A stretch of DNA of 64,000 bases from an uncultured Gammaproteobacteria bacterium (GTDB lineage: Bacteria; Patescibacteriota; Microgenomatia; UBA1406; HO2-37-13b). The translations under genes were made by a program, and so were the position numbers. Positions 1-64,000 of the stretch are shown here, piece by piece (position 1 is the stretch's first letter; each line of letters opens with the position of its first letter). The notes beneath the pieces are model-generated. The model did not search any database. It was not told the DNA's origin and saw only the letters and a list, made by a program, of their open reading frames with translations. The stretch spans positions 387,058 through 451,057 of the forward strand of contig CAZTFB010000001.1 of assembly GCA_964612595.1 (NCBI GenBank). The letters are read 5' to 3'.

Positions 1-369
1 ATCCTCCAAGCTCTTAATAACAAAGATATCACTGTTTATGGTGATGGTAATCAAACACGATCACTTTGTTACGTGAAAGACACGGTCATGGGCATCTATG
101 CGTTCATGGAGAAAGAACATCTTGGAGGAGAAATCATTAATATAGGATCAAGAACTGAGCATACAATAAATGAGTATGCTGAGATGGTCGTGCACTTAAC
201 TAAATCGAAGAGTAAAATAATTCATGAAGAGCGTGTTCAGGACGATCCACAAAGACGTCAACCAGATATTACAAAAGCTAAAAAGCTCTTAAATTGGGAG
301 CCTTCTACTAAGCTCGAAGACGGTATTAGAGAAACAATTCGCTCCTATAAAGGAGACATCATATTATGA
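1..369 (+). CDS. NAD-dependent sugar epimerase/dehydratase, UDP-glucuronate decarboxylase-like (C-terminal fragment; 5' end outside window)
   Basis: Frame 1 is open from base 1 (ILQALNNKDITVYGDGNQTRSLCYV...). GDGxQTRS and the C-terminal PDITKAKKLLNWEP are typical of extended-SDR UXS/RmlB-type enzymes. The stop overlaps the next start (ATGA). Confidence 0.7.
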   Translation: MLQALNNKDITVYGDGNQTRSLCYVKDTVMGIYAFMEKEHLGGEIINIGSRTEHTINEYAEMVVHLTKSKSKIIHEERVQDDPQRRQPDITKAKKLLNWEPSTKLEDGIRETIRSYKGDIIL

Positions 370-1514
370 AGAAAGCCCTTATCGTTATACCGACATACAA
401 TGAAAGAGAGAATATAAAAATTCTGATACCCCAGATTGAGAAAGTAGTTGAACGCATAGACAACTGGGAAGTTGACATATTGATAGTTGATGATGATTCC
501 CCTGACGGCACCTACGAAGAAGCACTATCACTAAAAAAAACCTACAAAAATATTCACATCCTCCAGGGAAAGAAAAATGGACTTGGACGTGCATACTTGA
601 GGGGATTTGCTTACGGCATTGAAAAAATAAATCCTCTTGTTATGTTTGAGATGGACGCAGATTGCCAACACACACCAGACCTTATCCCTCGTTTTCTTCA
701 AGAAGTAGAAAAGGGTGCTGACTTTGTGATCGGATCCCGTTATATTGATGGTGGGTCTATCCCTAGTAATTGGACGCTCGACCGTAAATTTTATTCTGTA
801 GTTGGCAATTTGATTGCAAGTCTGGGTTTTATGAATTTTTCAGTGCACGATTGGACATCTGGCTACAGAGCTATGAAAACATGGTTCCTAAAGGAAGTTT
901 CGCCTGAGATGAAAGGTCATAATGGATATGAATTCCAAATTGCACTTTTAGACAAAGCGATGAAACGACATTTAGTTATCCGTGAAATCCCCCTTCAATT
1001 TACCGACAGAAATACAGGTGATTCAAAACTAAGTTCAATGGTCGTTATACCAAATACCTTGCTCTATATTTTCAGAAATTCAACTTTTATTAAATTTGCG
1101 ATTGTCGGTGCAATGGGGTTTATGGTCGACTTTGGGATCGCGGCCCTTTTAATTAATACCACTCATTTATCAACTCCCACTGCAAATGCAGCTAGTGCGG
1201 AATGTGCGATTATTTTTAATTTCCTGATGAACAACTATTGGAGCTTCCGACATAAGAAAATTCCATCTGGACCCTTCTCTTTTATACGTAAACTCGTAAA
1301 GTTTAATTTAGTATCATCGGGATCTATAATCATTCAATGGACAGGTCTTATAGTGCTTATTAGCATATTTGGCGAACAAACACATACGCTCTTTACTACG
1401 GTAAATATAAGTAGTTGGGTTATTTACAAGATTTTCCTGATCGCTGGCATTATCATTCCATATTCATATTTTATGTATAATCGATTTATATGGAAAAAAC
1501 CTCGCATGAGGTAG
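366..1514 (+). CDS. GT2 polyprenol-phosphate mannosyltransferase (DPM1/Ppm1-like) fused to a C-terminal GtrA-like 4-TM domain
   Basis: N-terminus VIPTYNERENI...DILIVDDDSPDGT...EMDADCQH...GSRY is the DPM1-type GT2 core. The C-terminus FIKFAIVGAMGFMVDFG...NNYWSFRH is GtrA-like. Confidence 0.85.
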   Translation: MKKALIVIPTYNERENIKILIPQIEKVVERIDNWEVDILIVDDDSPDGTYEEALSLKKTYKNIHILQGKKNGLGRAYLRGFAYGIEKINPLVMFEMDADCQHTPDLIPRFLQEVEKGADFVIGSRYIDGGSIPSNWTLDRKFYSVVGNLIASLGFMNFSVHDWTSGYRAMKTWFLKEVSPEMKGHNGYEFQIALLDKAMKRHLVIREIPLQFTDRNTGDSKLSSMVVIPNTLLYIFRNSTFIKFAIVGAMGFMVDFGIAALLINTTHLSTPTANAASAECAIIFNFLMNNYWSFRHKKIPSGPFSFIRKLVKFNLVSSGSIIIQWTGLIVLISIFGEQTHTLFTTVNISSWVIYKIFLIAGIIIPYSYFMYNRFIWKKPRMR

Positions 1515-1540
1515 TATACTTTTAATGAATTTTTTCAAAT

Positions 1541-2194
1541 ATGAATAAAAACCCCTCTACCCTGCAGCGTGTTCTTAACATCTGGGCTATTGTGTTAATT
1601 ATATGGAGTATATACAGAACAAAGCTTATGCTGCCAGAGTGGTTTGATGAGATTATTGCAAAACCTCTTGTCTTTATTCTACCCGTGTATTACAGTATAA
1701 CTCGTTATGAACAGAAACCTTTTTTCCAACAGATTTGGCTTAAAAGAAAGACAATAGTAACGGATACTACAACCGGTTTGCTTGTGGGATTAATATTTTT
1801 AGTAGCAGCGTTTTTTTCAAACTACGTTCGTTTTGGAGATCTATCATTTGTAGAAAATGTATTCAAGACAAACTTACTATTAGCTGGCATCCTTACCATC
1901 TTCACAGCAGTTTCTGAAGAAATTCTGTCAAGAGGATTCATACTCAAAAGACTTTATGAAGATTCCTCAAATATGTACAGTGCTTCATTTATTGCCAGTA
2001 CACTATTTCTCGTGCTTCACATTCCTATTCTGTTTACCATACCGAATTTATCAGGCTCATTATTACTCCTCTTCCTTGGTACAGATTTCATACTAAGTCT
2101 TGTAAATTCCTTTATCTTCCTTGACAGGAAAAGTTTACTGGCTCCTATTCTCATTCATGCCATGTATAACTTTGCGATACTGTTCTATATGTAA
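1541..2194 (+). CDS. CPBP-family intramembrane metalloprotease (CAAX protease-like)
   Basis: Polytopic protein with the motifs SEEILSRGF and LIHAMYNF, which are the EExxxR and H-containing CPBP signatures. Confidence 0.75.
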   Translation: MNKNPSTLQRVLNIWAIVLIIWSIYRTKLMLPEWFDEIIAKPLVFILPVYYSITRYEQKPFFQQIWLKRKTIVTDTTTGLLVGLIFLVAAFFSNYVRFGDLSFVENVFKTNLLLAGILTIFTAVSEEILSRGFILKRLYEDSSNMYSASFIASTLFLVLHIPILFTIPNLSGSLLLLFLGTDFILSLVNSFIFLDRKSLLAPILIHAMYNFAILFYM

Positions 2195-2205
2195 GTACGG
2201 GGCAG

Positions 2206-3831
2206 CTACTCAGTTGTATAGACCCAAAAGATCTCTTCAGTACCGTAGGTAATTTTTTGAATACGACTCTTGTCAATGTTTCTACCTTCAAATTCATCTG
2301 GATATCCCACGACAACACTATTCTCTGGAAATTCTGTGCCTGATGGAACCTCAAAAATAAACTTGTCAAAACTCTCAACCTGTGAAAAGCCATACTCGTC
2401 AGGGCTTGAGAGAACGGCTTTATTATGGTAACTTGCTGGGTCATATTGCATAAAGTAGAGAAGATAAATGTAAGGTTGGCCATGTCTCTTTGTGAAATAA
2501 TATTGATCAGTTGTAGCATAGGTGTTTTTAACACTCGCAACAAGTTCTTTGTATCCACATTGCCACGATCTTGTATGGTACGCGCGCTTAAAGTAATGAT
2601 TAAAGTAAAGATTAAGACTACTAATGTTAAAGAAAGCAAAACCTCCTATAACAACACCGTAAAGTAATAACTTCTGGAAACGAGGCTGTCTATTTACATG
2701 ATTGAATAGCTCAACAAATCCATACGAAGAGATAATCAAGATGGGAAGAATCATAACATAAGTACGAGTTAATGAATATGAAGACCATGTTAATGCATTG
2801 TTTAAGGGTGCTAGAAGAAGAAAAGATGTAATTATGAAACGATTCTTTACCCTGTTCTTAAATAGATAAAATATGCCAATAAAAAGAAAAAGATACTCAA
2901 CGGGAGTAATCGGACTAAGCCACTCCATACCAAAGCGAGGATTAGCATCGCCGTTTATCGCGAGGAACTCCGGTGATATTTGATGCAAGTAACGATACGT
3001 CATTTCCTTAATAGCCTGAGCGCCTTTGTTGTGTAGTATTCTGTTTGGATTTTCACGTAGATACTCGTCTAGTTTTAGCTGAAAACCGGCATTATGGGTA
3101 AAAAATAAGCTACCCACCCTACTCGTACCATATTGTTTATCTACTAAAAAGGGTACAAGCAGCACAAACAATAAGAGCAAAACTAAACCAACTTGTTTCG
3201 CTGCAATTTTCTTTGTCCCCTCAAAATTTTTGAACAGTAGAAAAGTACACGCGCCAACTATGTAAAGAAGAAACAGACGAGCTGAATGATAGGAGAACGT
3301 GGCAAGAAATATTGCACCGAGTGAGAAAATCATCGAACCATAATGTTTCGTTCGCATGAAACGAAGTAGCATCCATATACTTGTGCCAATAAATAATGCG
3401 CTTAGCCCGGTTTCATGCGCGTGACGGCTTACTACATAGATCCACGGAGACACAGCTGCAAGAAAGGCCGCCACATATGCGGCTTTTCTGTTCCTGAATA
3501 GTTCGAGAGATAAATAGAAAACTAGTGGAATCAATAGAATGCCAGCAATGTTACCTACCAATCTCGTTGCAAACGGTGTTAATCCAAACACAGCAATTGC
3601 CGGAATAGATAGGTAGCTGTATAAGGGCAACTTCATGTCGTTGAATGACAGGAGTCTGAGAGGCAACAATGCACCGTGTTCATCCTTAAGAGTTTTTAAT
3701 ATTGAGTAGGTATTGTAACCAAATGCAGCTTCATCAGCATTAATACACCCTGGAACTTCTGAGTGCTTATAAAACGTAATAAAGATGCCAAAACATATAA
3801 TTATAAGAAGGAGTATGTTAATTTTTTTCAT
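2206..3831 (-). CDS. GT-C fold glycosyltransferase, ArnT/PMT (GT39/GT83)-like polytopic membrane protein
   Basis: 541 aa with many TM helices. The first-loop motif INADEAAFGYNTYSIL...GALLPL is typical of PMT_2/ArnT-type enzymes. A soluble C-terminal domain is present. Confidence 0.7.
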   Translation of the reverse strand: MKKINILLLIIICFGIFITFYKHSEVPGCINADEAAFGYNTYSILKTLKDEHGALLPLRLLSFNDMKLPLYSYLSIPAIAVFGLTPFATRLVGNIAGILLIPLVFYLSLELFRNRKAAYVAAFLAAVSPWIYVVSRHAHETGLSALFIGTSIWMLLRFMRTKHYGSMIFSLGAIFLATFSYHSARLFLLYIVGACTFLLFKNFEGTKKIAAKQVGLVLLLLFVLLVPFLVDKQYGTSRVGSLFFTHNAGFQLKLDEYLRENPNRILHNKGAQAIKEMTYRYLHQISPEFLAINGDANPRFGMEWLSPITPVEYLFLFIGIFYLFKNRVKNRFIITSFLLLAPLNNALTWSSYSLTRTYVMILPILIISSYGFVELFNHVNRQPRFQKLLLYGVVIGGFAFFNISSLNLYFNHYFKRAYHTRSWQCGYKELVASVKNTYATTDQYYFTKRHGQPYIYLLYFMQYDPASYHNKAVLSSPDEYGFSQVESFDKFIFEVPSGTEFPENSVVVGYPDEFEGRNIDKSRIQKITYGTEEIFWVYTTE

Positions 3832-4742
3832 GAAAATAGTTTGAAGATTTCCTTATCAGAAATCTTCTGATGTCGTAATTTTACTGAACGGCGCTTTAAA
3901 ATACTTGGCACATACTGCAACGCCCAAAAAAAACTGCTCACAAACTCTGTTTCACCCCTAATAGACATCAGAAGTAGGTGTATAGGGAGCCAGAGAATAT
4001 GTTTCAAAAAAAGCTGTATATCTGTAATGTTTGCCCATGTAAAAAGGAATTGGTTTCTATACGCAATGTGCTTTACGTTCTTTGGGGAAAAATATGTTGA
4101 TATTGTTGATTCTCTTGCATGCTCGACGACAATACGGGGATAATATAGAACGTGCCATCCACGGCTGTACATTCTATATGAGAGATCAATATCTTCCCAA
4201 TAAAATGGGGAATACATTACGTCAAAAGCCCCAAGTTCTTTCAATCGATCAATGCGACAAATGCATGATCCCCCGTTTGCCCATGCGGTTAGACCTTCTT
4301 TTGTATCTTTTGCACGATCATGAGCAACAAGCCCGCGTGAAAATTTCAGAACGCTTTTTCCTAGGAGCATACCATCATCTCTTTCAGCAAAAGATATAGC
4401 TGCTATGTGATTATTTTTCTCAAAGACAGTAAGTGCATCATCTGGAAATGAGTGAGTGAGTCGTACATCGGAATTTAGTAACATCACATAGTTGTGTTTC
4501 GCAGCCATAATACCTTTATTAATAGCCTGTGAAAAACCGAGATTTTTTTCATTTTCAATAAGATGAATATGCTTCATTTTTGTAAGATGACGTAACTTTT
4601 CATATAAATATTCCTGAGATGCATCATCGACAATAATAATCTCTGATTTTTTTGGGAGGAGTGGGAGATTGTGTATAAGGTTCTCCACAAACATATCAGT
4701 TTTCTTATATACAGGAATCACTACTGATATATTCTTACTCAT
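3828..4742 (-). CDS. GT2 family glycosyltransferase
   Basis: SVVIPVYKK...IIIVDDASQE...LLNSDV and the WEDIDLSYR motif. Four-nt overlaps with both neighbours. Confidence 0.8.
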   Translation of the reverse strand: MSKNISVVIPVYKKTDMFVENLIHNLPLLPKKSEIIIVDDASQEYLYEKLRHLTKMKHIHLIENEKNLGFSQAINKGIMAAKHNYVMLLNSDVRLTHSFPDDALTVFEKNNHIAAISFAERDDGMLLGKSVLKFSRGLVAHDRAKDTKEGLTAWANGGSCICRIDRLKELGAFDVMYSPFYWEDIDLSYRMYSRGWHVLYYPRIVVEHARESTISTYFSPKNVKHIAYRNQFLFTWANITDIQLFLKHILWLPIHLLLMSIRGETEFVSSFFWALQYVPSILKRRSVKLRHQKISDKEIFKLFS

Positions 4743-5797
4743 AAGTGGAAGTAGTCTTTAACTTTTTTCTCAAAAACCTTTTTTGAAAAGTTCTCTCGTA
4801 CATAAGTAGATCCCTGAAGTCCTATAACTTGCATTGATTTGTCTGTGAGCTGTGACGTGAGTGTAATAAGATCACGAACGGTATCATATATATATCCAGT
4901 CTCTCCGTTGCGAATGTAGCGGCGCGGTCCTCCGGAGTTATGACATATAGTTACCGCGCTGGCTGCCATACCTTGTAATGGTGTTATTCCCAAGTGCTCT
5001 ACCGCATCTGGATGTTCATCTTCGTCTATGCCAAATCCAGCAGCATGCCAATATATTTTTGCAGACGCATATAATTCGAGAATTTCTTTTTGTGGAAGAT
5101 TGGTTCTTATATCAATATTATTATTCTCACCCTTCATCTCAAGTAACTTATCAAGATATGCACGATCTTCTTTAGCATCTGTCAATCCCCCAGCAAGTAC
5201 GAGGCTATATGAACGAAAGGTGGGGTACTTTTTTTGGAGTTCCTTAAATGCTTGAATAAGAATATCCTGACGCTTTGAGTGGAGATGTGGGAAAAATCTA
5301 CCAACTGATAGTATGATATTATTTTTCTTTTTCTCAGGCTGGAAATAAACCTCATCTATGTAAGGATGGACGACCTCGACGTGCTTATTTAGCAAAACTC
5401 GCATTTTTTCAGCAGTAAACTCGCCGTTAGCAAAAAATTGCGCCTTTCGCGTTTTAAAAGCATTAATAATACCCCGTGGCATGAGCTCTTTTTTGGGATA
5501 CATAAAAAATATAAACGTATGTTCCGATTCTGCAGAAAAGTAACTTCCGTCAGTAACATAAAGGCAATACTTATACAGATTTTTTTGTGGAACAGAGCTA
5601 ATTATTCGCGCATTGTCAAAAGAAATATTGTGGATTTTGTGTAATTTTTCTAAGATATCATTATCCTTCCATACTATGTCACTTGCATATCCGCACTCGT
5701 CAAATACTTTTAGAATCGAAAAAATATGCTGTTCTCCACCACCTAGAATATCCAGGTACTGACTTATGAGAAGAACGTTATTTTTGGTATTTTTCAT
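4739..5797 (-). CDS. GT4 family glycosyltransferase (glycos_transf_1)
   Basis: C-terminal EHLGITPLQGMAASAVTICHNSGGP...NGETGYIY is the GT4 E-x7-E region. I place the start at the internal ATG 5797 (MKNTKNNVLLISQY...) rather than the track start 5848, which overlaps the upstream gene by 71 nt. Confidence 0.75.
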   Translation of the reverse strand: MKNTKNNVLLISQYLDILGGGEQHIFSILKVFDECGYASDIVWKDNDILEKLHKIHNISFDNARIISSVPQKNLYKYCLYVTDGSYFSAESEHTFIFFMYPKKELMPRGIINAFKTRKAQFFANGEFTAEKMRVLLNKHVEVVHPYIDEVYFQPEKKKNNIILSVGRFFPHLHSKRQDILIQAFKELQKKYPTFRSYSLVLAGGLTDAKEDRAYLDKLLEMKGENNNIDIRTNLPQKEILELYASAKIYWHAAGFGIDEDEHPDAVEHLGITPLQGMAASAVTICHNSGGPRRYIRNGETGYIYDTVRDLITLTSQLTDKSMQVIGLQGSTYVRENFSKKVFEKKVKDYFHL

Positions 5798-6542
5798 ACA
5801 ACATGAGGTAAGTAATTGTTTTTGAGTATGCTTGATATAGTGATTCAATTATTCCGTATGTACCATCGAGGAATCCGAACTTTTTAAACATACGTCTATA
5901 CAATTCGCCAAAGAATTTTCTAAACAAGGTTTTCATAGTAACGGTTTTTCCAGCCTTATACAGTAGATCTGACTCAATGTCTTCGTACACAATAGTTTTA
6001 CTTACCATATTCTCTAAATCTGGGTGAAAATAATGCACAAATGGTTCAGAAAGCGTGCCTGATGATCCTATTATTTGAGGAGTAGAATGAATGGCAGTTG
6101 GCCAGCGTTTAAACGATTCTTTTTTTATTAATCTCAAAACTCCATCTGGATACCATCCACCATAACGCAACCATTTTTTCCCGGCAAAAATATTCTTTCT
6201 TGGCACAAAAAAATGAGTGTTGTTTGTTTTTTCGATAGTTTTGTGTATCTCTTCGGCTAATTCTTTCGTAATGACTTCATCAGCATCTAAAATAAATATC
6301 CAATCTCCTTTTGCTGAAGCTATCGCAAACTCTCGTGAAGGTTCAACATAACGATGATAAGGAAAGTGCAATACGCGGCATCCTAGCTTTTTTGCAACTT
6401 CATATGTATTATCAGTACTCTCTGTATCTATAACAAGCACATCATCGGTCAAAAGAAATGCACTTTTGATTGCGTTTTTAATTATCTTTTCTCCATTATA
6501 TGCGCCAATAACTACGGTTATTCTCATATGCATTGTTGTCAC
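5778..6542 (-). CDS. GT2 family glycosyltransferase
   Basis: ITVVIGAYNGEK...VLVIDTESTDNT...ILDADE is the GT2 DxD architecture. Confidence 0.8.
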   Translation of the reverse strand: MTTMHMRITVVIGAYNGEKIIKNAIKSAFLLTDDVLVIDTESTDNTYEVAKKLGCRVLHFPYHRYVEPSREFAIASAKGDWIFILDADEVITKELAEEIHKTIEKTNNTHFFVPRKNIFAGKKWLRYGGWYPDGVLRLIKKESFKRWPTAIHSTPQIIGSSGTLSEPFVHYFHPDLENMVSKTIVYEDIESDLLYKAGKTVTMKTLFRKFFGELYRRMFKKFGFLDGTYGIIESLYQAYSKTITYLMLYEKYQK

Positions 6543-6577
6543 TCTTGATTATATATTACAATGAACCCAACATTGAT

Positions 6578-7669
6578 ATGAATCGATCTAAGCTCATTAT
6601 CCTATATTATGTCACTCTTTTAAGCCTTACTCTATACTCATATGCACTTTTGGATCCAAATATTACGATCATTAATCACCAATTATGGACCGAATTTCGC
6701 AATGGAATGGTCCAACTCGGCTATTATCATCGTCACACATCTGCTAGCATATTTTTATTGCTTATGTCTCTCCTCTTCGTAATTCACCTGCGAATTCTTA
6801 AGAAAAAGCCTTTTAATCCTATGCGACTTTCATTTATTACCGCCGGTATACTTATACTATCGTATCCTTTCCTTTCGCGCGATCTTTTTAACTATATGTT
6901 TGACGCGCGCATCCTGACTGTTCATCATGCAAATCCATACCTCCATGCTGCTTTAGATTTTCCTGACGACCAGTGGCTTCGTTTTATGCATTGGACACAT
7001 CGCTCCTACCCGTACGGCCCTACATTTTTGCCACTTACTCTCATTCCATCATTCCTAAGTATGGGTAAATTCGTGCTTAATCTTCTCTTTTTCAAAGCAA
7101 TGTTTGCGGGAGTATATATTTGGACGGTATATATGCTTTCTAAGATTAAAAAAGAGTATGGACTTTTTTTTGCTACGCATCCCGTCGTACTTATTGAAGG
7201 TCTTGTCAATAATCATAATGACCTCATAGCAGTGATGTTTGCGATTATGGGTATATATTATGGATCATCAAAGGTTCTTTCCTTTTTTTCGTTCCTCGGA
7301 TCTGCTGGCATCAAATTCATTACTACTCCAAGCTTGCTACTATTTGCACACAAAGACAAGGTGAGGCGTGCATATTTCGCAGCTTTTTCGATGATTGTTC
7401 TCCTCATATATCTATCTTGGTCTGGAGATTTTCAACAGTGGTATGTCGTAAATTTCTTTATATTTATACCCATATTGTATCCATTTCTTCGCTCGATGCA
7501 TATTTTTTTCTATGGCGTTCTATTCTCATATATCCCTTTTATACTTTTCGGAGAGTGGAATACAGCACAGAACATGCTTATAAAATACAGTACAGTCATA
7601 TTGGCGTTATGTATTAATATTGGACTATTGTATTTTAGAAAGTATTACAAGAAGGTCTCAAATCTTTAA
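6578..7669 (+). CDS. Polytopic membrane protein, possible GT-C-type glycosyltransferase
   Basis: About 11 hydrophobic segments with no soluble domain, sitting in the glycosylation cluster. The start is moved to ATG 6578 (MNRSKLIILYY). Confidence 0.4.
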   Translation: MNRSKLIILYYVTLLSLTLYSYALLDPNITIINHQLWTEFRNGMVQLGYYHRHTSASIFLLLMSLLFVIHLRILKKKPFNPMRLSFITAGILILSYPFLSRDLFNYMFDARILTVHHANPYLHAALDFPDDQWLRFMHWTHRSYPYGPTFLPLTLIPSFLSMGKFVLNLLFFKAMFAGVYIWTVYMLSKIKKEYGLFFATHPVVLIEGLVNNHNDLIAVMFAIMGIYYGSSKVLSFFSFLGSAGIKFITTPSLLLFAHKDKVRRAYFAAFSMIVLLIYLSWSGDFQQWYVVNFFIFIPILYPFLRSMHIFFYGVLFSYIPFILFGEWNTAQNMLIKYSTVILALCINIGLLYFRKYYKKVSNL

Positions 7670-8110
7670 ATTATCTACCCAGTCTTCAAGTAGTTTATTG
7701 TTCTTTTTTTCGTTAAAGTAATAGCCATCAATACGAAGCGCATCACACAAAAGCTCCCCACCAGTTTCTCGAATCATATTCTCGAGATAGTCCGCAGAAT
7801 GGCAAAATTCAATATAGGAACTGTCACCCAACGCATATACTGCATACATACGTCTTTTCTTCTCACTTTTCCGAAGTTCCTCTTCAAAGGGAAGGAACCA
7901 AATATGTGGCTGGCCTTGTGAGCCATTGTAGAACCATGTATTAGTTCCAAATAGAATTACTTCGTATGTATCAAGTTCGTCGATAGTAACCTGGCGAATT
8001 TCTTTAAGATCAACAGTGTGCCCATTTTTTAGTAAACGTTCTGCAACATGTTGAGATGCAAAATATGTGCCGTTTGAATTTGTGCCATATGCAACTAAGA
8101 TTTTTGCCAT
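7658..8110 (-). CDS. Flavodoxin-like protein
   Basis: MAKILVAYGTNSNGTYFASQ... (FMN phosphate-binding loop T/S-x-T/N-G-x-T), ILFGTNTW and ALGDSSY match the short-chain flavodoxin layout. Confidence 0.6.
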   Translation of the reverse strand: MAKILVAYGTNSNGTYFASQHVAERLLKNGHTVDLKEIRQVTIDELDTYEVILFGTNTWFYNGSQGQPHIWFLPFEEELRKSEKKRRMYAVYALGDSSYIEFCHSADYLENMIRETGGELLCDALRIDGYYFNEKKNNKLLEDWVDNLKI

Positions 8111-8910
8111 AGTGAATTCTTCAGTAAATGCAATTTAGTACGTAGTGGTGCATATTTTAAGCCAAACGTCATGCGATTCTTGTTTTGATATTCAATATGC
8201 AGCTTTGATCCTGCGCCATCGGTAGATTGTGAATTTTTATGATATATAACTAACGATGGGTCATAGTACATATGTAATCCTGCTTTCGCAATACGCGCGC
8301 ACCAATCCGCATCTTCATAATACAAAAAATATCGATCGTCCATCATGCCAACTTTTTCAACAAGTGCCGTATCAAAGCACATAAGACACCCTGTTACAAA
8401 TGCAGTTTCTTCAAAATTATCATACTGCCCTCTATCTACTTCATCAACGCCACGATGAATAGTAAAGGCATTTGCCCAATCCATAATACCACCCGCATAC
8501 CAGAGAACATGACCCTCTTCATTCTTCGCATATCTGTTTTTATGATATTCGTATCCTTTTGCATAATATATTTTTCCTCCGATAAGACTACTTGGATGGG
8601 CACCAATAGTAATATGGGCACGTTCAACAAAATCTTGTGCAACAAGCACATCATTGTTAATAAATACAAAATTTGTAAATCCATCTTGTAGCGCAAGTGT
8701 ATAACCTGTATTTAATCCAAATGCATACCCTCGATTTTCAGCGTGTACTCTAGTAACATTTGTATATTCCGAGAATGGTTCTGGATGCGGTGTGACATCG
8801 ACAACATAAATATGGTAGTTTTTATTCGTCTGCTTCGAAAAACTTGCGATAAAATCTTCAGTATCTGAATAGTTTTTGTAGTTAACCGTTATTATTGCTA
8901 ATTTTTTCAT
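8095..8910 (-). CDS. GT2 family glycosyltransferase (rhamnosyltransferase-like)
   Basis: AIITVNYKNYSDT...YVVDV...INNDV...YYEDADWC are GT2 motifs. Confidence 0.8.
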   Translation of the reverse strand: MKKLAIITVNYKNYSDTEDFIASFSKQTNKNYHIYVVDVTPHPEPFSEYTNVTRVHAENRGYAFGLNTGYTLALQDGFTNFVFINNDVLVAQDFVERAHITIGAHPSSLIGGKIYYAKGYEYHKNRYAKNEEGHVLWYAGGIMDWANAFTIHRGVDEVDRGQYDNFEETAFVTGCLMCFDTALVEKVGMMDDRYFLYYEDADWCARIAKAGLHMYYDPSLVIYHKNSQSTDGAGSKLHIEYQNKNRMTFGLKYAPLRTKLHLLKNSLWQKS

Positions 8911-10385
8911 ACTCCTTTACTGTTTTTGAACAGACCTAACACTTCTTCGAATAAAGCTCTTCCCTTAATTCTATATAGAACACCAATATACGCAGACCCC
9001 CCACAAATAATTGCAAGGAATAAATATAATCCATCCATATGAAGCATATTAACAAATACCACTCGAAGTACGACTATACATGTCGTCATTGCTGTAACGG
9101 CGACAAGTACATCTCTTAAAATTCGACGCACTGAAAATGAAACTATTTTTTTTGCTTCTCTCAAAACCAAGAAGAAGGAGAGTGACATTATAAAAAAGGC
9201 GTACGAGATGCCAGGATAGCCGAACAAAACAATCATAGGAGGAATGAGGACCCACGTGAGTACCGTGAAGTAAACCATAAATAACAAACTCTTACGAACC
9301 TTTCCCACCGCGTTGAAAAGATTTATTAATGGACTATAAAGACTCACGAATAATGATGACAATGAGAAAAAGTAAAATGAAACCAGACTATAGTGCCATT
9401 TATCGTAGTAATCTCCAGGAACTACTTTAAGTAAAATATCAAAAACCAACATGGCGCCTATAACCATGGCAAAAATCGCTATGGTTTCGTAATATAACAC
9501 CTTCTCTAAAGATTTTTTTAGTAGAGCCTTATCTGCTTGGAATCGGGCAAAGAGTGGAAAAGCAACTCGATTTATATTATCCATAATGAGTCGAATAGAA
9601 AACTCTGCATACTTCTTTGCAAACGTAACGTAACCCAGGTTTGTTAAACCGATTGCTCCTCCAAGATACAAAATGAGTAGATCATCTTTAAAAAAGGCGA
9701 GGAACGAATTGCTCTGGAATGGAATACCGTATGCTAATAGCTTTTTTCCTGAGGACCATGAAAATGAAAGCGTGGGATGCCATGGGCTGAAGAAATAAAT
9801 TAATGCTGTTCCCAAAATAGCCCTGGCTAATACCGCCACAACAAGGCTTTCAATATCAAAATTCAGAAAAACCATAGCGATGATTATGAGATAGAATACA
9901 GTTCCTTCAAGTGCCTGCACGACAACAACTTTGTATATTTTTATTTCTTTTTCTAGCAAGACAGATGGAATTGTCTTAAGTGAGAGTATAAAAAATGAGG
10001 CCAATACTGCCCAATATAGATTGACCGCATTATGAGGAATGTCTTTATAGTAACTAAAAACAAAAGGCGTCGCGATATAGCCTACTATTACAGCAAAACA
10101 GGTGAGAAAAAACTGAATGTAAAAGGCAGTATTTAAATCGACCTGCTTAATCTCTTTTTTTTGCATCAGAGCTGCTGCAAGACCAAGATTTGTAAAATAG
10201 TTAAAAGAGGCAAGCGCAGCGAGGACTGTATTGTATATGCCAAGAAGATATACTCCCGATTTAATAGTGAGAATAAAGAATGCTGCAAAGCCCAAAAGAG
10301 CCGTATATGATCCTTGGGCAAGTAGGCTCGCAACACTTATAAAGCTCCGTGACTTTACTACATCTAGGTCTTTATGCTTCTCCAT
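8907..10385 (-). CDS. Polysaccharide/oligosaccharide flippase (Wzx, MOP superfamily)
   Basis: 492 aa with about 12-14 TM helices. The N-terminus has the usual Wzx-like pattern, and the gene is operonic with GT2 genes. Confidence 0.65.
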   Translation of the reverse strand: MEKHKDLDVVKSRSFISVASLLAQGSYTALLGFAAFFILTIKSGVYLLGIYNTVLAALASFNYFTNLGLAAALMQKKEIKQVDLNTAFYIQFFLTCFAVIVGYIATPFVFSYYKDIPHNAVNLYWAVLASFFILSLKTIPSVLLEKEIKIYKVVVVQALEGTVFYLIIIAMVFLNFDIESLVVAVLARAILGTALIYFFSPWHPTLSFSWSSGKKLLAYGIPFQSNSFLAFFKDDLLILYLGGAIGLTNLGYVTFAKKYAEFSIRLIMDNINRVAFPLFARFQADKALLKKSLEKVLYYETIAIFAMVIGAMLVFDILLKVVPGDYYDKWHYSLVSFYFFSLSSLFVSLYSPLINLFNAVGKVRKSLLFMVYFTVLTWVLIPPMIVLFGYPGISYAFFIMSLSFFLVLREAKKIVSFSVRRILRDVLVAVTAMTTCIVVLRVVFVNMLHMDGLYLFLAIICGGSAYIGVLYRIKGRALFEEVLGLFKNSKGV

Positions 10386-10412
10386 TGATTTTAAGCGTTG
10401 TAAAAATTAGAA

Positions 10413-12221
10413 TTGACCATGGTTATGCTAACTCTTAAAAAAATTCTGAACAGACACTCATCTGCGATATATCTAATAGTTGTATTCATTATAGCAGTCT
10501 CAACGCTAATTCCTATCTTTTCTCATTCATACTTTACTATGCATGACGATCAGCACGTTGCAAGACTATATTTACTTGATCAAGCAATCAATCAAGGCAC
10601 ACTTTACCCACGTTGGGTGGATCAACTCGGTTTTGGTTATGGGTACCCACTGTTCAACTTCTATCCCCCACTCATATATTATGTAGCTGAGCTTTTTCGT
10701 TCTGTTGGTTTCGGCTACATATTATCGATAAAACTTATGTTGGTTGTTGGGAGTATAGTTGGCTCACTTGGCGTTTATCTGTTTACTAAAAAAATATATG
10801 GCTCACTTTCTGGGCTTGTTGCATCAATGTTGTTTACCTTCTTAAGCTATCGAGCTATTACGATATACGTGCGAGGAGCATTTGCTGAATATTGGGCACT
10901 GTCGCTAGTCCCGTGGATGCTTCTAGCTCTATTTAATTTATATCGATCTCCAACTCATAAAAACACGCTACTTGCAGGTTGTTCTTTTGCGCTTATTGTA
11001 CTTGCCCATCCCTTTATTGCAATTCCCAGTTCGTTTTTGGTTGTGATGTTTGTATCGCTGCTTTATATGCTCACTAAAAAAGAGCACCGTTCAATATTTT
11101 TACGCGCGACATTACTTTCAGGCGTAATAGCCCTCGCACTAAGTGCAATTTTTTGGTTACCTTCGATGATTGAACGAAAATACACTCTCGTTGATACAAT
11201 ACTCCTTAGAGAGTTGGCATCATATGCAATCCACTTTGTATATCCTCAACAGCTCTGGTTTTCTCCTTGGGGCTTCGGAGGATCTGTCCAAGGACTTGGG
11301 GATGGAATCTCTTTTCAAATTAATAAACCATATTTAGCAATATTATTGGGAACAGTTGCTGGGTGGTTTTGGTACATAAGCAAAGTAAAAGATAGGTCTA
11401 TAACAAAAATTACCTCTATAACAATATTTACCGCTAGCATGATGGGCATAAGTCTTTTTCTCATGCTTCCCTATAGCGCCTTTATATGGGAACGAATTGC
11501 ATATTTACAGTATCTCCAATTTCCATGGCGCTTCATGGCGTTCTTTGGACTCTTTGCAGCAATATTTTCTGGATCAGTCATCTTTCTAATTGGAGTTATA
11601 CCAGGATTGTCTGAGAACATTAGATGGAGAATTCAATTTTTTATTACAGGGATGATATTCCTCCTTATTTTTGGTGTACAGACGAAATATTTTAAACCCC
11701 AGCAATATATTAATTCGACAGATGTGGAGCGCACAAGCTATCATGAGATCGCTTGGCGAATAAGTAAAAGTTCATTTGAATTTGTACCTAAAGGAGTAAG
11801 AACAAAAAAAACAATATACAATACAACAACACTCGATATTGAAGAGAAAGAAGTTGCAGAAAGAACCCATACCATTATTGCTGGAACAGCAACTGTAGAT
11901 GTGGCCTCAAAACGATTCGACTATAAGCGATTTACCTCTGATGCGTCAACTCCATACTTCCTTCAGATGCATACATTTAATTTTCCAGGCTGGAAAGCAT
12001 ATATTGATGGTGTTGAGACAACTATTGATGATACAAACGACTTTAAATTAATTCGGGTTAATGTGCCAAAAGGCAAACATATTGTTGAAATACGCTATCA
12101 CTCAACAATGGTACAAAAGATAGCGACGGGCATCTCGATAATAGCTTGGGTATATTTCTTTTCAGTTATGTACTTATCATTGAGTAAGCCTCACGGGATC
12201 AGGCAGAAGTCTGAAGACTGA
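10413..12221 (+). CDS. Large polytopic membrane protein, GT-C-like (family often annotated as PTPS-related membrane protein)
   Basis: N-terminal HDDQHVARLYLLDQAINQGTLYPRWVDQLGFGYGYPLFNFYPPL followed by more than 10 TM helices and a soluble beta-rich C-terminus. Family assignment is from memory of the motif. Confidence 0.5.
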   Translation: MTMVMLTLKKILNRHSSAIYLIVVFIIAVSTLIPIFSHSYFTMHDDQHVARLYLLDQAINQGTLYPRWVDQLGFGYGYPLFNFYPPLIYYVAELFRSVGFGYILSIKLMLVVGSIVGSLGVYLFTKKIYGSLSGLVASMLFTFLSYRAITIYVRGAFAEYWALSLVPWMLLALFNLYRSPTHKNTLLAGCSFALIVLAHPFIAIPSSFLVVMFVSLLYMLTKKEHRSIFLRATLLSGVIALALSAIFWLPSMIERKYTLVDTILLRELASYAIHFVYPQQLWFSPWGFGGSVQGLGDGISFQINKPYLAILLGTVAGWFWYISKVKDRSITKITSITIFTASMMGISLFLMLPYSAFIWERIAYLQYLQFPWRFMAFFGLFAAIFSGSVIFLIGVIPGLSENIRWRIQFFITGMIFLLIFGVQTKYFKPQQYINSTDVERTSYHEIAWRISKSSFEFVPKGVRTKKTIYNTTTLDIEEKEVAERTHTIIAGTATVDVASKRFDYKRFTSDASTPYFLQMHTFNFPGWKAYIDGVETTIDDTNDFKLIRVNVPKGKHIVEIRYHSTMVQKIATGISIIAWVYFFSVMYLSLSKPHGIRQKSED

Positions 12222-13775
12222 GAGTTCAGATTCGTTACCGGGCTTATCATACTTCTTAATAAGTTCAATTGGCCAATCGCTAGGAAACTCTCTTCGATGA
12301 GCAAAAACGACCAATACCTCTTTATCTACCAGGTCTTTCTGGTGTTGTTCAAGCTGTGCTTTATCGAGTGGCCAGTAAGGTTGAATCCCAATCATATCCC
12401 CAGGTACTAAAAATGTATCAAGCACATCGTGACTCATACCAAAATTGCCTTCGGCAATAATAAGTACTGGCTTTTTTTGTGAAAGTTCACGAGCATACTC
12501 TACAATCTCCTTAGCACCCCATCCTGCTGGCCAACCCTCAAGATACTGTCCTCGATCGACCCTGGGGAAGGGGATCTTCGCATAATCAAACATTATTGTG
12601 TAGTTAAAGTACGCAACAGATAAGAGCACACATCCAAGCACAATATTTCTTTGGGTTGCTGTGCGAAGATGTGCAATTAGATAGGCTGCCGGAATTATCA
12701 ACAAGCCACCAAGGGATAGTACGTATCGTGGGAAAAGCACTCGTGCCACAAGTGAAATAGATAACATAGCAGTCAAAAGCCATAAGGTGAAATACAGTGC
12801 TTCAGTTTTATGTTTTTTATACATAAAGAAAAGGCCGGTTAACCCCAAAGCAGCAACAAGATAGCCCGTCTCAGAAAAAATATAGTAGGGCATATTTACA
12901 ATATTGTGACTAAAATAGTCGAATGGGTTCGATAGCAACTCTTGTCTGGTTAATATAAATGTCTTATTTTTTTCCTCGACAAAATGAAGGAATGGTGAAA
13001 GCCTCTGCACGTTGTAAATTAAGACAGCAAGACCTGCTACCACAATATACAAAACATAAAAACTGATAATCTCTTGAGCTTTCTGCAGAGTGATAGATTT
13101 TTTTGAGAAGTGCGCTTTTATTGCGGCAATAAAACCTTTTACAGAATGAATGGGCTCTGGGAATAGTATAAAAACAACAGCTAGTGCAGAAAGACCTACG
13201 TATAAACGTATTGATGATTTAGCAAGGAGTGCAAAGCCGCTGACAAATCCAAGTATAAGAGCGATATCAAGCCTTCTGGTACGAGCCAATACTATAGAAA
13301 GCAAAAATATCCAGAGAGTCGAAGCATTCACCGCAGCATCAACAAGTGCAATACGATCGTAAAACAAAAAGTACGGTGTGACCACGTATAAAAATCCTGC
13401 AATAAGCGCTGTAAGAGGATTAAAAAGATACCTTGCTAAGGCAATCGTCCCAAGGAGAGCGATAAAACCTGCTGATACTGCAAAAAGCCTACCTGCAAGG
13501 AGAGCGTTATATTCAAATATCTTAAGAAAAGGAATTGTTGCCCATGTCTGTAATGGCTGTCTGCCATCCGTTAGAGAAATAAATCTCCACGTCGCATCTT
13601 TCCATGCAACCTTAGCCCAACGGATATATATACCTTCGTCGGAGAATATGGGAAAACCGTCAAGTTGTACAAGTCGCGTGGAAGCATAAAGGACAAGAAT
13701 CCCAAAAAGTATGAGCCACTGTGTTCGGCTAAAAAGTCTTAAACATTTCTTTGCAAGGTCAAAAATATTTATCAT
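12177..13775 (-). CDS. GT-C fold glycosyltransferase, ArnT/PMT-like
   Basis: First-loop motif FPIFSDEGIYIRWAK, then many TM helices and a soluble C-terminal domain. The 3' end overlaps the convergent gene 10413..12221 by 45 nt. Confidence 0.65.
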   Translation of the reverse strand: MINIFDLAKKCLRLFSRTQWLILFGILVLYASTRLVQLDGFPIFSDEGIYIRWAKVAWKDATWRFISLTDGRQPLQTWATIPFLKIFEYNALLAGRLFAVSAGFIALLGTIALARYLFNPLTALIAGFLYVVTPYFLFYDRIALVDAAVNASTLWIFLLSIVLARTRRLDIALILGFVSGFALLAKSSIRLYVGLSALAVVFILFPEPIHSVKGFIAAIKAHFSKKSITLQKAQEIISFYVLYIVVAGLAVLIYNVQRLSPFLHFVEEKNKTFILTRQELLSNPFDYFSHNIVNMPYYIFSETGYLVAALGLTGLFFMYKKHKTEALYFTLWLLTAMLSISLVARVLFPRYVLSLGGLLIIPAAYLIAHLRTATQRNIVLGCVLLSVAYFNYTIMFDYAKIPFPRVDRGQYLEGWPAGWGAKEIVEYARELSQKKPVLIIAEGNFGMSHDVLDTFLVPGDMIGIQPYWPLDKAQLEQHQKDLVDKEVLVVFAHRREFPSDWPIELIKKYDKPGNESELSVFRLLPDPVRLTQ

Positions 13776-13781
13776 AGGTAA

Positions 13782-15311
13782 TTATAAATTATAGACCTCC
13801 CACTCTCCAAAATAACATGTCGATGCTCTTTTTGCATTATTGAGTAGATCGCTTATTTCTTTAAACTCTGGTTTAGATAGATCATCCTTTGAAATAACAA
13901 GCACATCACTATTGTTATCCTTATCCAATAAGCGTCCAAGTAGCTCATCGACACGATAGTAATGGACCACCGGCTTTTGCGAGTAGTATACAAATGATGG
14001 TGATCCTCCGTACATGAATGATGAAAATGTTTGTAGCTGTGCTGCTTCAACAACATTCCTATTCTTTCGCTCCTGTTCGTTAACCATTATAAGTACCCTG
14101 TCGCCCTTAATCTCAGCAGCACAGCGTGCGACACGCAATTTCTCAGGTGTATCGACAATTGTCTCCAACAAGAATGTTTCTGGTATGAATCTGTATAAAA
14201 AGAATACGGTGATACCCACGAGTAGCATAAGTCTTACCATATCGTGTCGCACCTTCATTAAGAAGTAGGAAACGGTTAGTGAGAAAAAGGGAATTAATAG
14301 AATCAAATACCACCATAGTTTGCTTTTTGCAAAGGTTAAAAGAGCGAAGAACGGTACTGGAGAAAGTAAAATAAGATAGTATGTCCAGTCTGTGGTTTTA
14401 AGAAAGTTCGTAAGTTTTTGCAAGTAATGTGTACTTGTCTGCGTGCGGATTTTCGAGATGATATCCCACGCGATAACAAAATACGACAGGACAATAATAC
14501 CTAGAGTCCACGACAACTCTTTCAGTAAAAATTCTGGGTAAAAAAGTCTACCGCCAAAATGCAATTCGATGGGTACTGTTACTCTCTTGAAAAGCTGATC
14601 TTGGATATGTGCTTTTATAAATACATCACCATATACCACATAATTAAGCACTAACCAGCTTACACCAACAAGAATAATTCCCAGATACCATGGTACTAAG
14701 CGTCTCTTATCTTTTGCGAATAAGAAAGAAAAAATATCAAAAACCATAGGATAAAAACCAGCCATCGATTTTGTCCAGGTACCAAGCGCAACCGATGCAA
14801 GTTTTCCTCTCATCGATGTACCGGCTAAAAAGTATGTTAGCCAACTTAAAGCAAGGATGCTGTCTGTATTAAGCCGAACTGCCCGATCTAGCAATACAGG
14901 TGTCAGCGCGGTTACAAAAACTGGTGAGAAAAATATCAGTTCTTGTTGCCATTCTGGCAGGTTTCTTAGAGTTGATGGAAAGAAATACGATGTTATTCTG
15001 CGCGAAAGCAAATATACGACGCCAAGCAATCCAATAGCTGCCAGTGTCATCATACTTCGTGACGCAAGTTCCTTATGATTTGGAAATAAGGTGAAGGCAA
15101 TAGCGGTTAATGCACTTGTCATCGGTGGTTTATCAAGCCACGGTTCTCCATTAAACCTCGGTAAAAAATATGCGTTTCTCTCTTTAATGTCTGACGCGAC
15201 CTCAGCATAAATACCCTCATCCCAATCGCTAAAGAGTGCATTCTGAAAATGAAAAACGCGCACAAATAATCCCAGTGCAATAAACCCAAAAATGATATAT
15301 CTAATTTTCAT
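13782..15311 (-). CDS. GT-C fold glycosyltransferase, ArnT/PMT-like
   Basis: FSDWDEGIYAEVASDI...PWLDKPP motifs, which are ArnT-type, in a polytopic protein. Confidence 0.7.
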   Translation of the reverse strand: MKIRYIIFGFIALGLFVRVFHFQNALFSDWDEGIYAEVASDIKERNAYFLPRFNGEPWLDKPPMTSALTAIAFTLFPNHKELASRSMMTLAAIGLLGVVYLLSRRITSYFFPSTLRNLPEWQQELIFFSPVFVTALTPVLLDRAVRLNTDSILALSWLTYFLAGTSMRGKLASVALGTWTKSMAGFYPMVFDIFSFLFAKDKRRLVPWYLGIILVGVSWLVLNYVVYGDVFIKAHIQDQLFKRVTVPIELHFGGRLFYPEFLLKELSWTLGIIVLSYFVIAWDIISKIRTQTSTHYLQKLTNFLKTTDWTYYLILLSPVPFFALLTFAKSKLWWYLILLIPFFSLTVSYFLMKVRHDMVRLMLLVGITVFFLYRFIPETFLLETIVDTPEKLRVARCAAEIKGDRVLIMVNEQERKNRNVVEAAQLQTFSSFMYGGSPSFVYYSQKPVVHYYRVDELLGRLLDKDNNSDVLVISKDDLSKPEFKEISDLLNNAKRASTCYFGEWEVYNL

Positions 15312-16060
15312 GCGTATTTTCCTTGCAAATCATTTAATCTAATCTCAAAAACATCTTTTAATGTCTCAATTGAGTCTTTAATAAGACTTACATTCTTGGA
15401 TTCCGCATGTCTCCATACTACTGGCACTTCCAAGATAGTATACCCTAGCTTTCGCGCAAGAAACAGGAATTCTAAGTCAAATGCTGCAGAAACTGATGAA
15501 CCACTTACGTGATGGTTTTTCGCAAACACCCTCTGTTTGGCGATAATTTTTAAGGCAGCATCCTTTCTAAAGCCCTTAAACCCGCATTGGGTATCTTCGA
15601 TGCCGTTCAAACCAATTATCAAATTGCGCACAAAGGTAAATCCCATTGATTGCAACTTGCGAGTAAACGGAGCTCCCTGTCTCTTTTGAGCACGAGAACC
15701 GATGACAACATCGTTTCCTTCTTCGAGCCCTTTAAAAATCTTGCTCGACTCTTCCAGTGGTGTTGCTAAATCCATATCAGAGAACATGACAAAAGGAAAC
15801 TTTGCTTCTTCGATACCCTTCATAACTGCTAAAGCTTTCCCTTGATGTGGATTTTCGATAAGACGAAATTTCGAAAACAAAGAAAGGTACTTTTCCTTAA
15901 TTATATTTTTTGTACTATCATCAGATCCATCATCAACAATGATGACTTCCTTAATATATTCGTTATCTTTCGTAAAATTACCAACTCTATCGAGAACTCC
16001 TTTCTGAATATTAACCTCTTCATTAAAACATGGAATTACCAACGTTGCTTGCATCTTCAA
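15308..16060 (-). CDS. GT2 polyprenol-phosphate glycosyltransferase (dolichyl-phosphate beta-glucosyltransferase-like)
   Basis: LVIPCFNEE...IIVDDGSDDST...SDMDLATP...GSRA...TQCGFKGF is the ALG5/DPM1-type soluble GT2 core. Confidence 0.8.
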   Translation of the reverse strand: MKMQATLVIPCFNEEVNIQKGVLDRVGNFTKDNEYIKEVIIVDDGSDDSTKNIIKEKYLSLFSKFRLIENPHQGKALAVMKGIEEAKFPFVMFSDMDLATPLEESSKIFKGLEEGNDVVIGSRAQKRQGAPFTRKLQSMGFTFVRNLIIGLNGIEDTQCGFKGFRKDAALKIIAKQRVFAKNHHVSGSSVSAAFDLEFLFLARKLGYTILEVPVVWRHAESKNVSLIKDSIETLKDVFEIRLNDLQGKYA

Positions 16061-17505
16061 TGTACTAATTTATAAACATAGACATGATCTGAAATAAAGC
16101 TGGTCTCGACAGATCGTGCCTTAAAAAACGCCACATCCCATTGTGGGTTTCCAATAGGTTCGCATCCCCTCTCGCACAGTACAATCATCTCATCTGCTGG
16201 ATCAAGGGTCAAATTATTTACAGGGACCTTACCCCACGCCTCTAAAAAATATCCGTACGCACTGTACCCAAAAGAGTCTGGTATAGCAGTAAGACGATAC
16301 GCATCTTTTGTAATCAAGGGAAAGATTTTTTCTGCTGTTTTCTCTGCGTGGGCAATTTGCCTATTTGGTTCTACTTTTAAAAATTGATAGTGAGTTCCCT
16401 GGGTATAGATATACAGTCCTGCCATAAGGAGTATTGCACCTGTAGCTACATATGTTGTCTTTATCATTCCTATTATTCGCATAAGAACAATGGAGACAAT
16501 GAGGTAGTACAGAGGGTACAGAATGCCGAAATAGTGAGGGAACTTATTGGCAGTCATAAAAGACGTAATAACAAGAGAAAACATAAAGATTGTTAGAATA
16601 ATTCTATATGAATTGTCTTTCCACAATTTATATGTATAGAGCATTCCAATAAGACATATTGCTACGACTACAACGTGAAGAGGCAATGAAAAGGCAAAAA
16701 TATTCAACGACACAAAACCATCAATCACAGAACTTATAGAAGCTGCACCAGTAGAACCTGGGCTGTTAAACAACGTAATAAAATTCTTAATGTTGAGGAA
16801 TTGATGTCGCAGATCAAAAAAGATAAGCGGAATGTTAACAACAATAAATGCCAAAACAGCTAAACACATATTTAGAATGAATGGTTTCGCTTTCTTCCGA
16901 TGAAGATACAACTGTCCCAAGCCAACAACAAGAAATGCGAATAGTAGAGAGAACATAACATAATGCAACTGAAATGCGAATCCTGCAAACAATCCTGTGA
17001 GAATAAAAAACGGGCGAGCTTTTGTGAACACTGCCTTTACAAAAAAATAGACCGCAATGAAGCTAAACATAGGCAAAATGTTCGGATTCCAAGAAAAACG
17101 GGACAGATCGATGAGTGTTGATGAAAACGAAATAAATGTACTTGTAAGTAATGCTGTTTTCTTATCGAAAAGATCGGCAATCATCAAATATGCCATGACA
17201 ATAAATAAAGATGAGAGAAGTGCTACGCCAACAACAGGACCAATGGGATTCATATGGAACATGGAAAGCCATGGCGCCATAAAATAGTAGTAGAAAGGTC
17301 CAAGATACACCTGTCCAACTGAGGAAGATGGACCGACTGCAGGAAAATGTTCAAATGCAACTATACGCTTCATAATGATTGCATCTCTTCCTTGATCACC
17401 TAAGAAAATTGCGAAGTCATCAAGTCTATATAGGCGAAGAAGCGTACCTAGCAGAAATATAATAAGCAAAATTTGGTATACTTTTTTTTGACCAATTGAA
17501 CTCAT
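16057..17505 (-). CDS. GT-C fold glycosyltransferase, ArnT-like
   Basis: N-terminal loop FLGDQGRDAIIMKRI followed by about 11 TM helices and a C-terminal soluble domain. Confidence 0.6.
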   Translation of the reverse strand: MSSIGQKKVYQILLIIFLLGTLLRLYRLDDFAIFLGDQGRDAIIMKRIVAFEHFPAVGPSSSVGQVYLGPFYYYFMAPWLSMFHMNPIGPVVGVALLSSLFIVMAYLMIADLFDKKTALLTSTFISFSSTLIDLSRFSWNPNILPMFSFIAVYFFVKAVFTKARPFFILTGLFAGFAFQLHYVMFSLLFAFLVVGLGQLYLHRKKAKPFILNMCLAVLAFIVVNIPLIFFDLRHQFLNIKNFITLFNSPGSTGAASISSVIDGFVSLNIFAFSLPLHVVVVAICLIGMLYTYKLWKDNSYRIILTIFMFSLVITSFMTANKFPHYFGILYPLYYLIVSIVLMRIIGMIKTTYVATGAILLMAGLYIYTQGTHYQFLKVEPNRQIAHAEKTAEKIFPLITKDAYRLTAIPDSFGYSAYGYFLEAWGKVPVNNLTLDPADEMIVLCERGCEPIGNPQWDVAFFKARSVETSFISDHVYVYKLVH

Positions 17506-18727
17506 GAAAATATTATACCCTACAAACGTGCGGCCCTACATACTCATTTTTCTTGTAGCATTTGTGTCAACACTTTTTCTATGGCTACCCTTTATATCTA
17601 CAAGTAACTTTGATACGGTTATTCGACACTGGGATGGGCCTCTTTATATTATTCCAGCTAAGACTTTATACAACATTAACGATCCACTGATTCAAGAAAA
17701 TATTCTAGGCTTAAGTGATAAATATTTTGCGGCGCACCTACCAGGATACCCTCTGACGATTCGTGCGCTCGCACCATTGGTCGGGTATCCGAGAGCAACG
17801 GTGACGGCAACGTTATTAGCTACCGTTGCGCTTTTTTGGGCATTTTATTATGTGGTCAAAAAGTTGCGATTAAGTTCTAAACCTTTGTTTTTAACCTTTG
17901 TTTTTATGTTTCTTACACCAAGGTTTTTCGTAGTGAGATCTGTAGGGTCGCCAGAGCCGCTTTTTCTAATGGCGATTATTCTCTCGGTATACTTTTTTAC
18001 AACAAAAAAATATCTTTTCGCTGGCCTCCTGGGGGCTCTGGCGGTCATAACTAAAACACCTGGACTATTGTTGTTCATGGCATATCTTTTGTTTTTTATC
18101 ATTGAGCGTTTACGCCATAAAAAAATACCCGCTGGGGCGTTGTGGATATTATTGATACCAGCGGGGCTATTAGGAGTATTCACCTTGTACTTTGTTCAGT
18201 ACGGCGACTTCTTTGCCTACTTTAACTCAGGTGATAATTTACACCTTGCTTTTCCCCCATATCAAACATTTAATGCAGCTGATCATTGGGTTGGTACTGC
18301 CTGGCTTGAAGATATTCTCTATATTTATATGCTTTACGGTTATACAACTATCGAGCTTATGCGACGATTAGGCTTACATATTTATCGTTCAAAAAATGTG
18401 ATCACTACCTACATCCAGCGTATTAAAGAACGATGGCAGATAATGTTTGGACTTGATGGCTATACGTCAGATCAGGAAAGATTCTATGCGGTTGCGGCCT
18501 GTTTCGCAATAATTTTTTACATCGCAATAGTCTCAGTAATGCACCGTGACATTTCACGATATTCATTGCCACTATTGCCTTTTGCTATCATCACATTTGA
18601 GAAGTTCCTCACGACGAAGAGATTTCAATTTCTCTTGCTCATTCTTATTCCTGCGATTTATATGTATGCATGGAATTTTATGGGAGAAAATGTCATGCCA
18701 AACAGCAACTGGACACCATTTTTATGA
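17504..18727 (+). CDS. Polytopic membrane protein, GT-C mannosyltransferase-like
   Basis: The RHWDGPLYIIPAKTLY motif resembles the WD..Y..IA loop of GPI/PIG-V-type and DUF2029-type mannosyltransferases. Multiple TM helices. Confidence 0.45.
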   Translation: MKILYPTNVRPYILIFLVAFVSTLFLWLPFISTSNFDTVIRHWDGPLYIIPAKTLYNINDPLIQENILGLSDKYFAAHLPGYPLTIRALAPLVGYPRATVTATLLATVALFWAFYYVVKKLRLSSKPLFLTFVFMFLTPRFFVVRSVGSPEPLFLMAIILSVYFFTTKKYLFAGLLGALAVITKTPGLLLFMAYLLFFIIERLRHKKIPAGALWILLIPAGLLGVFTLYFVQYGDFFAYFNSGDNLHLAFPPYQTFNAADHWVGTAWLEDILYIYMLYGYTTIELMRRLGLHIYRSKNVITTYIQRIKERWQIMFGLDGYTSDQERFYAVAACFAIIFYIAIVSVMHRDISRYSLPLLPFAIITFEKFLTTKRFQFLLLILIPAIYMYAWNFMGENVMPNSNWTPFL

Positions 18728-18798
18728 GGCGCGTGCCGGAATCGAACCGGCGCATAGCTGTTTTGCAGACAGCCGTGTTTCCTCTTCACCAACGCGCC
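18727..18798 (-). tRNA. tRNA-Cys: tRNA-Cys (GCA)
   Basis: Reverse complement GGCGCGT TG GTG AAGAGGAAA CAC G GCTGT CTGCAAA ACAGC TATGC GCCGG TTCGATT CCGGC ACGCGCC T. All four stems pair, the anticodon is GCA and the discriminator is U. No CCA is encoded. Confidence 0.9.
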
Positions 18799-18867
18799 GA
18801 GCCTAGACACGATCTTTTTAAGCCGCGGGCTTACCAATTATACCAATAGTTGTGCTAAAATTAGGAG

Positions 18868-19893
18868 ATGAAAAGTATCGTTTTTTATGTCAAAAAACAT
18901 AAATTTCTCATTGTCGGAGCAGTCATTATCTCTCTATTGGGCGGTTACTACTATCAAAATAAGAAAAAGACAGATGCAGCTAAGCTTGAAAAATCTGTTG
19001 AAGTTCAACGCGGTGATTTAAAGGAAACCATCATTCTTTCCGGAGAAGTTAAAGCTAAGGAAAACACCTCGCTGCATTTTCAAACATCCGGGCGACTTGC
19101 TGGACTAAACGTTCAAGAAGGCGATGTGGTAAAGAAAGGACAACTGGTTGCATATCTTGACCAACGGGATCTTAGAAAAAGACTTACCAAAGAATTGAAT
19201 GACTACAAAACAACCCGCTGGGATTTTGATCAAGATATTGACGATGCAAAAGACAAAGCAATTACCACAGCAATGCAGCGTACTATAGATAAGTCACAGT
19301 TTGCACTCGATAATTCTGTCCTCGATGTTGAGATTCAAGCAATTTCTATCGAGTTCGCTAATTTATTTTCACCTATTCAAGGACTTGTTGTCTCGCGCGG
19401 GAACTTCCAGCCCGGCATGAATATTACTGCCGCCGATACTATCGTTGAAATTGTTAATCCCGACTCACTTTATTTCCAGGTAACCGCAGACCAAACCGAA
19501 GTCACCATTATTAACGAAGGTATGCAGGGAGAACTTACTCTCGATGCCTATATTGAAGAAAGTATTACAGGAACCATTTCACACATAAGTTTTAGTCCTG
19601 ACTCAAATGAATCAGGGACGGTATATAGTGTCGAACTTGAATTTAATAATAGCAGCAACCAAAATCTTCGTTATCGACTTGGTATGACGGGCGATGTTGA
19701 ATTTGTATTGAAAGAGAAAAAGAATGCGCTCTACCTTCCATCGGAGTATGTTAAAAGTGATGATCAAGGCTCATACGTTAACATCATGCGTAATAATAAG
19801 ATAGAGAAATCATATGTTACAACGGGCCTTGAAACAGACATATCTACAGAAATTGTAAAGGGACTTAATGAAGGGGAACTTGTCTATGATTAA
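18868..19893 (+). CDS. Efflux periplasmic adaptor (HlyD/MacA-like)
   Basis: N-terminal TM helix, then VEVQRGDLKETIILSGEVKA...SGRLAGLNVQEGDVVKKGQLVAYLD (biotinyl-lipoyl-like hairpin) and a beta-barrel C-terminus. Followed by ABC ATPase and FtsX-type permease genes. Confidence 0.8.
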   Translation: MKSIVFYVKKHKFLIVGAVIISLLGGYYYQNKKKTDAAKLEKSVEVQRGDLKETIILSGEVKAKENTSLHFQTSGRLAGLNVQEGDVVKKGQLVAYLDQRDLRKRLTKELNDYKTTRWDFDQDIDDAKDKAITTAMQRTIDKSQFALDNSVLDVEIQAISIEFANLFSPIQGLVVSRGNFQPGMNITAADTIVEIVNPDSLYFQVTADQTEVTIINEGMQGELTLDAYIEESITGTISHISFSPDSNESGTVYSVELEFNNSSNQNLRYRLGMTGDVEFVLKEKKNALYLPSEYVKSDDQGSYVNIMRNNKIEKSYVTTGLETDISTEIVKGLNEGELVYD

Positions 19894-20587
19894 ACTTGAT
19901 CGTGTCACAAAGACTTTTCTTTTAGGCACTGATGAAATTCAAATTCTTAAAGAAGTATCTTTAGAAATTGGTTCTCAGGAGTATGTCTCTATTCTCGGAC
20001 CTTCCGGATCAGGAAAATCGACCTTGATGTATATACTCGGAATGCTCGATACACCGAGTACTGGCAAATACATTATTAATGACAGAGATACGAGCACAAT
20101 GTCTGATGATGAGATCTCAAAACTCCGCAACTCCTTTATAGGATTTGTTTTTCAACAATTTAATCTGATTAATAAACTTTCTGTTCTGGAAAATATTATG
20201 CTTCCCTCAGTTTACTACAATGGCGTACTCCCCTACGATGCTAAGGAAAAGGCTTGGGAACTTATGAAACGTTTTGGCATTGACCATCGTGCTCAGTCGT
20301 ATCCAAATAAAATATCGGGCGGTGAACAACAGCGCGTTTCAATAGCTCGAGCTTTGATACTGGACCCTCAACTCATTCTTGCGGATGAACCGACAGGAAA
20401 TCTTGATTCAAAGAACGGCGAAATCATTCTTGATCTTATTGACGAACTGCATGCAAGTGATAAAAAAACGGTCATTATTGTGACACACGAAGCAGATGTT
20501 GCAGCAAGAACAAATCGACAAATTGTAATTAGAGATGGACTAGTAGTTTCGGGTAAAGAAAAGGCCACACTCTTAAAAAAGAAATGA
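19886..20587 (+). CDS. ABC transporter ATP-binding protein (MacB/LolD-type)
   Basis: Walker A GPSGSGKST, signature SGGEQQRVSIARAL, Walker B ILADEPTGNLD. Start placed at ATG 19886 (MIKLDRVTK); the track start 19868 is also possible. Confidence 0.9.
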   Translation: MIKLDRVTKTFLLGTDEIQILKEVSLEIGSQEYVSILGPSGSGKSTLMYILGMLDTPSTGKYIINDRDTSTMSDDEISKLRNSFIGFVFQQFNLINKLSVLENIMLPSVYYNGVLPYDAKEKAWELMKRFGIDHRAQSYPNKISGGEQQRVSIARALILDPQLILADEPTGNLDSKNGEIILDLIDELHASDKKTVIIVTHEADVAARTNRQIVIRDGLVVSGKEKATLLKKK

Positions 20588-21795
20588 AATTAATGCTCTT
20601 CATCATACAGTCTGCATTGCAAGATTTTAAAAGAAATAAGATTCGCACGTCATTAACATCGCTTGGTATTCTAATAGGTGTTGCCTCTGTCGTTCTTTTA
20701 TCAGCACTTGGCGTCGGACTAAAGACCTACATAAAAGGACAATTTGAAAGTTTGGGTACCAATCTTATTATCATATTTCCAGGGAAGGTGTTCGGCGATG
20801 ATGGAAACTTTAGAAACAGTGAGGCTACTGGATTAGGTCAATTTTTTGACGAAAAAGATGTGCGGGCTTTGCGAAGGATTAAAACCCTCGGCGATGTGGC
20901 ACCTGTTTTTACACGTACGATTAGTGCCTCTTATGGCTCCAAATCGAAGGTAGGTGATATTTTTGCAACAACGGAGAATATTTTTACATTGAGAAATCTG
21001 ACCCCAGCTGCAGGAAAAGTCTTTACCTCATCAGATGTTGATAAAAGAAGCAAGGTTGTGGTAATTGGAAGAAAAATATCAGACAAACTCTTTGATGATC
21101 CTGCAACGGCAATAGGAAAAAACGTCAAAATCGATACACAAAGTTATCGCGTCATTGGCGTATTAGAGTCAAAGGGTGGAGGTGGATTGGGAGGTCCTGA
21201 TTTTGATTCATACATCTATCTACCATATACTTCAGGTCTTTCATTTAATCCAAATAAACAGTTTCTATATTTTTATATAAAGGTGAATCGTGAAGAGGAT
21301 ATATCTGAGGCAAAACGATTAATCCAAGAGTCGTTTCTAAAACGATATGAGGAAGACGATTTTTCTGTTGTTGAACAAAAAGAAATACTTAATGCGGTAA
21401 CCTCTATTTTTGGTGTGTTGAATAATCTCCTCGTTATGATTGGCGCAATCTCACTTATTGTCGGTGGTATTGGCATCATGAACATAATGTACGTCTCAGT
21501 TGTTGAGCGAACAAAGGAGATAGGTATCCGGCGAGCCATTGGTGCAACCAAGAAAGATATTCTTTTACAATTTTTGACGGAATCGGTTCTCTTGTCGCTT
21601 TTGGGAGGAATGGGTGGTGTACTTGTATCTTATGGTATTACACTCCTCATATATAAATACTTTCCCGCGCAAATTACCACAACATCTGTAGTAATAGCAT
21701 TTGGTGTGTCATCATTGGTAGGCATTGGATTTGGTGTGTTTCCTGCGCGAAAGGCAGCAAATCTGTCGCCAATAGACGCTATACGTTACGAATAA
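20584..21795 (+). CDS. ABC transporter permease, MacB/FtsX-like
   Basis: MacB_PCD-like periplasmic domain between TM1 and TM2. The C-terminal FtsX domain has ERTKEIGIRRAIGA. Confidence 0.85.
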   Translation: MKLMLFIIQSALQDFKRNKIRTSLTSLGILIGVASVVLLSALGVGLKTYIKGQFESLGTNLIIIFPGKVFGDDGNFRNSEATGLGQFFDEKDVRALRRIKTLGDVAPVFTRTISASYGSKSKVGDIFATTENIFTLRNLTPAAGKVFTSSDVDKRSKVVVIGRKISDKLFDDPATAIGKNVKIDTQSYRVIGVLESKGGGGLGGPDFDSYIYLPYTSGLSFNPNKQFLYFYIKVNREEDISEAKRLIQESFLKRYEEDDFSVVEQKEILNAVTSIFGVLNNLLVMIGAISLIVGGIGIMNIMYVSVVERTKEIGIRRAIGATKKDILLQFLTESVLLSLLGGMGGVLVSYGITLLIYKYFPAQITTTSVVIAFGVSSLVGIGFGVFPARKAANLSPIDAIRYE

Positions 21796-22885
21796 GAGGA
21801 AGAAGCTTTTCTTTAAACGCATCTGCAGTATATTTCTCTGACTGGTGTCGTGCTGCGGCTGACATCTGAAGGTATTCTTTTCTGGACAGTTTTTCTAATT
21901 TATTTATTGCCTCTGAGAGACTCTCGCGTGTTAGATCCGCGAATAGAAATCCATTTTTACCGTCTTTAACAGTTTCTTTTAATCCTCCTGATGCGTACGC
22001 AATAACGGGGACACCATGACCCATTGCCTCAACAGGTGCAATACCGAATTCCTCATCAACACCAGCGTTCAAAAATGCTTTTGCACCTCTATATACATCA
22101 ACAAACTCCTTATCCTTGATATGTCCAAGAAACTCTATAGTAGGACCAGCTAAGGATCGTAGGAATGCCTCATCTCTACCTGAACCAATAATTTTAAGAG
22201 GTAGTTTTAGCTTATTGGCGGTAAGGATAAGTACATCAATATTTTTTGCTCGCGCAAACCGAGAAAGAGTAATATAATATTCTGGTTTGCGCAGTTCAAT
22301 ATTAACCTCTTCAGGGATATACACAGGTGGATATATGACCGTAGCTTCTCTACGATAGAACTTTTCAATTCGCTTCTTTGTCTCTTCAGAATTCGCCACA
22401 AGAATGTCTGGTCGTTGACTACTTATGTAATCCCATTTTCTTAAAAAATGATTAATAATATGTGCGTACATTCTTACTGGAAAATATTTTTGCCACTCAA
22501 CGGCGGTTTCGTAATAATAGAGATATCTTGGCTGATGATGTACATAAGAAATATGTTGCGTACCATCTTTAGTAATAATGCCCTTTGACATAAACCACCC
22601 TGAGGAAGAAATAACGACATCATAATCAGAAAAATCAAAGGATTCCCAGATCCATGGGGCCAAAAAACGGAGTGGTGAGTAAAGTTTTTTGAAAAAAGGT
22701 ATGCGCATTGCCCACGATGTCCGAATATTCCAAGCTGCAGAGCCAGGAACTCGACGAGTTAATATCTCTTTATTGTATGCTGCGGTGTGTACGTCTGCCT
22801 CAGGAAAGATTCTCTTAATTGCAACAGCAACTCGTTCTGCTCCACCAAATTCGAGAAAGTGGTCGTGTACAATCGCTATTTTCAT
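21779..22885 (-). CDS. GT4 family glycosyltransferase
   Basis: MKIAIVHDHF..GGAERV at the N-terminus and EEFGIAPVEAMGHGVPVIAYASGGLKETVKDGKNGFLF at the C-terminus. Confidence 0.85.
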   Translation of the reverse strand: MKIAIVHDHFLEFGGAERVAVAIKRIFPEADVHTAAYNKEILTRRVPGSAAWNIRTSWAMRIPFFKKLYSPLRFLAPWIWESFDFSDYDVVISSSGWFMSKGIITKDGTQHISYVHHQPRYLYYYETAVEWQKYFPVRMYAHIINHFLRKWDYISSQRPDILVANSEETKKRIEKFYRREATVIYPPVYIPEEVNIELRKPEYYITLSRFARAKNIDVLILTANKLKLPLKIIGSGRDEAFLRSLAGPTIEFLGHIKDKEFVDVYRGAKAFLNAGVDEEFGIAPVEAMGHGVPVIAYASGGLKETVKDGKNGFLFADLTRESLSEAINKLEKLSRKEYLQMSAAARHQSEKYTADAFKEKLLPLIRNV

Positions 22886-22945
22886 ACGTTGATTATACTA
22901 GAAGACCGCAACCTCTTCAGGATCGTATCCTGCTATAATTCTGTA

Positions 22946-23716
22946 ATGAACATATTTCACACAATTATTCTTGGGCTTGTCGAAGGCATTACCGAGTTTC
23001 TTCCTGTTTCATCGACTGCACACCTTATTCTGACAAGTAAATTTCTTGGATTAACGCAAAATTCATTTCTTACCACCTTTGAGGTTGTTATCCAGTCAGG
23101 AGCGATATTGGCAGTGATCTTTATTTATGGAAAAAGATTAGTTAATAACAAAAACCTCCTGAAAATGGTAGCAATTTCATTCATCCCTACCGCACTCATA
23201 GGATTTATTCTTCACGATATGATTAAAACCGTTTTCTTCCAGTCTGAGATACTCATCGTTAGCATGATTGGTCTTGTTGGAGTTCTATTTATTGTGATGG
23301 AGAAATACTTTCAAAAACATAGCGTTAAGCTTGACAGAGATGAAGCATCATTCCTTGTCCGTGACGCACTACTTATCGGACTTTTTCAAAGTTTTGCCGT
23401 TATTCCTGGAGTATCACGTGCAGGAGCAGTTATTATCTGCATGATGCTACTTCGGTACAAAAGAAAATTTGCCGCTGAGTATTCTTTTATCCTCGCGATT
23501 CCGACGATACTTGCTGCAACGGGTTTAGACCTACTTAAATTTGAAGGCGTTTTTACTTCAGCTCGCATAGTGTATTTTGGTGTTGGTTTTATCACTGCAT
23601 TCATCTCAGCCCTATTTATTGTGAAATGGTTTACCTCGTATTTAGAAAGAAACAACCTCATTGTTTTTGGACTCTACCGCATTATGCTCGCACTTGGATT
23701 TTTACTGTTCCTGTAG
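22946..23716 (+). CDS. uppP: Undecaprenyl-diphosphate phosphatase
   Basis: MNIFHTIILGLVEGITEFLPVSSTAHL and PGVSRAGA are the BacA/UppP signatures. The track start 22787 would overlap the divergent GT4 gene, so the start is moved to ATG 22946. Confidence 0.9.
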   Translation: MNIFHTIILGLVEGITEFLPVSSTAHLILTSKFLGLTQNSFLTTFEVVIQSGAILAVIFIYGKRLVNNKNLLKMVAISFIPTALIGFILHDMIKTVFFQSEILIVSMIGLVGVLFIVMEKYFQKHSVKLDRDEASFLVRDALLIGLFQSFAVIPGVSRAGAVIICMMLLRYKRKFAAEYSFILAIPTILAATGLDLLKFEGVFTSARIVYFGVGFITAFISALFIVKWFTSYLERNNLIVFGLYRIMLALGFLLFL

Positions 23717-23750
23717 CTCAATATTATCTTGTATAATACATACGTTGATT

Positions 23751-23823
23751 GGGCGTGTAGCTCAGCGGTAGTAGCACTACTCTTATAAAGTAGGGGTCAA
23801 TGGTTCGAATCCATTCACGCCCA
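23751..23823 (+). tRNA. tRNA-Ile: tRNA-Ile (UAU anticodon)
   Basis: GGGCGTG TA GCTCAGCGGTAGTAGC A CTACT CTTATAA AGTAG GGGTC AATGG TTCGAAT CCATT CACGCCC A. The acceptor, anticodon and T stems pair fully and the anticodon reads TAT. Confidence 0.8.
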
Positions 23824-23840
23824 CCGCTGGGTTTGTTACT

Positions 23841-23913
23841 GGTGAGATAGCCAAGGTGGTCACGGCGGGGGTCTGAAAAACCTCAGATGTCAGTTCGACT
23901 CTGACTCTCACCA
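23841..23913 (+). tRNA. tRNA-Phe: tRNA-Phe (GAA)
   Basis: GGTGAGA TA GCCA AGGTGGTCA CGGC G GGGGT CTGAAAA ACCTC AGAT GTCAG TTCGACT CTGAC TCTCACC A, with anticodon GAA. Confidence 0.85.
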
Positions 23914-23922
23914 CAGATAACA

Positions 23923-24207
23923 TTAATGAAGGTGTACGTCGTCAGGAATTCTAGGATACTCCAGGCATGTATTGTCTCCCATGTTCACCACAACTACTTC
24001 GTGAGGATCTGTAAAGAAGACGGCATGATCTGCTTGCATAACCATAACTGCACCATGTGGCGAAGATAAGTCTGGCAACTCAGCAAGAATTTTTCCGCAT
24101 GTAATACACACGAGTCCAAATGCGGTATTATAATCAACACTCTCTACGTGTCCTTCAATTTTCTTGATTAGTTTACCAGAAGTCATACTGTGGCCATTAT
24201 ATACCAC
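23923..24207 (-). CDS. Hypothetical protein (94 aa)
   Basis: ORF lying between tRNA genes. No motif recognised. Confidence 0.4.
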   Translation of the reverse strand: MVYNGHSMTSGKLIKKIEGHVESVDYNTAFGLVCITCGKILAELPDLSSPHGAVMVMQADHAVFFTDPHEVVVVNMGDNTCLEYPRIPDDVHLH

Positions 24208-24250
24208 ATCTGGAATATGTGAGCGTTAGTTGGTATACTATCAGTGTATT

Positions 24251-24325
24251 GCGGGTGTGGTTGAATGGTACAATGCTTCCTTGCCAAGGAAGAGGTCGAG
24301 GGTTCGATTCCCTTCACCCGCTCCA
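24251..24325 (+). tRNA. tRNA-Gly: tRNA-Gly (GCC), CCA encoded
   Basis: GCGGGTG TG GTTG AATGGTA CAAT G CTTCC TTGCCAA GGAAG AGGTC GAGGG TTCGATT CCCTT CACCCGC T CCA. Confidence 0.9.
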
Positions 24326-24331
24326 AACTTC

Positions 24332-24538
24332 ATGTTTTTAAAAAAACTATCACTTATCATTGCTGCATATTTCCTTGTTGGATTATTCATGGGTTACGTT
24401 GGCATACAAATAAGCTGCCAAAATCCTCTTTATGCATGCATATCTATAAGAGAATACCTTACTGATCCTTGGATAATTCCAAATACCTTTTTGTGGCCAT
24501 TTGTATTTCTTAATGGAGTATATATATTTTTAGATTAA
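24332..24538 (+). CDS. Small membrane protein (68 aa), hypothetical
   Basis: The track ORF 24230..24538 overlaps tRNA-Gly. The internal ATG at 24332 gives MFLKKLSLIIAAYFLVGLFMGY..., which has two hydrophobic helices. Confidence 0.45.
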   Translation: MFLKKLSLIIAAYFLVGLFMGYVGIQISCQNPLYACISIREYLTDPWIIPNTFLWPFVFLNGVYIFLD

Positions 24539-24539
24539 A

Positions 24540-24857
24540 ATGAGTACGCGTCCGCTAAAAATACATAAAGCTCTCCAGATTATACCTAAAGGAAAAGTTA
24601 CAACGTATAAACTTCTTGCACAGTATGTGGGCATAGAAAACCCACGAGTTGTGGGTCACATTCTTCATAACAATAAAGACGGAGACTTATATCCATGTCA
24701 TCGAGTAGTTCGATCTGATGGAAAAATTGCGACAGGTTATGCAATGGGTGGTCCAACAGAACAACGTAGAAAACTGGAAGAGGAGGGTGTTGCTTTTTTA
24801 GCAAATGGAAAAGTAAATTTTAAGACTTCGCTATATACATTTACCCTACAGACCTAA
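24540..24857 (+). CDS. Methylated-DNA-protein-cysteine methyltransferase, single-domain (MGMT/Ogt C-terminal domain)
   Basis: The active-site motif YPCHRVVRSDG (PCHRV) is preceded by a helix-turn-helix (TTYKLLAQYVG). At 105 aa it is only the DNA-binding/active-site domain. Confidence 0.8.
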   Translation: MSTRPLKIHKALQIIPKGKVTTYKLLAQYVGIENPRVVGHILHNNKDGDLYPCHRVVRSDGKIATGYAMGGPTEQRRKLEEEGVAFLANGKVNFKTSLYTFTLQT

Positions 24858-24927
24858 CCATAGGCTTTATTTGATATAATAACCTAAACCTTGCTCGTAT
24901 TGGTCGCATCAAAAAGAAAGGATCAGC

Positions 24928-25182
24928 ATGGCAACAAGAGTAACGTTTCAAAGGCTTGTCGACATTCTCCCCACACTAAGTCTAAGGCCAGGAAAAGATC
25001 GACAATTCGTCGTGACAGACCGTACTAGGATTGGTAAAGAGGAGGCCGGGGTACTAAGCGATCTTGCCGAACGATATAGCCTCTTTGCCTTCCCTCCCCG
25101 AGAGAACAAAGTGACGATCTATCGGCCCAAGAAGCAGCCAAGCGATGGTTCTATTAGAGTCACCAGCATCAGGCTGGATTGA
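24928..25182 (+). CDS. Hypothetical protein (84 aa) in the GC-rich islet
   Basis: ORF with an upstream AAAGGA, followed 25 nt later by an 11-bp hairpin. No recognisable motif, and the composition is atypical for this window. Confidence 0.4.
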   Translation: MATRVTFQRLVDILPTLSLRPGKDRQFVVTDRTRIGKEEAGVLSDLAERYSLFAFPPRENKVTIYRPKKQPSDGSIRVTSIRLD

Positions 25183-25206
25183 CTCCTTCATTGCGAGCAA
25201 GGAGCA

Positions 25207-25231
25207 GGTGGCCGGACACAGTCCGGCCACC
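25207..25231. terminator. Perfect 11-bp stem / 3-nt loop hairpin between convergent ORFs (candidate bidirectional terminator)
   Basis: GGTGGCCGGAC aca GTCCGGCCACC followed by TCTTCTT. The U-tract is weak. Confidence 0.5.
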
Positions 25232-25303
25232 TCTTCTTACAGACATACTCAACTTTACTGCTATAGGTTATATTGGTATAATTAATGATTCACGAGCTCG
25301 TTC

Positions 25304-25621
25304 TCAACAACGACACAACAAAGAAGGGAAGGAAAGCATTAAAACAAGTCCCAGATCAATTGTTGCTCGTATTGACAGACTTGAACCCGACAACTTATAC
25401 TCGACGAATCGTTCGACTTCAAGTTCAGTCGCGGCAACAGCGCCAATCTGATGCAGCTGCTTGCTGCGCGGGATCGGGAGGGCTGCCAAGTCACTGACTT
25501 GGGCTCTGATCTCGGACATCGTGTGACGAGGGTCCGAAGCTCGAGGCCCACGGCCGAGTAGCAGAGCTACGACGGCCGCATCGCACCCCGCTCCGACAAC
25601 AGTCGGGGCGGGGTGCTTCAT
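25304..25621 (-). CDS. Hypothetical ORF (105 aa) in the GC-rich islet; coding status doubtful
   Basis: An open frame only. Its first 13 codons coincide with a 14-bp hairpin whose single wobble pair works only in plus-strand RNA. Confidence 0.25.
   Translation of the reverse strand: MKHPAPTVVGAGCDAAVVALLLGRGPRASDPRHTMSEIRAQVSDLAALPIPRSKQLHQIGAVAATELEVERFVEYKLSGSSLSIRATIDLGLVLMLSFPSLLCRC
25584..25615 (+). other. Strong 14-bp GC-rich hairpin (CACCCCGCTCCGAC aaca GTCGGGGCGGGGTG)
   Basis: All 14 positions pair. One pair is U-G in the plus-strand transcript and would be an A-C mismatch in the minus-strand transcript. It lies 57 nt upstream of the EamA start. Confidence 0.6.
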
Positions 25622-25671
25622 ACATATAATTCTTCTTGCCTAACACAGACTCACCCGTTATACTGTGCGAA

Positions 25672-26568
25672 ATGAAGATTAAATACTACGGCCCACTCCT
25701 TATCGCTTTCGCCGCATTCCTATGGAGCCTCGATGGGTTACTTCGCGTGAGTCTTTACTCCCTCCCACCGGCAACTATAGTTTTTTGGGAACACGTTCTT
25801 GCAGCATTCTTCCTTGCACCATTTATGATCTCGCGCCAGAAAGAAATAAGGCAGCTCACAAAAAAAGAATGGGTAGCTATTCTTTTGGTCAGTCTGTTTT
25901 CTGGAGCTCTTGGAACTACCTTATACACAGCTGCGTTAGGTAAAGTGAACTATATTCAATTTTCTGTTGTGCCGCTTCTACAACAACTCCAACCTATTTG
26001 GGCAATAACAACAGCTACCATTATTCTCAAGGAAAAACTTAACAAGCAGTTTCTCCTTTGGGCGGGTCTCGCAATCGTAGCATCGTACTTTGTGACCTTT
26101 AAAGATTTGACGGTAAATTTCACAACGGGTCAGGGCACTATTATTGCGGCAGCACTTGCATTATCAGCAGGAATAGTCTGGGCTGTCTCAACATCGTTCT
26201 CCAAGATAGTACTTAAGAGAACTTCGTTCTGGACTGCAACATTTTTACGCTATTCTTTAGCCCCTATTTTTGCGCTTACGTTTATATTCGCCCTTGGCCA
26301 GCAAAATACAATATGGGTTGTTACATCAAGTCAATGGGTAAAGCTTTTAGCGATTACTTTTTCAACAGGCGGTGTTGCCCTTTTAATTTATTACATAGGG
26401 CTTAAACAGACTCCTGCCCGCGTCAGCGCGATTGCTGAACTCACATGGCCGGTAAGCGCTATCGTTATTGACTATGTGCATTTCAAGAACGTTCTATCAA
26501 TAACACAAATTCTTGGTGCGGTTGTTTTGATATTTGCAATGACAAAGGTTGCACGATTCAACAAATAA
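25672..26568 (+). CDS. EamA/DMT-family transporter
   Basis: Ten TM helices in two EamA-like halves. Start placed at ATG 25672 (MKIKYYGPLLIAF). Confidence 0.75.
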   Translation: MKIKYYGPLLIAFAAFLWSLDGLLRVSLYSLPPATIVFWEHVLAAFFLAPFMISRQKEIRQLTKKEWVAILLVSLFSGALGTTLYTAALGKVNYIQFSVVPLLQQLQPIWAITTATIILKEKLNKQFLLWAGLAIVASYFVTFKDLTVNFTTGQGTIIAAALALSAGIVWAVSTSFSKIVLKRTSFWTATFLRYSLAPIFALTFIFALGQQNTIWVVTSSQWVKLLAITFSTGGVALLIYYIGLKQTPARVSAIAELTWPVSAIVIDYVHFKNVLSITQILGAVVLIFAMTKVARFNK

Positions 26569-26569
26569 T

Positions 26570-26941
26570 ATGTGGCTCGAAGGACATGTGCTTCATGGTG
26601 ACCAAACAGGTCGCACCATCGGCTTCCCCACAATAAATCTACAAACTTCGATTATAGAAAAAAATATGCCTCACTTAGAAAAGGGTGTGCATGCTGCTCG
26701 AGTTAAGATTCATAATAAAGAATACAGTGGAGCACTTTATTTTGGTCCGCGTGTGGTAAAGAATGAGTCGAACAATGTCTTGGAAATTTTTGTGTTAGAT
26801 TTTGATCAAGAAGTGTATGGTGAGAAAATTAAGTTTGAGATTGTACAATTTGTACGACCAATCATGAATTTTGATTCGCTTGAAGAGTTAAAGACACAAA
26901 TAAGAAATGATATTCGATCTATCGAACAGCTCCTCTCGTAG
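26570..26941 (+). CDS. Riboflavin kinase (stand-alone RibF C-terminal-type domain)
   Basis: GDQTGRTIGFPTINL...GVHAARV...YSGALYFGPR...LEIFVLDFDQEVYGEKI...FVRPIMNFDSLEELKTQIRNDI matches the bacterial riboflavin kinase domain. The ATG at 26570 directly follows the EamA stop. Confidence 0.8.
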   Translation: MWLEGHVLHGDQTGRTIGFPTINLQTSIIEKNMPHLEKGVHAARVKIHNKEYSGALYFGPRVVKNESNNVLEIFVLDFDQEVYGEKIKFEIVQFVRPIMNFDSLEELKTQIRNDIRSIEQLLS

Positions 26942-27011
26942 TTCAGACACGATCCTGAACAAGACCAGGTCTTCTCTTGAAAAGTAAACATTCGTTCACT
27001 AGAATAGAAAC

Positions 27012-28172
27012 ATGATTACACATATTGATGGTGACGCATTTTTTGCTTCTGTATATCAGGCGACACATCCAGAGACGAAAGGAAAGCCGGTCGCCATAGG
27101 TGCAGAGCGTGCTATCGCAACAGCCGTCTCATACGAAGCAAAAGCGCGCGGCGTAAAACGAGGCATGCTCGTAAGCGAAATAAGAAAAATCTGTCCAGAC
27201 TGTATTATTGCATCCTCGAACTATTATGTTTATGAAACATTCTGTCGAAAAATGATTGCTATCGTAGACCGCTATAGTCCCACAGTAGAGCGCTATTCAA
27301 TAGACGAAGTTTTTGCAGAAATAGACGATCAAAAAGCTGCGTTTTTAATGAAAGAAGAAATTGAACAATCTCTCAATATTACCGTTTCTGTCGGAATGGC
27401 CACATCAAAATGCCTTGCAAAAATTGGCTCGAATTTTAATAAACCATCTGGATTTGTCGTCATATTGCCGGAGACACGCGAGGCTTTTTTATATAAGACA
27501 CAGATAGGTAATGTGTGGGGTATTGGTAGTCGCCTTAGCAAAAAAATGGCCTTATTAGGTATAAAGACCGCTTTGGATTTTGTGCAAAAACCTGCGCATA
27601 CTATCAAAGGATATTTTAATAAAAGTGTTCTTGAAATTTGGCAAGAACTACAAGGTGTATCCATATACAAACTCAATACGAGTACAAAAACCACCTACAA
27701 GTCCATTCAGAAAACACAGACATATACGCCTGCCACAAATAATAAGGCAGTTCTTTTAGCCCGCCTTCTCGACCATATCGAGAAGGCGTTTATTAAAGCT
27801 CGCCGATATAATTACCGTGTGGGGGCACTGCATATATTTCTCAAAACACAAAAGTTCACCTACCATTCAACAGAGATTAAACTTCCTGAAAAAATTATGT
27901 TTCCATTTCTTATTCGCCCGCTCATACACGCAGCATTTGATCGCATATTTAAACCCCAAACACTGTATCGCGCAAGCGGCTGTACGATTTCTGAATTTCA
28001 GAATGCTGAAACATTCCAAGAAACGCTTTTTTCACCGAATGGGGAATATGAGGAAAGGTTGAAAAAATTTTATCCACTCATCGATCAACGAAAAATTTCG
28101 TTTGGGTCAAGCCTTTATCGTAAAGAAAACGTTAGCAAAATTATGTTCCAATACCAAACGATTACTTCTTAA
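27012..28172 (+). CDS. dinB: DNA polymerase IV (Y-family translesion polymerase)
   Basis: MITHIDGDAFFASV...KGKPVAIG...SIDEVF...SVGMATSKCLAKIGSNFNKPSG are canonical DinB/UmuC motifs. Confidence 0.85.
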   Translation: MITHIDGDAFFASVYQATHPETKGKPVAIGAERAIATAVSYEAKARGVKRGMLVSEIRKICPDCIIASSNYYVYETFCRKMIAIVDRYSPTVERYSIDEVFAEIDDQKAAFLMKEEIEQSLNITVSVGMATSKCLAKIGSNFNKPSGFVVILPETREAFLYKTQIGNVWGIGSRLSKKMALLGIKTALDFVQKPAHTIKGYFNKSVLEIWQELQGVSIYKLNTSTKTTYKSIQKTQTYTPATNNKAVLLARLLDHIEKAFIKARRYNYRVGALHIFLKTQKFTYHSTEIKLPEKIMFPFLIRPLIHAAFDRIFKPQTLYRASGCTISEFQNAETFQETLFSPNGEYEERLKKFYPLIDQRKISFGSSLYRKENVSKIMFQYQTITS

Positions 28173-28980
28173 GACAATATCTATCGTTACCATCTTTGAC
28201 AATAAAGCCTTCATCAATCAACTGCGCAAGAGCATCATAGCGATGTGCAACATCGTAGTGTTTGAGGCCTTTACTTATTGCATCCTTGTTGAGCAGTGCA
28301 TGTTGTAAAAATAATTTTAACAACGCTCCTCTCACCTCTCGCACAGAGCCCTTAAACTTGCTTTGTTTTCTATAACTTTTACTTCTCTGCGAGATATTGC
28401 CGTGTTCTTTTTTGAGATATGTACCATAATCCATAAGTGACAAGTACCACTTTCTTGGATCAACACCACTTAGTAAAATCTTATCCTGAAGCTCCAAAAT
28501 TTTGTCATCGTGAACTGCCTCCCTATCATCAGTAAACAAATGGTAAATATAAACTGTGCGAATATTTGTTTCTATATAATTTTCAGTTTTTCCAAATCCA
28601 TACACACAAATCGCAGCAGCGGTATTGCGGCCAATACCTGGAAGTGAAGTAAGATTCTCAATGTTACCCGGGAGCTTTCCATCAAAGTCATTCATTATTT
28701 TTTGAGCAGATTCATGGAGCCACTTAGCACGACGATTATATCCAAGACCACTCCACATATGAATAACTTCGGAAAGTGGCGCCATTGCAAGATCTTTAAC
28801 GAGGGGATATTTATCAATAAATTTTTCATAATATCCAACCACTCTTTCTACCTGTGTTTGTTGGAGCATGACTTCTGAAAGCAAGATATGAAATGGGTCA
28901 CGTGTTTCTCTCCAAGGCATAGTGCGATATAGCTTCGATCCTTCTTTTAATACGATATCTCGGAATTTAATAAGTTGCAT
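28162..28980 (-). CDS. MutY-like HhH-GPD adenine DNA glycosylase lacking the 4Fe-4S cysteine cluster
   Basis: PWRETRDPFHILLSEVMLQQTQV, GLGYNRRA and the HhH LPGIGRNTAAAI are present. The protein has only two Cys in total and no C-x6-C-x2-C-x5-C motif. The 3' end overlaps dinB by 11 nt (convergent). Confidence 0.75.
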   Translation of the reverse strand: MQLIKFRDIVLKEGSKLYRTMPWRETRDPFHILLSEVMLQQTQVERVVGYYEKFIDKYPLVKDLAMAPLSEVIHMWSGLGYNRRAKWLHESAQKIMNDFDGKLPGNIENLTSLPGIGRNTAAAICVYGFGKTENYIETNIRTVYIYHLFTDDREAVHDDKILELQDKILLSGVDPRKWYLSLMDYGTYLKKEHGNISQRSKSYRKQSKFKGSVREVRGALLKLFLQHALLNKDAISKGLKHYDVAHRYDALAQLIDEGFIVKDGNDRYCLKK

Positions 28981-29070
28981 ATTTATTCCACTGCATGTTT
29001 GACACGCCTCGATAAGTGATGAACAAGATAGTGTCGCTCAATGTACTCGACTATGTTCATGTCTCAAGGA

Positions 29071-29928
29071 TTATAGTATGACCCCTAAGACTATCAGAAC
29101 AAGGGCAGCGCCAACACCAAGTAGTAAATAAGTATTTATGTGTATACCGCCCGTCTGGGGAAGTGTGGGCTTTGGTGTGTTTGTAGGATTCTGTACAAGT
29201 GACTGGGTCGGCCTCGGTGTAGAGGTAGGTCGTGGTGTCGCAGTTGGAATCGGTGTATTTGTTGGTTTCGGCGTATTTGTAGGAGCGGGTGTGTTTGACG
29301 GCGCTATCGTACTCGTAGGAGCAGGCGTAGAGGTAGGTCGTGGTGTCGCAGTTGGAATCGGTGTGTTAGTTGGTTTCGGCGTATTTGTAGGTTTAGGTGC
29401 TATGCTACTTGTCGGTATGATTGATATTGCTCGTGTTGGTGACGGCGTAGGAGACACTGATGGTGTCACCGATGGCACCTCGGGAGGTGTTGCGGTAGGT
29501 GTTAAAGAAGGTGTAAGCGTCGGCGATTGGGTACCTGTACAAACGTTTTCGTTTGTATCAATCTTCTCTGGGCAAGAGACATGGCCTGCATCATATACTA
29601 CTGCAACTGTGCAACTGTATTTTTTATCTTTTTCTGGGGTAAATAGTGCTTTTAGCGTACCAACACGCTTATGTGGAAGCTCACGCCAGGTTGCTCCATC
29701 AAATTCACGAATAGTAACAACATACCCCTTTGCCCCAGTAATACCATCCCATTCACAATATGCCCCATCAATAGGACATGATGGTCCTGCTGCTTTTTCT
29801 CGTATATCTTGTACTCTACCAATCAAGACATAGCCAGTAATAATACCGACAACAATAATCAATAACGATAAAATCGTTGCAATCTTCTTCCTGTCCGATT
29901 GTCTAGGTGATGCAATTGCTTTATACAT
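29071..29928 (-). CDS. Surface protein with N-terminal signal anchor, small Cys beta-domain, long PT-repeat stalk and C-terminal LPXTG-type sorting signal
   Basis: The C-terminus reads KPTLPQTGG followed by a hydrophobic helix (LLLGVGAALVLIVLGVIL). The stalk contains PTNTPKPTNTPIPTATPRPTSTP twice. Confidence 0.7.
   Translation of the reverse strand: MYKAIASPRQSDRKKIATILSLLIIVVGIITGYVLIGRVQDIREKAAGPSCPIDGAYCEWDGITGAKGYVVTIREFDGATWRELPHKRVGTLKALFTPEKDKKYSCTVAVVYDAGHVSCPEKIDTNENVCTGTQSPTLTPSLTPTATPPEVPSVTPSVSPTPSPTRAISIIPTSSIAPKPTNTPKPTNTPIPTATPRPTSTPAPTSTIAPSNTPAPTNTPKPTNTPIPTATPRPTSTPRPTQSLVQNPTNTPKPTLPQTGGIHINTYLLLGVGAALVLIVLGVIL
29219..29391. repeat. Direct repeat, 65-nt unit at a 108-nt period, inside the PT stalk
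   Basis: GTAGAGGTAGGTCGTGGTGTCGCAGTTGGAATCGGTGT.TT.GTTGGTTTCGGCGTATTTGTAGG occurs at 29219..29283 and at 29327..29391 with 2 mismatches. Confidence 0.85.
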
Positions 29929-29930
29929 AT

Positions 29931-31265
29931 CTATTGGTCACAATTTGGACAACTTATTCGCACATTTAGTTTTTCTTCAAGTGGACATAGCGGTGGTTCA
30001 ATCACAGGGCCTGTTGGTGTGCTTGTTGGCGTACTTGTAGGAGTGAGTGTTTGGCGTGGGGTTGGTGACGGTGTTCCGGATGGTCCAATCGGCTCAATAG
30101 TACACGAGGCACTTATTCTTTTTCTACATACTAATTCATTTTTCCTTGAAGATGGTATGTTTAAAGGATTCGTGTGTCCAGGATCACAATCAAGACTTAT
30201 ATCATATACTCCACCATCAACATACTTAAATGTGACAATTTCATTATTTTTTAGACCACATACTTTATTATCTCTGTTGTTGTTTTGACTATCAGTAACA
30301 TCTTGAGCAAACTCATCGTCAAAGTAAATGCATGCACCATCTCGCTGTAACTCCATTTTAACCTGCAATTCTTCACCAATTGCCAAACATCGATCGCCAT
30401 TCAATATTTCAAAATTACACTTGTTCTGAGCACACGAAAGTACATCGCTACTCCCCGGTACAGGTAACACAAGCGGCTTTGTACAAGCTGGACAACAAAC
30501 TTGTGCCTGGCAGTCACCACACACTACCGGATTCGGCGTAAGTTCAGGAGTTAATGTTGGATTGTGTCCAATAACCATTCCTACATATGTGCGACATGCC
30601 TGCCCATGGGCTTGATGCAGCCTTATGCCTGTAGGTGCCGGTAGAGGACCATTATAATTTAACCAATTTCCTTGACAATCAAATCGAGCATTTATTGATT
30701 TCTCCGTACTACTGTCGCGAAACACTATTTCATCGCATACAAAACAGCTATCGGGAGGCCCATTATATCTTGGATTGATAATAATCATGCCTGGACCATC
30801 TTCTCGTGGATCAACAAACGATTCTGTTCTATCAGAACAATCCAATCCGCCCGAAATATCGCATGCACATTGTCCTGGACCACACGAAAGCTGTTGTGCA
30901 GTAGAGCCACAAACCTGTGATAAACCAGAATTTTTATCAACAGGTTCAAATCGACATTCATAGCGCGATTCCATGTCATCGACAGGAAAGGTGAATGCTG
31001 AATCTTGACTTGAATTAATTATCAATTCACCTATTGGCGTTGATGTGCCATTTTTATAAGCAGTAAGTTTCCATTTACCAAAGTCGTTTTGGTTCATTTT
31101 GCTCGTATCTATGCTGCATGAACCTGAACGACATGCTTGCCCGCTAAAAGCTGCCTCATTGCGTGAGGTCATACTTCTGCCCGCGAGCACAGCAATAGCA
31201 ACGACAATAAAGAGTATCGTCAAACTTATGTAACGAAATGTTTTTGATGCAATTATTACATTCAT
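29931..31265 (-). CDS. Cys-rich secreted multi-domain protein, paralog 1 (PKD-like domain, PT linker, C-terminal Cys tail)
   Basis: Signal anchor, then about 30 Cys. Motifs shared with the next three genes are IRLHQ, NKCNFEI and FKYVDGGVYDISLDCDP (PKD-like). The tail is PPLCPLEEKLNVRISCPNCDQ. The probable start ATG 31265 forms an ATGA overlap with the upstream stop. Confidence 0.6.
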   Translation of the reverse strand: MNVIIASKTFRYISLTILFIVVAIAVLAGRSMTSRNEAAFSGQACRSGSCSIDTSKMNQNDFGKWKLTAYKNGTSTPIGELIINSSQDSAFTFPVDDMESRYECRFEPVDKNSGLSQVCGSTAQQLSCGPGQCACDISGGLDCSDRTESFVDPREDGPGMIIINPRYNGPPDSCFVCDEIVFRDSSTEKSINARFDCQGNWLNYNGPLPAPTGIRLHQAHGQACRTYVGMVIGHNPTLTPELTPNPVVCGDCQAQVCCPACTKPLVLPVPGSSDVLSCAQNKCNFEILNGDRCLAIGEELQVKMELQRDGACIYFDDEFAQDVTDSQNNNRDNKVCGLKNNEIVTFKYVDGGVYDISLDCDPGHTNPLNIPSSRKNELVCRKRISASCTIEPIGPSGTPSPTPRQTLTPTSTPTSTPTGPVIEPPLCPLEEKLNVRISCPNCDQ

Positions 31266-32548
31266 TGTGTCGGTGATAATGAACAATCAGTGCAATTTGG
31301 TAACTTCAGTGTTATCTGTGGTATTGGGCAAGCTGCAGGTGTTGGCGTAGGACTCGAGGTCACCGAAGGAGTTACTCCACCACCCTCACATCCAATTGTC
31401 AATCGCTTAACACAATAGAACTCGTTAGGTACATTTCCTACATTAGGATCACAATTTAACTTAATCTCATAAATACCCGCATCATTATATGTATGACTTA
31501 CTAGACCTGTTTTTCCCGTTAATTGTTTCCAAATATTTCCAAGCGTATCATCGTCGAACGTCATCTTTGGTCCACTTACAGAACTTTGATAAGAGATATT
31601 TAGGGGTTCACCCAAATTAACACATGTATTTGAGTTTTCCTCAATATCCCTTCCACCTTGTTGTAATGAAAAATTACATAATCGTGCATTACATTCACTA
31701 CCGGTTACTGTCACTGTCTTTTCTGCGCCAGTTTCAAGCCGCTCAATATACTGTCCCGAATAACTAATTTCCTCTAGACCGCATCGGCCAATATCAGCGC
31801 ATGAAAAGATTTGCTCAGCAATACACGCGAGAAGGGGATTACCATTACTATTAAATGGTATAGCTTTATACGCACGATCTCCAGTTCCTTCAGCCTGATG
31901 CATTCGAATTGTTGGAACAGGATTTTGTGCACAAGAGTACTTTGAAATAAAATTGTCGTATGCGGGTTCGTTTGGCGATTCTGCAAATACCCTTACCTCT
32001 TTGCAATTTTGCGTATCATCAGCGCACTGTGGGGGCGGTGTCGCACCACGCCATACTGCTTTGAAATATTTTGCAGGATCATTTGGACGGCTTTGTGCGG
32101 GCTCAAACAACAACGATCCCCAATCTTTACAACTACAGTTAGAACACGTATATTCTGCATCAACACTCTTACTGCATTGTTGCTCTGGATAGGGAGTTCC
32201 TTCAGCATTAAGAACTTCAATCTCACATTTGTATTGTGTATTTTGCTGTGCTTGTGCAATAGCAAGCGTTGGTTGATTTATCTGGCCTGTAATAACAGGT
32301 GTTCCACCCGCCAAGATTTTTAGTCTAAATCGAGCATTATCTGGTAGGTCGTTTGGATCAACACTACAGACTGCCTGCTGTAATCGACAAGCACCCCCCG
32401 CTTCAATAGTTGGTTGTGGAGATTGAGCAAGATTCTGAAGAGTAATCGTTGAGCGTGATGCAAAGAAACCAGCTATTATGCCGATAACAAGCACAGAAAA
32501 TACGATCATTCTTGTCGGGATATTATCTTTTAGGTTCAGTACGTTCAT
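31262..32548 (-). CDS. Cys-rich secreted multi-domain protein, paralog 2
   Basis: Same architecture as paralog 1: YKCEIEV, CSNCSC, QCADDTQNCKEVRVF, IRMHQAEG, LCNFSL, HTYNDAGIYEIKLNCDP. The tail is AACPIPQITLKLPNCTDC. Confidence 0.6.
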   Translation of the reverse strand: MNVLNLKDNIPTRMIVFSVLVIGIIAGFFASRSTITLQNLAQSPQPTIEAGGACRLQQAVCSVDPNDLPDNARFRLKILAGGTPVITGQINQPTLAIAQAQQNTQYKCEIEVLNAEGTPYPEQQCSKSVDAEYTCSNCSCKDWGSLLFEPAQSRPNDPAKYFKAVWRGATPPPQCADDTQNCKEVRVFAESPNEPAYDNFISKYSCAQNPVPTIRMHQAEGTGDRAYKAIPFNSNGNPLLACIAEQIFSCADIGRCGLEEISYSGQYIERLETGAEKTVTVTGSECNARLCNFSLQQGGRDIEENSNTCVNLGEPLNISYQSSVSGPKMTFDDDTLGNIWKQLTGKTGLVSHTYNDAGIYEIKLNCDPNVGNVPNEFYCVKRLTIGCEGGGVTPSVTSSPTPTPAACPIPQITLKLPNCTDCSLSPTQ

Positions 32549-32563
32549 ATGTTTCCTAGATTA

Positions 32564-33958
32564 TTAAGGTGTAGGCGTTATGCCACACTCGCCATCACAT
32601 CGTATCTCAAATGATAGATTAATTGGTGCTTCTACTGGACATGCAGGAATTGATGGCGTTGGTGTGCGCGAAGGTGTCGGTGTTCTTGTTGGGGAAGGTG
32701 TTGGCGTTTTTGTCGGCGTAGGTGTAGGACTCACATTTTCACACCCCATTTTTAGTATTTTGCGACATATCAAGCCTGTTTCGGTACAGGTCACTGTAAT
32801 TTTAAATGACCCATAATCAAAATATCTGTGTCGAGGATTCTCACGCAAATTATATATGCGATCGTCTCCTCTATCTATATCGTCGCCAAACGATATTTGC
32901 CAGTTCCCACCCCCAGAAGTATCTTGCACATCAAGATTCACAAACTTACTTGGATCTGCACACGCACCTCCCAGTAACTCATTATTATTCAAGCTACCGT
33001 CATTCGCTGTTACATTAAAATCGCACCCTTCATTACATTCATTTGGCCGGCTCTCAGGAGCAGGAAACAACCCGCACGAACCCTCACCAGTTGGACATGA
33101 GTATGTCAATTTTTTTCGGCATGCAGTATCTTGTATCTCATTGCCATTAGCATCAAATGCGATAAATTCGTATTCTCTAGCTTGATTTCCTCTTGTTTGA
33201 TGGAGCATAAACGTTGGATGTGGATTTGTACATGAATACGGTGATGGTGGAACAATTTCAATTGGTGGTCGATTGCTGACCAGTACATTATTCTCATGGT
33301 TCTGTTCTGAGAATATTCTGACAGTCGTACAAGACTGACCAATATCAGTACATTGAGCAGGTGTTGGCTCGGCAGGATTCCAAATTGTTTGAACAAAAAC
33401 TCTTCCAAGGCGATCTTGTGAAGCTATCTCCTTTACCTCTAATTCTCCAAATAAATGACATGCACAGTTTTCGCATAACAAACTTCCTGGCTTCGGATTT
33501 CCACGGCAGGCATCAGTTTCTGTTGGATTATATAATTGTCCATCCCTATATAGACGAATATCACATGAGTAGGTGTCGGTGCCAAAATTGTAAGTAGGTT
33601 CAAATTTTATTGCAGTGCCTGGAGCTCCGCTATTTACGATTTCAAGCCCAGATCCATCTTTGATCACATATGTCCAAGACCAGTTCCAGTTTGGATCAGC
33701 TAAAAGATCTTCTCTTGCCCGTGCGTCCATAGTGCAAATGCCCTTCGGTTCACTGCAGGAGGGTCCACTTAGAACTTCCGCTGCTTTATTAGGCTTGTTT
33801 ACTGGTGTACTTACAATAAAGTATCCTGCAATAATACCGCTAAAAACAATGAACAGTGAAATAATTGTTGCTGGACTGAATGATTTAATAAAATTTCTTT
33901 TATAACTTTGAGACTGAAGGATTTCTTCGGGTATTGGTGAATAATTTGTACTATTCAT
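32564..33958 (-). CDS. Cys-rich secreted multi-domain protein, paralog 3
   Basis: YSCDIRL, CENCAC, QCTDIGQSCTTVRIF, FMLHQTRG, GCDFNV, HRYFDYGSFKITVTC. The linker is TPTPTKTPTPSPTRTPTPSRTPTPS and the tail is PACPVEAPINLSFEIRCDGEC. Confidence 0.6.
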   Translation of the reverse strand: MNSTNYSPIPEEILQSQSYKRNFIKSFSPATIISLFIVFSGIIAGYFIVSTPVNKPNKAAEVLSGPSCSEPKGICTMDARAREDLLADPNWNWSWTYVIKDGSGLEIVNSGAPGTAIKFEPTYNFGTDTYSCDIRLYRDGQLYNPTETDACRGNPKPGSLLCENCACHLFGELEVKEIASQDRLGRVFVQTIWNPAEPTPAQCTDIGQSCTTVRIFSEQNHENNVLVSNRPPIEIVPPSPYSCTNPHPTFMLHQTRGNQAREYEFIAFDANGNEIQDTACRKKLTYSCPTGEGSCGLFPAPESRPNECNEGCDFNVTANDGSLNNNELLGGACADPSKFVNLDVQDTSGGGNWQISFGDDIDRGDDRIYNLRENPRHRYFDYGSFKITVTCTETGLICRKILKMGCENVSPTPTPTKTPTPSPTRTPTPSRTPTPSIPACPVEAPINLSFEIRCDGECGITPTP

Positions 33959-33971
33959 TATTTATTTTTGA

Positions 33972-35339
33972 TTAGGGCGTTGGTTTAACGCAATCTTTAC
34001 AATCTAAACTAAAGTTTATATCAATCGGTGTTAAAAGTGGGCATGAGTTTGGCACGCGACCAGTCACAGTAGGTGTTCCGCTTACGTTTGGTGTGGGTGT
34101 TGGGGTTACTTGAGGTGTCATTGTGGGTGACAACGAAGGTTGATCACCACAGGTTGCACATATGACAGGTACATACTTTGTGCAAGTCAAAACTTCATCT
34201 CCCTTCTTACATCGTAATGTAAGTTCATAAATGCCTCCTCTGTCATAATGGGTCCCGATTGAAACGCGCTCACCAGGAGGGATTGGTTCAAAGTTCTCGC
34301 CAAAACGACCCCACTTAAATTCAAAATCATCCCAGCTCCCTCTCGTTGCATCTGTAAGCGACCTAACAACTGTCTGTCCTATTCCTAAAACCAATTGCCC
34401 ATCACAAGTTGGACAATTTGATGACTGCTCAACAACAAGTTCAAACTGGCAATCTTCCTCTGCACATAGGTTGGGATTTTCAGTGTTCATCTGTCGTACC
34501 ACCTTACATGCATCTTCCGGTTCAACCTGACAACATACTTCTCGTGAACATCCTTCGGCATCAGGACTTTCTACACATTTATGCGGTACTTCACTATTTA
34601 TATCATCCCTCAGTTTATTAAACGTATATCTTACGCACCTGTTTGCCAGATCGCCACCCTCACCAATCCATGCATTTTCTTCGCAGGCAATATCAAATGT
34701 TCTTCCGTCATCTCTTGTAACCCTTACGTTTTGACAAGCTCCATAACACGCATTAGGCAATGGCTGAGGTTGGGGGATAATCGGGACATACCTTATTGCA
34801 CCATTATTGAGCATGGTTTTTAGTTCGTCGGGTTCAACACATTTACATTCGTCACACTGTTGAGGAGCGATTGGACAAGCAGCAAGATCAGCGAAATTGC
34901 CACGATAGGTTTCCTCACATAATGAGGATTTTTTTTGTACTTTTATTTGACACTGTAATCTCGTTGTTGCTATGTCATTAGATGATTGGAACATGCTAGT
35001 AATCGGCACGCGTACCCTAAAGCTACTCGCCCCATTTAGCTGCGATTTGCTTATCTGGTTTGTCGTACCGTTCACCGTCACACAACCCCCTGTAAAACTC
35101 TGAGGGTTGTTATTGTCTTGCACACACACTTCAAACTGATAGTCTGCCGGATCAACCTCATCTGGAACCCCCACAATACAATCAACATCAATATTTCTAC
35201 ATGTGGGACCAGAAGTCTGTGCCTGATTTTGAAAAATGACGCGTCTACCTAATTGAAAAGAAGCAACAAGAACAACTATGAGAATAATCGCCATGACGCC
35301 TATACTCATAATTTTATGTTGTGATAATTTGCTGTACAT
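33972..35339 (-). CDS. Cys-rich secreted multi-domain protein, paralog 4 (most divergent)
   Basis: LQCQIKV, CDECKC, NACYGACQNVRV, EDCQFEL, THYDRGGIYELTLRC. The tail is NSCPLLTPIDINFSLDCKDC. Confidence 0.55.
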   Translation of the reverse strand: MYSKLSQHKIMSIGVMAIILIVVLVASFQLGRRVIFQNQAQTSGPTCRNIDVDCIVGVPDEVDPADYQFEVCVQDNNNPQSFTGGCVTVNGTTNQISKSQLNGASSFRVRVPITSMFQSSNDIATTRLQCQIKVQKKSSLCEETYRGNFADLAACPIAPQQCDECKCVEPDELKTMLNNGAIRYVPIIPQPQPLPNACYGACQNVRVTRDDGRTFDIACEENAWIGEGGDLANRCVRYTFNKLRDDINSEVPHKCVESPDAEGCSREVCCQVEPEDACKVVRQMNTENPNLCAEEDCQFELVVEQSSNCPTCDGQLVLGIGQTVVRSLTDATRGSWDDFEFKWGRFGENFEPIPPGERVSIGTHYDRGGIYELTLRCKKGDEVLTCTKYVPVICATCGDQPSLSPTMTPQVTPTPTPNVSGTPTVTGRVPNSCPLLTPIDINFSLDCKDCVKPTP

Positions 35340-35344
35340 ACTAT

Positions 35345-35998
35345 CTATAAACTACTACACAACACACAACCAATAACCTCTGTTGTAACAGTAAATGCAG
35401 GCAATACACATGACTGTGAATCTCCTCCTCCACCACCACTCGTTGGAGTTGCTGTGGGTCTTGGCGTATCTTGGGGTGCTGTTGTTGGTGTTAGTGTTGG
35501 ATCTGATTGTGGTATCGTACTTGGTATCTGATCGTCTTTTATTGGCGTTGGTGTGAGTGACGGCGCCACTGTCAACGTAGGCGTAGGAGAGGCAAGTACC
35601 GGAGATTCTGTAACCGTTGCTTCTGGTGTTGGAACAATAATGGTAGGTTCTGTTGTCGGTACAACCTCTCTACGAAGGCAGCATAATGCTCTACTCTGTC
35701 CAGGCACAGGTGTTGGTCCTTCGTTAGGTCCCGTGCCTGCTAGATTATCACTAAAGGATGGACTCTCAGGAGGGTTTATTGAGCTATTTATTATTATTGG
35801 AATTGCCTCACCATCACAAGCACTTCCTTCAGGAAGCACCTCACCACCTTCGGTTTGGCAGCTTTGGTAATCAAAAGTTTGTGCAGGAACTTGATATGTT
35901 TGTTGGAGTCTAATATTATAGAGTACTACTAAAAATGCAGTAGTCAAAAAGAAAACGCTTGCTACGGTAAGAACACCTTTTGGTTGTAAACCAAACAT
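35345..35998 (-). CDS. Secreted PT-rich protein with a small N-terminal Cys domain and the same C-terminal Cys tail
   Basis: Signal anchor, then SCQTEGGEV...ACDG...ALCC, a long P/T/E linker and the tail SQSCVLPAFTVTTEVIGCVLCSSL. Confidence 0.5.
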   Translation of the reverse strand: MFGLQPKGVLTVASVFFLTTAFLVVLYNIRLQQTYQVPAQTFDYQSCQTEGGEVLPEGSACDGEAIPIIINSSINPPESPSFSDNLAGTGPNEGPTPVPGQSRALCCLRREVVPTTEPTIIVPTPEATVTESPVLASPTPTLTVAPSLTPTPIKDDQIPSTIPQSDPTLTPTTAPQDTPRPTATPTSGGGGGDSQSCVLPAFTVTTEVIGCVLCSSL

Positions 35999-36124
35999 AT
36001 AAATTTATTATATACCTTTAACTACAGGTAAAAAATGAATTGATGAACATGCAGATACCTTATCATGGATCATCACAGTTCTTTACAGCAGAATAGTTAA
36101 ACGTTATAGGCAGAAATACTCAAC

Positions 36125-36496
36125 CTATTTAGTCTTACAGCAATCCACTGGCATACCATTAGGTCTTTTTCCAATACATATGCCATCCTCAACTCTCCCA
36201 AAATCACTACATTTGAGGTCATAAACACATATCCCTCCTTGTGCTTGACATTCATCTGGACTCATTTCAGACGCGTCACTTTTTACTAACGTTGGTGCTG
36301 GTACTGAAGTTGCTGTTTGTTCTGGAAGATTTGGATCGGTTACTTTTTCATCTTCGGATTCCTCAGTTGGGATAGTGTCTGAAATATTGGGTATGTTTTT
36401 TGAATCATTATTTATCAACTTTACACCAACCATATAGGCTCCGACTACGACCACTGCAAGTAAAAAGATGGTTGCTATTAATTTTGATGTACTCAT
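36125..36496 (-). CDS. Small secreted Cys-rich protein (123 aa)
   Basis: Signal anchor and acidic linker, then ECQAQGGICVYDLKCSDFGRVEDGICIGKRPNGMPVDCC. This is the same CQxxGG...CC pattern as the N-domain of 35345..35998. Confidence 0.5.
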   Translation of the reverse strand: MSTSKLIATIFLLAVVVVGAYMVGVKLINNDSKNIPNISDTIPTEESEDEKVTDPNLPEQTATSVPAPTLVKSDASEMSPDECQAQGGICVYDLKCSDFGRVEDGICIGKRPNGMPVDCCKTK

Positions 36497-36503
36497 ATTT
36501 GAA

Positions 36504-38825
36504 TTAGTTTTGAACGTTAAATAGTAATGCTATACCCGATGCCCCCACTAGATCGTTTGATCCCTCAAGATTAATAAATAGGAATTTGTGTATTCCGTTA
36601 CTGAGTGTGGTTGTATTCAAGTTGAAAGTACCCTTGAAATCATTTGGTATATCCATCATAAGCGTCCCAGATATGTGACCACCTGGAGTAACGTGCTGAT
36701 TAGGATCAGCGAAAACCATACTTCTACTAAAGCTTCCACATCCACCATTAAATTCGAGCTGGATAGGTACCGTGCCTCTTACAGTAGGAATTGCTTCGCC
36801 ACTACTAAATAGCTGATCATAGTTACTTATAATAGTTCGATGATACGTTCCACAGTTCTCATCTCTTGCTATCATTTGACAATTAGGTCGATAACCAGCC
36901 TTTGTTTGAAAGTTGTTTGACAAGTACCATCTGTGATTACCTGCTGCTGGAGAGTTGGGACTATTTGGCGTAAAACGCAACTCAGTTGAAGTTCTAAAAT
37001 CACTAGCTCTTAGCGTAAATACACACTTATCATTATTTTTACACTCTCTACCCTCTCCATTCACACCCGTACCTGATTGACAAGGTGGTAAGTTTATGGC
37101 GTGTTGTTGATATGTACTTCCTTGGTTTTGAACTCTACACATATTAATTGTTGAATTATCGTTATATCGAACAAGTGTTGCAGGCATTTGAATATCATTG
37201 TTCAGCGCAACCTTTCCTCCACATGTATTTGGAAAGTTATATTCGAAGTGCCAATGTGAAAGTTTGTGAAAATTACTTCCATACACAAAATCTCGTGTCG
37301 ACATTCCTCCAAGATCCGAGACATGAGCACTCCAACCTTGACCTGAATATGGAATAAAGCCCTGAGGAGCGTTAGGATAAATTCCACCAGGATACTGACC
37401 TGGAATTGGGGTTGGTAAAGGTGCTGAAGTCGCGACAATTGTAGTAGGATGAGGAACACTTGTTGTATGTGGAGTCGTAGGCTGAGGGATATTTGTTGCG
37501 CGCGGAACACTAGTTGGCTGTGGTGCACTTGTGGGTTGCGGCGCACTTGTTGGCACACCTGAACCAGCAGCCGTAATGCGGAACTTATCTATATATGCAT
37601 TTGCCTCACGCCCATGAAAATGCAATTCGTGTGTCCCTTGCGTAAGCGAAAAGACAACTGGATTTACACTAGGATTTTCAGCACTTCCCGAACCGCGATG
37701 ATTAACATTCTGCCAATTACATGTTGATGAGGAGCCAGTTGGGGTTAGTATCCAAGACTCACTATTACCAGATGGATGTCTATCAAACTGGATATAAAAG
37801 GAATTGTTGTCAATAGTAGCTGCACACACAAGTCCCTGAACAATATAATTGCCTGTTTGAGGAATAGTGACGGAATAATGTACCTCTCCGTTATTAGCTA
37901 TGCCGCCAGTATTTGATACTGCTTGAAAAACGCGTCCATCTTGCACTTGGAATGGAACAGTAATTTGTCCACTTTCTGCCTCAAATTCGAGACCTGAGAC
38001 CTGTGGAGTTGTTGGTTGTGGTGCAGGAACACCGTTCGTGAGTTGTAACGTTATCGCTGCTACAACTGCATTAAAGTCAGGTAGAGTGATTTTTCCATCA
38101 CCATTAAAATCACATCTCGTATTAGCGGTAACATTTTGATTAAATGTGCGTACAACCTCAGCAAAATCGATGAGCGATGCACGATTATCACTGTTACAAT
38201 CGCCTTGTGATCTTCCTGGTGGCGATGATGGTGGTTGACCACCGCCAGAACTTATATTCAACTGTAGCGGAAGCATGCCAGAAAAATTTGTTCTATTAAC
38301 CTCTCCACTCAGATACTCTGAAGCTGTTACCATTGGCTCTGATGTGCCATTATTTTTTACTTTAATTTCTGTTGTGCCCTGTCCAATTACTTCAAAGACT
38401 GCATTTGCAACAGTTGCCCTACCTTGAAGTGATGATCCTCGTGCTGCACCAAATGCAGCTGACATTGAATTTGACCCAACGGTAGGATCCTCAAGTACCT
38501 CCGTGAGTGCTCCGGCGTTAGTTAGACTAATAGGACGAACTTTCGTAGGATCAAACTCCAAAGTAAAATCAATGCCACTGACGTGAAGTTGAGAGTCAAG
38601 AATAAGATTTACTGTTATCTGATTACCTGGAGATACTGTAGTGGACCCTGTATGAAGAATTACATCGACCCGATCTGGCGTTTCCGCAGCACTACTCCTT
38701 GGATCCTGCTTTTCGTTCACATTGAGCAATCCTACGACAAGTGCCGTAACCATCACGAAAATGCCTAATACAGGTAGCGCTTTTTTTCCCATCATATAAA
38801 TTGTCCCGTTGAATGAAGGGTACAA
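36504..38825 (-). CDS. Large secreted scaffold-type protein: cohesin-like module, dockerin-like module, CBM-like beta-sandwich, PQPTS linker and an unknown Cys-containing C-terminal domain
   Basis: Cohesin-like: VDVILHTGSTTVSPGNQITVNLILDSQLHVSGIDFTLEFDPTKV...FEVIGQGTTEIKV. Dockerin-like: DCNSDNRASLIDF...DFNGDGKITLPDF. CBM-like: LEFEAESGQITVPF...GNYIVQGLV...NSFYIQFD...GTHELHFHGREANAYIDKFRI. Linker: TSAPQPTSAPQPTSVP. Confidence 0.65.
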   Translation of the reverse strand: MYPSFNGTIYMMGKKALPVLGIFVMVTALVVGLLNVNEKQDPRSSAAETPDRVDVILHTGSTTVSPGNQITVNLILDSQLHVSGIDFTLEFDPTKVRPISLTNAGALTEVLEDPTVGSNSMSAAFGAARGSSLQGRATVANAVFEVIGQGTTEIKVKNNGTSEPMVTASEYLSGEVNRTNFSGMLPLQLNISSGGGQPPSSPPGRSQGDCNSDNRASLIDFAEVVRTFNQNVTANTRCDFNGDGKITLPDFNAVVAAITLQLTNGVPAPQPTTPQVSGLEFEAESGQITVPFQVQDGRVFQAVSNTGGIANNGEVHYSVTIPQTGNYIVQGLVCAATIDNNSFYIQFDRHPSGNSESWILTPTGSSSTCNWQNVNHRGSGSAENPSVNPVVFSLTQGTHELHFHGREANAYIDKFRITAAGSGVPTSAPQPTSAPQPTSVPRATNIPQPTTPHTTSVPHPTTIVATSAPLPTPIPGQYPGGIYPNAPQGFIPYSGQGWSAHVSDLGGMSTRDFVYGSNFHKLSHWHFEYNFPNTCGGKVALNNDIQMPATLVRYNDNSTINMCRVQNQGSTYQQHAINLPPCQSGTGVNGEGRECKNNDKCVFTLRASDFRTSTELRFTPNSPNSPAAGNHRWYLSNNFQTKAGYRPNCQMIARDENCGTYHRTIISNYDQLFSSGEAIPTVRGTVPIQLEFNGGCGSFSRSMVFADPNQHVTPGGHISGTLMMDIPNDFKGTFNLNTTTLSNGIHKFLFINLEGSNDLVGASGIALLFNVQN

Positions 38826-38858
38826 TAAAAAAACTTTTGTGTCAATGTAATTTTTCAG

Positions 38859-39608
38859 TTATTTTATGTCCAACAATATTTGCCCTACTTCAACAGGAAG
38901 ATAGTCTCTATATGTTAAGGCTGTAATCTTTGTATTTTCTGATGATCGTATTGTTGCTACACCCTTGCTCTTTGCCTGGATAGTTAAGTTTACCAATGGC
39001 TTAGACGGATCAAGTAGCTGCGAGGGGGTCCCGCCAAGAATAATTTTTAATGATCCATTATTTATTTGTGCAGCCGAAAGGGTTGTTGGCAAAGCACCAC
39101 CACTGACTGCTTGCTGTAGCACAATATTTTCTGGAAATGTAAGATGTAATTCCACAGTAGTAATTTTTTTGTTTCCTGGATTTACCATCACTGGAACAAT
39201 AATGGAATCACCAGTCCTTACTTCATTTGAATAGTTAAAATAAACGCTTACGTTATCATTCATTACAACCGGAGTTGGAGATATCACCTGTTGACTTTTT
39301 TCATTTCCTCGATCTAATATCTTTCTCCATAGGCTGTTTTGTTGCTTATTTTCAATAGGACTTACACTTGGTGAAAAGCCTGTATTGGTTTCAATTGGTA
39401 CACCTATTTGATTTTGTAAAGTTGTTGATTTTTTCTCTAGATAACTTCTGAGAAAAGCAATCATGAGAATGACAAATAGCAATAAAAACAAGAGCAAAAG
39501 GAGTATTAATAATGTTTTTTTGCGTTTTTCTTGATCTGAATTTCCCTCAGATGCAGCCATTGATGCATTCGGATCAGGTTGTGCGTTATAGTCCATATTA
39601 AGAATCAC
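38859..39608 (-). CDS. Membrane-anchored single cohesin-like module protein
   Basis: TM helix (LLILLLLLFLLLFVILMIAFL), then SVYFNYSNEVRTGDSIIVPVMVNPGNKKITTVELHLTFPENIV...LVNLTIQAKSKGVATI. Confidence 0.55.
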   Translation of the reverse strand: MILNMDYNAQPDPNASMAASEGNSDQEKRKKTLLILLLLLFLLLFVILMIAFLRSYLEKKSTTLQNQIGVPIETNTGFSPSVSPIENKQQNSLWRKILDRGNEKSQQVISPTPVVMNDNVSVYFNYSNEVRTGDSIIVPVMVNPGNKKITTVELHLTFPENIVLQQAVSGGALPTTLSAAQINNGSLKIILGGTPSQLLDPSKPLVNLTIQAKSKGVATIRSSENTKITALTYRDYLPVEVGQILLDIK

Positions 39609-39619
39609 AAATTTATAAG

Positions 39620-40891
39620 CTATTGAGCTCTACATACCCCATACTGTGCATGCACAAGATTCCAGTCAATAAGATTGACAATACTATCTCCATTTAGATC
39701 GCCAATATTCGTTTGTCGCCCATAGTTGGCATGAACAGCATTATATTCAACAAGATTACAGCATCCATCATTATTTATATCACAAAGAAGCGGAGCAGAG
39801 GTGGGTTGTGGTGATGTTGGTTGGGGTGCACCACCACCAACATCTGCCAGGTAGCCGTCTGGACAATTGTTTAGCTGTAGGTCAGACCAATCGTAAATTC
39901 TATAGTCTGCGCCGGGATCATTATGAATGGCAAGAAAACCATTGGGATATCCTGGGACCGATGCTGAGGTGACATCAAGACTATCTGTCCCAGATGATCC
40001 TTGCGCGGTAAACGTCCTAACCAGAGTGTTGGTTTGAAGATCAAAAACTTTAAAGTTACTTGCTCCCTGATTTGAGGAAACGAGATATCCATTGCCATTC
40101 CCACATTGATATATTGCTGCACCCTCATAATCAGGAGTTAATCCGTTACCTTGAATTACAGAAAGTCTCGTCTTTGGAGTAAGTGATGCATCAGCATAAT
40201 ATATGTGTGTTTGTGCCGGATTTTCCTCATTAACGTATATCTTTTTTGATGCGGTGTTAACCACAAATCCTTCAGCAACGTTTATACCAACATCAGTATT
40301 AAGATTACGCATAAAGGTACTTGTCACAACACCCTGGGCACCAGATATTTTCCAGTGTTTAATTGGAGCAGAGCTCTTTGATTTATCAAAACACTCCAAA
40401 TCTGTTGTGGATGGATTACGCCAACATGCCCACCCATAACTATCGGAAGATATTGAGGTTCCTGATGATGTAGGACCAGCAAGTTGAGTTACTACATTGT
40501 TAATTGTCCAATCATGATTAATTTTCCAAACGCCAATTTTTCCCAATCCTCTCAGGTTTGCTACAAACACATCTGTATTCTGACCTCCAAAGTTAAAGTT
40601 GTATACTACAGATCCATTATTTAAACTTGTGGTGAGCGGTTCTGTGTCAACTCTATTTCCTTGCAAATCCCATATACAGAATCCAGCATCTTTATCGGTG
40701 CCAAAGATTAGTGACTTTGCTTTGTTTGTCGGATGGATCCAGATAGCGGTATCATCGGCATTCGCATTACATTTGAGTGGACCAAGCTTAGGTTGGATAG
40801 TTAATGATTGTGCAAAAGTCGAAGGTGAAGATACGAAAATCAGTAAGAATAGAACAATGTATGCTGATGCGGATACAATTACATGCCTCAT
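39620..40891 (-). CDS. Secreted beta-propeller phytase-like (BPP/3-phytase family) protein with C-terminal dockerin-like module
   Basis: NADDTAIWIHPTNKAKSLIFGTDKDAGFCIWDLQG and GLTPDYEGAAIYQCGNGNGYLVSSNQGASNFKVFD parallel Bacillus PhyC ([65 protein letters not shown]), as recalled from memory. The C-terminus reads APQPTSPQPTSAP then DINNDGCCNLVEY...DLNGDSIVNLIDW. Confidence 0.75.
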   Translation of the reverse strand: MRHVIVSASAYIVLFLLIFVSSPSTFAQSLTIQPKLGPLKCNANADDTAIWIHPTNKAKSLIFGTDKDAGFCIWDLQGNRVDTEPLTTSLNNGSVVYNFNFGGQNTDVFVANLRGLGKIGVWKINHDWTINNVVTQLAGPTSSGTSISSDSYGWACWRNPSTTDLECFDKSKSSAPIKHWKISGAQGVVTSTFMRNLNTDVGINVAEGFVVNTASKKIYVNEENPAQTHIYYADASLTPKTRLSVIQGNGLTPDYEGAAIYQCGNGNGYLVSSNQGASNFKVFDLQTNTLVRTFTAQGSSGTDSLDVTSASVPGYPNGFLAIHNDPGADYRIYDWSDLQLNNCPDGYLADVGGGAPQPTSPQPTSAPLLCDINNDGCCNLVEYNAVHANYGRQTNIGDLNGDSIVNLIDWNLVHAQYGVCRAQ

Positions 40892-42303
40892 TACTCCTCG
40901 GGGTCAGCTGTCACTTCGATAAGTCCAAACTGCGCTATAAATACTGCATAGTCATGTATCGATACTCTTCCATCACGGTTACAATCAATTATTGAGTTTC
41001 TCGTTTGATCATTCCAGATTTCAAGAGCAAGATTGAGGTCGAGTTGGTCAACAATATTATCTCTCTGATTACCTGGTCCTGTAATATTCATGCAGAGTGG
41101 TGGATGAATGACACATCTATTGGCCTCACACTTTCCTACTGGACAAGGGGAGGTTATGCACGATACCGCACATTGACTGTCTGATGTGCATTGCGCACCT
41201 GATGTTGGCAAGACAGAGGTTGGTTGTGGTACACCGGTCGTTGGCTGAGGAGCACTCGTTGGTTGTGGCACTGAAGTAGGCTGTGAAACACTTGTTGGCT
41301 GAGGTATATATGTAGGAATCGATCCACCTGTGGTGGCCCCAACACTGATCGATCCTCCTGTACAACTTCCGACTGCAGAGATGGAACCATCTCCATTTAC
41401 AATAGCCAAATCCATCTCATCCCCACAGGATATGGCTGACATTCCATTTGCGATAGCGTTGAATGTCAAAGTACCGGCAATAAAGTCGCCAGTTACACCT
41501 CTTAAAGATGGGTCTGTTGTGGGATCGCTTGGAGGATTTGCACCCAAGGTAATACATGCCTTTCCTCCACTAAGTACTGCGGACTCAATGACGACAGGCA
41601 AATGCTCGCTAGGATTAAATGATACTGGTTGTACAACTGAGGGATTATAGTTTATACAAAACTCACCAGCCGCAATTCGCTGTTGAGTACTAATACGTAC
41701 ATCAACCGTTGTGGTTTGACCGTTTGAAAGAATCGGATTTATAACATCAAGCGAAACCGCTGCTGGATTCTGGATAACTGTTCTTCCGACCCAAAAAGTT
41801 CTATTCGATAGCTCTCCAACGTTACTTTCGGTATGGGAGATGTCGTACGCCTCGGTATTAACATACTGCAACACACTTGCTCCCACCTGTACACCTCTGA
41901 GGCGAAGCTCTGCAAAGCGCTGTCTTCCAGATAATGGAGATGCTGAGCCTACTTGGATACACGCAGTGTTCCCGTTAATAGTTCCAGGAAGAAGCTGTGT
42001 CGAGAACACACCTGTTGAATTCAACGATACAATTTGGAGATTGCTATTTACTTCTATACATGTACCAATAGCTGACATTCCTTGACCATCAGCATAAAGA
42101 TCTACAGAAAATTCTTGGTTTTGATCAATTTGTAGAACACTTGTATCGAATGAAAGATCTATTGCTGATCCAGATGCCTGACTTCTAAGGTCTTGTTGTT
42201 CGTTTAACTTACCAATAAGAAGAATCAAAAGCGCGATCAAGCCTAGAAAAAAAGCTATCTGAACGACCGGTTTTGTATTACGGAATTTATTCAAAATATT
42301 CAT
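40891..42303 (-). CDS. Secreted adaptor protein: two cohesin-like modules, PQPTS linker, Cys knot, degenerate dockerin-like module
   Basis: Two cohesin-like modules are read: IDLSFDTSVLQIDQNQEFSVDLYADGQGMSAIGTCIEVNSNLQIV and VSLDVINPILSNGQTTTVDVRISTQQRIAAGEFCINYNPSVV. The linker is PQPTSVSQPTSVPQPTSAPQPTTGVPQPTS. The C-terminus has DCNRDGRVSIHDY. The start is placed at ATG 42303 (the track gives 42339). The stop overlaps the next start by 1 nt (TAATG). Confidence 0.6.
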   Translation of the reverse strand: MNILNKFRNTKPVVQIAFFLGLIALLILLIGKLNEQQDLRSQASGSAIDLSFDTSVLQIDQNQEFSVDLYADGQGMSAIGTCIEVNSNLQIVSLNSTGVFSTQLLPGTINGNTACIQVGSASPLSGRQRFAELRLRGVQVGASVLQYVNTEAYDISHTESNVGELSNRTFWVGRTVIQNPAAVSLDVINPILSNGQTTTVDVRISTQQRIAAGEFCINYNPSVVQPVSFNPSEHLPVVIESAVLSGGKACITLGANPPSDPTTDPSLRGVTGDFIAGTLTFNAIANGMSAISCGDEMDLAIVNGDGSISAVGSCTGGSISVGATTGGSIPTYIPQPTSVSQPTSVPQPTSAPQPTTGVPQPTSVLPTSGAQCTSDSQCAVSCITSPCPVGKCEANRCVIHPPLCMNITGPGNQRDNIVDQLDLNLALEIWNDQTRNSIIDCNRDGRVSIHDYAVFIAQFGLIEVTADPEE

Positions 42304-42351
42304 ATTGTGCGTACTTCTACAGGGTACAAGAACAGACAATAGTTTGTCAAA

Positions 42352-42915
42352 TTATTCTTTACTACATGCATAATTTTGTAGCAATATACCATAGTCATAT
42401 ATATTCACGATACAATTATTATCAATATCTCCAGGAGTCTCACAGGTAGTCTGACCAAAATTTGCCTTAATTATTTCAACATCTGCAAAATCTACAGATC
42501 CGTCACCATTAACATCACCATCACACGACTTACTCTCAGGATTTGTTGACGGCACAAGAGGCGGCTCGGTGGTTGGTTCAAGTATTACTTCCGTTGGCAA
42601 TAATGTGGGTTCAACTGTGGGTTCAGTTGTCGGTACAGACGTAGGTTCAGATGTAAGCCCAGGAGTTGCTGTTGAAGATAATTCTAATGTTGGATCTACA
42701 ACAATCTCGGTCTGTACTTCCGAAGGAACAATCTCCGTCACCACTAACTCCTGCGTTTTTTCTTCTAGCGCTACGTCATTGGCAACATCAACCACTGGCC
42801 CATCTAACTCATCTGCAAACTTGCCAGGAACTTGGGGAGACTGAACTAAGTATGTTGAAAAACCAATAGAAATAATAAGAAACAAGACAAAACCAAGCAG
42901 TAAGGAATTCTTCAT
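42352..42915 (-). CDS. Small anchored protein: TM helix, acidic/PT linker and dockerin-like module
   Basis: DVNGDGSVDFADVEIIKANFG...DIDNNCIVNIYDYGILLQNY is a two-segment dockerin pattern. Confidence 0.65.
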   Translation of the reverse strand: MKNSLLLGFVLFLIISIGFSTYLVQSPQVPGKFADELDGPVVDVANDVALEEKTQELVVTEIVPSEVQTEIVVDPTLELSSTATPGLTSEPTSVPTTEPTVEPTLLPTEVILEPTTEPPLVPSTNPESKSCDGDVNGDGSVDFADVEIIKANFGQTTCETPGDIDNNCIVNIYDYGILLQNYACSKE

Positions 42916-43001
42916 TTTAGTTCTAAGTTCAATCTATATAGCAAAATTGTACACGATACTTTGGGGATTTGGAATATAAGACTCCATAGGCTACAATATA
43001 C

Positions 43002-44615
<1,614 letters not shown>

Positions 44616-44617
44616 AG

Positions 44618-44977
44618 TTATCCTAAATTTAATAACTCGTTAAGCGTCATTCCATCAAAAAGTTCTCGTTCATACATATCTAACCACGATTCAGTCAAAT
44701 ACTGAAGTAGAATAACTGTTTCTTGCAACTCATCTGTTGAGAATTTTTCCAACAAACTACCTAAAATAATCCGTGCCTGCTTGATAGATTTATCTTCACG
44801 ATTTTGCTCTGGAAAAATTTGACTAAGGAGCGCTGTCGTTGCATCTTGTTTTAGCGTGGGTTTATTATTAGAATGTGAAGTAGAAGCTGGAATATGAGTC
44901 TGGGATTGAAAGGGCACGATATTCTGATTTGCAGATTTTTGATTAATACTTATTGGTAACGTTTGAGTAAATTCCAT
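44618..44977 (-). CDS. Hypothetical protein (119 aa) directly upstream of the integrase
   Basis: Three-nt gap to the integrase start and divergent from the XRE gene. No motif recognised. Confidence 0.45.
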   Translation of the reverse strand: MEFTQTLPISINQKSANQNIVPFQSQTHIPASTSHSNNKPTLKQDATTALLSQIFPEQNREDKSIKQARIILGSLLEKFSTDELQETVILLQYLTESWLDMYERELFDGMTLNELLNLG

Positions 44978-44994
44978 GATTTTGTTATGATGGA

Positions 44995-45034
44995 CTATCC
45001 ATACTATGGATAGTATATATCCACAACATGGATA
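44995..45034. promoter_or_regulatory. Two palindromic operator-like sites sharing the half-site TGGATA(G)
   Basis: CTATCCATA c TATGGATAG (44995..45013) is a perfect 9-bp inverted repeat. TATCCA caaca TGGATA (45018..45034) is a 6-bp inverted repeat. Both lie in the 131-nt divergent intergenic region. Confidence 0.6.
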
Positions 45035-45093
45035 GTGTCAAGGGGTAAATTAGAAATAGTAACTAGTGACCCATAGTATTATTTAGGCCTATA

Positions 45094-45102
45094 TGTTATA
45101 CT
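45094..45102 (+). promoter_or_regulatory. Extended -10-like element TGTTATACT placed 6 nt before the XRE start codon (leaderless-type arrangement)
   Basis: The TGn-TATACT element ends at 45102 and the ATG is at 45109. No Shine-Dalgarno sequence lies between them. Confidence 0.35.
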
Positions 45103-45108
45103 AGAAAT

Positions 45109-45309
45109 ATGGGAAATGATAAAAAGGAACAATTAGATAAACAGTTAAAAGCAGTTCGACTCAAGAAAAAGCTAACCCAAGTACAAATGGCCGAACTACT
45201 TGAAATGAATGACAATTATTATGCTCGTCTTGAAAGAGGAGAGAAAACGCCGTCAGTTGCTACACTTAGAAGAATAACTGATAAACTGCATATTACAATA
45301 AAGCTTTAG
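45109..45309 (+). CDS. XRE-family helix-turn-helix transcriptional regulator (66 aa)
   Basis: LKAVRLKKKLTQVQMAELLEMNDNYYARLERGEKTPSVATLRRITDKL is the HTH_3 pattern. Confidence 0.85.
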   Translation: MGNDKKEQLDKQLKAVRLKKKLTQVQMAELLEMNDNYYARLERGEKTPSVATLRRITDKLHITIKL

Positions 45310-45390
45310 AACAAGTCGTAGCTTTACTTCACTGATCGTTTTTGATATACTTCCACCTTACATAGCTTGTTAGAGCAAGCTCAACGTCCT

Positions 45391-46158
45391 ATGTCAATTC
45401 AATATAACATAGCAAATCTTAAAGACGCATTCCCTTCATACTTTCATCCGCTATTTTCTCTCTTGTCCACCCCACATATTCTCAATAACTTTTTTATAAT
45501 CAGTGGACTTATCATTCTTATCTTAATTACAGCTATCTTTATTATTAGCTACATACGGATTAAACGCTTTCTTTCCGGCTCTTATACAATCCTTGAAGTA
45601 AAGCCAACGTATAAAACACTCCAAAGCGCGTTTTCAACAGAACAGTTATTTGCCGTTGTTCATTCCCTAGAACAACCTATTTCACTTTTTGAACGGCTTA
45701 TTGGATTAAAACACATCATCGGTTGTGAGCTGGTATCAACCAAAAAAACGGGAATCAGGTATATACTCCGTATTCCATATGAGGATATAACTTCAATTAA
45801 AAAAAGCTTACTTGCGTATCTTCCTGGTGTTGAAATACAAGAGACAACTGATTATTTACCCTCTCATATCGAGAATATTCCCTCTGATAAGTATTTCTCT
45901 ATGAGAGAGTTCATCTTGAAAAAACCCTATGTGCTACCACTCAAAAATCAATCAGTCCTGAAAGAATACGATCCGATTGCCTACATAACTTCTCATATGA
46001 CCAAACTTGATGTGGATGAATTAGTCGCATTGCAGTTTATCTGCACCCCTGTTGTGTCTCGTACTCATGGTTCTGTTTTTACCCATACTCACAAACTTAA
46101 TGAAAAATTACTATCCGACAAAGATATTTCTCGACTGATATATGGATGTAAAAAATAA
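45391..46158 (+). CDS. Membrane protein; possibly the N-terminal remnant of a T4SS coupling-type protein
   Basis: One TM helix, then ILEVKPTYKTLQSAFSTEQLFAVVHSLEQP...IRYILRIPYED...LPGVEIQE. This resembles N-terminal domains I recall in CPR conjugation-type ATPases. No ATPase domain follows. Confidence 0.3.
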   Translation: MSIQYNIANLKDAFPSYFHPLFSLLSTPHILNNFFIISGLIILILITAIFIISYIRIKRFLSGSYTILEVKPTYKTLQSAFSTEQLFAVVHSLEQPISLFERLIGLKHIIGCELVSTKKTGIRYILRIPYEDITSIKKSLLAYLPGVEIQETTDYLPSHIENIPSDKYFSMREFILKKPYVLPLKNQSVLKEYDPIAYITSHMTKLDVDELVALQFICTPVVSRTHGSVFTHTHKLNEKLLSDKDISRLIYGCKK

Positions 46159-47143
46159 CACTCAAGATCAAATTGTATTAAATCCTCAGAAAAATTTGCC
46201 CGAGAATTTGTCGCAAACAGATATAAAACCAAAATTTTCTGCAAAGAAAAAAGTCATTATTATAATAACCACACTCCTTATTTTTGTATATTTTTTTCGA
46301 TTACCCTCAACATTATCATACATTCTTCTTGTAAGTATTCAGGGAAATTCTGTTGAATTAGATAAACTACTGAAATGCCACAAAGGTGGAGCTGGTATGA
46401 GGTACTTTAATAACGGATGTGTTGATGGATGCGGATATGACGATCAAATGAGCGTCTGTACTCAGGCTTTTACATGGGGCTGTGATTGTGGAGCTAGTAA
46501 ATGTTGGGATGGAGATAAATGTATTTCAAATCCTGACAAAAAACCATACATTAGTCCTACACCGAACTTAAATATTGTCTACGCCGATGACAATAAACGT
46601 AAAACACTCGTTGAGACAAACTCTCCTGAAATAGCGATGCTTGAATCAAAAAAAGTGACAGTTAAAAATGGCGATATAGATTTCTCATACAGTTATCCAT
46701 CCAACTGGACTATAGATGAAATCTACCAAGATGATCCCGACAATACAATTAAAAGTCCCGACTACATACTCAATACAACTGAATATCCTGTACAAGAAAA
46801 TGGTACAAGCATTCAAATAGAATTGTACAGAAATATACCTGGTAAATTTATTGATCAAGAACGAAAAATTCCGGTTCCAATATCTCCTGGAATGTCCATC
46901 CAAGATTTATACTTTGGCCCATTTGGCGCGCCACTCGATCCAATTAAAGTTGTCAGCGTTGGTGGAAAAGAGGTTGTATTCTTTGCATATGGAGGAGTGG
47001 ACCAATACGCATTCCAGTTTATATTTAAAAATCATATCGTATCAATACAATATCACATCCCTGATCTTGAATTTGATCCTCAGAAACAAACATTCGAAAA
47101 GTACTTGCACGTTGTGTGGTTTATCATAAATTCATTCGAATAA
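46142..47143 (+). CDS. Membrane-anchored hypothetical protein with a Cys-rich segment
   Basis: TM helix, then KCHKGGAGMRYFNNGCVDGCGYDDQMSVCTQAFTWGCDCGASKCWDGDKC. Confidence 0.45.
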   Translation: MDVKNNTQDQIVLNPQKNLPENLSQTDIKPKFSAKKKVIIIITTLLIFVYFFRLPSTLSYILLVSIQGNSVELDKLLKCHKGGAGMRYFNNGCVDGCGYDDQMSVCTQAFTWGCDCGASKCWDGDKCISNPDKKPYISPTPNLNIVYADDNKRKTLVETNSPEIAMLESKKVTVKNGDIDFSYSYPSNWTIDEIYQDDPDNTIKSPDYILNTTEYPVQENGTSIQIELYRNIPGKFIDQERKIPVPISPGMSIQDLYFGPFGAPLDPIKVVSVGGKEVVFFAYGGVDQYAFQFIFKNHIVSIQYHIPDLEFDPQKQTFEKYLHVVWFIINSFE

Positions 47144-47145
47144 GT

Positions 47146-48030
47146 ATGGATTCTGAAAATAATACCAATACCATACCCACATCGCCGATACCAATTCGTT
47201 CATATGGATATCGAAAGGGGTTTTTTATTGGTCTCTTACTATTAATACCAATTATTGTTGTAATGTTCTTCTCAATAATTCTTCCTCGAAATCAATTCTC
47301 ACCTGAAAATCCACCACTTCCTACTCCTATTAACGATAGCAAATATCCATTCGGTATACCGATTCCAACAATAACACATTCTCCGACTAAAATGAATGAG
47401 CTGTCAGAAAAATTTCCTCACTTGATAGAGGATTGTCGATTCGCCTATGGCAATTGCGTAAAAGCGATGAGTGATAATGAAGCAAGTGCTTATCCAGGAG
47501 GCATCATTCAAATTAAGACTGAGTCCATCGAAAAATTTATCAGTAATCATACGAGTGAAATGAGCTATATCCTAAATCAAGGCGCAAGTATTCCGGACCT
47601 TGCTAAAGATATAGATAGTACAGCCAATGTTTGGTCATTCAGTCCAAAAGTGGCTTTAACAATTCTAGTCTTAAATAACCCACCATTCCAAGTACTCTCT
47701 GAAATAAAATTAACAGACTATAATAATTTAGAACCCTCCGGATGGGGGAGATTTATTTTCAATGTTCACTATGAATTTTACTCAGGTTTTTATGGTTGGG
47801 ATTACAGAAAAGAAAATAAGGCAAATTTTGAAAATTCAAGAGTAATATTTCAAGATGGATCAGAAATTTTCCCACCAGAAGAAGCTCAGGCAGGAGACGT
47901 AGCTCTATATCGTTTTTTTGCCAAATATTACCCAAAAGATCATTGGGAGAAATTAGTCAGCAAAACTCATCCAGATGGATTCTATCAAACATATTTTTCA
48001 CTATTTGACTATCCAGATGAAAAATATTAA
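47146..48030 (+). CDS. Membrane-anchored hypothetical protein
   Basis: The ATG at 47146 follows the upstream stop. It has one TM helix (FFIGLLLLIPIIVVMFFSIIL). Confidence 0.45.
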   Translation: MDSENNTNTIPTSPIPIRSYGYRKGFFIGLLLLIPIIVVMFFSIILPRNQFSPENPPLPTPINDSKYPFGIPIPTITHSPTKMNELSEKFPHLIEDCRFAYGNCVKAMSDNEASAYPGGIIQIKTESIEKFISNHTSEMSYILNQGASIPDLAKDIDSTANVWSFSPKVALTILVLNNPPFQVLSEIKLTDYNNLEPSGWGRFIFNVHYEFYSGFYGWDYRKENKANFENSRVIFQDGSEIFPPEEAQAGDVALYRFFAKYYPKDHWEKLVSKTHPDGFYQTYFSLFDYPDEKY

Positions 48031-48051
48031 ACTTAAAGAAATACTGAGATT

Positions 48052-48969
48052 ATGAAACAAAACGAACCAGAGACTCAATACACACAAAAGACAGCGTTTA
48101 CGTCGGAAGATAATCCTTGGAAATGGATTGCAATTGTATTTCTTACGATCATAATTGCTCTTATAATATCTCAAACTCAGAAAAATCAAAGTATTTTACC
48201 GATATTCACGCCCCCAATAACAATTAAAGACCCTTCATCGTTCTATGAAAATTCAACTGAGAAACCGAACGAACCTATTACACCTATGGCAACTCCTGAA
48301 AACTCTTTTTCTGCTGATGAGATAACAAAAAGCAATATATGGTTACAAACTAAATTTGATAATAATTGTAGAGATGATAATGGAGGCGAATTGTATGAAG
48401 AATCAAGTAATAACCGTCTTGATCCTAAAGATGTTAAACCAAGCGATCTTAGTCTGAAAATTTCTGACAAAGACCTCGCCGAGCTTGAATGCGACTTTTA
48501 TCACGAAGGATTTATGACAAAAAATAATCAACTAAATTTTGAAGCAATATATGAATTGGGATCAATGACTCCGTACGAAACCTCTGACGATCTTAGTGCG
48601 CGTCCTGATACCCAGATCAATACTTTCCTAACTACAGATCTTAACGCGACAAATGGCATTATTGGTAAGGATGTTTCTGTAGAAGTAGACGGATTACGAA
48701 TTTTACAATTGAAAAATGGGACAAAAATTCGCATAAGGACTCGATTATGGAACGTCATTCCTCCCAACAATCCACTGCTTATTGACCTAATTAATAAGAA
48801 TGCTACATTGATTGATGAATACTGTGAAATCGTGAATTCTACTAAAACTTGTAAAAGCTATAAAATTGGAACGTTTAACAATAACTTGCTTATAACAACT
48901 TTTGGACCAGAGATTAAAAAAGCAACCGAGGAGTTGGAGCGAAGATTGTTATCAGTTGATGCAATTTGA
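48052..48969 (+). CDS. Membrane-anchored hypothetical protein
   Basis: One TM helix (WKWIAIVFLTIIIALIIS). No motif recognised. Confidence 0.45.
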   Translation: MKQNEPETQYTQKTAFTSEDNPWKWIAIVFLTIIIALIISQTQKNQSILPIFTPPITIKDPSSFYENSTEKPNEPITPMATPENSFSADEITKSNIWLQTKFDNNCRDDNGGELYEESSNNRLDPKDVKPSDLSLKISDKDLAELECDFYHEGFMTKNNQLNFEAIYELGSMTPYETSDDLSARPDTQINTFLTTDLNATNGIIGKDVSVEVDGLRILQLKNGTKIRIRTRLWNVIPPNNPLLIDLINKNATLIDEYCEIVNSTKTCKSYKIGTFNNNLLITTFGPEIKKATEELERRLLSVDAI

Positions 48970-49367
48970 TTTCGTTTATAAAAATAAAGCTATATAACGT
49001 TAATTCCAAAATAATAGATGGAGCCTTATTAAATACCACAGATAAATAACCTCAAACAATGACTAAACTATCTGAACTCTGAACAAATCTAGCAAAAAAT
49101 TACATTTAAGTAAAACTTAATAATGACTTAAAAAATCAGATAAAGATGAAGTAGCAATGTCGTTCATAGGAATTGGTTGTCATAAATATTTTAATTGAAA
49201 TATTCGAATTAGCATCGCTGGAAAAATAAGAAAAATGTCTTCTCTAAGCATTAAATTTTATTTATAGAACATAATCTCTCTTAAATAGAATTTAACATAA
49301 ATTCAAACGTAATACATATATAGCCTCATAAACTGATATAATTATAAATTAGTTTTCAAATAAAACC

Positions 49368-50111
49368 ATGTTTACTATCCCACAATTATCCTATCAAATA
49401 AAAAAAATTCCGAAAAAGGGTCGGGGGATAATTGCCCTCAAAGATATTGAGCCCGGTAGCATTATCGGTGATTATCTTGGCAAGGTGGTCCACGATGATG
49501 AGGCAACCAGACTTGAAAATAAACATGGCTTTTACTCCATGCATTACGGGAAAAACGCTTGTATCTTTCCAGATTCAAGACTATCTGGAGTCCACCTCAT
49601 CAACCATTCCTGCATGCCAAACTGTGGTAAGTTTCCCTATAAAAGCCATACTCTTTACTTTGCCTTAAGAAAAATATTTGCCGGTGAGGAGTTAAGTGTT
49701 GGTTACAACATCGAAGCTCCAGTTACCGATGATGAACCATCCTTCCCCTGCTACTGTAAAACAGTTTTATGCAAAGGCACTATGTGCATCTCTCCAACAA
49801 TACGGGAAGAATGGGACAATTTTGTTGACAAAAAACAAATGAAATATATCAATGTAAAAAAAATGATGAATAAATCTCTCGAACTTTTCTCCACTTACCC
49901 AAAACAAATTAGCGACCATAAAATATACGATATTTTCTGCAATTTAGAAAAAGAACCTCATTTGATAACTGATATGATATTACCGGCACTATCTAAAATT
50001 CGAGACCAAATACGACTTAGTGGTCGACGACTTTTTTTTCCAAAACTTGGCATAGAAATTATTGGGGTTATGAATGGTGTGATTTGCGTCTATCCTATTA
50101 AAAAAAAATAA
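49368..50111 (+). CDS. SET-domain protein (putative lysine methyltransferase) with post-SET Cys motif and an approximately 100-aa C-terminal extension
   Basis: KGRGIIALKDIEPGSII, HLINHSCMPNC (NHSCxPN), GEELSVGYN (ELxxxY) and CYCKTVLCKG (post-SET CxCx4C). Confidence 0.75.
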   Translation: MFTIPQLSYQIKKIPKKGRGIIALKDIEPGSIIGDYLGKVVHDDEATRLENKHGFYSMHYGKNACIFPDSRLSGVHLINHSCMPNCGKFPYKSHTLYFALRKIFAGEELSVGYNIEAPVTDDEPSFPCYCKTVLCKGTMCISPTIREEWDNFVDKKQMKYINVKKMMNKSLELFSTYPKQISDHKIYDIFCNLEKEPHLITDMILPALSKIRDQIRLSGRRLFFPKLGIEIIGVMNGVICVYPIKKK

Positions 50112-50118
50112 TTTCTCA

Positions 50119-50448
50119 ATGATTTCCCTATCCTCCGATCAACAACAAACTCTAAATACTATTTTAAAATGGTTTAAAGAGGACAATAAAAAAGAGCAAT
50201 TTATCACTCTTGGTGGCTATGCCGGTACCGGCAAAACGACACTGATCGCCACCATCAGAAAAGAACTGGAAAAAATTGATAAAAAGGCAAAGGTAGGCTT
50301 TGCCAGCTACACCGGCAAGGCCGCCCGTGTCCTTAAAAATAAATTAACCGAACAAAAAGTTATTCTGCCACAGGACACCGTTGGCACCTGCAAGTCGGAG
50401 CAAAATATAGACGATTTTACTATCTTGCTGATATTCCTGCCTATTTGA
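50119..50448 (+). pseudogene. RecD/Dda-like (AAA_30) helicase, 5' fragment only
   Basis: QQTLNTILKWF...ITLGGYAGTGKTTLIATI (Walker A) and FASYTGKAARVL. The frame terminates after about 100 aa, with no helicase motifs II-VI anywhere downstream. Confidence 0.6.
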
Positions 50449-51965
50449 GTCCCTATGTCTTTTTCAGATTATTAACGTCGTCATTACCCTTTACCCTAAG
50501 TATCTTTATACAACCAACTCCTAGTGGTGAATTGTTGAAAAAAGCCCGACAACGATTATCCGTTCTTGAAATGCAACAAAATGATAGGTTGAAAGCTGGA
50601 AAGCTACGGGATCAACAAACAGATAAAAATATTGAAGAAGTTATGTCTTTTATTGATGAATTGGTGCACGAAGCTGAAAAAGGAATCCTGTATTCATTGT
50701 ATCTACAACTGGAGGCAGAAGATGAACAAAAACTAGCTCATTTACATAAGGAGTTACAGAACATAACGAATGCAATGGACATTACGTTTAATCAATATAC
50801 CTTTGGACACAAAAAAGCCTTTAAAAACTTTCTGCCCTTTAATATTGATCACTTGAAAGAAAACAGAATTTTACAATCAACAGCAGCTTCCTATCTTATG
50901 CCGTTTGTGTCAAAACAACTGAATGACCCTCAAGGAATCTTTATGGGCGTGAATGCGTACAATAATAGTCTTGTCTTTATTGATCCATTTACTTCGCGCA
51001 ACAATAATATCAACATATTCGGAGTTTCAGGTTCGGGTAAAAGTGTGACCTCAAAAACATTGATGAACCGATTATATATGCGGGGCATACAGATTATTGT
51101 CATAGATCCTGAAGGAGAGTATGTCAGTTTAGCCAAATCTTTAGGAGGAGAAGTCATTTCTTTCTCACGAGAGAATGGTATTAATCCGTTTTATATAAAT
51201 AGTTCTCAAGAAAATGATATCTTAGATCACATCTCAACCCTCAAGACATTCTTCAAGTTCTTTATCCCAACTCATCATTATGATGGCGCATTACTTGATG
51301 AAAAACTTATAAAACTCTATGACTCAGGTTCACCAAACTTTGAAAACTTACTTGAACTATTAAAAGACAGTCCTATGCAGAAAGATTTAAGTGTCCTGTC
51401 TGCGGGAAGTTTACGGGGAGTGTTTAATTCAACTCGCAGACTTGAACTTGATAATGATATTATTGTCCTCGATTTACATGATCTAAAGAAAGATGAGAAA
51501 CGAGATCCAGCTATATACCTTTTAACATCACCCATTTGGAATTTGGTGAATAAAAATAATGATAAACGACGAATGCTTTTTATTGACGAAGCACATAAAT
51601 TATTAGTTGATCCGGAAGTTGCCATATTTTATCGAGAACTTGTCAAACAAGCTCGTAAGCGAAATGTCGGTGTTGTGTCTATCACGCAAGATGTAGAAGA
51701 TTTTCTCCATAACGAATATGGAAAAGCAATTATCACTAACTCTGAAACAAAAATACTTCTTAAGCAGTCATATGCCACGCTTGAGCAGATCGGGACTATT
51801 TACCCAATGACTGACGAGGAGAAACAACAATTGGGACATTTAGAGATTGGGGAGGTTGTGTTATTTCGTGAAGGAGAACATATTAGACTCAATGTTCTTG
51901 TTTTGCCACATGAGCAGCCCTTAGTATTTACCTCGCATACTGATACCCATGAAGAAGCTTCTTAA
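50445..51965 (+). CDS. VirB4/TraC-family (DUF87-type) secretion ATPase, apparently 5'-truncated
   Basis: Walker A FGVSGSGKSV, IIVIDPEGEY, Walker B MLFIDEAHKL and RKRNVGVVSITQDVEDF. The frame is open back to 50343 (..AKYRRFYYLADIPAYLSPYVFF) without a start codon, and there is only a TTG at 50445. Confidence 0.6.
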   Translation: MSPYVFFRLLTSSLPFTLSIFIQPTPSGELLKKARQRLSVLEMQQNDRLKAGKLRDQQTDKNIEEVMSFIDELVHEAEKGILYSLYLQLEAEDEQKLAHLHKELQNITNAMDITFNQYTFGHKKAFKNFLPFNIDHLKENRILQSTAASYLMPFVSKQLNDPQGIFMGVNAYNNSLVFIDPFTSRNNNINIFGVSGSGKSVTSKTLMNRLYMRGIQIIVIDPEGEYVSLAKSLGGEVISFSRENGINPFYINSSQENDILDHISTLKTFFKFFIPTHHYDGALLDEKLIKLYDSGSPNFENLLELLKDSPMQKDLSVLSAGSLRGVFNSTRRLELDNDIIVLDLHDLKKDEKRDPAIYLLTSPIWNLVNKNNDKRRMLFIDEAHKLLVDPEVAIFYRELVKQARKRNVGVVSITQDVEDFLHNEYGKAIITNSETKILLKQSYATLEQIGTIYPMTDEEKQQLGHLEIGEVVLFREGEHIRLNVLVLPHEQPLVFTSHTDTHEEAS

Positions 51966-52707
51966 TCTTCATGCGTTCAAGCAAGATCCCTTTGGTTTTA
52001 TCATAGATGCAATCATTACGATTGTTGTTAATCTGGTTATTCCGATTCCCTTGGCAGGTACGTTTGTCAGTAGTTTGCGTGGACCAGCATTAGGCTGTCT
52101 TGCATCACTTCTTCTTTTAGGACTATTTATGCTCGTAACTATTGGAACGATTATTCTGTCACCATTTCTTGTGAGCTCAAGCTTTCTACAACAATTAACT
52201 TCAAACTTAGTGATTCCCTCAAATATCGCAGCTGATGATAGTTTTATAGAAACGTCTATACCTGTACAAAATCCATTTGGTGGAGTTGGTATGAGCTACA
52301 CGACCGTAACAGCATATTATCTTGATCCAAATTACTTTTTACAGTTTGGGAGAGTTCACACCGGCGTTGATTTGGTACCAACTGAAACCTACTTTGAAAA
52401 CAGCAAAACATATAAAGAAACGCATCAAATAGTGATCTTCTCAACCATTAATGGATCAGTGAGTCATTTTATTGATGAATATGGCGGTGAAACGGTAGAA
52501 GTGACAAATAGCGAAAATACGTTAAAGGCTGTTTTCGTGCATTTCAGTAAGGTTTTGGTTAATTCAGGAGTAACCATCAAAGCAGGAACTCCAATAGGGA
52601 TCATGGGTAAAACAGGATTTGTTACGGGAGAGCATGTGCATTATGAAATTAGAATAAAAAATGGTAATTCATGGGGAATTACTGATCCGTTACAATATAT
52701 ACAATAA
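51949..52707 (+). CDS. Membrane protein with C-terminal M23 (LytM-type) peptidase domain
   Basis: Two to three TM helices, then HTGVDLVP (HxxxD) and GEHVHYEIR (HxH). It overlaps the ATPase gene by 17 nt. Confidence 0.7.
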   Translation: MKKLLNLHAFKQDPFGFIIDAIITIVVNLVIPIPLAGTFVSSLRGPALGCLASLLLLGLFMLVTIGTIILSPFLVSSSFLQQLTSNLVIPSNIAADDSFIETSIPVQNPFGGVGMSYTTVTAYYLDPNYFLQFGRVHTGVDLVPTETYFENSKTYKETHQIVIFSTINGSVSHFIDEYGGETVEVTNSENTLKAVFVHFSKVLVNSGVTIKAGTPIGIMGKTGFVTGEHVHYEIRIKNGNSWGITDPLQYIQ

Positions 52708-52709
52708 TT

Positions 52710-53480
52710 ATGAAAGATATTGAACTTAATCCATTAAACCAGAGTCAGCGAAAATTATTGCAACTAGGAGTTGTTTTGTTGCTGGGGATATTCCTCATAG
52801 GATATTTCTTTGTTATTTCTAAAAAAACTACAACCGTCTATTTACAAGACGAAAATCTTCACATATTTGAGGATTCCATGCAATTTAGCTACCCTGATAG
52901 GCTTTCAATGCATTACCCGTATCTGTTAGTAGTGCAACCAGAAAAGCAATTAACGTATATTTATAATCTTGAACAAAAAAGGGGAGACAAAAATGTTAGT
53001 GAAATAGCGTTAGATTACTACGACGGAAAACTACTATATGTCAAAGGAACATCTACTTTCATTGATAAACAAGATCTAGAGGTTTTATGTGAAAAGGGAA
53101 TTATTAAAAATGAGCGAGAAGTTCTTTGTGTGACGAAAGTGCATCCGAATAGCATGCAGAATAAGCTCATAAGCATTAATCCTGAAACTGAACAGAAAAA
53201 AGATTTATACATCTCGCAAAATATAATCTCTGACGTGAATTTCATAGATCATAGTTACTATTTAGGGGAGATCAGTATTGATGGTAATAAAAATTTCTTA
53301 GTAATTGATGGGAAGCAAATTGAAGTCCCTAATATAGTGAGTATGATCTATGAAATGAACGGAGGAGTTTATTTTGCTTCGTTTAAGAGTGCTCTCAACA
53401 AGGATAAGGAAAGTTATTATCTTGTGAGAGATAATAGAGCCGAGAAACAACAAGAGGATAAAATATATCTATTTAAATGA
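52710..53480 (+). CDS. Membrane-anchored hypothetical protein (256 aa)
   Basis: One TM helix (LQLGVVLLLGIFLIGYFFVI). Two nt after the preceding stop. Confidence 0.45.
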   Translation: MKDIELNPLNQSQRKLLQLGVVLLLGIFLIGYFFVISKKTTTVYLQDENLHIFEDSMQFSYPDRLSMHYPYLLVVQPEKQLTYIYNLEQKRGDKNVSEIALDYYDGKLLYVKGTSTFIDKQDLEVLCEKGIIKNEREVLCVTKVHPNSMQNKLISINPETEQKKDLYISQNIISDVNFIDHSYYLGEISIDGNKNFLVIDGKQIEVPNIVSMIYEMNGGVYFASFKSALNKDKESYYLVRDNRAEKQQEDKIYLFK

Positions 53481-53481
53481 C

Positions 53482-53718
53482 TTAATTTCTAGGTCTTTCT
53501 TCTAAGATTGCTTTTGCCAACTGCCGCATTCCATTTGCAACGACTTCGAGATATTCTACATCATCAAGTTTTTCAGGAGCTATCTGCTCAATTGCTTTTT
53601 GGGCATATTCCAAAGCTTTATCATGATCATTGAGCAAAGTTACGAGAGTTTCGTTATCTAGAGCTTCAATCTGATGTTTATATTTATCATTCTCGAGAAT
53701 ATCTTCTGTAATACCCAT
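53482..53718 (-). CDS. Small acidic hypothetical protein
   Basis: ORF only. The ATG at 53718 is preferred over the TTG at 53736. Confidence 0.35.
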   Translation of the reverse strand: MGITEDILENDKYKHQIEALDNETLVTLLNDHDKALEYAQKAIEQIAPEKLDDVEYLEVVANGMRQLAKAILEERPRN

Positions 53719-53880
53719 ATAACTCAATTCTAACAAAAAATCATACCAAGAGGAGTAATAAGAAAACAGAGATATTATTCCTCAATCTTATTTTTTGATA
53801 TAATGAGCTCACCTGATTCGGATAGATAGAACTGCATCAAACTATAGAAATGTGATACAATTGGTTCGAATAGAGACGCA

Positions 53881-55333
53881 TCAGGTCCGCCATTGTGCAC
53901 GAATGCTCGCAAGAGCCTCGGATTGTGCCTTAGTAACGGGCTTTTTGCTCAGTTCTAACCCTAAGTATTGTTTTTGCGGTAGGGGTGCTCGGTTTTCAAT
54001 GGGGACAAACCATTCCATTTTGTCGATGTAGAGTTTTCCAGCCTTGATTTGGGTATTTAGACCAAGAGCCATTAAGATTTCCTTCTTCAGTTCTAACCCT
54101 TGTCTACCCATTTCGTTTGCCTTAAGGAACATCATTCTGGCATAAGTGGCGAAGTTAAAAGTTCTCTCTGTTAACTCCAGCCATCTCTCAGCTCTGTCTT
54201 CAGTGTGGCGAAGTTTGCCTTTCATTTCAGTGATTTTGGTTTGCAGCTCATTTCTTTCCTTGATAAAGGTATTGTCATCAATCAGATCTCGGTAGCGCAT
54301 CTTAGTCAGGTTATCCAGTTCCTTCTGGGTAGTAACTAAGTTGTTATGCTGCATTTCGTAAACTTTGGTGCGGTCTTCAATATCTCTGTCGTTATTCTCG
54401 TTGAGGATCTCCAGCGCCCAGTCTCGAAACTCTGGGAGAATGGTTAAACCCTCGAGTACCTTCTCGATTTGTGTCTCTAATTTATCCAATGGAAGCATTT
54501 TTCTTTGGGAGCAGTTGATAGTGGTTTTCTTCCTGGTGCAATGATAATAGGTGTATTGCTCGATCTGACCTGTCTTTTTAATAAACTTTTTCTTGATTTC
54601 GGCAGTGTAGAGACAACCACACTCTGCACAGCGAATAAAGCCTGTAAAAGCGAAGAAGTGTTCTTCTGGTCTTGGTTTGCCTTTTCTGCCCAGTAATACC
54701 TGCACCTGGTCAAATTCCTCTAAGGTTATCATTGGTTCGTGTTTACCTTCAAACTGCACGCCTTTATGTTCGATAACGCCTGCATAGAAGATATTGGTAA
54801 AATCCTGTAGATACCGCTTCGGGAGAGGGGCTTGCCTCCCAACTTCTTGCTTTTTCTGGTGCGATAACCCCATTCCTCATTGGCAATCTTAAGAATTTGC
54901 GGTGGTGTGTATGCACCGGTGAGCATCAGCTGTCACATTTTACTTACCAGGTTGAATCGCTCGGTGTCTTTGGTAATAGTTTTCTCCAGCTGGTCATTTA
55001 AGTAGCCTGATGGGGCAAGGTTAGGCAGCCAGCCCTTTGTCAGTTTTGTTTCTAAACCTCGTTTTACATTCTTGCTCAGGTCAATGACATATTGATTGGA
55101 AGTAGCTGCATCCACGCTGAAGATGAGGACATTATCTCCTGGTAAGTATTCTCGGTCATAAGTCTGGATTGATTTGATGATGTTCTTCTGGAGTAGCCAG
55201 CTGATTCTGCCACTATCGACTGGGTTACGAGATAAACGGTTAATTTGCCAGCAAAGGATGCCATCAGACTCGCCATCCTCAATCCGCCCAATCATTTCTT
55301 CAAAAACATCTCTTACTCCTGGGGCTTTGGCAA
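53881..55333 (-). pseudogene. Large serine recombinase pseudogene (5'-truncated, one in-frame TGA, one frameshift)
   Basis: There are three pieces. Piece 55333..54933 reads AKAPGVRDVFEEMIGRIEDGESDGILCWQINRLSRN... and ends at TGA 54935..54933. The same frame resumes with QLMLTGAYTPPQILKIANEEWG..SGIYRIL. It then shifts into 54873..53881 (YLQDFTNIFYAGV...CAECGCLY...YYHCT, zinc ribbon plus coiled coil). The nucleophile-Ser region is missing because a TAA lies just upstream. Confidence 0.8.
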
Positions 55334-55422
55334 AAAAAAGCCAAAGCTGTTATGCTTTGACTTTATAAAAAGGAGGTTTGGTTCAACTTCTGATTTGTTG
55401 AGCCAACAAATTCAAGAAAAGT

Positions 55423-56070
55423 TTAGAGGAGTCTAGTGATTGTCATTTCCCTCCAATCGAAGAGCTTATCTATTCCCAAGTCCTTCTTGACCCGCTGGTT
55501 AATCTGCTGGACTGGGTCATATACCCGATGGTAGTTTTCTTTGGTTTTGGGTGGCTTGCCATAGGAGTCCTGGTAGTAACCTGTGATTGCTTCATAAACC
55601 TCTGACCAATCGACGGGCTTGCCTTTGCTGTGCTTGAACATTGCCCGACACAAAAAATGCTCGTTTTTGAATGGAGGCAAGCAACACTTCTTGTCTCCTA
55701 TGACCAAGACAGCTTCCTTTTCGATGAACTTAACACTGTTGCCAGCCGACTTGATTGAGGTTTCTTTTATCTGGGGACTCTCATCATCAAGAAGTTTTAC
55801 TAACTTCCCTCGGTCTACCTCGACTACAACCTTGTCTGAATGCAATGACAGGATGTGGCTATGCAAGTCGGAGAGGTTAATGGTTTTGAGAACCTGCTGC
55901 TCCAATAACCGGATTAAGACTTTTTCGATGGTATCTTTTCCGATAAAAGTTCCTGTTTCATCTCTGAAGTTATCCAGAGGAATCACAATACTGTTTTCCT
56001 GTTCAGGTGATAGGTCTACTTCCTGTCTAATAACTTTGACGATATCCAAGATCGCCTTTGGCATGCTCAT
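55423..56070 (-). CDS. Hypothetical protein (215 aa)
   Basis: ORF downstream of the XRE gene on the same strand. No motif recognised. Confidence 0.45.
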   Translation of the reverse strand: MSMPKAILDIVKVIRQEVDLSPEQENSIVIPLDNFRDETGTFIGKDTIEKVLIRLLEQQVLKTINLSDLHSHILSLHSDKVVVEVDRGKLVKLLDDESPQIKETSIKSAGNSVKFIEKEAVLVIGDKKCCLPPFKNEHFLCRAMFKHSKGKPVDWSEVYEAITGYYQDSYGKPPKTKENYHRVYDPVQQINQRVKKDLGIDKLFDWREMTITRLL

Positions 56071-56146
56071 AGTAATGTTTGGGTAATATAAGTCCTCACT
56101 GGACTTTACCTGTTTTTATTTTATCGAGAACGAGGGATATATAAAC

Positions 56147-56374
56147 TCAAAAGGGAAGCAGCTCGGAGGATTTCACTTTTAATGCCTTAGCAATTTTATA
56201 CAAAGTCCGTATCGTTGGGTTTCTTTCACCCCTCTCAACCATGCCAATGTAAGTCCTGTGCATGGACAGCTTGGCGGCTAATTCCTCCTGGCTTATTCCC
56301 TGAGATTTCCTGACTTTTTGTAGTCTATCCCCAAAGTTCTTTAAAATGTGCTGGTGTGTAATTGGTTTGCCCAT
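56147..56374 (-). CDS. XRE-family helix-turn-helix transcriptional regulator (75 aa)
   Basis: LQKVRKSQGISQEELAAKLSMHRTYIGMVERGERNPTIRTLYKIAKAL. Confidence 0.85.
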   Translation of the reverse strand: MGKPITHQHILKNFGDRLQKVRKSQGISQEELAAKLSMHRTYIGMVERGERNPTIRTLYKIAKALKVKSSELLPF

Positions 56375-56532
56375 TACTTAAAATCGTAGAGACTCCTTGT
56401 CTCATTCTCGACATACTCCTTGTATTCTTTTGTGCTAAAATATGCCTGTAGATAAGTCTAAACTTGACAATCGTCTCGAAAGGAAGTTAACATCTCGAAA
56501 CCTTTAGCAGTTAGCGCATAAGGAGGACAAAA

Positions 56533-57402
56533 ATGATAATGAAACAAAAAACTAAATTTCGTATCCTTCCCGTTATTCTTCTCCTTCCTTTGTTTGTTGT
56601 TCTGGGCATTGTGTTAGCTCCTCGCTTCTTGGCTCAATCCAAAGTCGCTCAAACCCTACAGACCAGAGCCAAAGACAAAAAAGTGGCAGAGTTGCTGGCA
56701 GCAATGAACAACAACTCCAATAAGGAATCGCAGGAGTATGCAGAAGCTAGACAGGAATTTTGTGTTCTCACAGCACCAGCAGCTGAGAGAGAAAAAACCG
56801 TGGCCAACATCAGGCAATTCCTGGGTATGCCAGATATCCCTGTCGAATTCATTTGCAGCAGATTTAATAACAAGCCAGATGATAACGGGACCGACTATAA
56901 CAGTCCTGCCAGTGAAACTTATGAGGCTGCACGATTTAGTTTCATAGTTGACCCCAAAACCAACTACATTGTCGAAACTGGTGAGGCAGAGCGCCGATGG
57001 GGAACAAAAACAGATGGCACACGCTGGTTTGAAAACATGCCAGAGTATGACGACACTCCTACCTACACCACCCCAGAAGCAATCAAACCAATTGGTGAAG
57101 CCTTCATGATTAAAAATAAGGATATCTTCGGAGTCGACATTACCAAGATGACCTACCAGTTTGAAGGTAGAAAGGTTGGCAACTTCTTTGTAAAGTGGGT
57201 TGAAAAAAACAATCCCCACACAAAAGAGTATGAGGAATGCGGAGACGCTGATCGAAACAACCCAGCAGCCTACCAAAATGACCAGGGGGTATGGTGCTTA
57301 AAAAGCACTTATACCAAATACCCCACAGTGAGCATGACCATCATGCAGAGCGGGCAAGTGGCAGTCTACGACAATGACGGCTGGGAAATTGAGAAGTTAT
57401 AA
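56533..57402 (+). CDS. Secreted hypothetical protein (289 aa)
   Basis: AAGGAGG lies 7 nt upstream. The N-terminal signal-like segment is KTKFRILPVILLLPLFVVLGIVLA. Confidence 0.5.
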   Translation: MIMKQKTKFRILPVILLLPLFVVLGIVLAPRFLAQSKVAQTLQTRAKDKKVAELLAAMNNNSNKESQEYAEARQEFCVLTAPAAEREKTVANIRQFLGMPDIPVEFICSRFNNKPDDNGTDYNSPASETYEAARFSFIVDPKTNYIVETGEAERRWGTKTDGTRWFENMPEYDDTPTYTTPEAIKPIGEAFMIKNKDIFGVDITKMTYQFEGRKVGNFFVKWVEKNNPHTKEYEECGDADRNNPAAYQNDQGVWCLKSTYTKYPTVSMTIMQSGQVAVYDNDGWEIEKL

Positions 57403-57539
57403 ACTCCTACTTCCCCAACACATCCCCAACAAGGCTTCTGAAGCTTAATCAAGGCAGGTCATGCCACTTCAGGCACGAAAGCCCCACACAAGTCAACACA
57501 AGCGGTTACATTTGGTTCTATTTCAGGCAATCGGGAAAT

Positions 57540-58442
57540 TCACCTTAGGCTTGCCATTCGAGGAGACATTATAAGAGAGTGTGAACCATATTTTTCTTTA
57601 GCACCTTCTCTAGCCATTCTAGGGGAATATCCACTACCTACCACCCGGTCATCTAACGGAATTACTAATGCCTCTTGCCTGGGGGTCACCCTGTTCATTA
57701 CATGCACTCGAACATCTTTATAACCACCATTGAAGAATACAGGGTCGACGGTGGTAGGGATTTTAAGCTCGGTATTCATGTAATGGGCGAATATACCTGC
57801 CTCCAATACACCCGAGCTAGCTGCAGCAGCTAAGACCACTATCTTTCTTTTATCTTCTGTTTTCTGCCTTAACTCATGAACACTAATTCCCTCCAAGAAG
57901 GTGTGCACTCCATCGAAAGGAAAATGCTCTCCCAAATTGTCTGTTTGTGGCGCCCCGTTCTCAAAGTATGGTATTAGGAAGCTATTAAAGGTATACATTA
58001 CCTGTGCATTTCCATATCGAGAATATGAATCTTGATCTACAACTTGTTTAGTGTAGTTTTTCATTCTTTCTAGCACCATAGTTTGCATTTCAATTAGCTT
58101 ACTTCTGCGATCGAGATTCCTAGTCCAAAAAATAACTCCATTGTTAACAGCAGCCAGAGTAGTAAGGTTTGCCAACCGATCGATCTCATCATCACTTAAC
58201 TTTCTATCTACTCTTTCTTCAATAAAGTTGCCTGCCAGTTCCTCCGGAGAGAGGACCGTCTGCATAATTGCACCCCTAGCTCTTCTTATCTCCAACCAAG
58301 TAGTAAAAGCAACTTTATAATTTAATTCAAAATCAATGCCTCTGTCTTTTAGCTCTTTAATCTCATTGAGCATCGTAGATCTATGCCGATCTGTAATTTG
58401 GTCATATTGTATCTGTTGTTGTTCTGTTGTTGGTTCTGGCAT
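57540..58442 (-). CDS. Hypothetical protein with weak phosphoribosyltransferase-like C-terminal half
   Basis: KIVVLAAAASSGVLEAGIFA...EALVIPLDDRVVGSGYS loosely follows the PRTase pattern (hydrophobic strand, DD, small-residue loop). It lies 3 nt downstream of the kinase-like gene. Confidence 0.25.
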   Translation of the reverse strand: MPEPTTEQQQIQYDQITDRHRSTMLNEIKELKDRGIDFELNYKVAFTTWLEIRRARGAIMQTVLSPEELAGNFIEERVDRKLSDDEIDRLANLTTLAAVNNGVIFWTRNLDRRSKLIEMQTMVLERMKNYTKQVVDQDSYSRYGNAQVMYTFNSFLIPYFENGAPQTDNLGEHFPFDGVHTFLEGISVHELRQKTEDKRKIVVLAAAASSGVLEAGIFAHYMNTELKIPTTVDPVFFNGGYKDVRVHVMNRVTPRQEALVIPLDDRVVGSGYSPRMAREGAKEKYGSHSLIMSPRMASLR

Positions 58443-58445
58443 AGA

Positions 58446-59405
58446 TTAAGTGAATAGACTTACGACATCATCTCTTCTTCGTTTTAGAGCATGCTTAAAA
58501 TAAGCTGACATATCTCCATTAAATTCATCTTTTATTTTGGTATATGTTTCAATCGCTCTTTTTGTCTTTATATGGTCAAGGCTAGTGGGATGATTCGCAT
58601 AATAAGACATGTCCAGCTGTAACCTCATAATTGTTCTGTCCAAGAATTGAAGATTTGTTTGATTACCTTCTGGGGAGTTGTTGTCTGGCCACCTTGCTAA
58701 ATCAACAATCGTATCAATATCCATATCATCTAGTTGGCCAATTTTTTGGCCAAGGGCTTTTAACCTCTCAGGTTGTAAGATTTGCAATTGTCCTCCCTGA
58801 ATATCAACCATTTCTTGATATGCAGTATTGGATATGACATTTAAATCGTAAGGGTCAGCAATTGCGTGCCTAATATCTTCAATGTCTATCCCGTCACAAA
58901 ATCCATTATAACCACCTTGAGCTCTGGATCCACAACATGCGCCAAAGTCTACATGAGCAATGCTCCCATAATCCCTCCTTATCATTGTGTTCCAAGGAAC
59001 ACGGTCATAGTCACCAATCAATATTGCAGCGAGTATAGAGTCTTGAAACTGTTCTCTCAGTTTTGGGTCAGCCATTACTCCGCCGCTACCATATGTTAAA
59101 TCTGCGGCATAATCTGGGCTTAGATCTTCCATGATTACAGCAGAGTGGTTCTCAGTTTCTAGATAAAAAGTGCTTGGTGCTCTTAAACCTAATACCTGAA
59201 ATATTGTTGATCCGATAACCTCTGCATGAGCAGAGTGAGGAGGAAGGAATTTTAGTATTCTTGGCGTCTCTTGTTGCCTTTCTCCAACATAAACATACTG
59301 TTCTTTGCGATGAGTATTCCTTACGGGTGAAACAAATCTACCTCTATGCTCCAATTCCTTCAAATTGTAACTTTCTGGTGGTAAACTGGGTGTTTCTAGC
59401 GACAT
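58446..59405 (-). CDS. Protein-kinase-like fold protein, PI3K/PI4K-type motifs (putative)
   Basis: RILKF (Lys), AHAEVIGSTIFQ (Glu), hinge VIMEDL, catalytic-loop-like IGDYDRVPWNTMI (DRxxxN spacing as in DRHxxN, with His replaced by Val) and HVDFGAC (DFG). Confidence 0.35.
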   Translation of the reverse strand: MSLETPSLPPESYNLKELEHRGRFVSPVRNTHRKEQYVYVGERQQETPRILKFLPPHSAHAEVIGSTIFQVLGLRAPSTFYLETENHSAVIMEDLSPDYAADLTYGSGGVMADPKLREQFQDSILAAILIGDYDRVPWNTMIRRDYGSIAHVDFGACCGSRAQGGYNGFCDGIDIEDIRHAIADPYDLNVISNTAYQEMVDIQGGQLQILQPERLKALGQKIGQLDDMDIDTIVDLARWPDNNSPEGNQTNLQFLDRTIMRLQLDMSYYANHPTSLDHIKTKRAIETYTKIKDEFNGDMSAYFKHALKRRRDDVVSLFT

Positions 59406-59520
59406 AGTAATTCTTAAAACAAGTATAACAAACCACCTAGGTTTAGAGTATTAGGAGTTATGTGGTGGAATAGGCAGCTAATTGTGGCTGTATATCAGGA
59501 ATATGGATGTAGTCAGAGTA

Positions 59521-59560
59521 ATTCTGTATAATTGTTCTGACATCGTTCACGATGTTCCGC
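59521..59560 (+). repeat. Copy A of a 40-nt repeated promoter-like/palindrome module
   Basis: ATTCTGTATAATTGTTCTGACATCGTTCACGATGTTCCGC contains TATAAT and the palindrome ACATCGT tc ACGATGT (59540..59555). It lies upstream of the plus-strand gene 59743..60147. Confidence 0.7.
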
Positions 59561-59742
59561 TGAAAGCGTCAGGTTGCTCCAAGTCCCGTCCACCCTGTGA
59601 ATTTGGGTTGTTGGGGCTTGCTGAAAAATTGGAATCAATCTCAAAAGTCTTAAAAGTATCCTGGAGAGTAGAAAATCGTCGAAAAAACCCTTTATGTATT
59701 TGCTCTTGGTTCTAAGCTTTTGATAAAATATTGCATAAATAT

Positions 59743-60147
59743 ATGAAAAATCTTCCTCTTGATTACTATCCGCCTCTCGCCAGAAAAGCAATAATTTTTC
59801 TGAACTCAGCAAAATCTGGTTTTAAAATCACCAATAGACAAGTAGGGTCTGAAGAAGCGACTTATTATCAACTATCTCAGGCAATTGAATTTTCAATAAA
59901 AGCATTAGTAAAAAAGGAGACTGGGATAGCCCCACCTCGAATTCATGAGAAACAAATACTCACCGAGAGATATAGGGACATCTGTGGCTTTTCAGATAGC
60001 GAAATGGACACTATCGTAAAACTAAAACAATTAAATAATGGACCTAGAGGATTACGTTATGATAATAGTCCAATTGGCGAGTTTCTACCTTCAACGTTCA
60101 ATATGGGCGTAAAGATTGTTGAAAGATTACTAGAAAAGTTTGAATAG
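59743..60147 (+). CDS. Hypothetical protein, HEPN-like helical domain (weak)
   Basis: ATYYQLSQAIEFSIKALVKKETGIAPPRIHEKQIL resembles the HEPN helix pattern (QA.E..lKAl....g.....H.l..L). No partner nucleotidyltransferase was seen. Confidence 0.3.
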   Translation: MKNLPLDYYPPLARKAIIFLNSAKSGFKITNRQVGSEEATYYQLSQAIEFSIKALVKKETGIAPPRIHEKQILTERYRDICGFSDSEMDTIVKLKQLNNGPRGLRYDNSPIGEFLPSTFNMGVKIVERLLEKFE

Positions 60148-60724
60148 ATTAGTGTTGTATAAGGTTAATTTGTCTGTTGCTTAGAATAAATTTTGAGTTT
60201 ACACCTTTGAGAATTTTAATTCTTTCTTCTGGTGTCCCATATTGAAGGACGTGGAGACCGGCAAAAAAGAGGCGGTAATGGTAGGGTAATTATTTCCTCA
60301 CTTGGAAGGGAGAAACCAGAACTATCCAATTAGATCCACCGACCGAAACTTGTAGTGAGGACCTGGACAAGAGTGCTCCCGGCTTATACCTCAATAGCAA
60401 TGGCGCTCCTTGCATCAAGGTCTACGAGACCACAGAACAGCCAAGTTTAAGCATTGCCTTTACGAATGGTGGACAACTCATCAACTTCTCTAATGAGATT
60501 GAAGGACCGCTTCCAAGAGCCCGGATACGCTAAGGATCCCCATGATTTCATTCAAACGTTTTATTCTTCGGACTTTTGTTGCCCTGATTGAACTCCAGGT
60601 GAAGCTATTCAAGACATTGGCCCACACCGACTCACGACGTCCCCAACGAGCGGTTCGAAGCTGCAGAGATGGTAACTACTCCATATGAGGCAGGAAAGTG
60701 GCACACAAGGCGACACGGTGGCAG

Positions 60725-61702
60725 CTATCCGTCAATATCGTTTCTAACCCAAGTTACTCTATTTTCTGTCGGTGGTTTCTCTACAAAACTTATTTTTTGT
60801 GCTTCTCTAAGTATTCTTTCAATTTCCTTTTCGTGATCAGACGAGGTTGTAGCAGTGTTTGAAGCCATGACTTGATCTTCATTACCAATGATGTAGTAGT
60901 CATTGCTCCCGTCCTTGGAAATCCTGTTAAGCACAGGTCTAATGGCATTCGTTCGTGTGTCTCTAAGAAAACCCAAGGCGTAGCAAAATTCATAGTCTGA
61001 AGAGACTCCAAGGACGGCAGTACCTGGCACATTTCCTTTCCATGTATGATCATCTACTATTTCAACCCACCCAACAGGGACTTCGACGTTTCCTGCTGAT
61101 TCAACACTTTCTGCATGATAAACAGCTGTTTTTTGATTATATTTGCTCTCTCGTTTAGTGTGGATACTTTGGAAGGCAGCATCAAAATATATTTCGTCGA
61201 TAATATCACCATCTTTATCCGCTAAAACTAGTCCGTTCCAAACATGATTCGATCCTTCCTTACAAAAATGTGTTTCAGATAACCCAGTATAGAAAGCCGT
61301 GACAGCCTGATTTGCTCCTCTTTGATTGAGCTTTTTGATTAGCTTCGACTCGTTCATTTGAATAATCCACTGCCTTCCAATGTCTCCACATTGACCATCA
61401 AGACGCCCGTTTATATCGTAGAACACGGGTAGATTTACGTAATCTCGTTCTTCTCGACTGAATATTTCAGCTGGGTTTTCTGAAAGCCTTGCTACCTTCT
61501 CTGGACAAAGATCATATCGGAACTGAGAAGTAAAAAACCTAACATCCTCCACTTCTGCAGGAGTAAACCCCCAAGCCTCTAGTTTTTTTTGGGCCTCACC
61601 AGAGATCCTTGTTGGTGGCAACGGCTCTACCCCCTCCTCAACTTCAAGGTGTCCCAGATTTTTGAACGCATTTTGGTATGGATTTTCGCCGACTTCTCCC
61701 AT
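60725..61702 (-). CDS. Hypothetical protein with transglutaminase/papain-like Cys-His-Asp arrangement (putative)
   Basis: GQCGDIGRQW (Cys), then GSNHVWNGLVLADKDGDIIDEIYFDAAF (His and Asp), resembles the transglutaminase-like core order. Confidence 0.3.
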   Translation of the reverse strand: MGEVGENPYQNAFKNLGHLEVEEGVEPLPPTRISGEAQKKLEAWGFTPAEVEDVRFFTSQFRYDLCPEKVARLSENPAEIFSREERDYVNLPVFYDINGRLDGQCGDIGRQWIIQMNESKLIKKLNQRGANQAVTAFYTGLSETHFCKEGSNHVWNGLVLADKDGDIIDEIYFDAAFQSIHTKRESKYNQKTAVYHAESVESAGNVEVPVGWVEIVDDHTWKGNVPGTAVLGVSSDYEFCYALGFLRDTRTNAIRPVLNRISKDGSNDYYIIGNEDQVMASNTATTSSDHEKEIERILREAQKISFVEKPPTENRVTWVRNDIDG

Positions 61703-61726
61703 CAGGATATGATATCATAGGGAAGT

Positions 61727-62014
61727 ATGTCTAAGTACAACGGATTTCAAAAAATATCTTATAGAGATGCCTTTGCACTTATTGGTTTGCATGATAAGAA
61801 TGAGTCTACTTATCACTTAGCAAACATGATTATTGAGATCGAAGATGGTGGATTAAAAATCACCTACTTAAGTCCTTCTAAAGCCGCATCTCCTGATCAA
61901 ATACAACATACCTCTGAACCCTTTAGGTATACCCACAACAAAGTTAACTACCTAATTGCAAACGAAGACAATAAGCTTGCGGTTTACGAAGAAGAGCAAG
62001 TCATAGGAAGTTAG
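61727..62014 (+). CDS. Hypothetical protein (95 aa)
   Basis: ORF only. Confidence 0.35.
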   Translation: MSKYNGFQKISYRDAFALIGLHDKNESTYHLANMIIEIEDGGLKITYLSPSKAASPDQIQHTSEPFRYTHNKVNYLIANEDNKLAVYEEEQVIGS

Positions 62015-62076
62015 GACTTTTCTTATTGGACAGCTGTTGCTGACCTCAAATCGGATATGTAGATATAGCCTGGATA

Positions 62077-62116
62077 ATTCTGTATAATTTCTATAACGTT
62101 GTTCACAACGTTCCGC
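62077..62116 (+). repeat. Copy B of the 40-nt repeated promoter-like/palindrome module
   Basis: ATTCTGTATAATTTCTATAACGTTGTTCACAACGTTCCGC is 32/40 identical to copy A. It contains the palindrome AACGTTGT tc ACAACGTT (62095..62112) and lies 45 nt upstream of the TerC-family start. Confidence 0.7.
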
Positions 62117-62160
62117 AATCACACCACCAACACGCATATTCCTTGCTATAATGATGGATC

Positions 62161-63081
62161 GTGGATATTCAAACGAGTCTCTTTATTCTGTTTAGCCTTA
62201 TAATCGGCGCTTTTCTCATAGCTGACCTTGGCTTCTTTAATAAAAAAGCGCATAAAATTGAACCACGTTCTGCTCTACTTCAATCACTTTTTTGGATAGG
62301 TATCGCCTTCGCCTTCGCTTTTCTCATATCTATCTTCATGGACCGCGAATCTGCAATTGAGTTTATGAGTGCATACGTCACAGAAAAAATGTTATCCGTC
62401 GACAATCTCTTTGTCATTATGTTGATATTTAATTTCTTTAACATCGAAGAAAAATATCATCACAAGGTATTATTCTGGGGCATTATGGGCGCCATCGTAT
62501 TTAGAGGCATATTTATCCTACTTGGCGCCTATATCATCGCACAGTTTCATTGGATTTTGTACATTTTCGGAACAATTCTTGTATATACAGGATTCAAACT
62601 ATTTACCGATAAAAAAGAAGAACACGTTGATTTTGAAAAAAGTGCCATTGTTACTTTGGCTAGGAAGTATCTCCCATTTTCTAAGGATTACCATAGCGGG
62701 AAATTTCTCATAAAAGAAAACGGTAAGACAATGTTTACTACGTTGTTCTTAATTATTCTGCTTGTTGAGGCAACAGATATCATATTCGCTATAGATTCAA
62801 TACCCGCTGCTTTTAGTATTACGCAAAAACCATTTATCGTTTTTACCTCAAATATTTTTGCGGTAATGGGTCTCCGAGCGCTTTTCTTCCTCCTTGAAAG
62901 TGTGCTCCACCGTTTCCATCATTTACAAAAAGGGCTCGCTTTTGTTCTGATTTTTATTGGGGCAAAAATGCTTGTTGGTATTGTGGGATTACACCTATCA
63001 TCACTTGTATCATTTATAGTTATAGTCGCAGTATTTGCACTGTCACTTATTCTTTCTGTTCTGTTTCCGAAAAAGATATAA
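62161..63081 (+). CDS. TerC/Alx-family integral membrane protein
   Basis: GTG start. LIADLGFFNKKAHKI...SLFWIGIAFAF...EKMLSVDNLFVIMLIF...AIDSIPAAF...NIFAVMGLRALFF are TerC-family motifs. TGCTATAAT lies at 62143..62151. Confidence 0.85.
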   Translation: MDIQTSLFILFSLIIGAFLIADLGFFNKKAHKIEPRSALLQSLFWIGIAFAFAFLISIFMDRESAIEFMSAYVTEKMLSVDNLFVIMLIFNFFNIEEKYHHKVLFWGIMGAIVFRGIFILLGAYIIAQFHWILYIFGTILVYTGFKLFTDKKEEHVDFEKSAIVTLARKYLPFSKDYHSGKFLIKENGKTMFTTLFLIILLVEATDIIFAIDSIPAAFSITQKPFIVFTSNIFAVMGLRALFFLLESVLHRFHHLQKGLAFVLIFIGAKMLVGIVGLHLSSLVSFIVIVAVFALSLILSVLFPKKI

Positions 63082-63097
63082 TCGTATTTATGCATGT

Positions 63098-64000
63098 ATG
63101 ATGCACTCTAAGAAGACAAAGAAAAAAACCTGCCCGCATTGTGGAAACAATCCAACTAATCACCTACTCACTCATATGACACAAACCGTTCTTGTTAAGA
63201 CCTTGCCCCTTGCCAAATATATCCAATCACGCCGAAACGTAAGATTTGACAACAAAGTACATGAAATTGTTATGGATATTATGTGGGGATTCACAAAGAC
63301 TGGTGTGTGGGGTATTAATAGAGACCACAAGAAAGCTCCTACCGAAAGAACGCTTGTTATATGGGAAGAAGCTATAAAGAGAGGCATTGAGATGGAGGGC
63401 CTTATTGTTTATGGAAAACATGTCGAACATCATCGCGCAAAAATAAATGATGTTTGGGTTCATTTTGAAAGCCTTCCTGTGCCGGGAAAGTTTAATGAGG
63501 ATGCGTACGAGTGGATGGATGACAAATGGGAGCTTAAGAAATTTTTAAAAACCCATAACATCCCCACAGCCTTTGGAGAGTCGGTTTCTAAACTTGACGA
63601 CGCCCTCAAGATTTTTAGGAAAGGGCGAAAACCATTTATCACTAAACCACAGCTCGGTTCTCGTGGACGGCATACCACCACACATATATATACTAAGGAA
63701 CAGCTCATCGAGGGTTTCAAGATTGCAAAAAAATTATGTCGCTATGTCATAGTTGAGGAACATCTTGTGGGCAGCGTCTACAGAGGAACCTATGTTAATG
63801 GCGAAGTCGTTGGAATACTCCGAGGTGATCCTCCGCGAGTTACTGGTGATGGCACATCAACAATAAGAAAGCTCATCGCCTTGAAGAATAAAACAAAACA
63901 TCCTGAGGTATCAGACGTAGTAATAACACCCCATCTTGAAAATTTCCTCGAAAGACAGCGATTATCATTAGATGCAATTCTGAAAAAGAATCAAACCATT
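63098..64000 (+). CDS. ATP-grasp domain protein (cyanophycin-synthetase/RimK-like N-terminal region), 3' end outside window
   Basis: Not in the ORF track because no stop occurs before the window end. From ATG 63098 there are 301 stop-free codons (MMHSKKTKKKTCPHCGN...). DDKWELKKFLKTHNIPT...FITKPQLGSRGRH...VIVEEHLVGSVYRGTYVNGEVVGILRGDPPRVTGDGTSTIRKLI follows the ATP-grasp pattern. Confidence 0.6.
   Translation, partial: MMHSKKTKKKTCPHCGNNPTNHLLTHMTQTVLVKTLPLAKYIQSRRNVRFDNKVHEIVMDIMWGFTKTGVWGINRDHKKAPTERTLVIWEEAIKRGIEMEGLIVYGKHVEHHRAKINDVWVHFESLPVPGKFNEDAYEWMDDKWELKKFLKTHNIPTAFGESVSKLDDALKIFRKGRKPFITKPQLGSRGRHTTTHIYTKEQLIEGFKIAKKLCRYVIVEEHLVGSVYRGTYVNGEVVGILRGDPPRVTGDGTSTIRKLIALKNKTKHPEVSDVVITPHLENFLERQRLSLDAILKKNQTI

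Follow-up and report, generated by a model that had tools for sequence, protein, structure and literature searches.

Most discussion of bacterial SET-domain enzymes treats them as effectors by which pathogens act on histones. The SET-domain gene analyzed here lies beside type IV secretion system (T4SS) genes in a 64-kb stretch of DNA (the window) whose genome belongs to the Patescibacteria (CPR), the kind of host-dependent lineage that the original prediction had supposed. That prediction described the gene as mobile-element cargo adjoining secretion-type genes and offered it as either a host-manipulation factor or a modifier of nucleoid proteins. The question is which substrate such an enzyme might serve, one in a host cell or one in its own.

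The predicted SET hallmarks (GRG, NHSCxPN, and ELxxxY) and the post-SET CxCx4C motif were all present at their places (Table 1), the former as G18-R-G20, N79-H-S-C-M-P-N85, and E107-E-L-S-V-G-Y113, the last of which ends on the catalytic tyrosine. The HMM search proposed for the gene agreed: residues 18-114 matched the Pfam profile PF00856 over its full length (positions 1-105 of 105) with E=1.2e-16 and a score of 61.4 bits (cutoff 22.4). Loss of the SAM-binding or catalytic Tyr residues was also looked for, and all of them are retained. In an alignment of 52 sequences, consisting of the window SET protein and 51 homologs matched end to end, N79, C82, E107, E108, Y113, C128, and C130 are invariant and H80, S81, N85, and C135 are ≥90% conserved; the post-SET zinc site comprises C82 of the NHSC motif together with C128, C130, and C135. 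An AF2 model of the whole protein had a pLDDT of 94.4 and a pTM of 0.91. Foldseek returned 368 PDB matches for the protein at E≤0.001, and the best 50 of these 368 are all SET-domain methyltransferases, with MLL1, NSD, and SETD2 at the top (E~1e-10, TM ~0.69 to target; E=1.8e-10 and TM 0.69 for the MLL1 SET domain, 5f6l). The family profile likewise matched KMT2A in the PDB (E=1.3e-25, profile positions 14-138). Pfam found only the SET domain and NCBIfam found nothing, leaving the protein without an ankyrin or other effector-type domain, and the check for secretion signals detected no N-terminal signal peptide, hydrophobic segment, or transmembrane segment (maximum 19-aa hydropathy of 1.6). 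The protein is basic overall (pI 9.1). Because it is 100% identical at the protein level in contigs of three independent runs from two projects, the gene is not visibly decaying. Samples SRR15237816, SRR15237800, and DRR774217 contain the identical contig. By sequence and fold, the gene is genuine and codes for a predicted SET-domain lysine methyltransferase that has kept both its active site and its zinc site intact. The joint reading of the protein as a catalytically competent, cytoplasmic, SAM-dependent protein-lysine N-methyltransferase with an endogenous substrate is a prediction that we regard as likely on balance.

The roughly 100-aa C-terminal extension that had been noted is real (residues ~141-247) and is kept across the SET family as a domain of ~105 aa with a conserved YP motif (Y177, P178) and an Arg-rich helix (R212, R216, G219). 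Modeled alone, it reached a pLDDT of 91. It has no match in Pfam, Foldseek related its model to no known fold in the PDB (best E=3.6), and a viral library matched the SET core of the protein but not this domain. An exhaustive profile search of 1.84 billion proteins recovered only 112 representative clusters, in which the domain almost always occupies positions ~140-245 of a ~245-aa protein. This unique basic domain probably provides substrate recognition.

Table 1. Coordinates of the SET gene, its encoded segments, and the surrounding island within the window
Feature	Position	Strand	Details
tRNA-Ser (UGA)	43008..43095	+	Left island boundary; probable integration landmark
Intact large serine recombinase, 537 aa	43002..44615	-	Resolvase + Recombinase + Zn_ribbon_recom
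Island genes left of spacer	44618..48969		k32, HTH, k11-like fragment, three lineage-specific ORFs
AT-rich intergenic spacer upstream of SET	48970..49367		398 nt, 23.6% GC
SET-domain protein-lysine methyltransferase gene	49368..50111	+	247 aa, ATG start; PF00856 match
SET core	residues ~10-120		Of the 247-aa protein
Post-SET CxCx4C	residues 128-135; nt 49749-49772		C128-Y-C130-KTVL-C135
C-terminal alpha/beta domain of SET protein	residues ~141-247; nt 49788-50108	+	Basic, pI 9.5
RecD/PIF1-type (AAA_30) helicase 5' stub	50119..50354	+	~79 codons, Walker A region; AAA_19/AAA_30/PIF1, residues 4-79
virB4 (T4SS ATPase) remnant, 5'-truncated	50355..51965	+	Equivalent to codons ~183-719; intact gene, 719 aa
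Membrane-anchored M23 peptidoglycan hydrolase, T4SS module	51949..52707	+	Peptidase_M23, E=6.8e-14
Conserved T4SS-module protein k2, 256 aa	52710..53480	+	After M23 in 40 loci
k18, 84 aa	53482..53736	-	Last gene of the block in common with L095
Large serine recombinase pseudogene	53881..55295	-	Two ORFs: 53881-54873 and 54933-55295

The gene lies inside an island of ~12 kb that appears to be bounded by serine recombinases. An independent contig from another sample (L001) corresponds exactly to positions 43070-55186 and starts inside the tRNA-Ser gene. The left recombinase is CcrB/XisF-like by NCBIfam, its 3' end runs antisense across that tRNA, and a 64% identical homolog is linked to a T4SS module in locus L105. 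Its counterpart on the right is split; only the 330-aa piece contains Zn_ribbon_recom, and both pieces match single recombinases in other loci (L060, L012). The GC difference is modest, with 36.6% in the island, 39.8% in the rest of the window, and 36.7% in the SET gene. A search for direct and inverted att-like repeats between 42 and 58 kb gave short chance-level matches only, for which reason the island ends are inferred from the tRNA, the recombinases, and L001; a lack of att-like direct repeats is expected for serine recombinases. No relaxase was found in the island. To the left of the spacer are k32 (119 aa, minus strand), an HTH gene (45109-45309), a 263-aa fragment of a k11-like gene whose relatives encode ~800 aa, and three lineage-specific ORFs for membrane or secreted proteins (u333, u304, and u305, of 333, 304, and 305 aa). 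These genes had no Pfam, PADLOC, or informative PHROG matches, and searches that included jackhmmer found no homologs of the three lineage-specific ORFs in SET loci or T4SS loci. A defense-system reading of the SET gene and the unknown island genes was rejected, as PADLOC gave no match and the PHROGs were uninformative. The view of the gene as mobile-element cargo finds support insofar as it sits in an apparently recombinase-bounded, lower-GC, separately assembling island, but the element is incomplete, with its virB4 cut, one recombinase split, and the k11-like gene shortened, and no related element carrying SET cargo was found. The spacer had been called a 400-nt AT-rich, promoter-like region. 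It is indeed the lowest-GC 398-nt stretch of the whole 64 kb (0.03% of windows are as low), but its three sigma-70-like matches compare with 6.0 ± 1.7 expected from shuffles. The best Rfam match in a search of the spacer for riboswitches or sRNAs was below threshold (17 bits, cutoff 60), its RNA folding was not significant (z = -1.15), and it had no DNA similarity to the other loci compared.

Downstream of the SET gene, the island is scarred. A blastn comparison with the intact Patescibacteria T4SS cluster of locus L095 placed a junction at 50355, where the 79-codon helicase stub is fused to virB4 at codon ~183, and DNA homology between the two loci starts at that position and ends at 53890. 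The annotated 109-aa helicase-stub ORF (to 50448) continues out of frame into virB4-derived DNA. The virB4 remnant has an open frame that begins at 50445 (TTG) or 50568 (ATG); it covers positions 231-727 of the 752-position profile and shares 97% aa identity with L095. Relatives matched the 464-aa VirB4 end to end, which led us to consider whether it might represent a conserved short form. This was rejected, since the relatives proved to be ~700-725 aa and codon ~183 is the point from which the DNA is homologous. The M23 gene is kept after virB4 in ~50 loci. Missing from the window T4SS are the VirB2-like pilin, VirB6-like, and k3 genes in addition to the first ~182 virB4 codons. Illegitimate recombination at 50355 would account for this arrangement, having joined the helicase stub to virB4 and removed the three genes. 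As for the helicase stub, all 32 of its homologs are 74-139 aa. The helicase gene was also considered as the integration target of the element, given that members of the stub family are always ~100 aa. However, neither of two longer contexts includes an element: one has a single stub surrounded by housekeeping genes, and the other has a stub with a separate UvrD_C fragment. Such a target role is at most tentative.

The window virB4, M23, and k2 genes belong to the MPF-FATA-like T4SS of Patescibacteria. They share 62-97% identity with their counterparts at 52 metagenome loci, and where the system is intact in these relatives, genes for a VirB2-like pilin and a VirB6-like protein lie upstream. 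The published systems are widespread, chromosomal, without relaxase, and dnaA-proximal (Quinonero-Coronel et al. 2025, PMC12102498), whereas the window copy has lost its 5' part, has serine recombinases on either side, and is not dnaA-proximal. Judged from its sequence, the T4SS next to the SET gene is a 5'-deleted remnant, and this adjacent system cannot be the delivery route of the SET enzyme. The proposed functional link to the adjoining secretion-type genes also finds no support in their wider distribution, as none of the 52 related T4SS loci contains a SET gene. Conversely, virB4 is absent within 10 kb in 78 of 80 other SET loci and present in one lineage (L006/L019), where SET is ~7 kb from an intact virB4 cluster.

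We also examined the SET relatives, which form 82 clusters at 35-47% identity, are all ~245 aa, and occur in 142 species genomes. All named members are from Patescibacteria lineages, as are all informative source names. It should be noted that many MAG loci are titled "uncultured Gammaproteobacteria" or "Methylomirabilota"; we took these labels to be probably unreliable, because the gene order at such loci agrees with that at loci named as Patescibacteria (L030 and L010, for example, are one record). A single SET homolog was found on 2.9 million viral contigs, near a serine recombinase (IMG/VR contig L147). Elsewhere, subfamily members occupy ordinary chromosomal contexts. Accordingly, the reading as a horizontally carried effector largely failed when set against core-genome membership, as the protein nests in a Patescibacteria-wide subfamily in ordinary chromosomal neighborhoods. 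The best relative of the window SET protein is 47% identical, whereas UppP of the same genome has relatives at 82%, which fits either horizontal acquisition or fast evolution of the window copy.

An ATP-grasp or GNAT-like partner is encoded within 6 kb of SET in 44 of 80 non-redundant loci. The partners are Ddl-like double or PurD-like ATP-grasp ligases and FemX/Acetyltransf_6- or MprF-C-like aminoacyl transferases; the C-terminal half of one 822-aa partner is Ddl-like with 198.6 bits. There were 75 partner matches in 783 kb near SET vs 0 in 394 kb farther out, a contrast that reflects the adjacency of those particular subfamilies and not a general enrichment, as the partner HMMs were made from SET neighbors. 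The linkage occurs in at least six distinct gene orders and orientations and involves two non-orthologous partner pairs. In a test for remote homology, hhalign gave E=0.002 (probability 14%) between the two GNAT-like families and E=0.17 between the two ATP-grasp families. Partners are absent in ~45% of family loci, including a large Levyibacteria-type clade. The window SET gene, unlike those 44 loci, has no ligase or transferase partner within 64 kb; the sole partner-profile match in the window (63026-64000, E=0.0011) is not called as ATP-grasp by Pfam.

Overall, the SET protein is most likely an endogenous lysine methyltransferase and not a host effector. Our best guess is that it would methylate lysine in a protein or peptide tied to an envelope-peptide pathway, because the family gene repeatedly adjoins, on the chromosome, amide-bond-forming enzymes of cell-wall-peptide kinds. 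Ddl- and PurD-like ATP-grasp enzymes and FemX/MprF-like transferases belong to enzyme types that assemble or modify cell-wall peptides containing lysine, and ATP-grasp ligases and FemX/MprF-like transferases are known to acylate the lysine epsilon-amino group in peptidoglycan stem peptides or lipids. A more specific version is quite unlikely in our estimation: the subfamily would be part of an undescribed lysine-decorating pathway with these ligases and transferases, methylating lysine either in an envelope peptide or in the pathway's own enzymes or carrier, with the C-terminal domain as substrate adaptor. For the window copy, guilt by association would be borrowed from relatives that are 35-47% identical, because this copy has no such partner in 64 kb. 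Our second choice of target would be HU or another basic protein, i.e. the enzyme may methylate the organism's own HU or another DNA- or RNA-bound basic protein, with docking aided by its basic C-terminal domain. The earlier suggestion of a nucleoid-protein modifier was weakly borne out in that HU (Bac_DNA_binding) is the next gene downstream of SET in 17 of 80 loci, on the same strand and at a distance of ~200 nt, but all 17 share one synteny block (LemA-TPM-DNA_alkylation-SIMPL-ATPgrasp-AcT6-SET-HU-sigma70) in a single clade and amount to roughly one evolutionary event. HU is also absent from the other context types and from the 64-kb window. The basic character of the protein and its Arg-rich helix would suit such a target, and there is a precedent in the archaeon Methanosarcina mazei, whose Go1-SET has the chromatin protein MC1-alpha as a methylation substrate (PMC3980110). 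There, a SET enzyme of a prokaryote modifies a nucleoid protein of its own cell, which would parallel the HU adjacency of the one CPR clade; the CPR protein differs in its extra C-terminal domain. We consider a nucleoid target unlikely.

Two further explanations would separate the gene from any endogenous role. If the enzyme passed into the host of the epibiont, through a T4SS or by another route, it might methylate nucleoid-associated or other proteins there. The Patescibacteria affiliation of the genome, the position of the gene beside T4SS genes in a recombinase-bounded island, the intact virB4 cluster near SET in L006/L019, and the recombinase-associated homolog of L147 are all consistent with this. 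T4SS substrates bear no recognizable N-terminal signal, so export through an intact T4SS elsewhere in the genome could still occur. Patescibacteria T4SS are also widespread, and essential for epibiotic growth in Saccharimonadia (PMC12102498). However, the deletion junction stands between the SET gene and T4SS genes that have lost the pilin, VirB6-like, and k3 genes and retain virB4 only from codon ~183, the two kinds of loci rarely or never coincide in relatives, and the protein has neither a signal peptide nor an effector-type accessory domain. Known CPR hosts are prokaryotes. Eukaryotic histones, in contrast, are the targets of the characterized bacterial SET effectors (PMC3980110). These secreted proteins, Legionella RomA/LegAS4, Chlamydia NUE, Burkholderia BtSET, and Bacillus BaSET, are comparable in being bacterial SET lysine methyltransferases, and in the host-dependence of the organism (PMC3980110). 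They are translocated by a functional T3SS or T4SS into eukaryotic cells, where they methylate histones, whereas the CPR family is chromosomal and ligase-linked, with a broken T4SS adjacent in the window, a distinction drawn from descriptions. No bacterial effector was among the top 60 PDB sequence matches of the family profile. A host-manipulating role is unlikely because the gene adjoins a deletion scar in a wrecked island and its relatives are chromosomal and paired with ligases; we would put export into a host, as formulated above, at very improbable. Alternatively, the SET gene may be a functionless passenger, dragged into a decaying island by the rearrangements that broke virB4 and the helicase gene and now becoming a pseudogene. 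Three broken genes flank it (the helicase stub, truncated virB4, and split recombinase), and the window copy is detached from the usual partners of its family and lies immediately left of the 50355 scar. A full-length frame that keeps every invariant family residue, a protein sequence identical across three runs and two projects, and an AF2 model that is confident throughout all argue against decay, which we judge to be very unlikely.

An endogenous lysine methyltransferase of this type would have its closest known counterparts in eukaryotes. The best sequence and structure matches are the SET and post-SET domains of KMT2/MLL, NSD, and SETD2, which have the GxG, NHSCxPN, ELxxxY, and CxCx4C motifs in common with the CPR protein. 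Identity to these is ~25-28%, and the CPR protein differs in lacking pre-SET/AWS regions, WDR5/RbBP5/ASH2L-type partners, and chromatin readers, in having a 105-aa C-terminal domain in place of the short post-SET tail, and in operating in a histone-less bacterium. The gene pairing is analogous to eukaryotic TTLL12, in which a SET-like domain is coupled to a tubulin-tyrosine-ligase-like ATP-grasp amino-acid ligase and which is reported not to catalyze histone methylation (PMC3520985). TTLL12 is a fused single protein, whereas the CPR genes are separate and their ATP-grasp enzymes are Ddl-like or PurD-like.

Among the papers searched, none mentions both the SET domain and Patescibacteria, and we found none that describes this subfamily or its ligase partnership. 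The enzyme belongs to a compact SET subfamily with only CPR bacteria among its named members; its C-terminal domain is modeled with confidence but fits no known class, and the genes recur beside those of peptide ligases of the cell-wall type. For annotation, the locus urges caution, as the adjacency to "secretion genes" here stems from a deletion within a decayed island rather than from the pairing of an effector with its machine. If the lysine-decorating pathway proved true, it would extend SET chemistry beyond protein substrates of the chromatin and ribosome types, and if the partnership is functional, it would place lysine methylation in the envelope or nucleoid biology of ultra-small episymbionts.

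The ORF encoding the SET protein is real, and every hallmark named in the original prediction was found in its 247-aa product: G18-R-G20, N79-HSCMPN, E107-ELSVG-Y113, and the post-SET motif C128-x-C130-x4-C135. An HMM search matched residues 18-114 to Pfam SET (PF00856; E=1.2e-16, 61.4 bits). Throughout a 52-member family alignment, N79, C82, E107, E108, Y113, C128, and C130 are invariant, and H80, S81, N85, and C135 are ≥90% conserved. The AlphaFold2 model built from this alignment is very confident (pLDDT 94.4, pTM 0.91), and its residues 1 to ~143 superpose on the SET and post-SET domains of MLL1, NSD, and SETD2 (Foldseek E~1e-10, TM to target ~0.69). The family profile likewise matches KMT2A in the PDB (E=1.3e-25). 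As judged by its motifs, predicted fold, and family, the gene encodes a genuine, intact SET methyltransferase; given the integrity of the active site, the fold, and the family membership, a SAM-dependent lysine methyltransferase is the secure part of the explanation. The spacer upstream of the gene had been described as AT-rich and promoter-like. It is indeed AT-rich, having the lowest GC content of all 398-nt windows in the 64 kb, but "promoter-like" is an assumption: sigma-70-like motifs are not enriched (3 seen vs. 6.0 expected), Rfam yielded no near-threshold match in the spacer, and its predicted structure is unremarkable (z = -1.15).

Positions of the SET gene, the elements surrounding it, and other features of the window
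Feature	Position	Strand	Remarks
GC-rich stretch	24900-25650		~750 nt, just downstream of tRNA cluster
Surface protein run	36504-42915	-	directly left of tRNA-Ser and island
Phytase-like protein	39620-40891		within surface protein run
Intact large serine recombinase	43002-44615	-	island left end; Resolvase + Recombinase + Zn_ribbon
tRNA-Ser	43008-43095		overlapped by 3' end of left serine recombinase
Spacer	48970-49367		398 nt, upstream of SET; 23.6% GC
SET gene	49368-50111	+
Helicase stub	50119-50354
Serine recombinase pseudogene	53881-55295		island right end; two ORFs
HEPN-domain protein	59731-60147		small; E=2e-4

The C-terminal extension, originally put at ~100 aa, is a domain of ~105 residues that lacks a Pfam match, is basic (pI 9.5), and is conserved across the family (Y177, P178, R212, R216, and G219). 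Modeled alone, it adopts a confident fold (pLDDT 91) for which the PDB has no structural neighbor (best E=3.6). When the domain profile was run exhaustively with HMMER against 1.84 billion representatives, only 112 proteins were recovered; nearly all are ~245 aa long and carry the domain at positions ~140-245, and the shorter matches are compatible with fragments. The protein therefore belongs to a small SET subfamily that has a C-terminal module of its own and whose informative source names all point to Patescibacteria. Word-indexed searching of 5.8 billion proteins returned 82 clusters with 35-47% identity to the SET protein, nearly all 240-255 aa and covering the query end to end; named members are Roizmanbacteria, Falkowbacteria, or "Patescibacteria group". 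When one genome was scanned for each species, 142 species proved to have relatives, with informative titles from Levyibacteriota, Roizmanbacteria, Parcubacteria, Falkowbacteria, Jorgensenbacteria, Ryanbacteria, Peribacteria, Saccharibacteria, and Minisyncoccia. Our literature search found no paper treating SET domains together with Patescibacteria. This kind of SET methyltransferase is already known; what is new here is the unique C-terminal domain and the family-level neighborhood of the enzyme.

Within the window, the gene lies inside a ~12-kb island (36.6% GC vs. 39.8% in the remainder) bounded by serine recombinase sequences. Positions 43070-55186 match, at 100% identity, a contig assembled from an independent sequencing run that has one end inside the tRNA and the other inside the recombinase pseudogene. 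Outside the island, the gene content is that of a typical CPR chromosome (glycosyltransferases, PMT_2, MacB/ABC, DinB, and cohesin/dockerin-like surface proteins). The UppP of the window and the SET protein are encoded on one 495,732-bp contig, and most of the named UppP relatives at 51-56% identity come from Roizmanbacteria or Microgenomates. The SET protein is only 47% identical to its nearest relative, whereas UppP has relatives at 82%, which is compatible with acquisition by transfer or with relocation. For this reason, the proposal of mobile-element cargo is partly right, in that the gene is carried in a (dead) mobile island. It should be noted that the left recombinase ORF runs antisense through the tRNA-Ser gene (region 43002-43120). 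Its homology to a related recombinase (L105) ends at ~residue 498 of 537, so chromosomal or tRNA DNA appears to supply the last ~39 codons, which places the element junction at ~43.1 kb.

Directly 3' of the SET gene are annotated a 109-aa "AAA_30/PIF1" ORF and then a VirB4-like ATPase. The VirB4-M23-k2 module (k2 being a conserved 256-aa T4SS protein) is kept in ~50 metagenome loci at 62-97% identity. VirB4 in related loci has ~700-725 aa, and upstream of it lie genes for a VirB2-like pilin, a VirB6/TrbL-like protein, and a 269-aa protein, an intact arrangement that fits the Patescibacteria T4SS of Quinonero-Coronel et al. 2025 (PMC12102498). NCBIfam profiles align to the window VirB4 only from position ~231 of 752, and DNA homology to the closest intact copy (L095; VirB4 97% aa identity) runs from 50355, equivalent to virB4 codon ~183, to 53890. 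The 109-aa ORF spans this junction: a helicase 5' stub accounts for its first ~79 codons and out-of-frame virB4 DNA for the rest, which places SET and the stub together on one side of the scar. The scar, from illegitimate recombination or deletion, removed three T4SS genes and the virB4 start, and this T4SS copy is non-functional as encoded in the window. A SET gene is present in 0/52 related T4SS loci, and the adjacency of SET to secretion genes is a deletion artefact. All 32 homologs of the helicase stub among 5.8 billion proteins are just 74-139 aa, and on longer contigs it is either a lone gene between HflX and GreA/LysRS or has a separate UvrD_C fragment after it (L148 2793-3119; L149 1610-2808). 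Such a pattern suggests a RecD/PIF1-like helicase that is recurrently truncated or split in Microgenomates-type CPR genomes, possible causes being decay, gene splitting, or an insertion hotspot.

Across other genomes, we called ORFs and clustered the neighbors at 80 non-redundant SET loci, leaving the window out. An ATP-grasp ligase or GNAT-like transferase occurs ≤6 kb from SET in 44/80 loci, and both occur in 26/80. One pair consists of a ~822-aa double ATP-grasp protein, whose C-terminal half resembles D-Ala-D-Ala ligase (NCBIfam PRK01372, 198.6 bits), plus an Acetyltransf_6 (FemAB-related) protein; the other combines a PurD-like ATP-grasp (GARS_A + GARS_C) with an LPG_synthase_C (MprF C-terminal-like) protein. 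The order and orientation of the partners vary, with at least six arrangements, and one or more short SET paralogs with intact catalytic motifs often accompany them; HMMs of the partners gave 75 matches in 783 kb of sequence ≤6 kb from SET vs. 0 in 394 kb of farther flank. The window lacks the pairing, as do ~45% of loci, including a large Levyibacteria-type clade with neighbors such as ComF-like proteins and DEAD/RecG helicases. The closest relatives of the window protein (45-47% identity) are chromosomal, arranged as Bac_transf-RarA-TrpR-SET or with SET beside a Ddl-like gene, and a rough NJ tree groups it with a Roizmanbacteria copy flanked by two Ddl-like genes. A SET homolog also occurs on one IMG/VR contig, where a serine recombinase and a group II intron reverse transcriptase are nearby, and virB4 lies ≤10 kb from SET in one lineage only (L006/L019).

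Several loci merit individual mention. In L006/L019 (ABY1-like), the SET, ATP-grasp, and Acetyltransf_6 genes lie ~7 kb from an intact PrgI-TraC-like-VirB4 cluster; ComF-like and RecG genes are also present, matching the comF/recG-T4SS association in class ABY1 (PMC12102498). The IMG/VR contig (L147, IMGVR_UViG_3300020195_001307, 1-6300), the only viral-flagged one with a family member, has SET divergent from a full-length PIF1-like helicase and near a DsbA-like protein; it may be CPR chromosomal DNA rather than virus. At ~20 loci (L009 7466-7999, L011 7434-7973, L035, L078, and others), 1-3 short SET paralogs of 130-190 aa sit beside the long SET and keep NHSxxPN and EELxxDY, with one type also having the CxCx4C post-SET motif and other types lacking it.

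Elsewhere in the window, the GC-rich stretch (47-61% GC vs. ~39% background) contains no + strand ORF ≥100 aa and no Rfam match at E≤0.1. The RNA structure predicted for it is highly significant (z = -6.7 on the + strand, -6.0 on the - strand), and its + strand end has a strong GC hairpin at ~25590-25625 followed by a U-rich tail, making it a candidate large structured non-coding RNA without a known family. The surface protein run comprises large secreted/surface proteins with weak cohesin- and dockerin-like matches, and the HEPN-domain protein may be one half of a HEPN/MNT toxin-antitoxin pair.

The original prediction further proposed the enzyme as a candidate host-manipulation factor on the basis of its mobility and its position next to secretion-type genes. 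That reading is undercut, since the adjacency is a deletion artefact, and host manipulation is not supported by the anatomy. The T4SS is broken, the family is chromosomal and unlinked to T4SS, and the protein has neither a signal peptide nor, in Pfam, an effector-type domain; an endogenous role is therefore favored. The strongest functional lead, toward a still putative substrate, is the recurrent pairing with Ddl-like/PurD-like ATP-grasp ligases and FemX/MprF-like transferases. Enzymes of these classes are responsible for D-Ala-D-Ala synthesis and for acylating the epsilon-amine of lysine in lipids or in precursors of peptidoglycan. HU is a second candidate substrate: it is the next gene after SET in 17 loci, the SET protein is basic, and archaeal Go1-SET acting on MC1-alpha provides a precedent (PMC3980110), but all 17 HU-linked loci belong to one synteny block in one clade. 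The importance lies in the family-level pattern rather than in the window locus.
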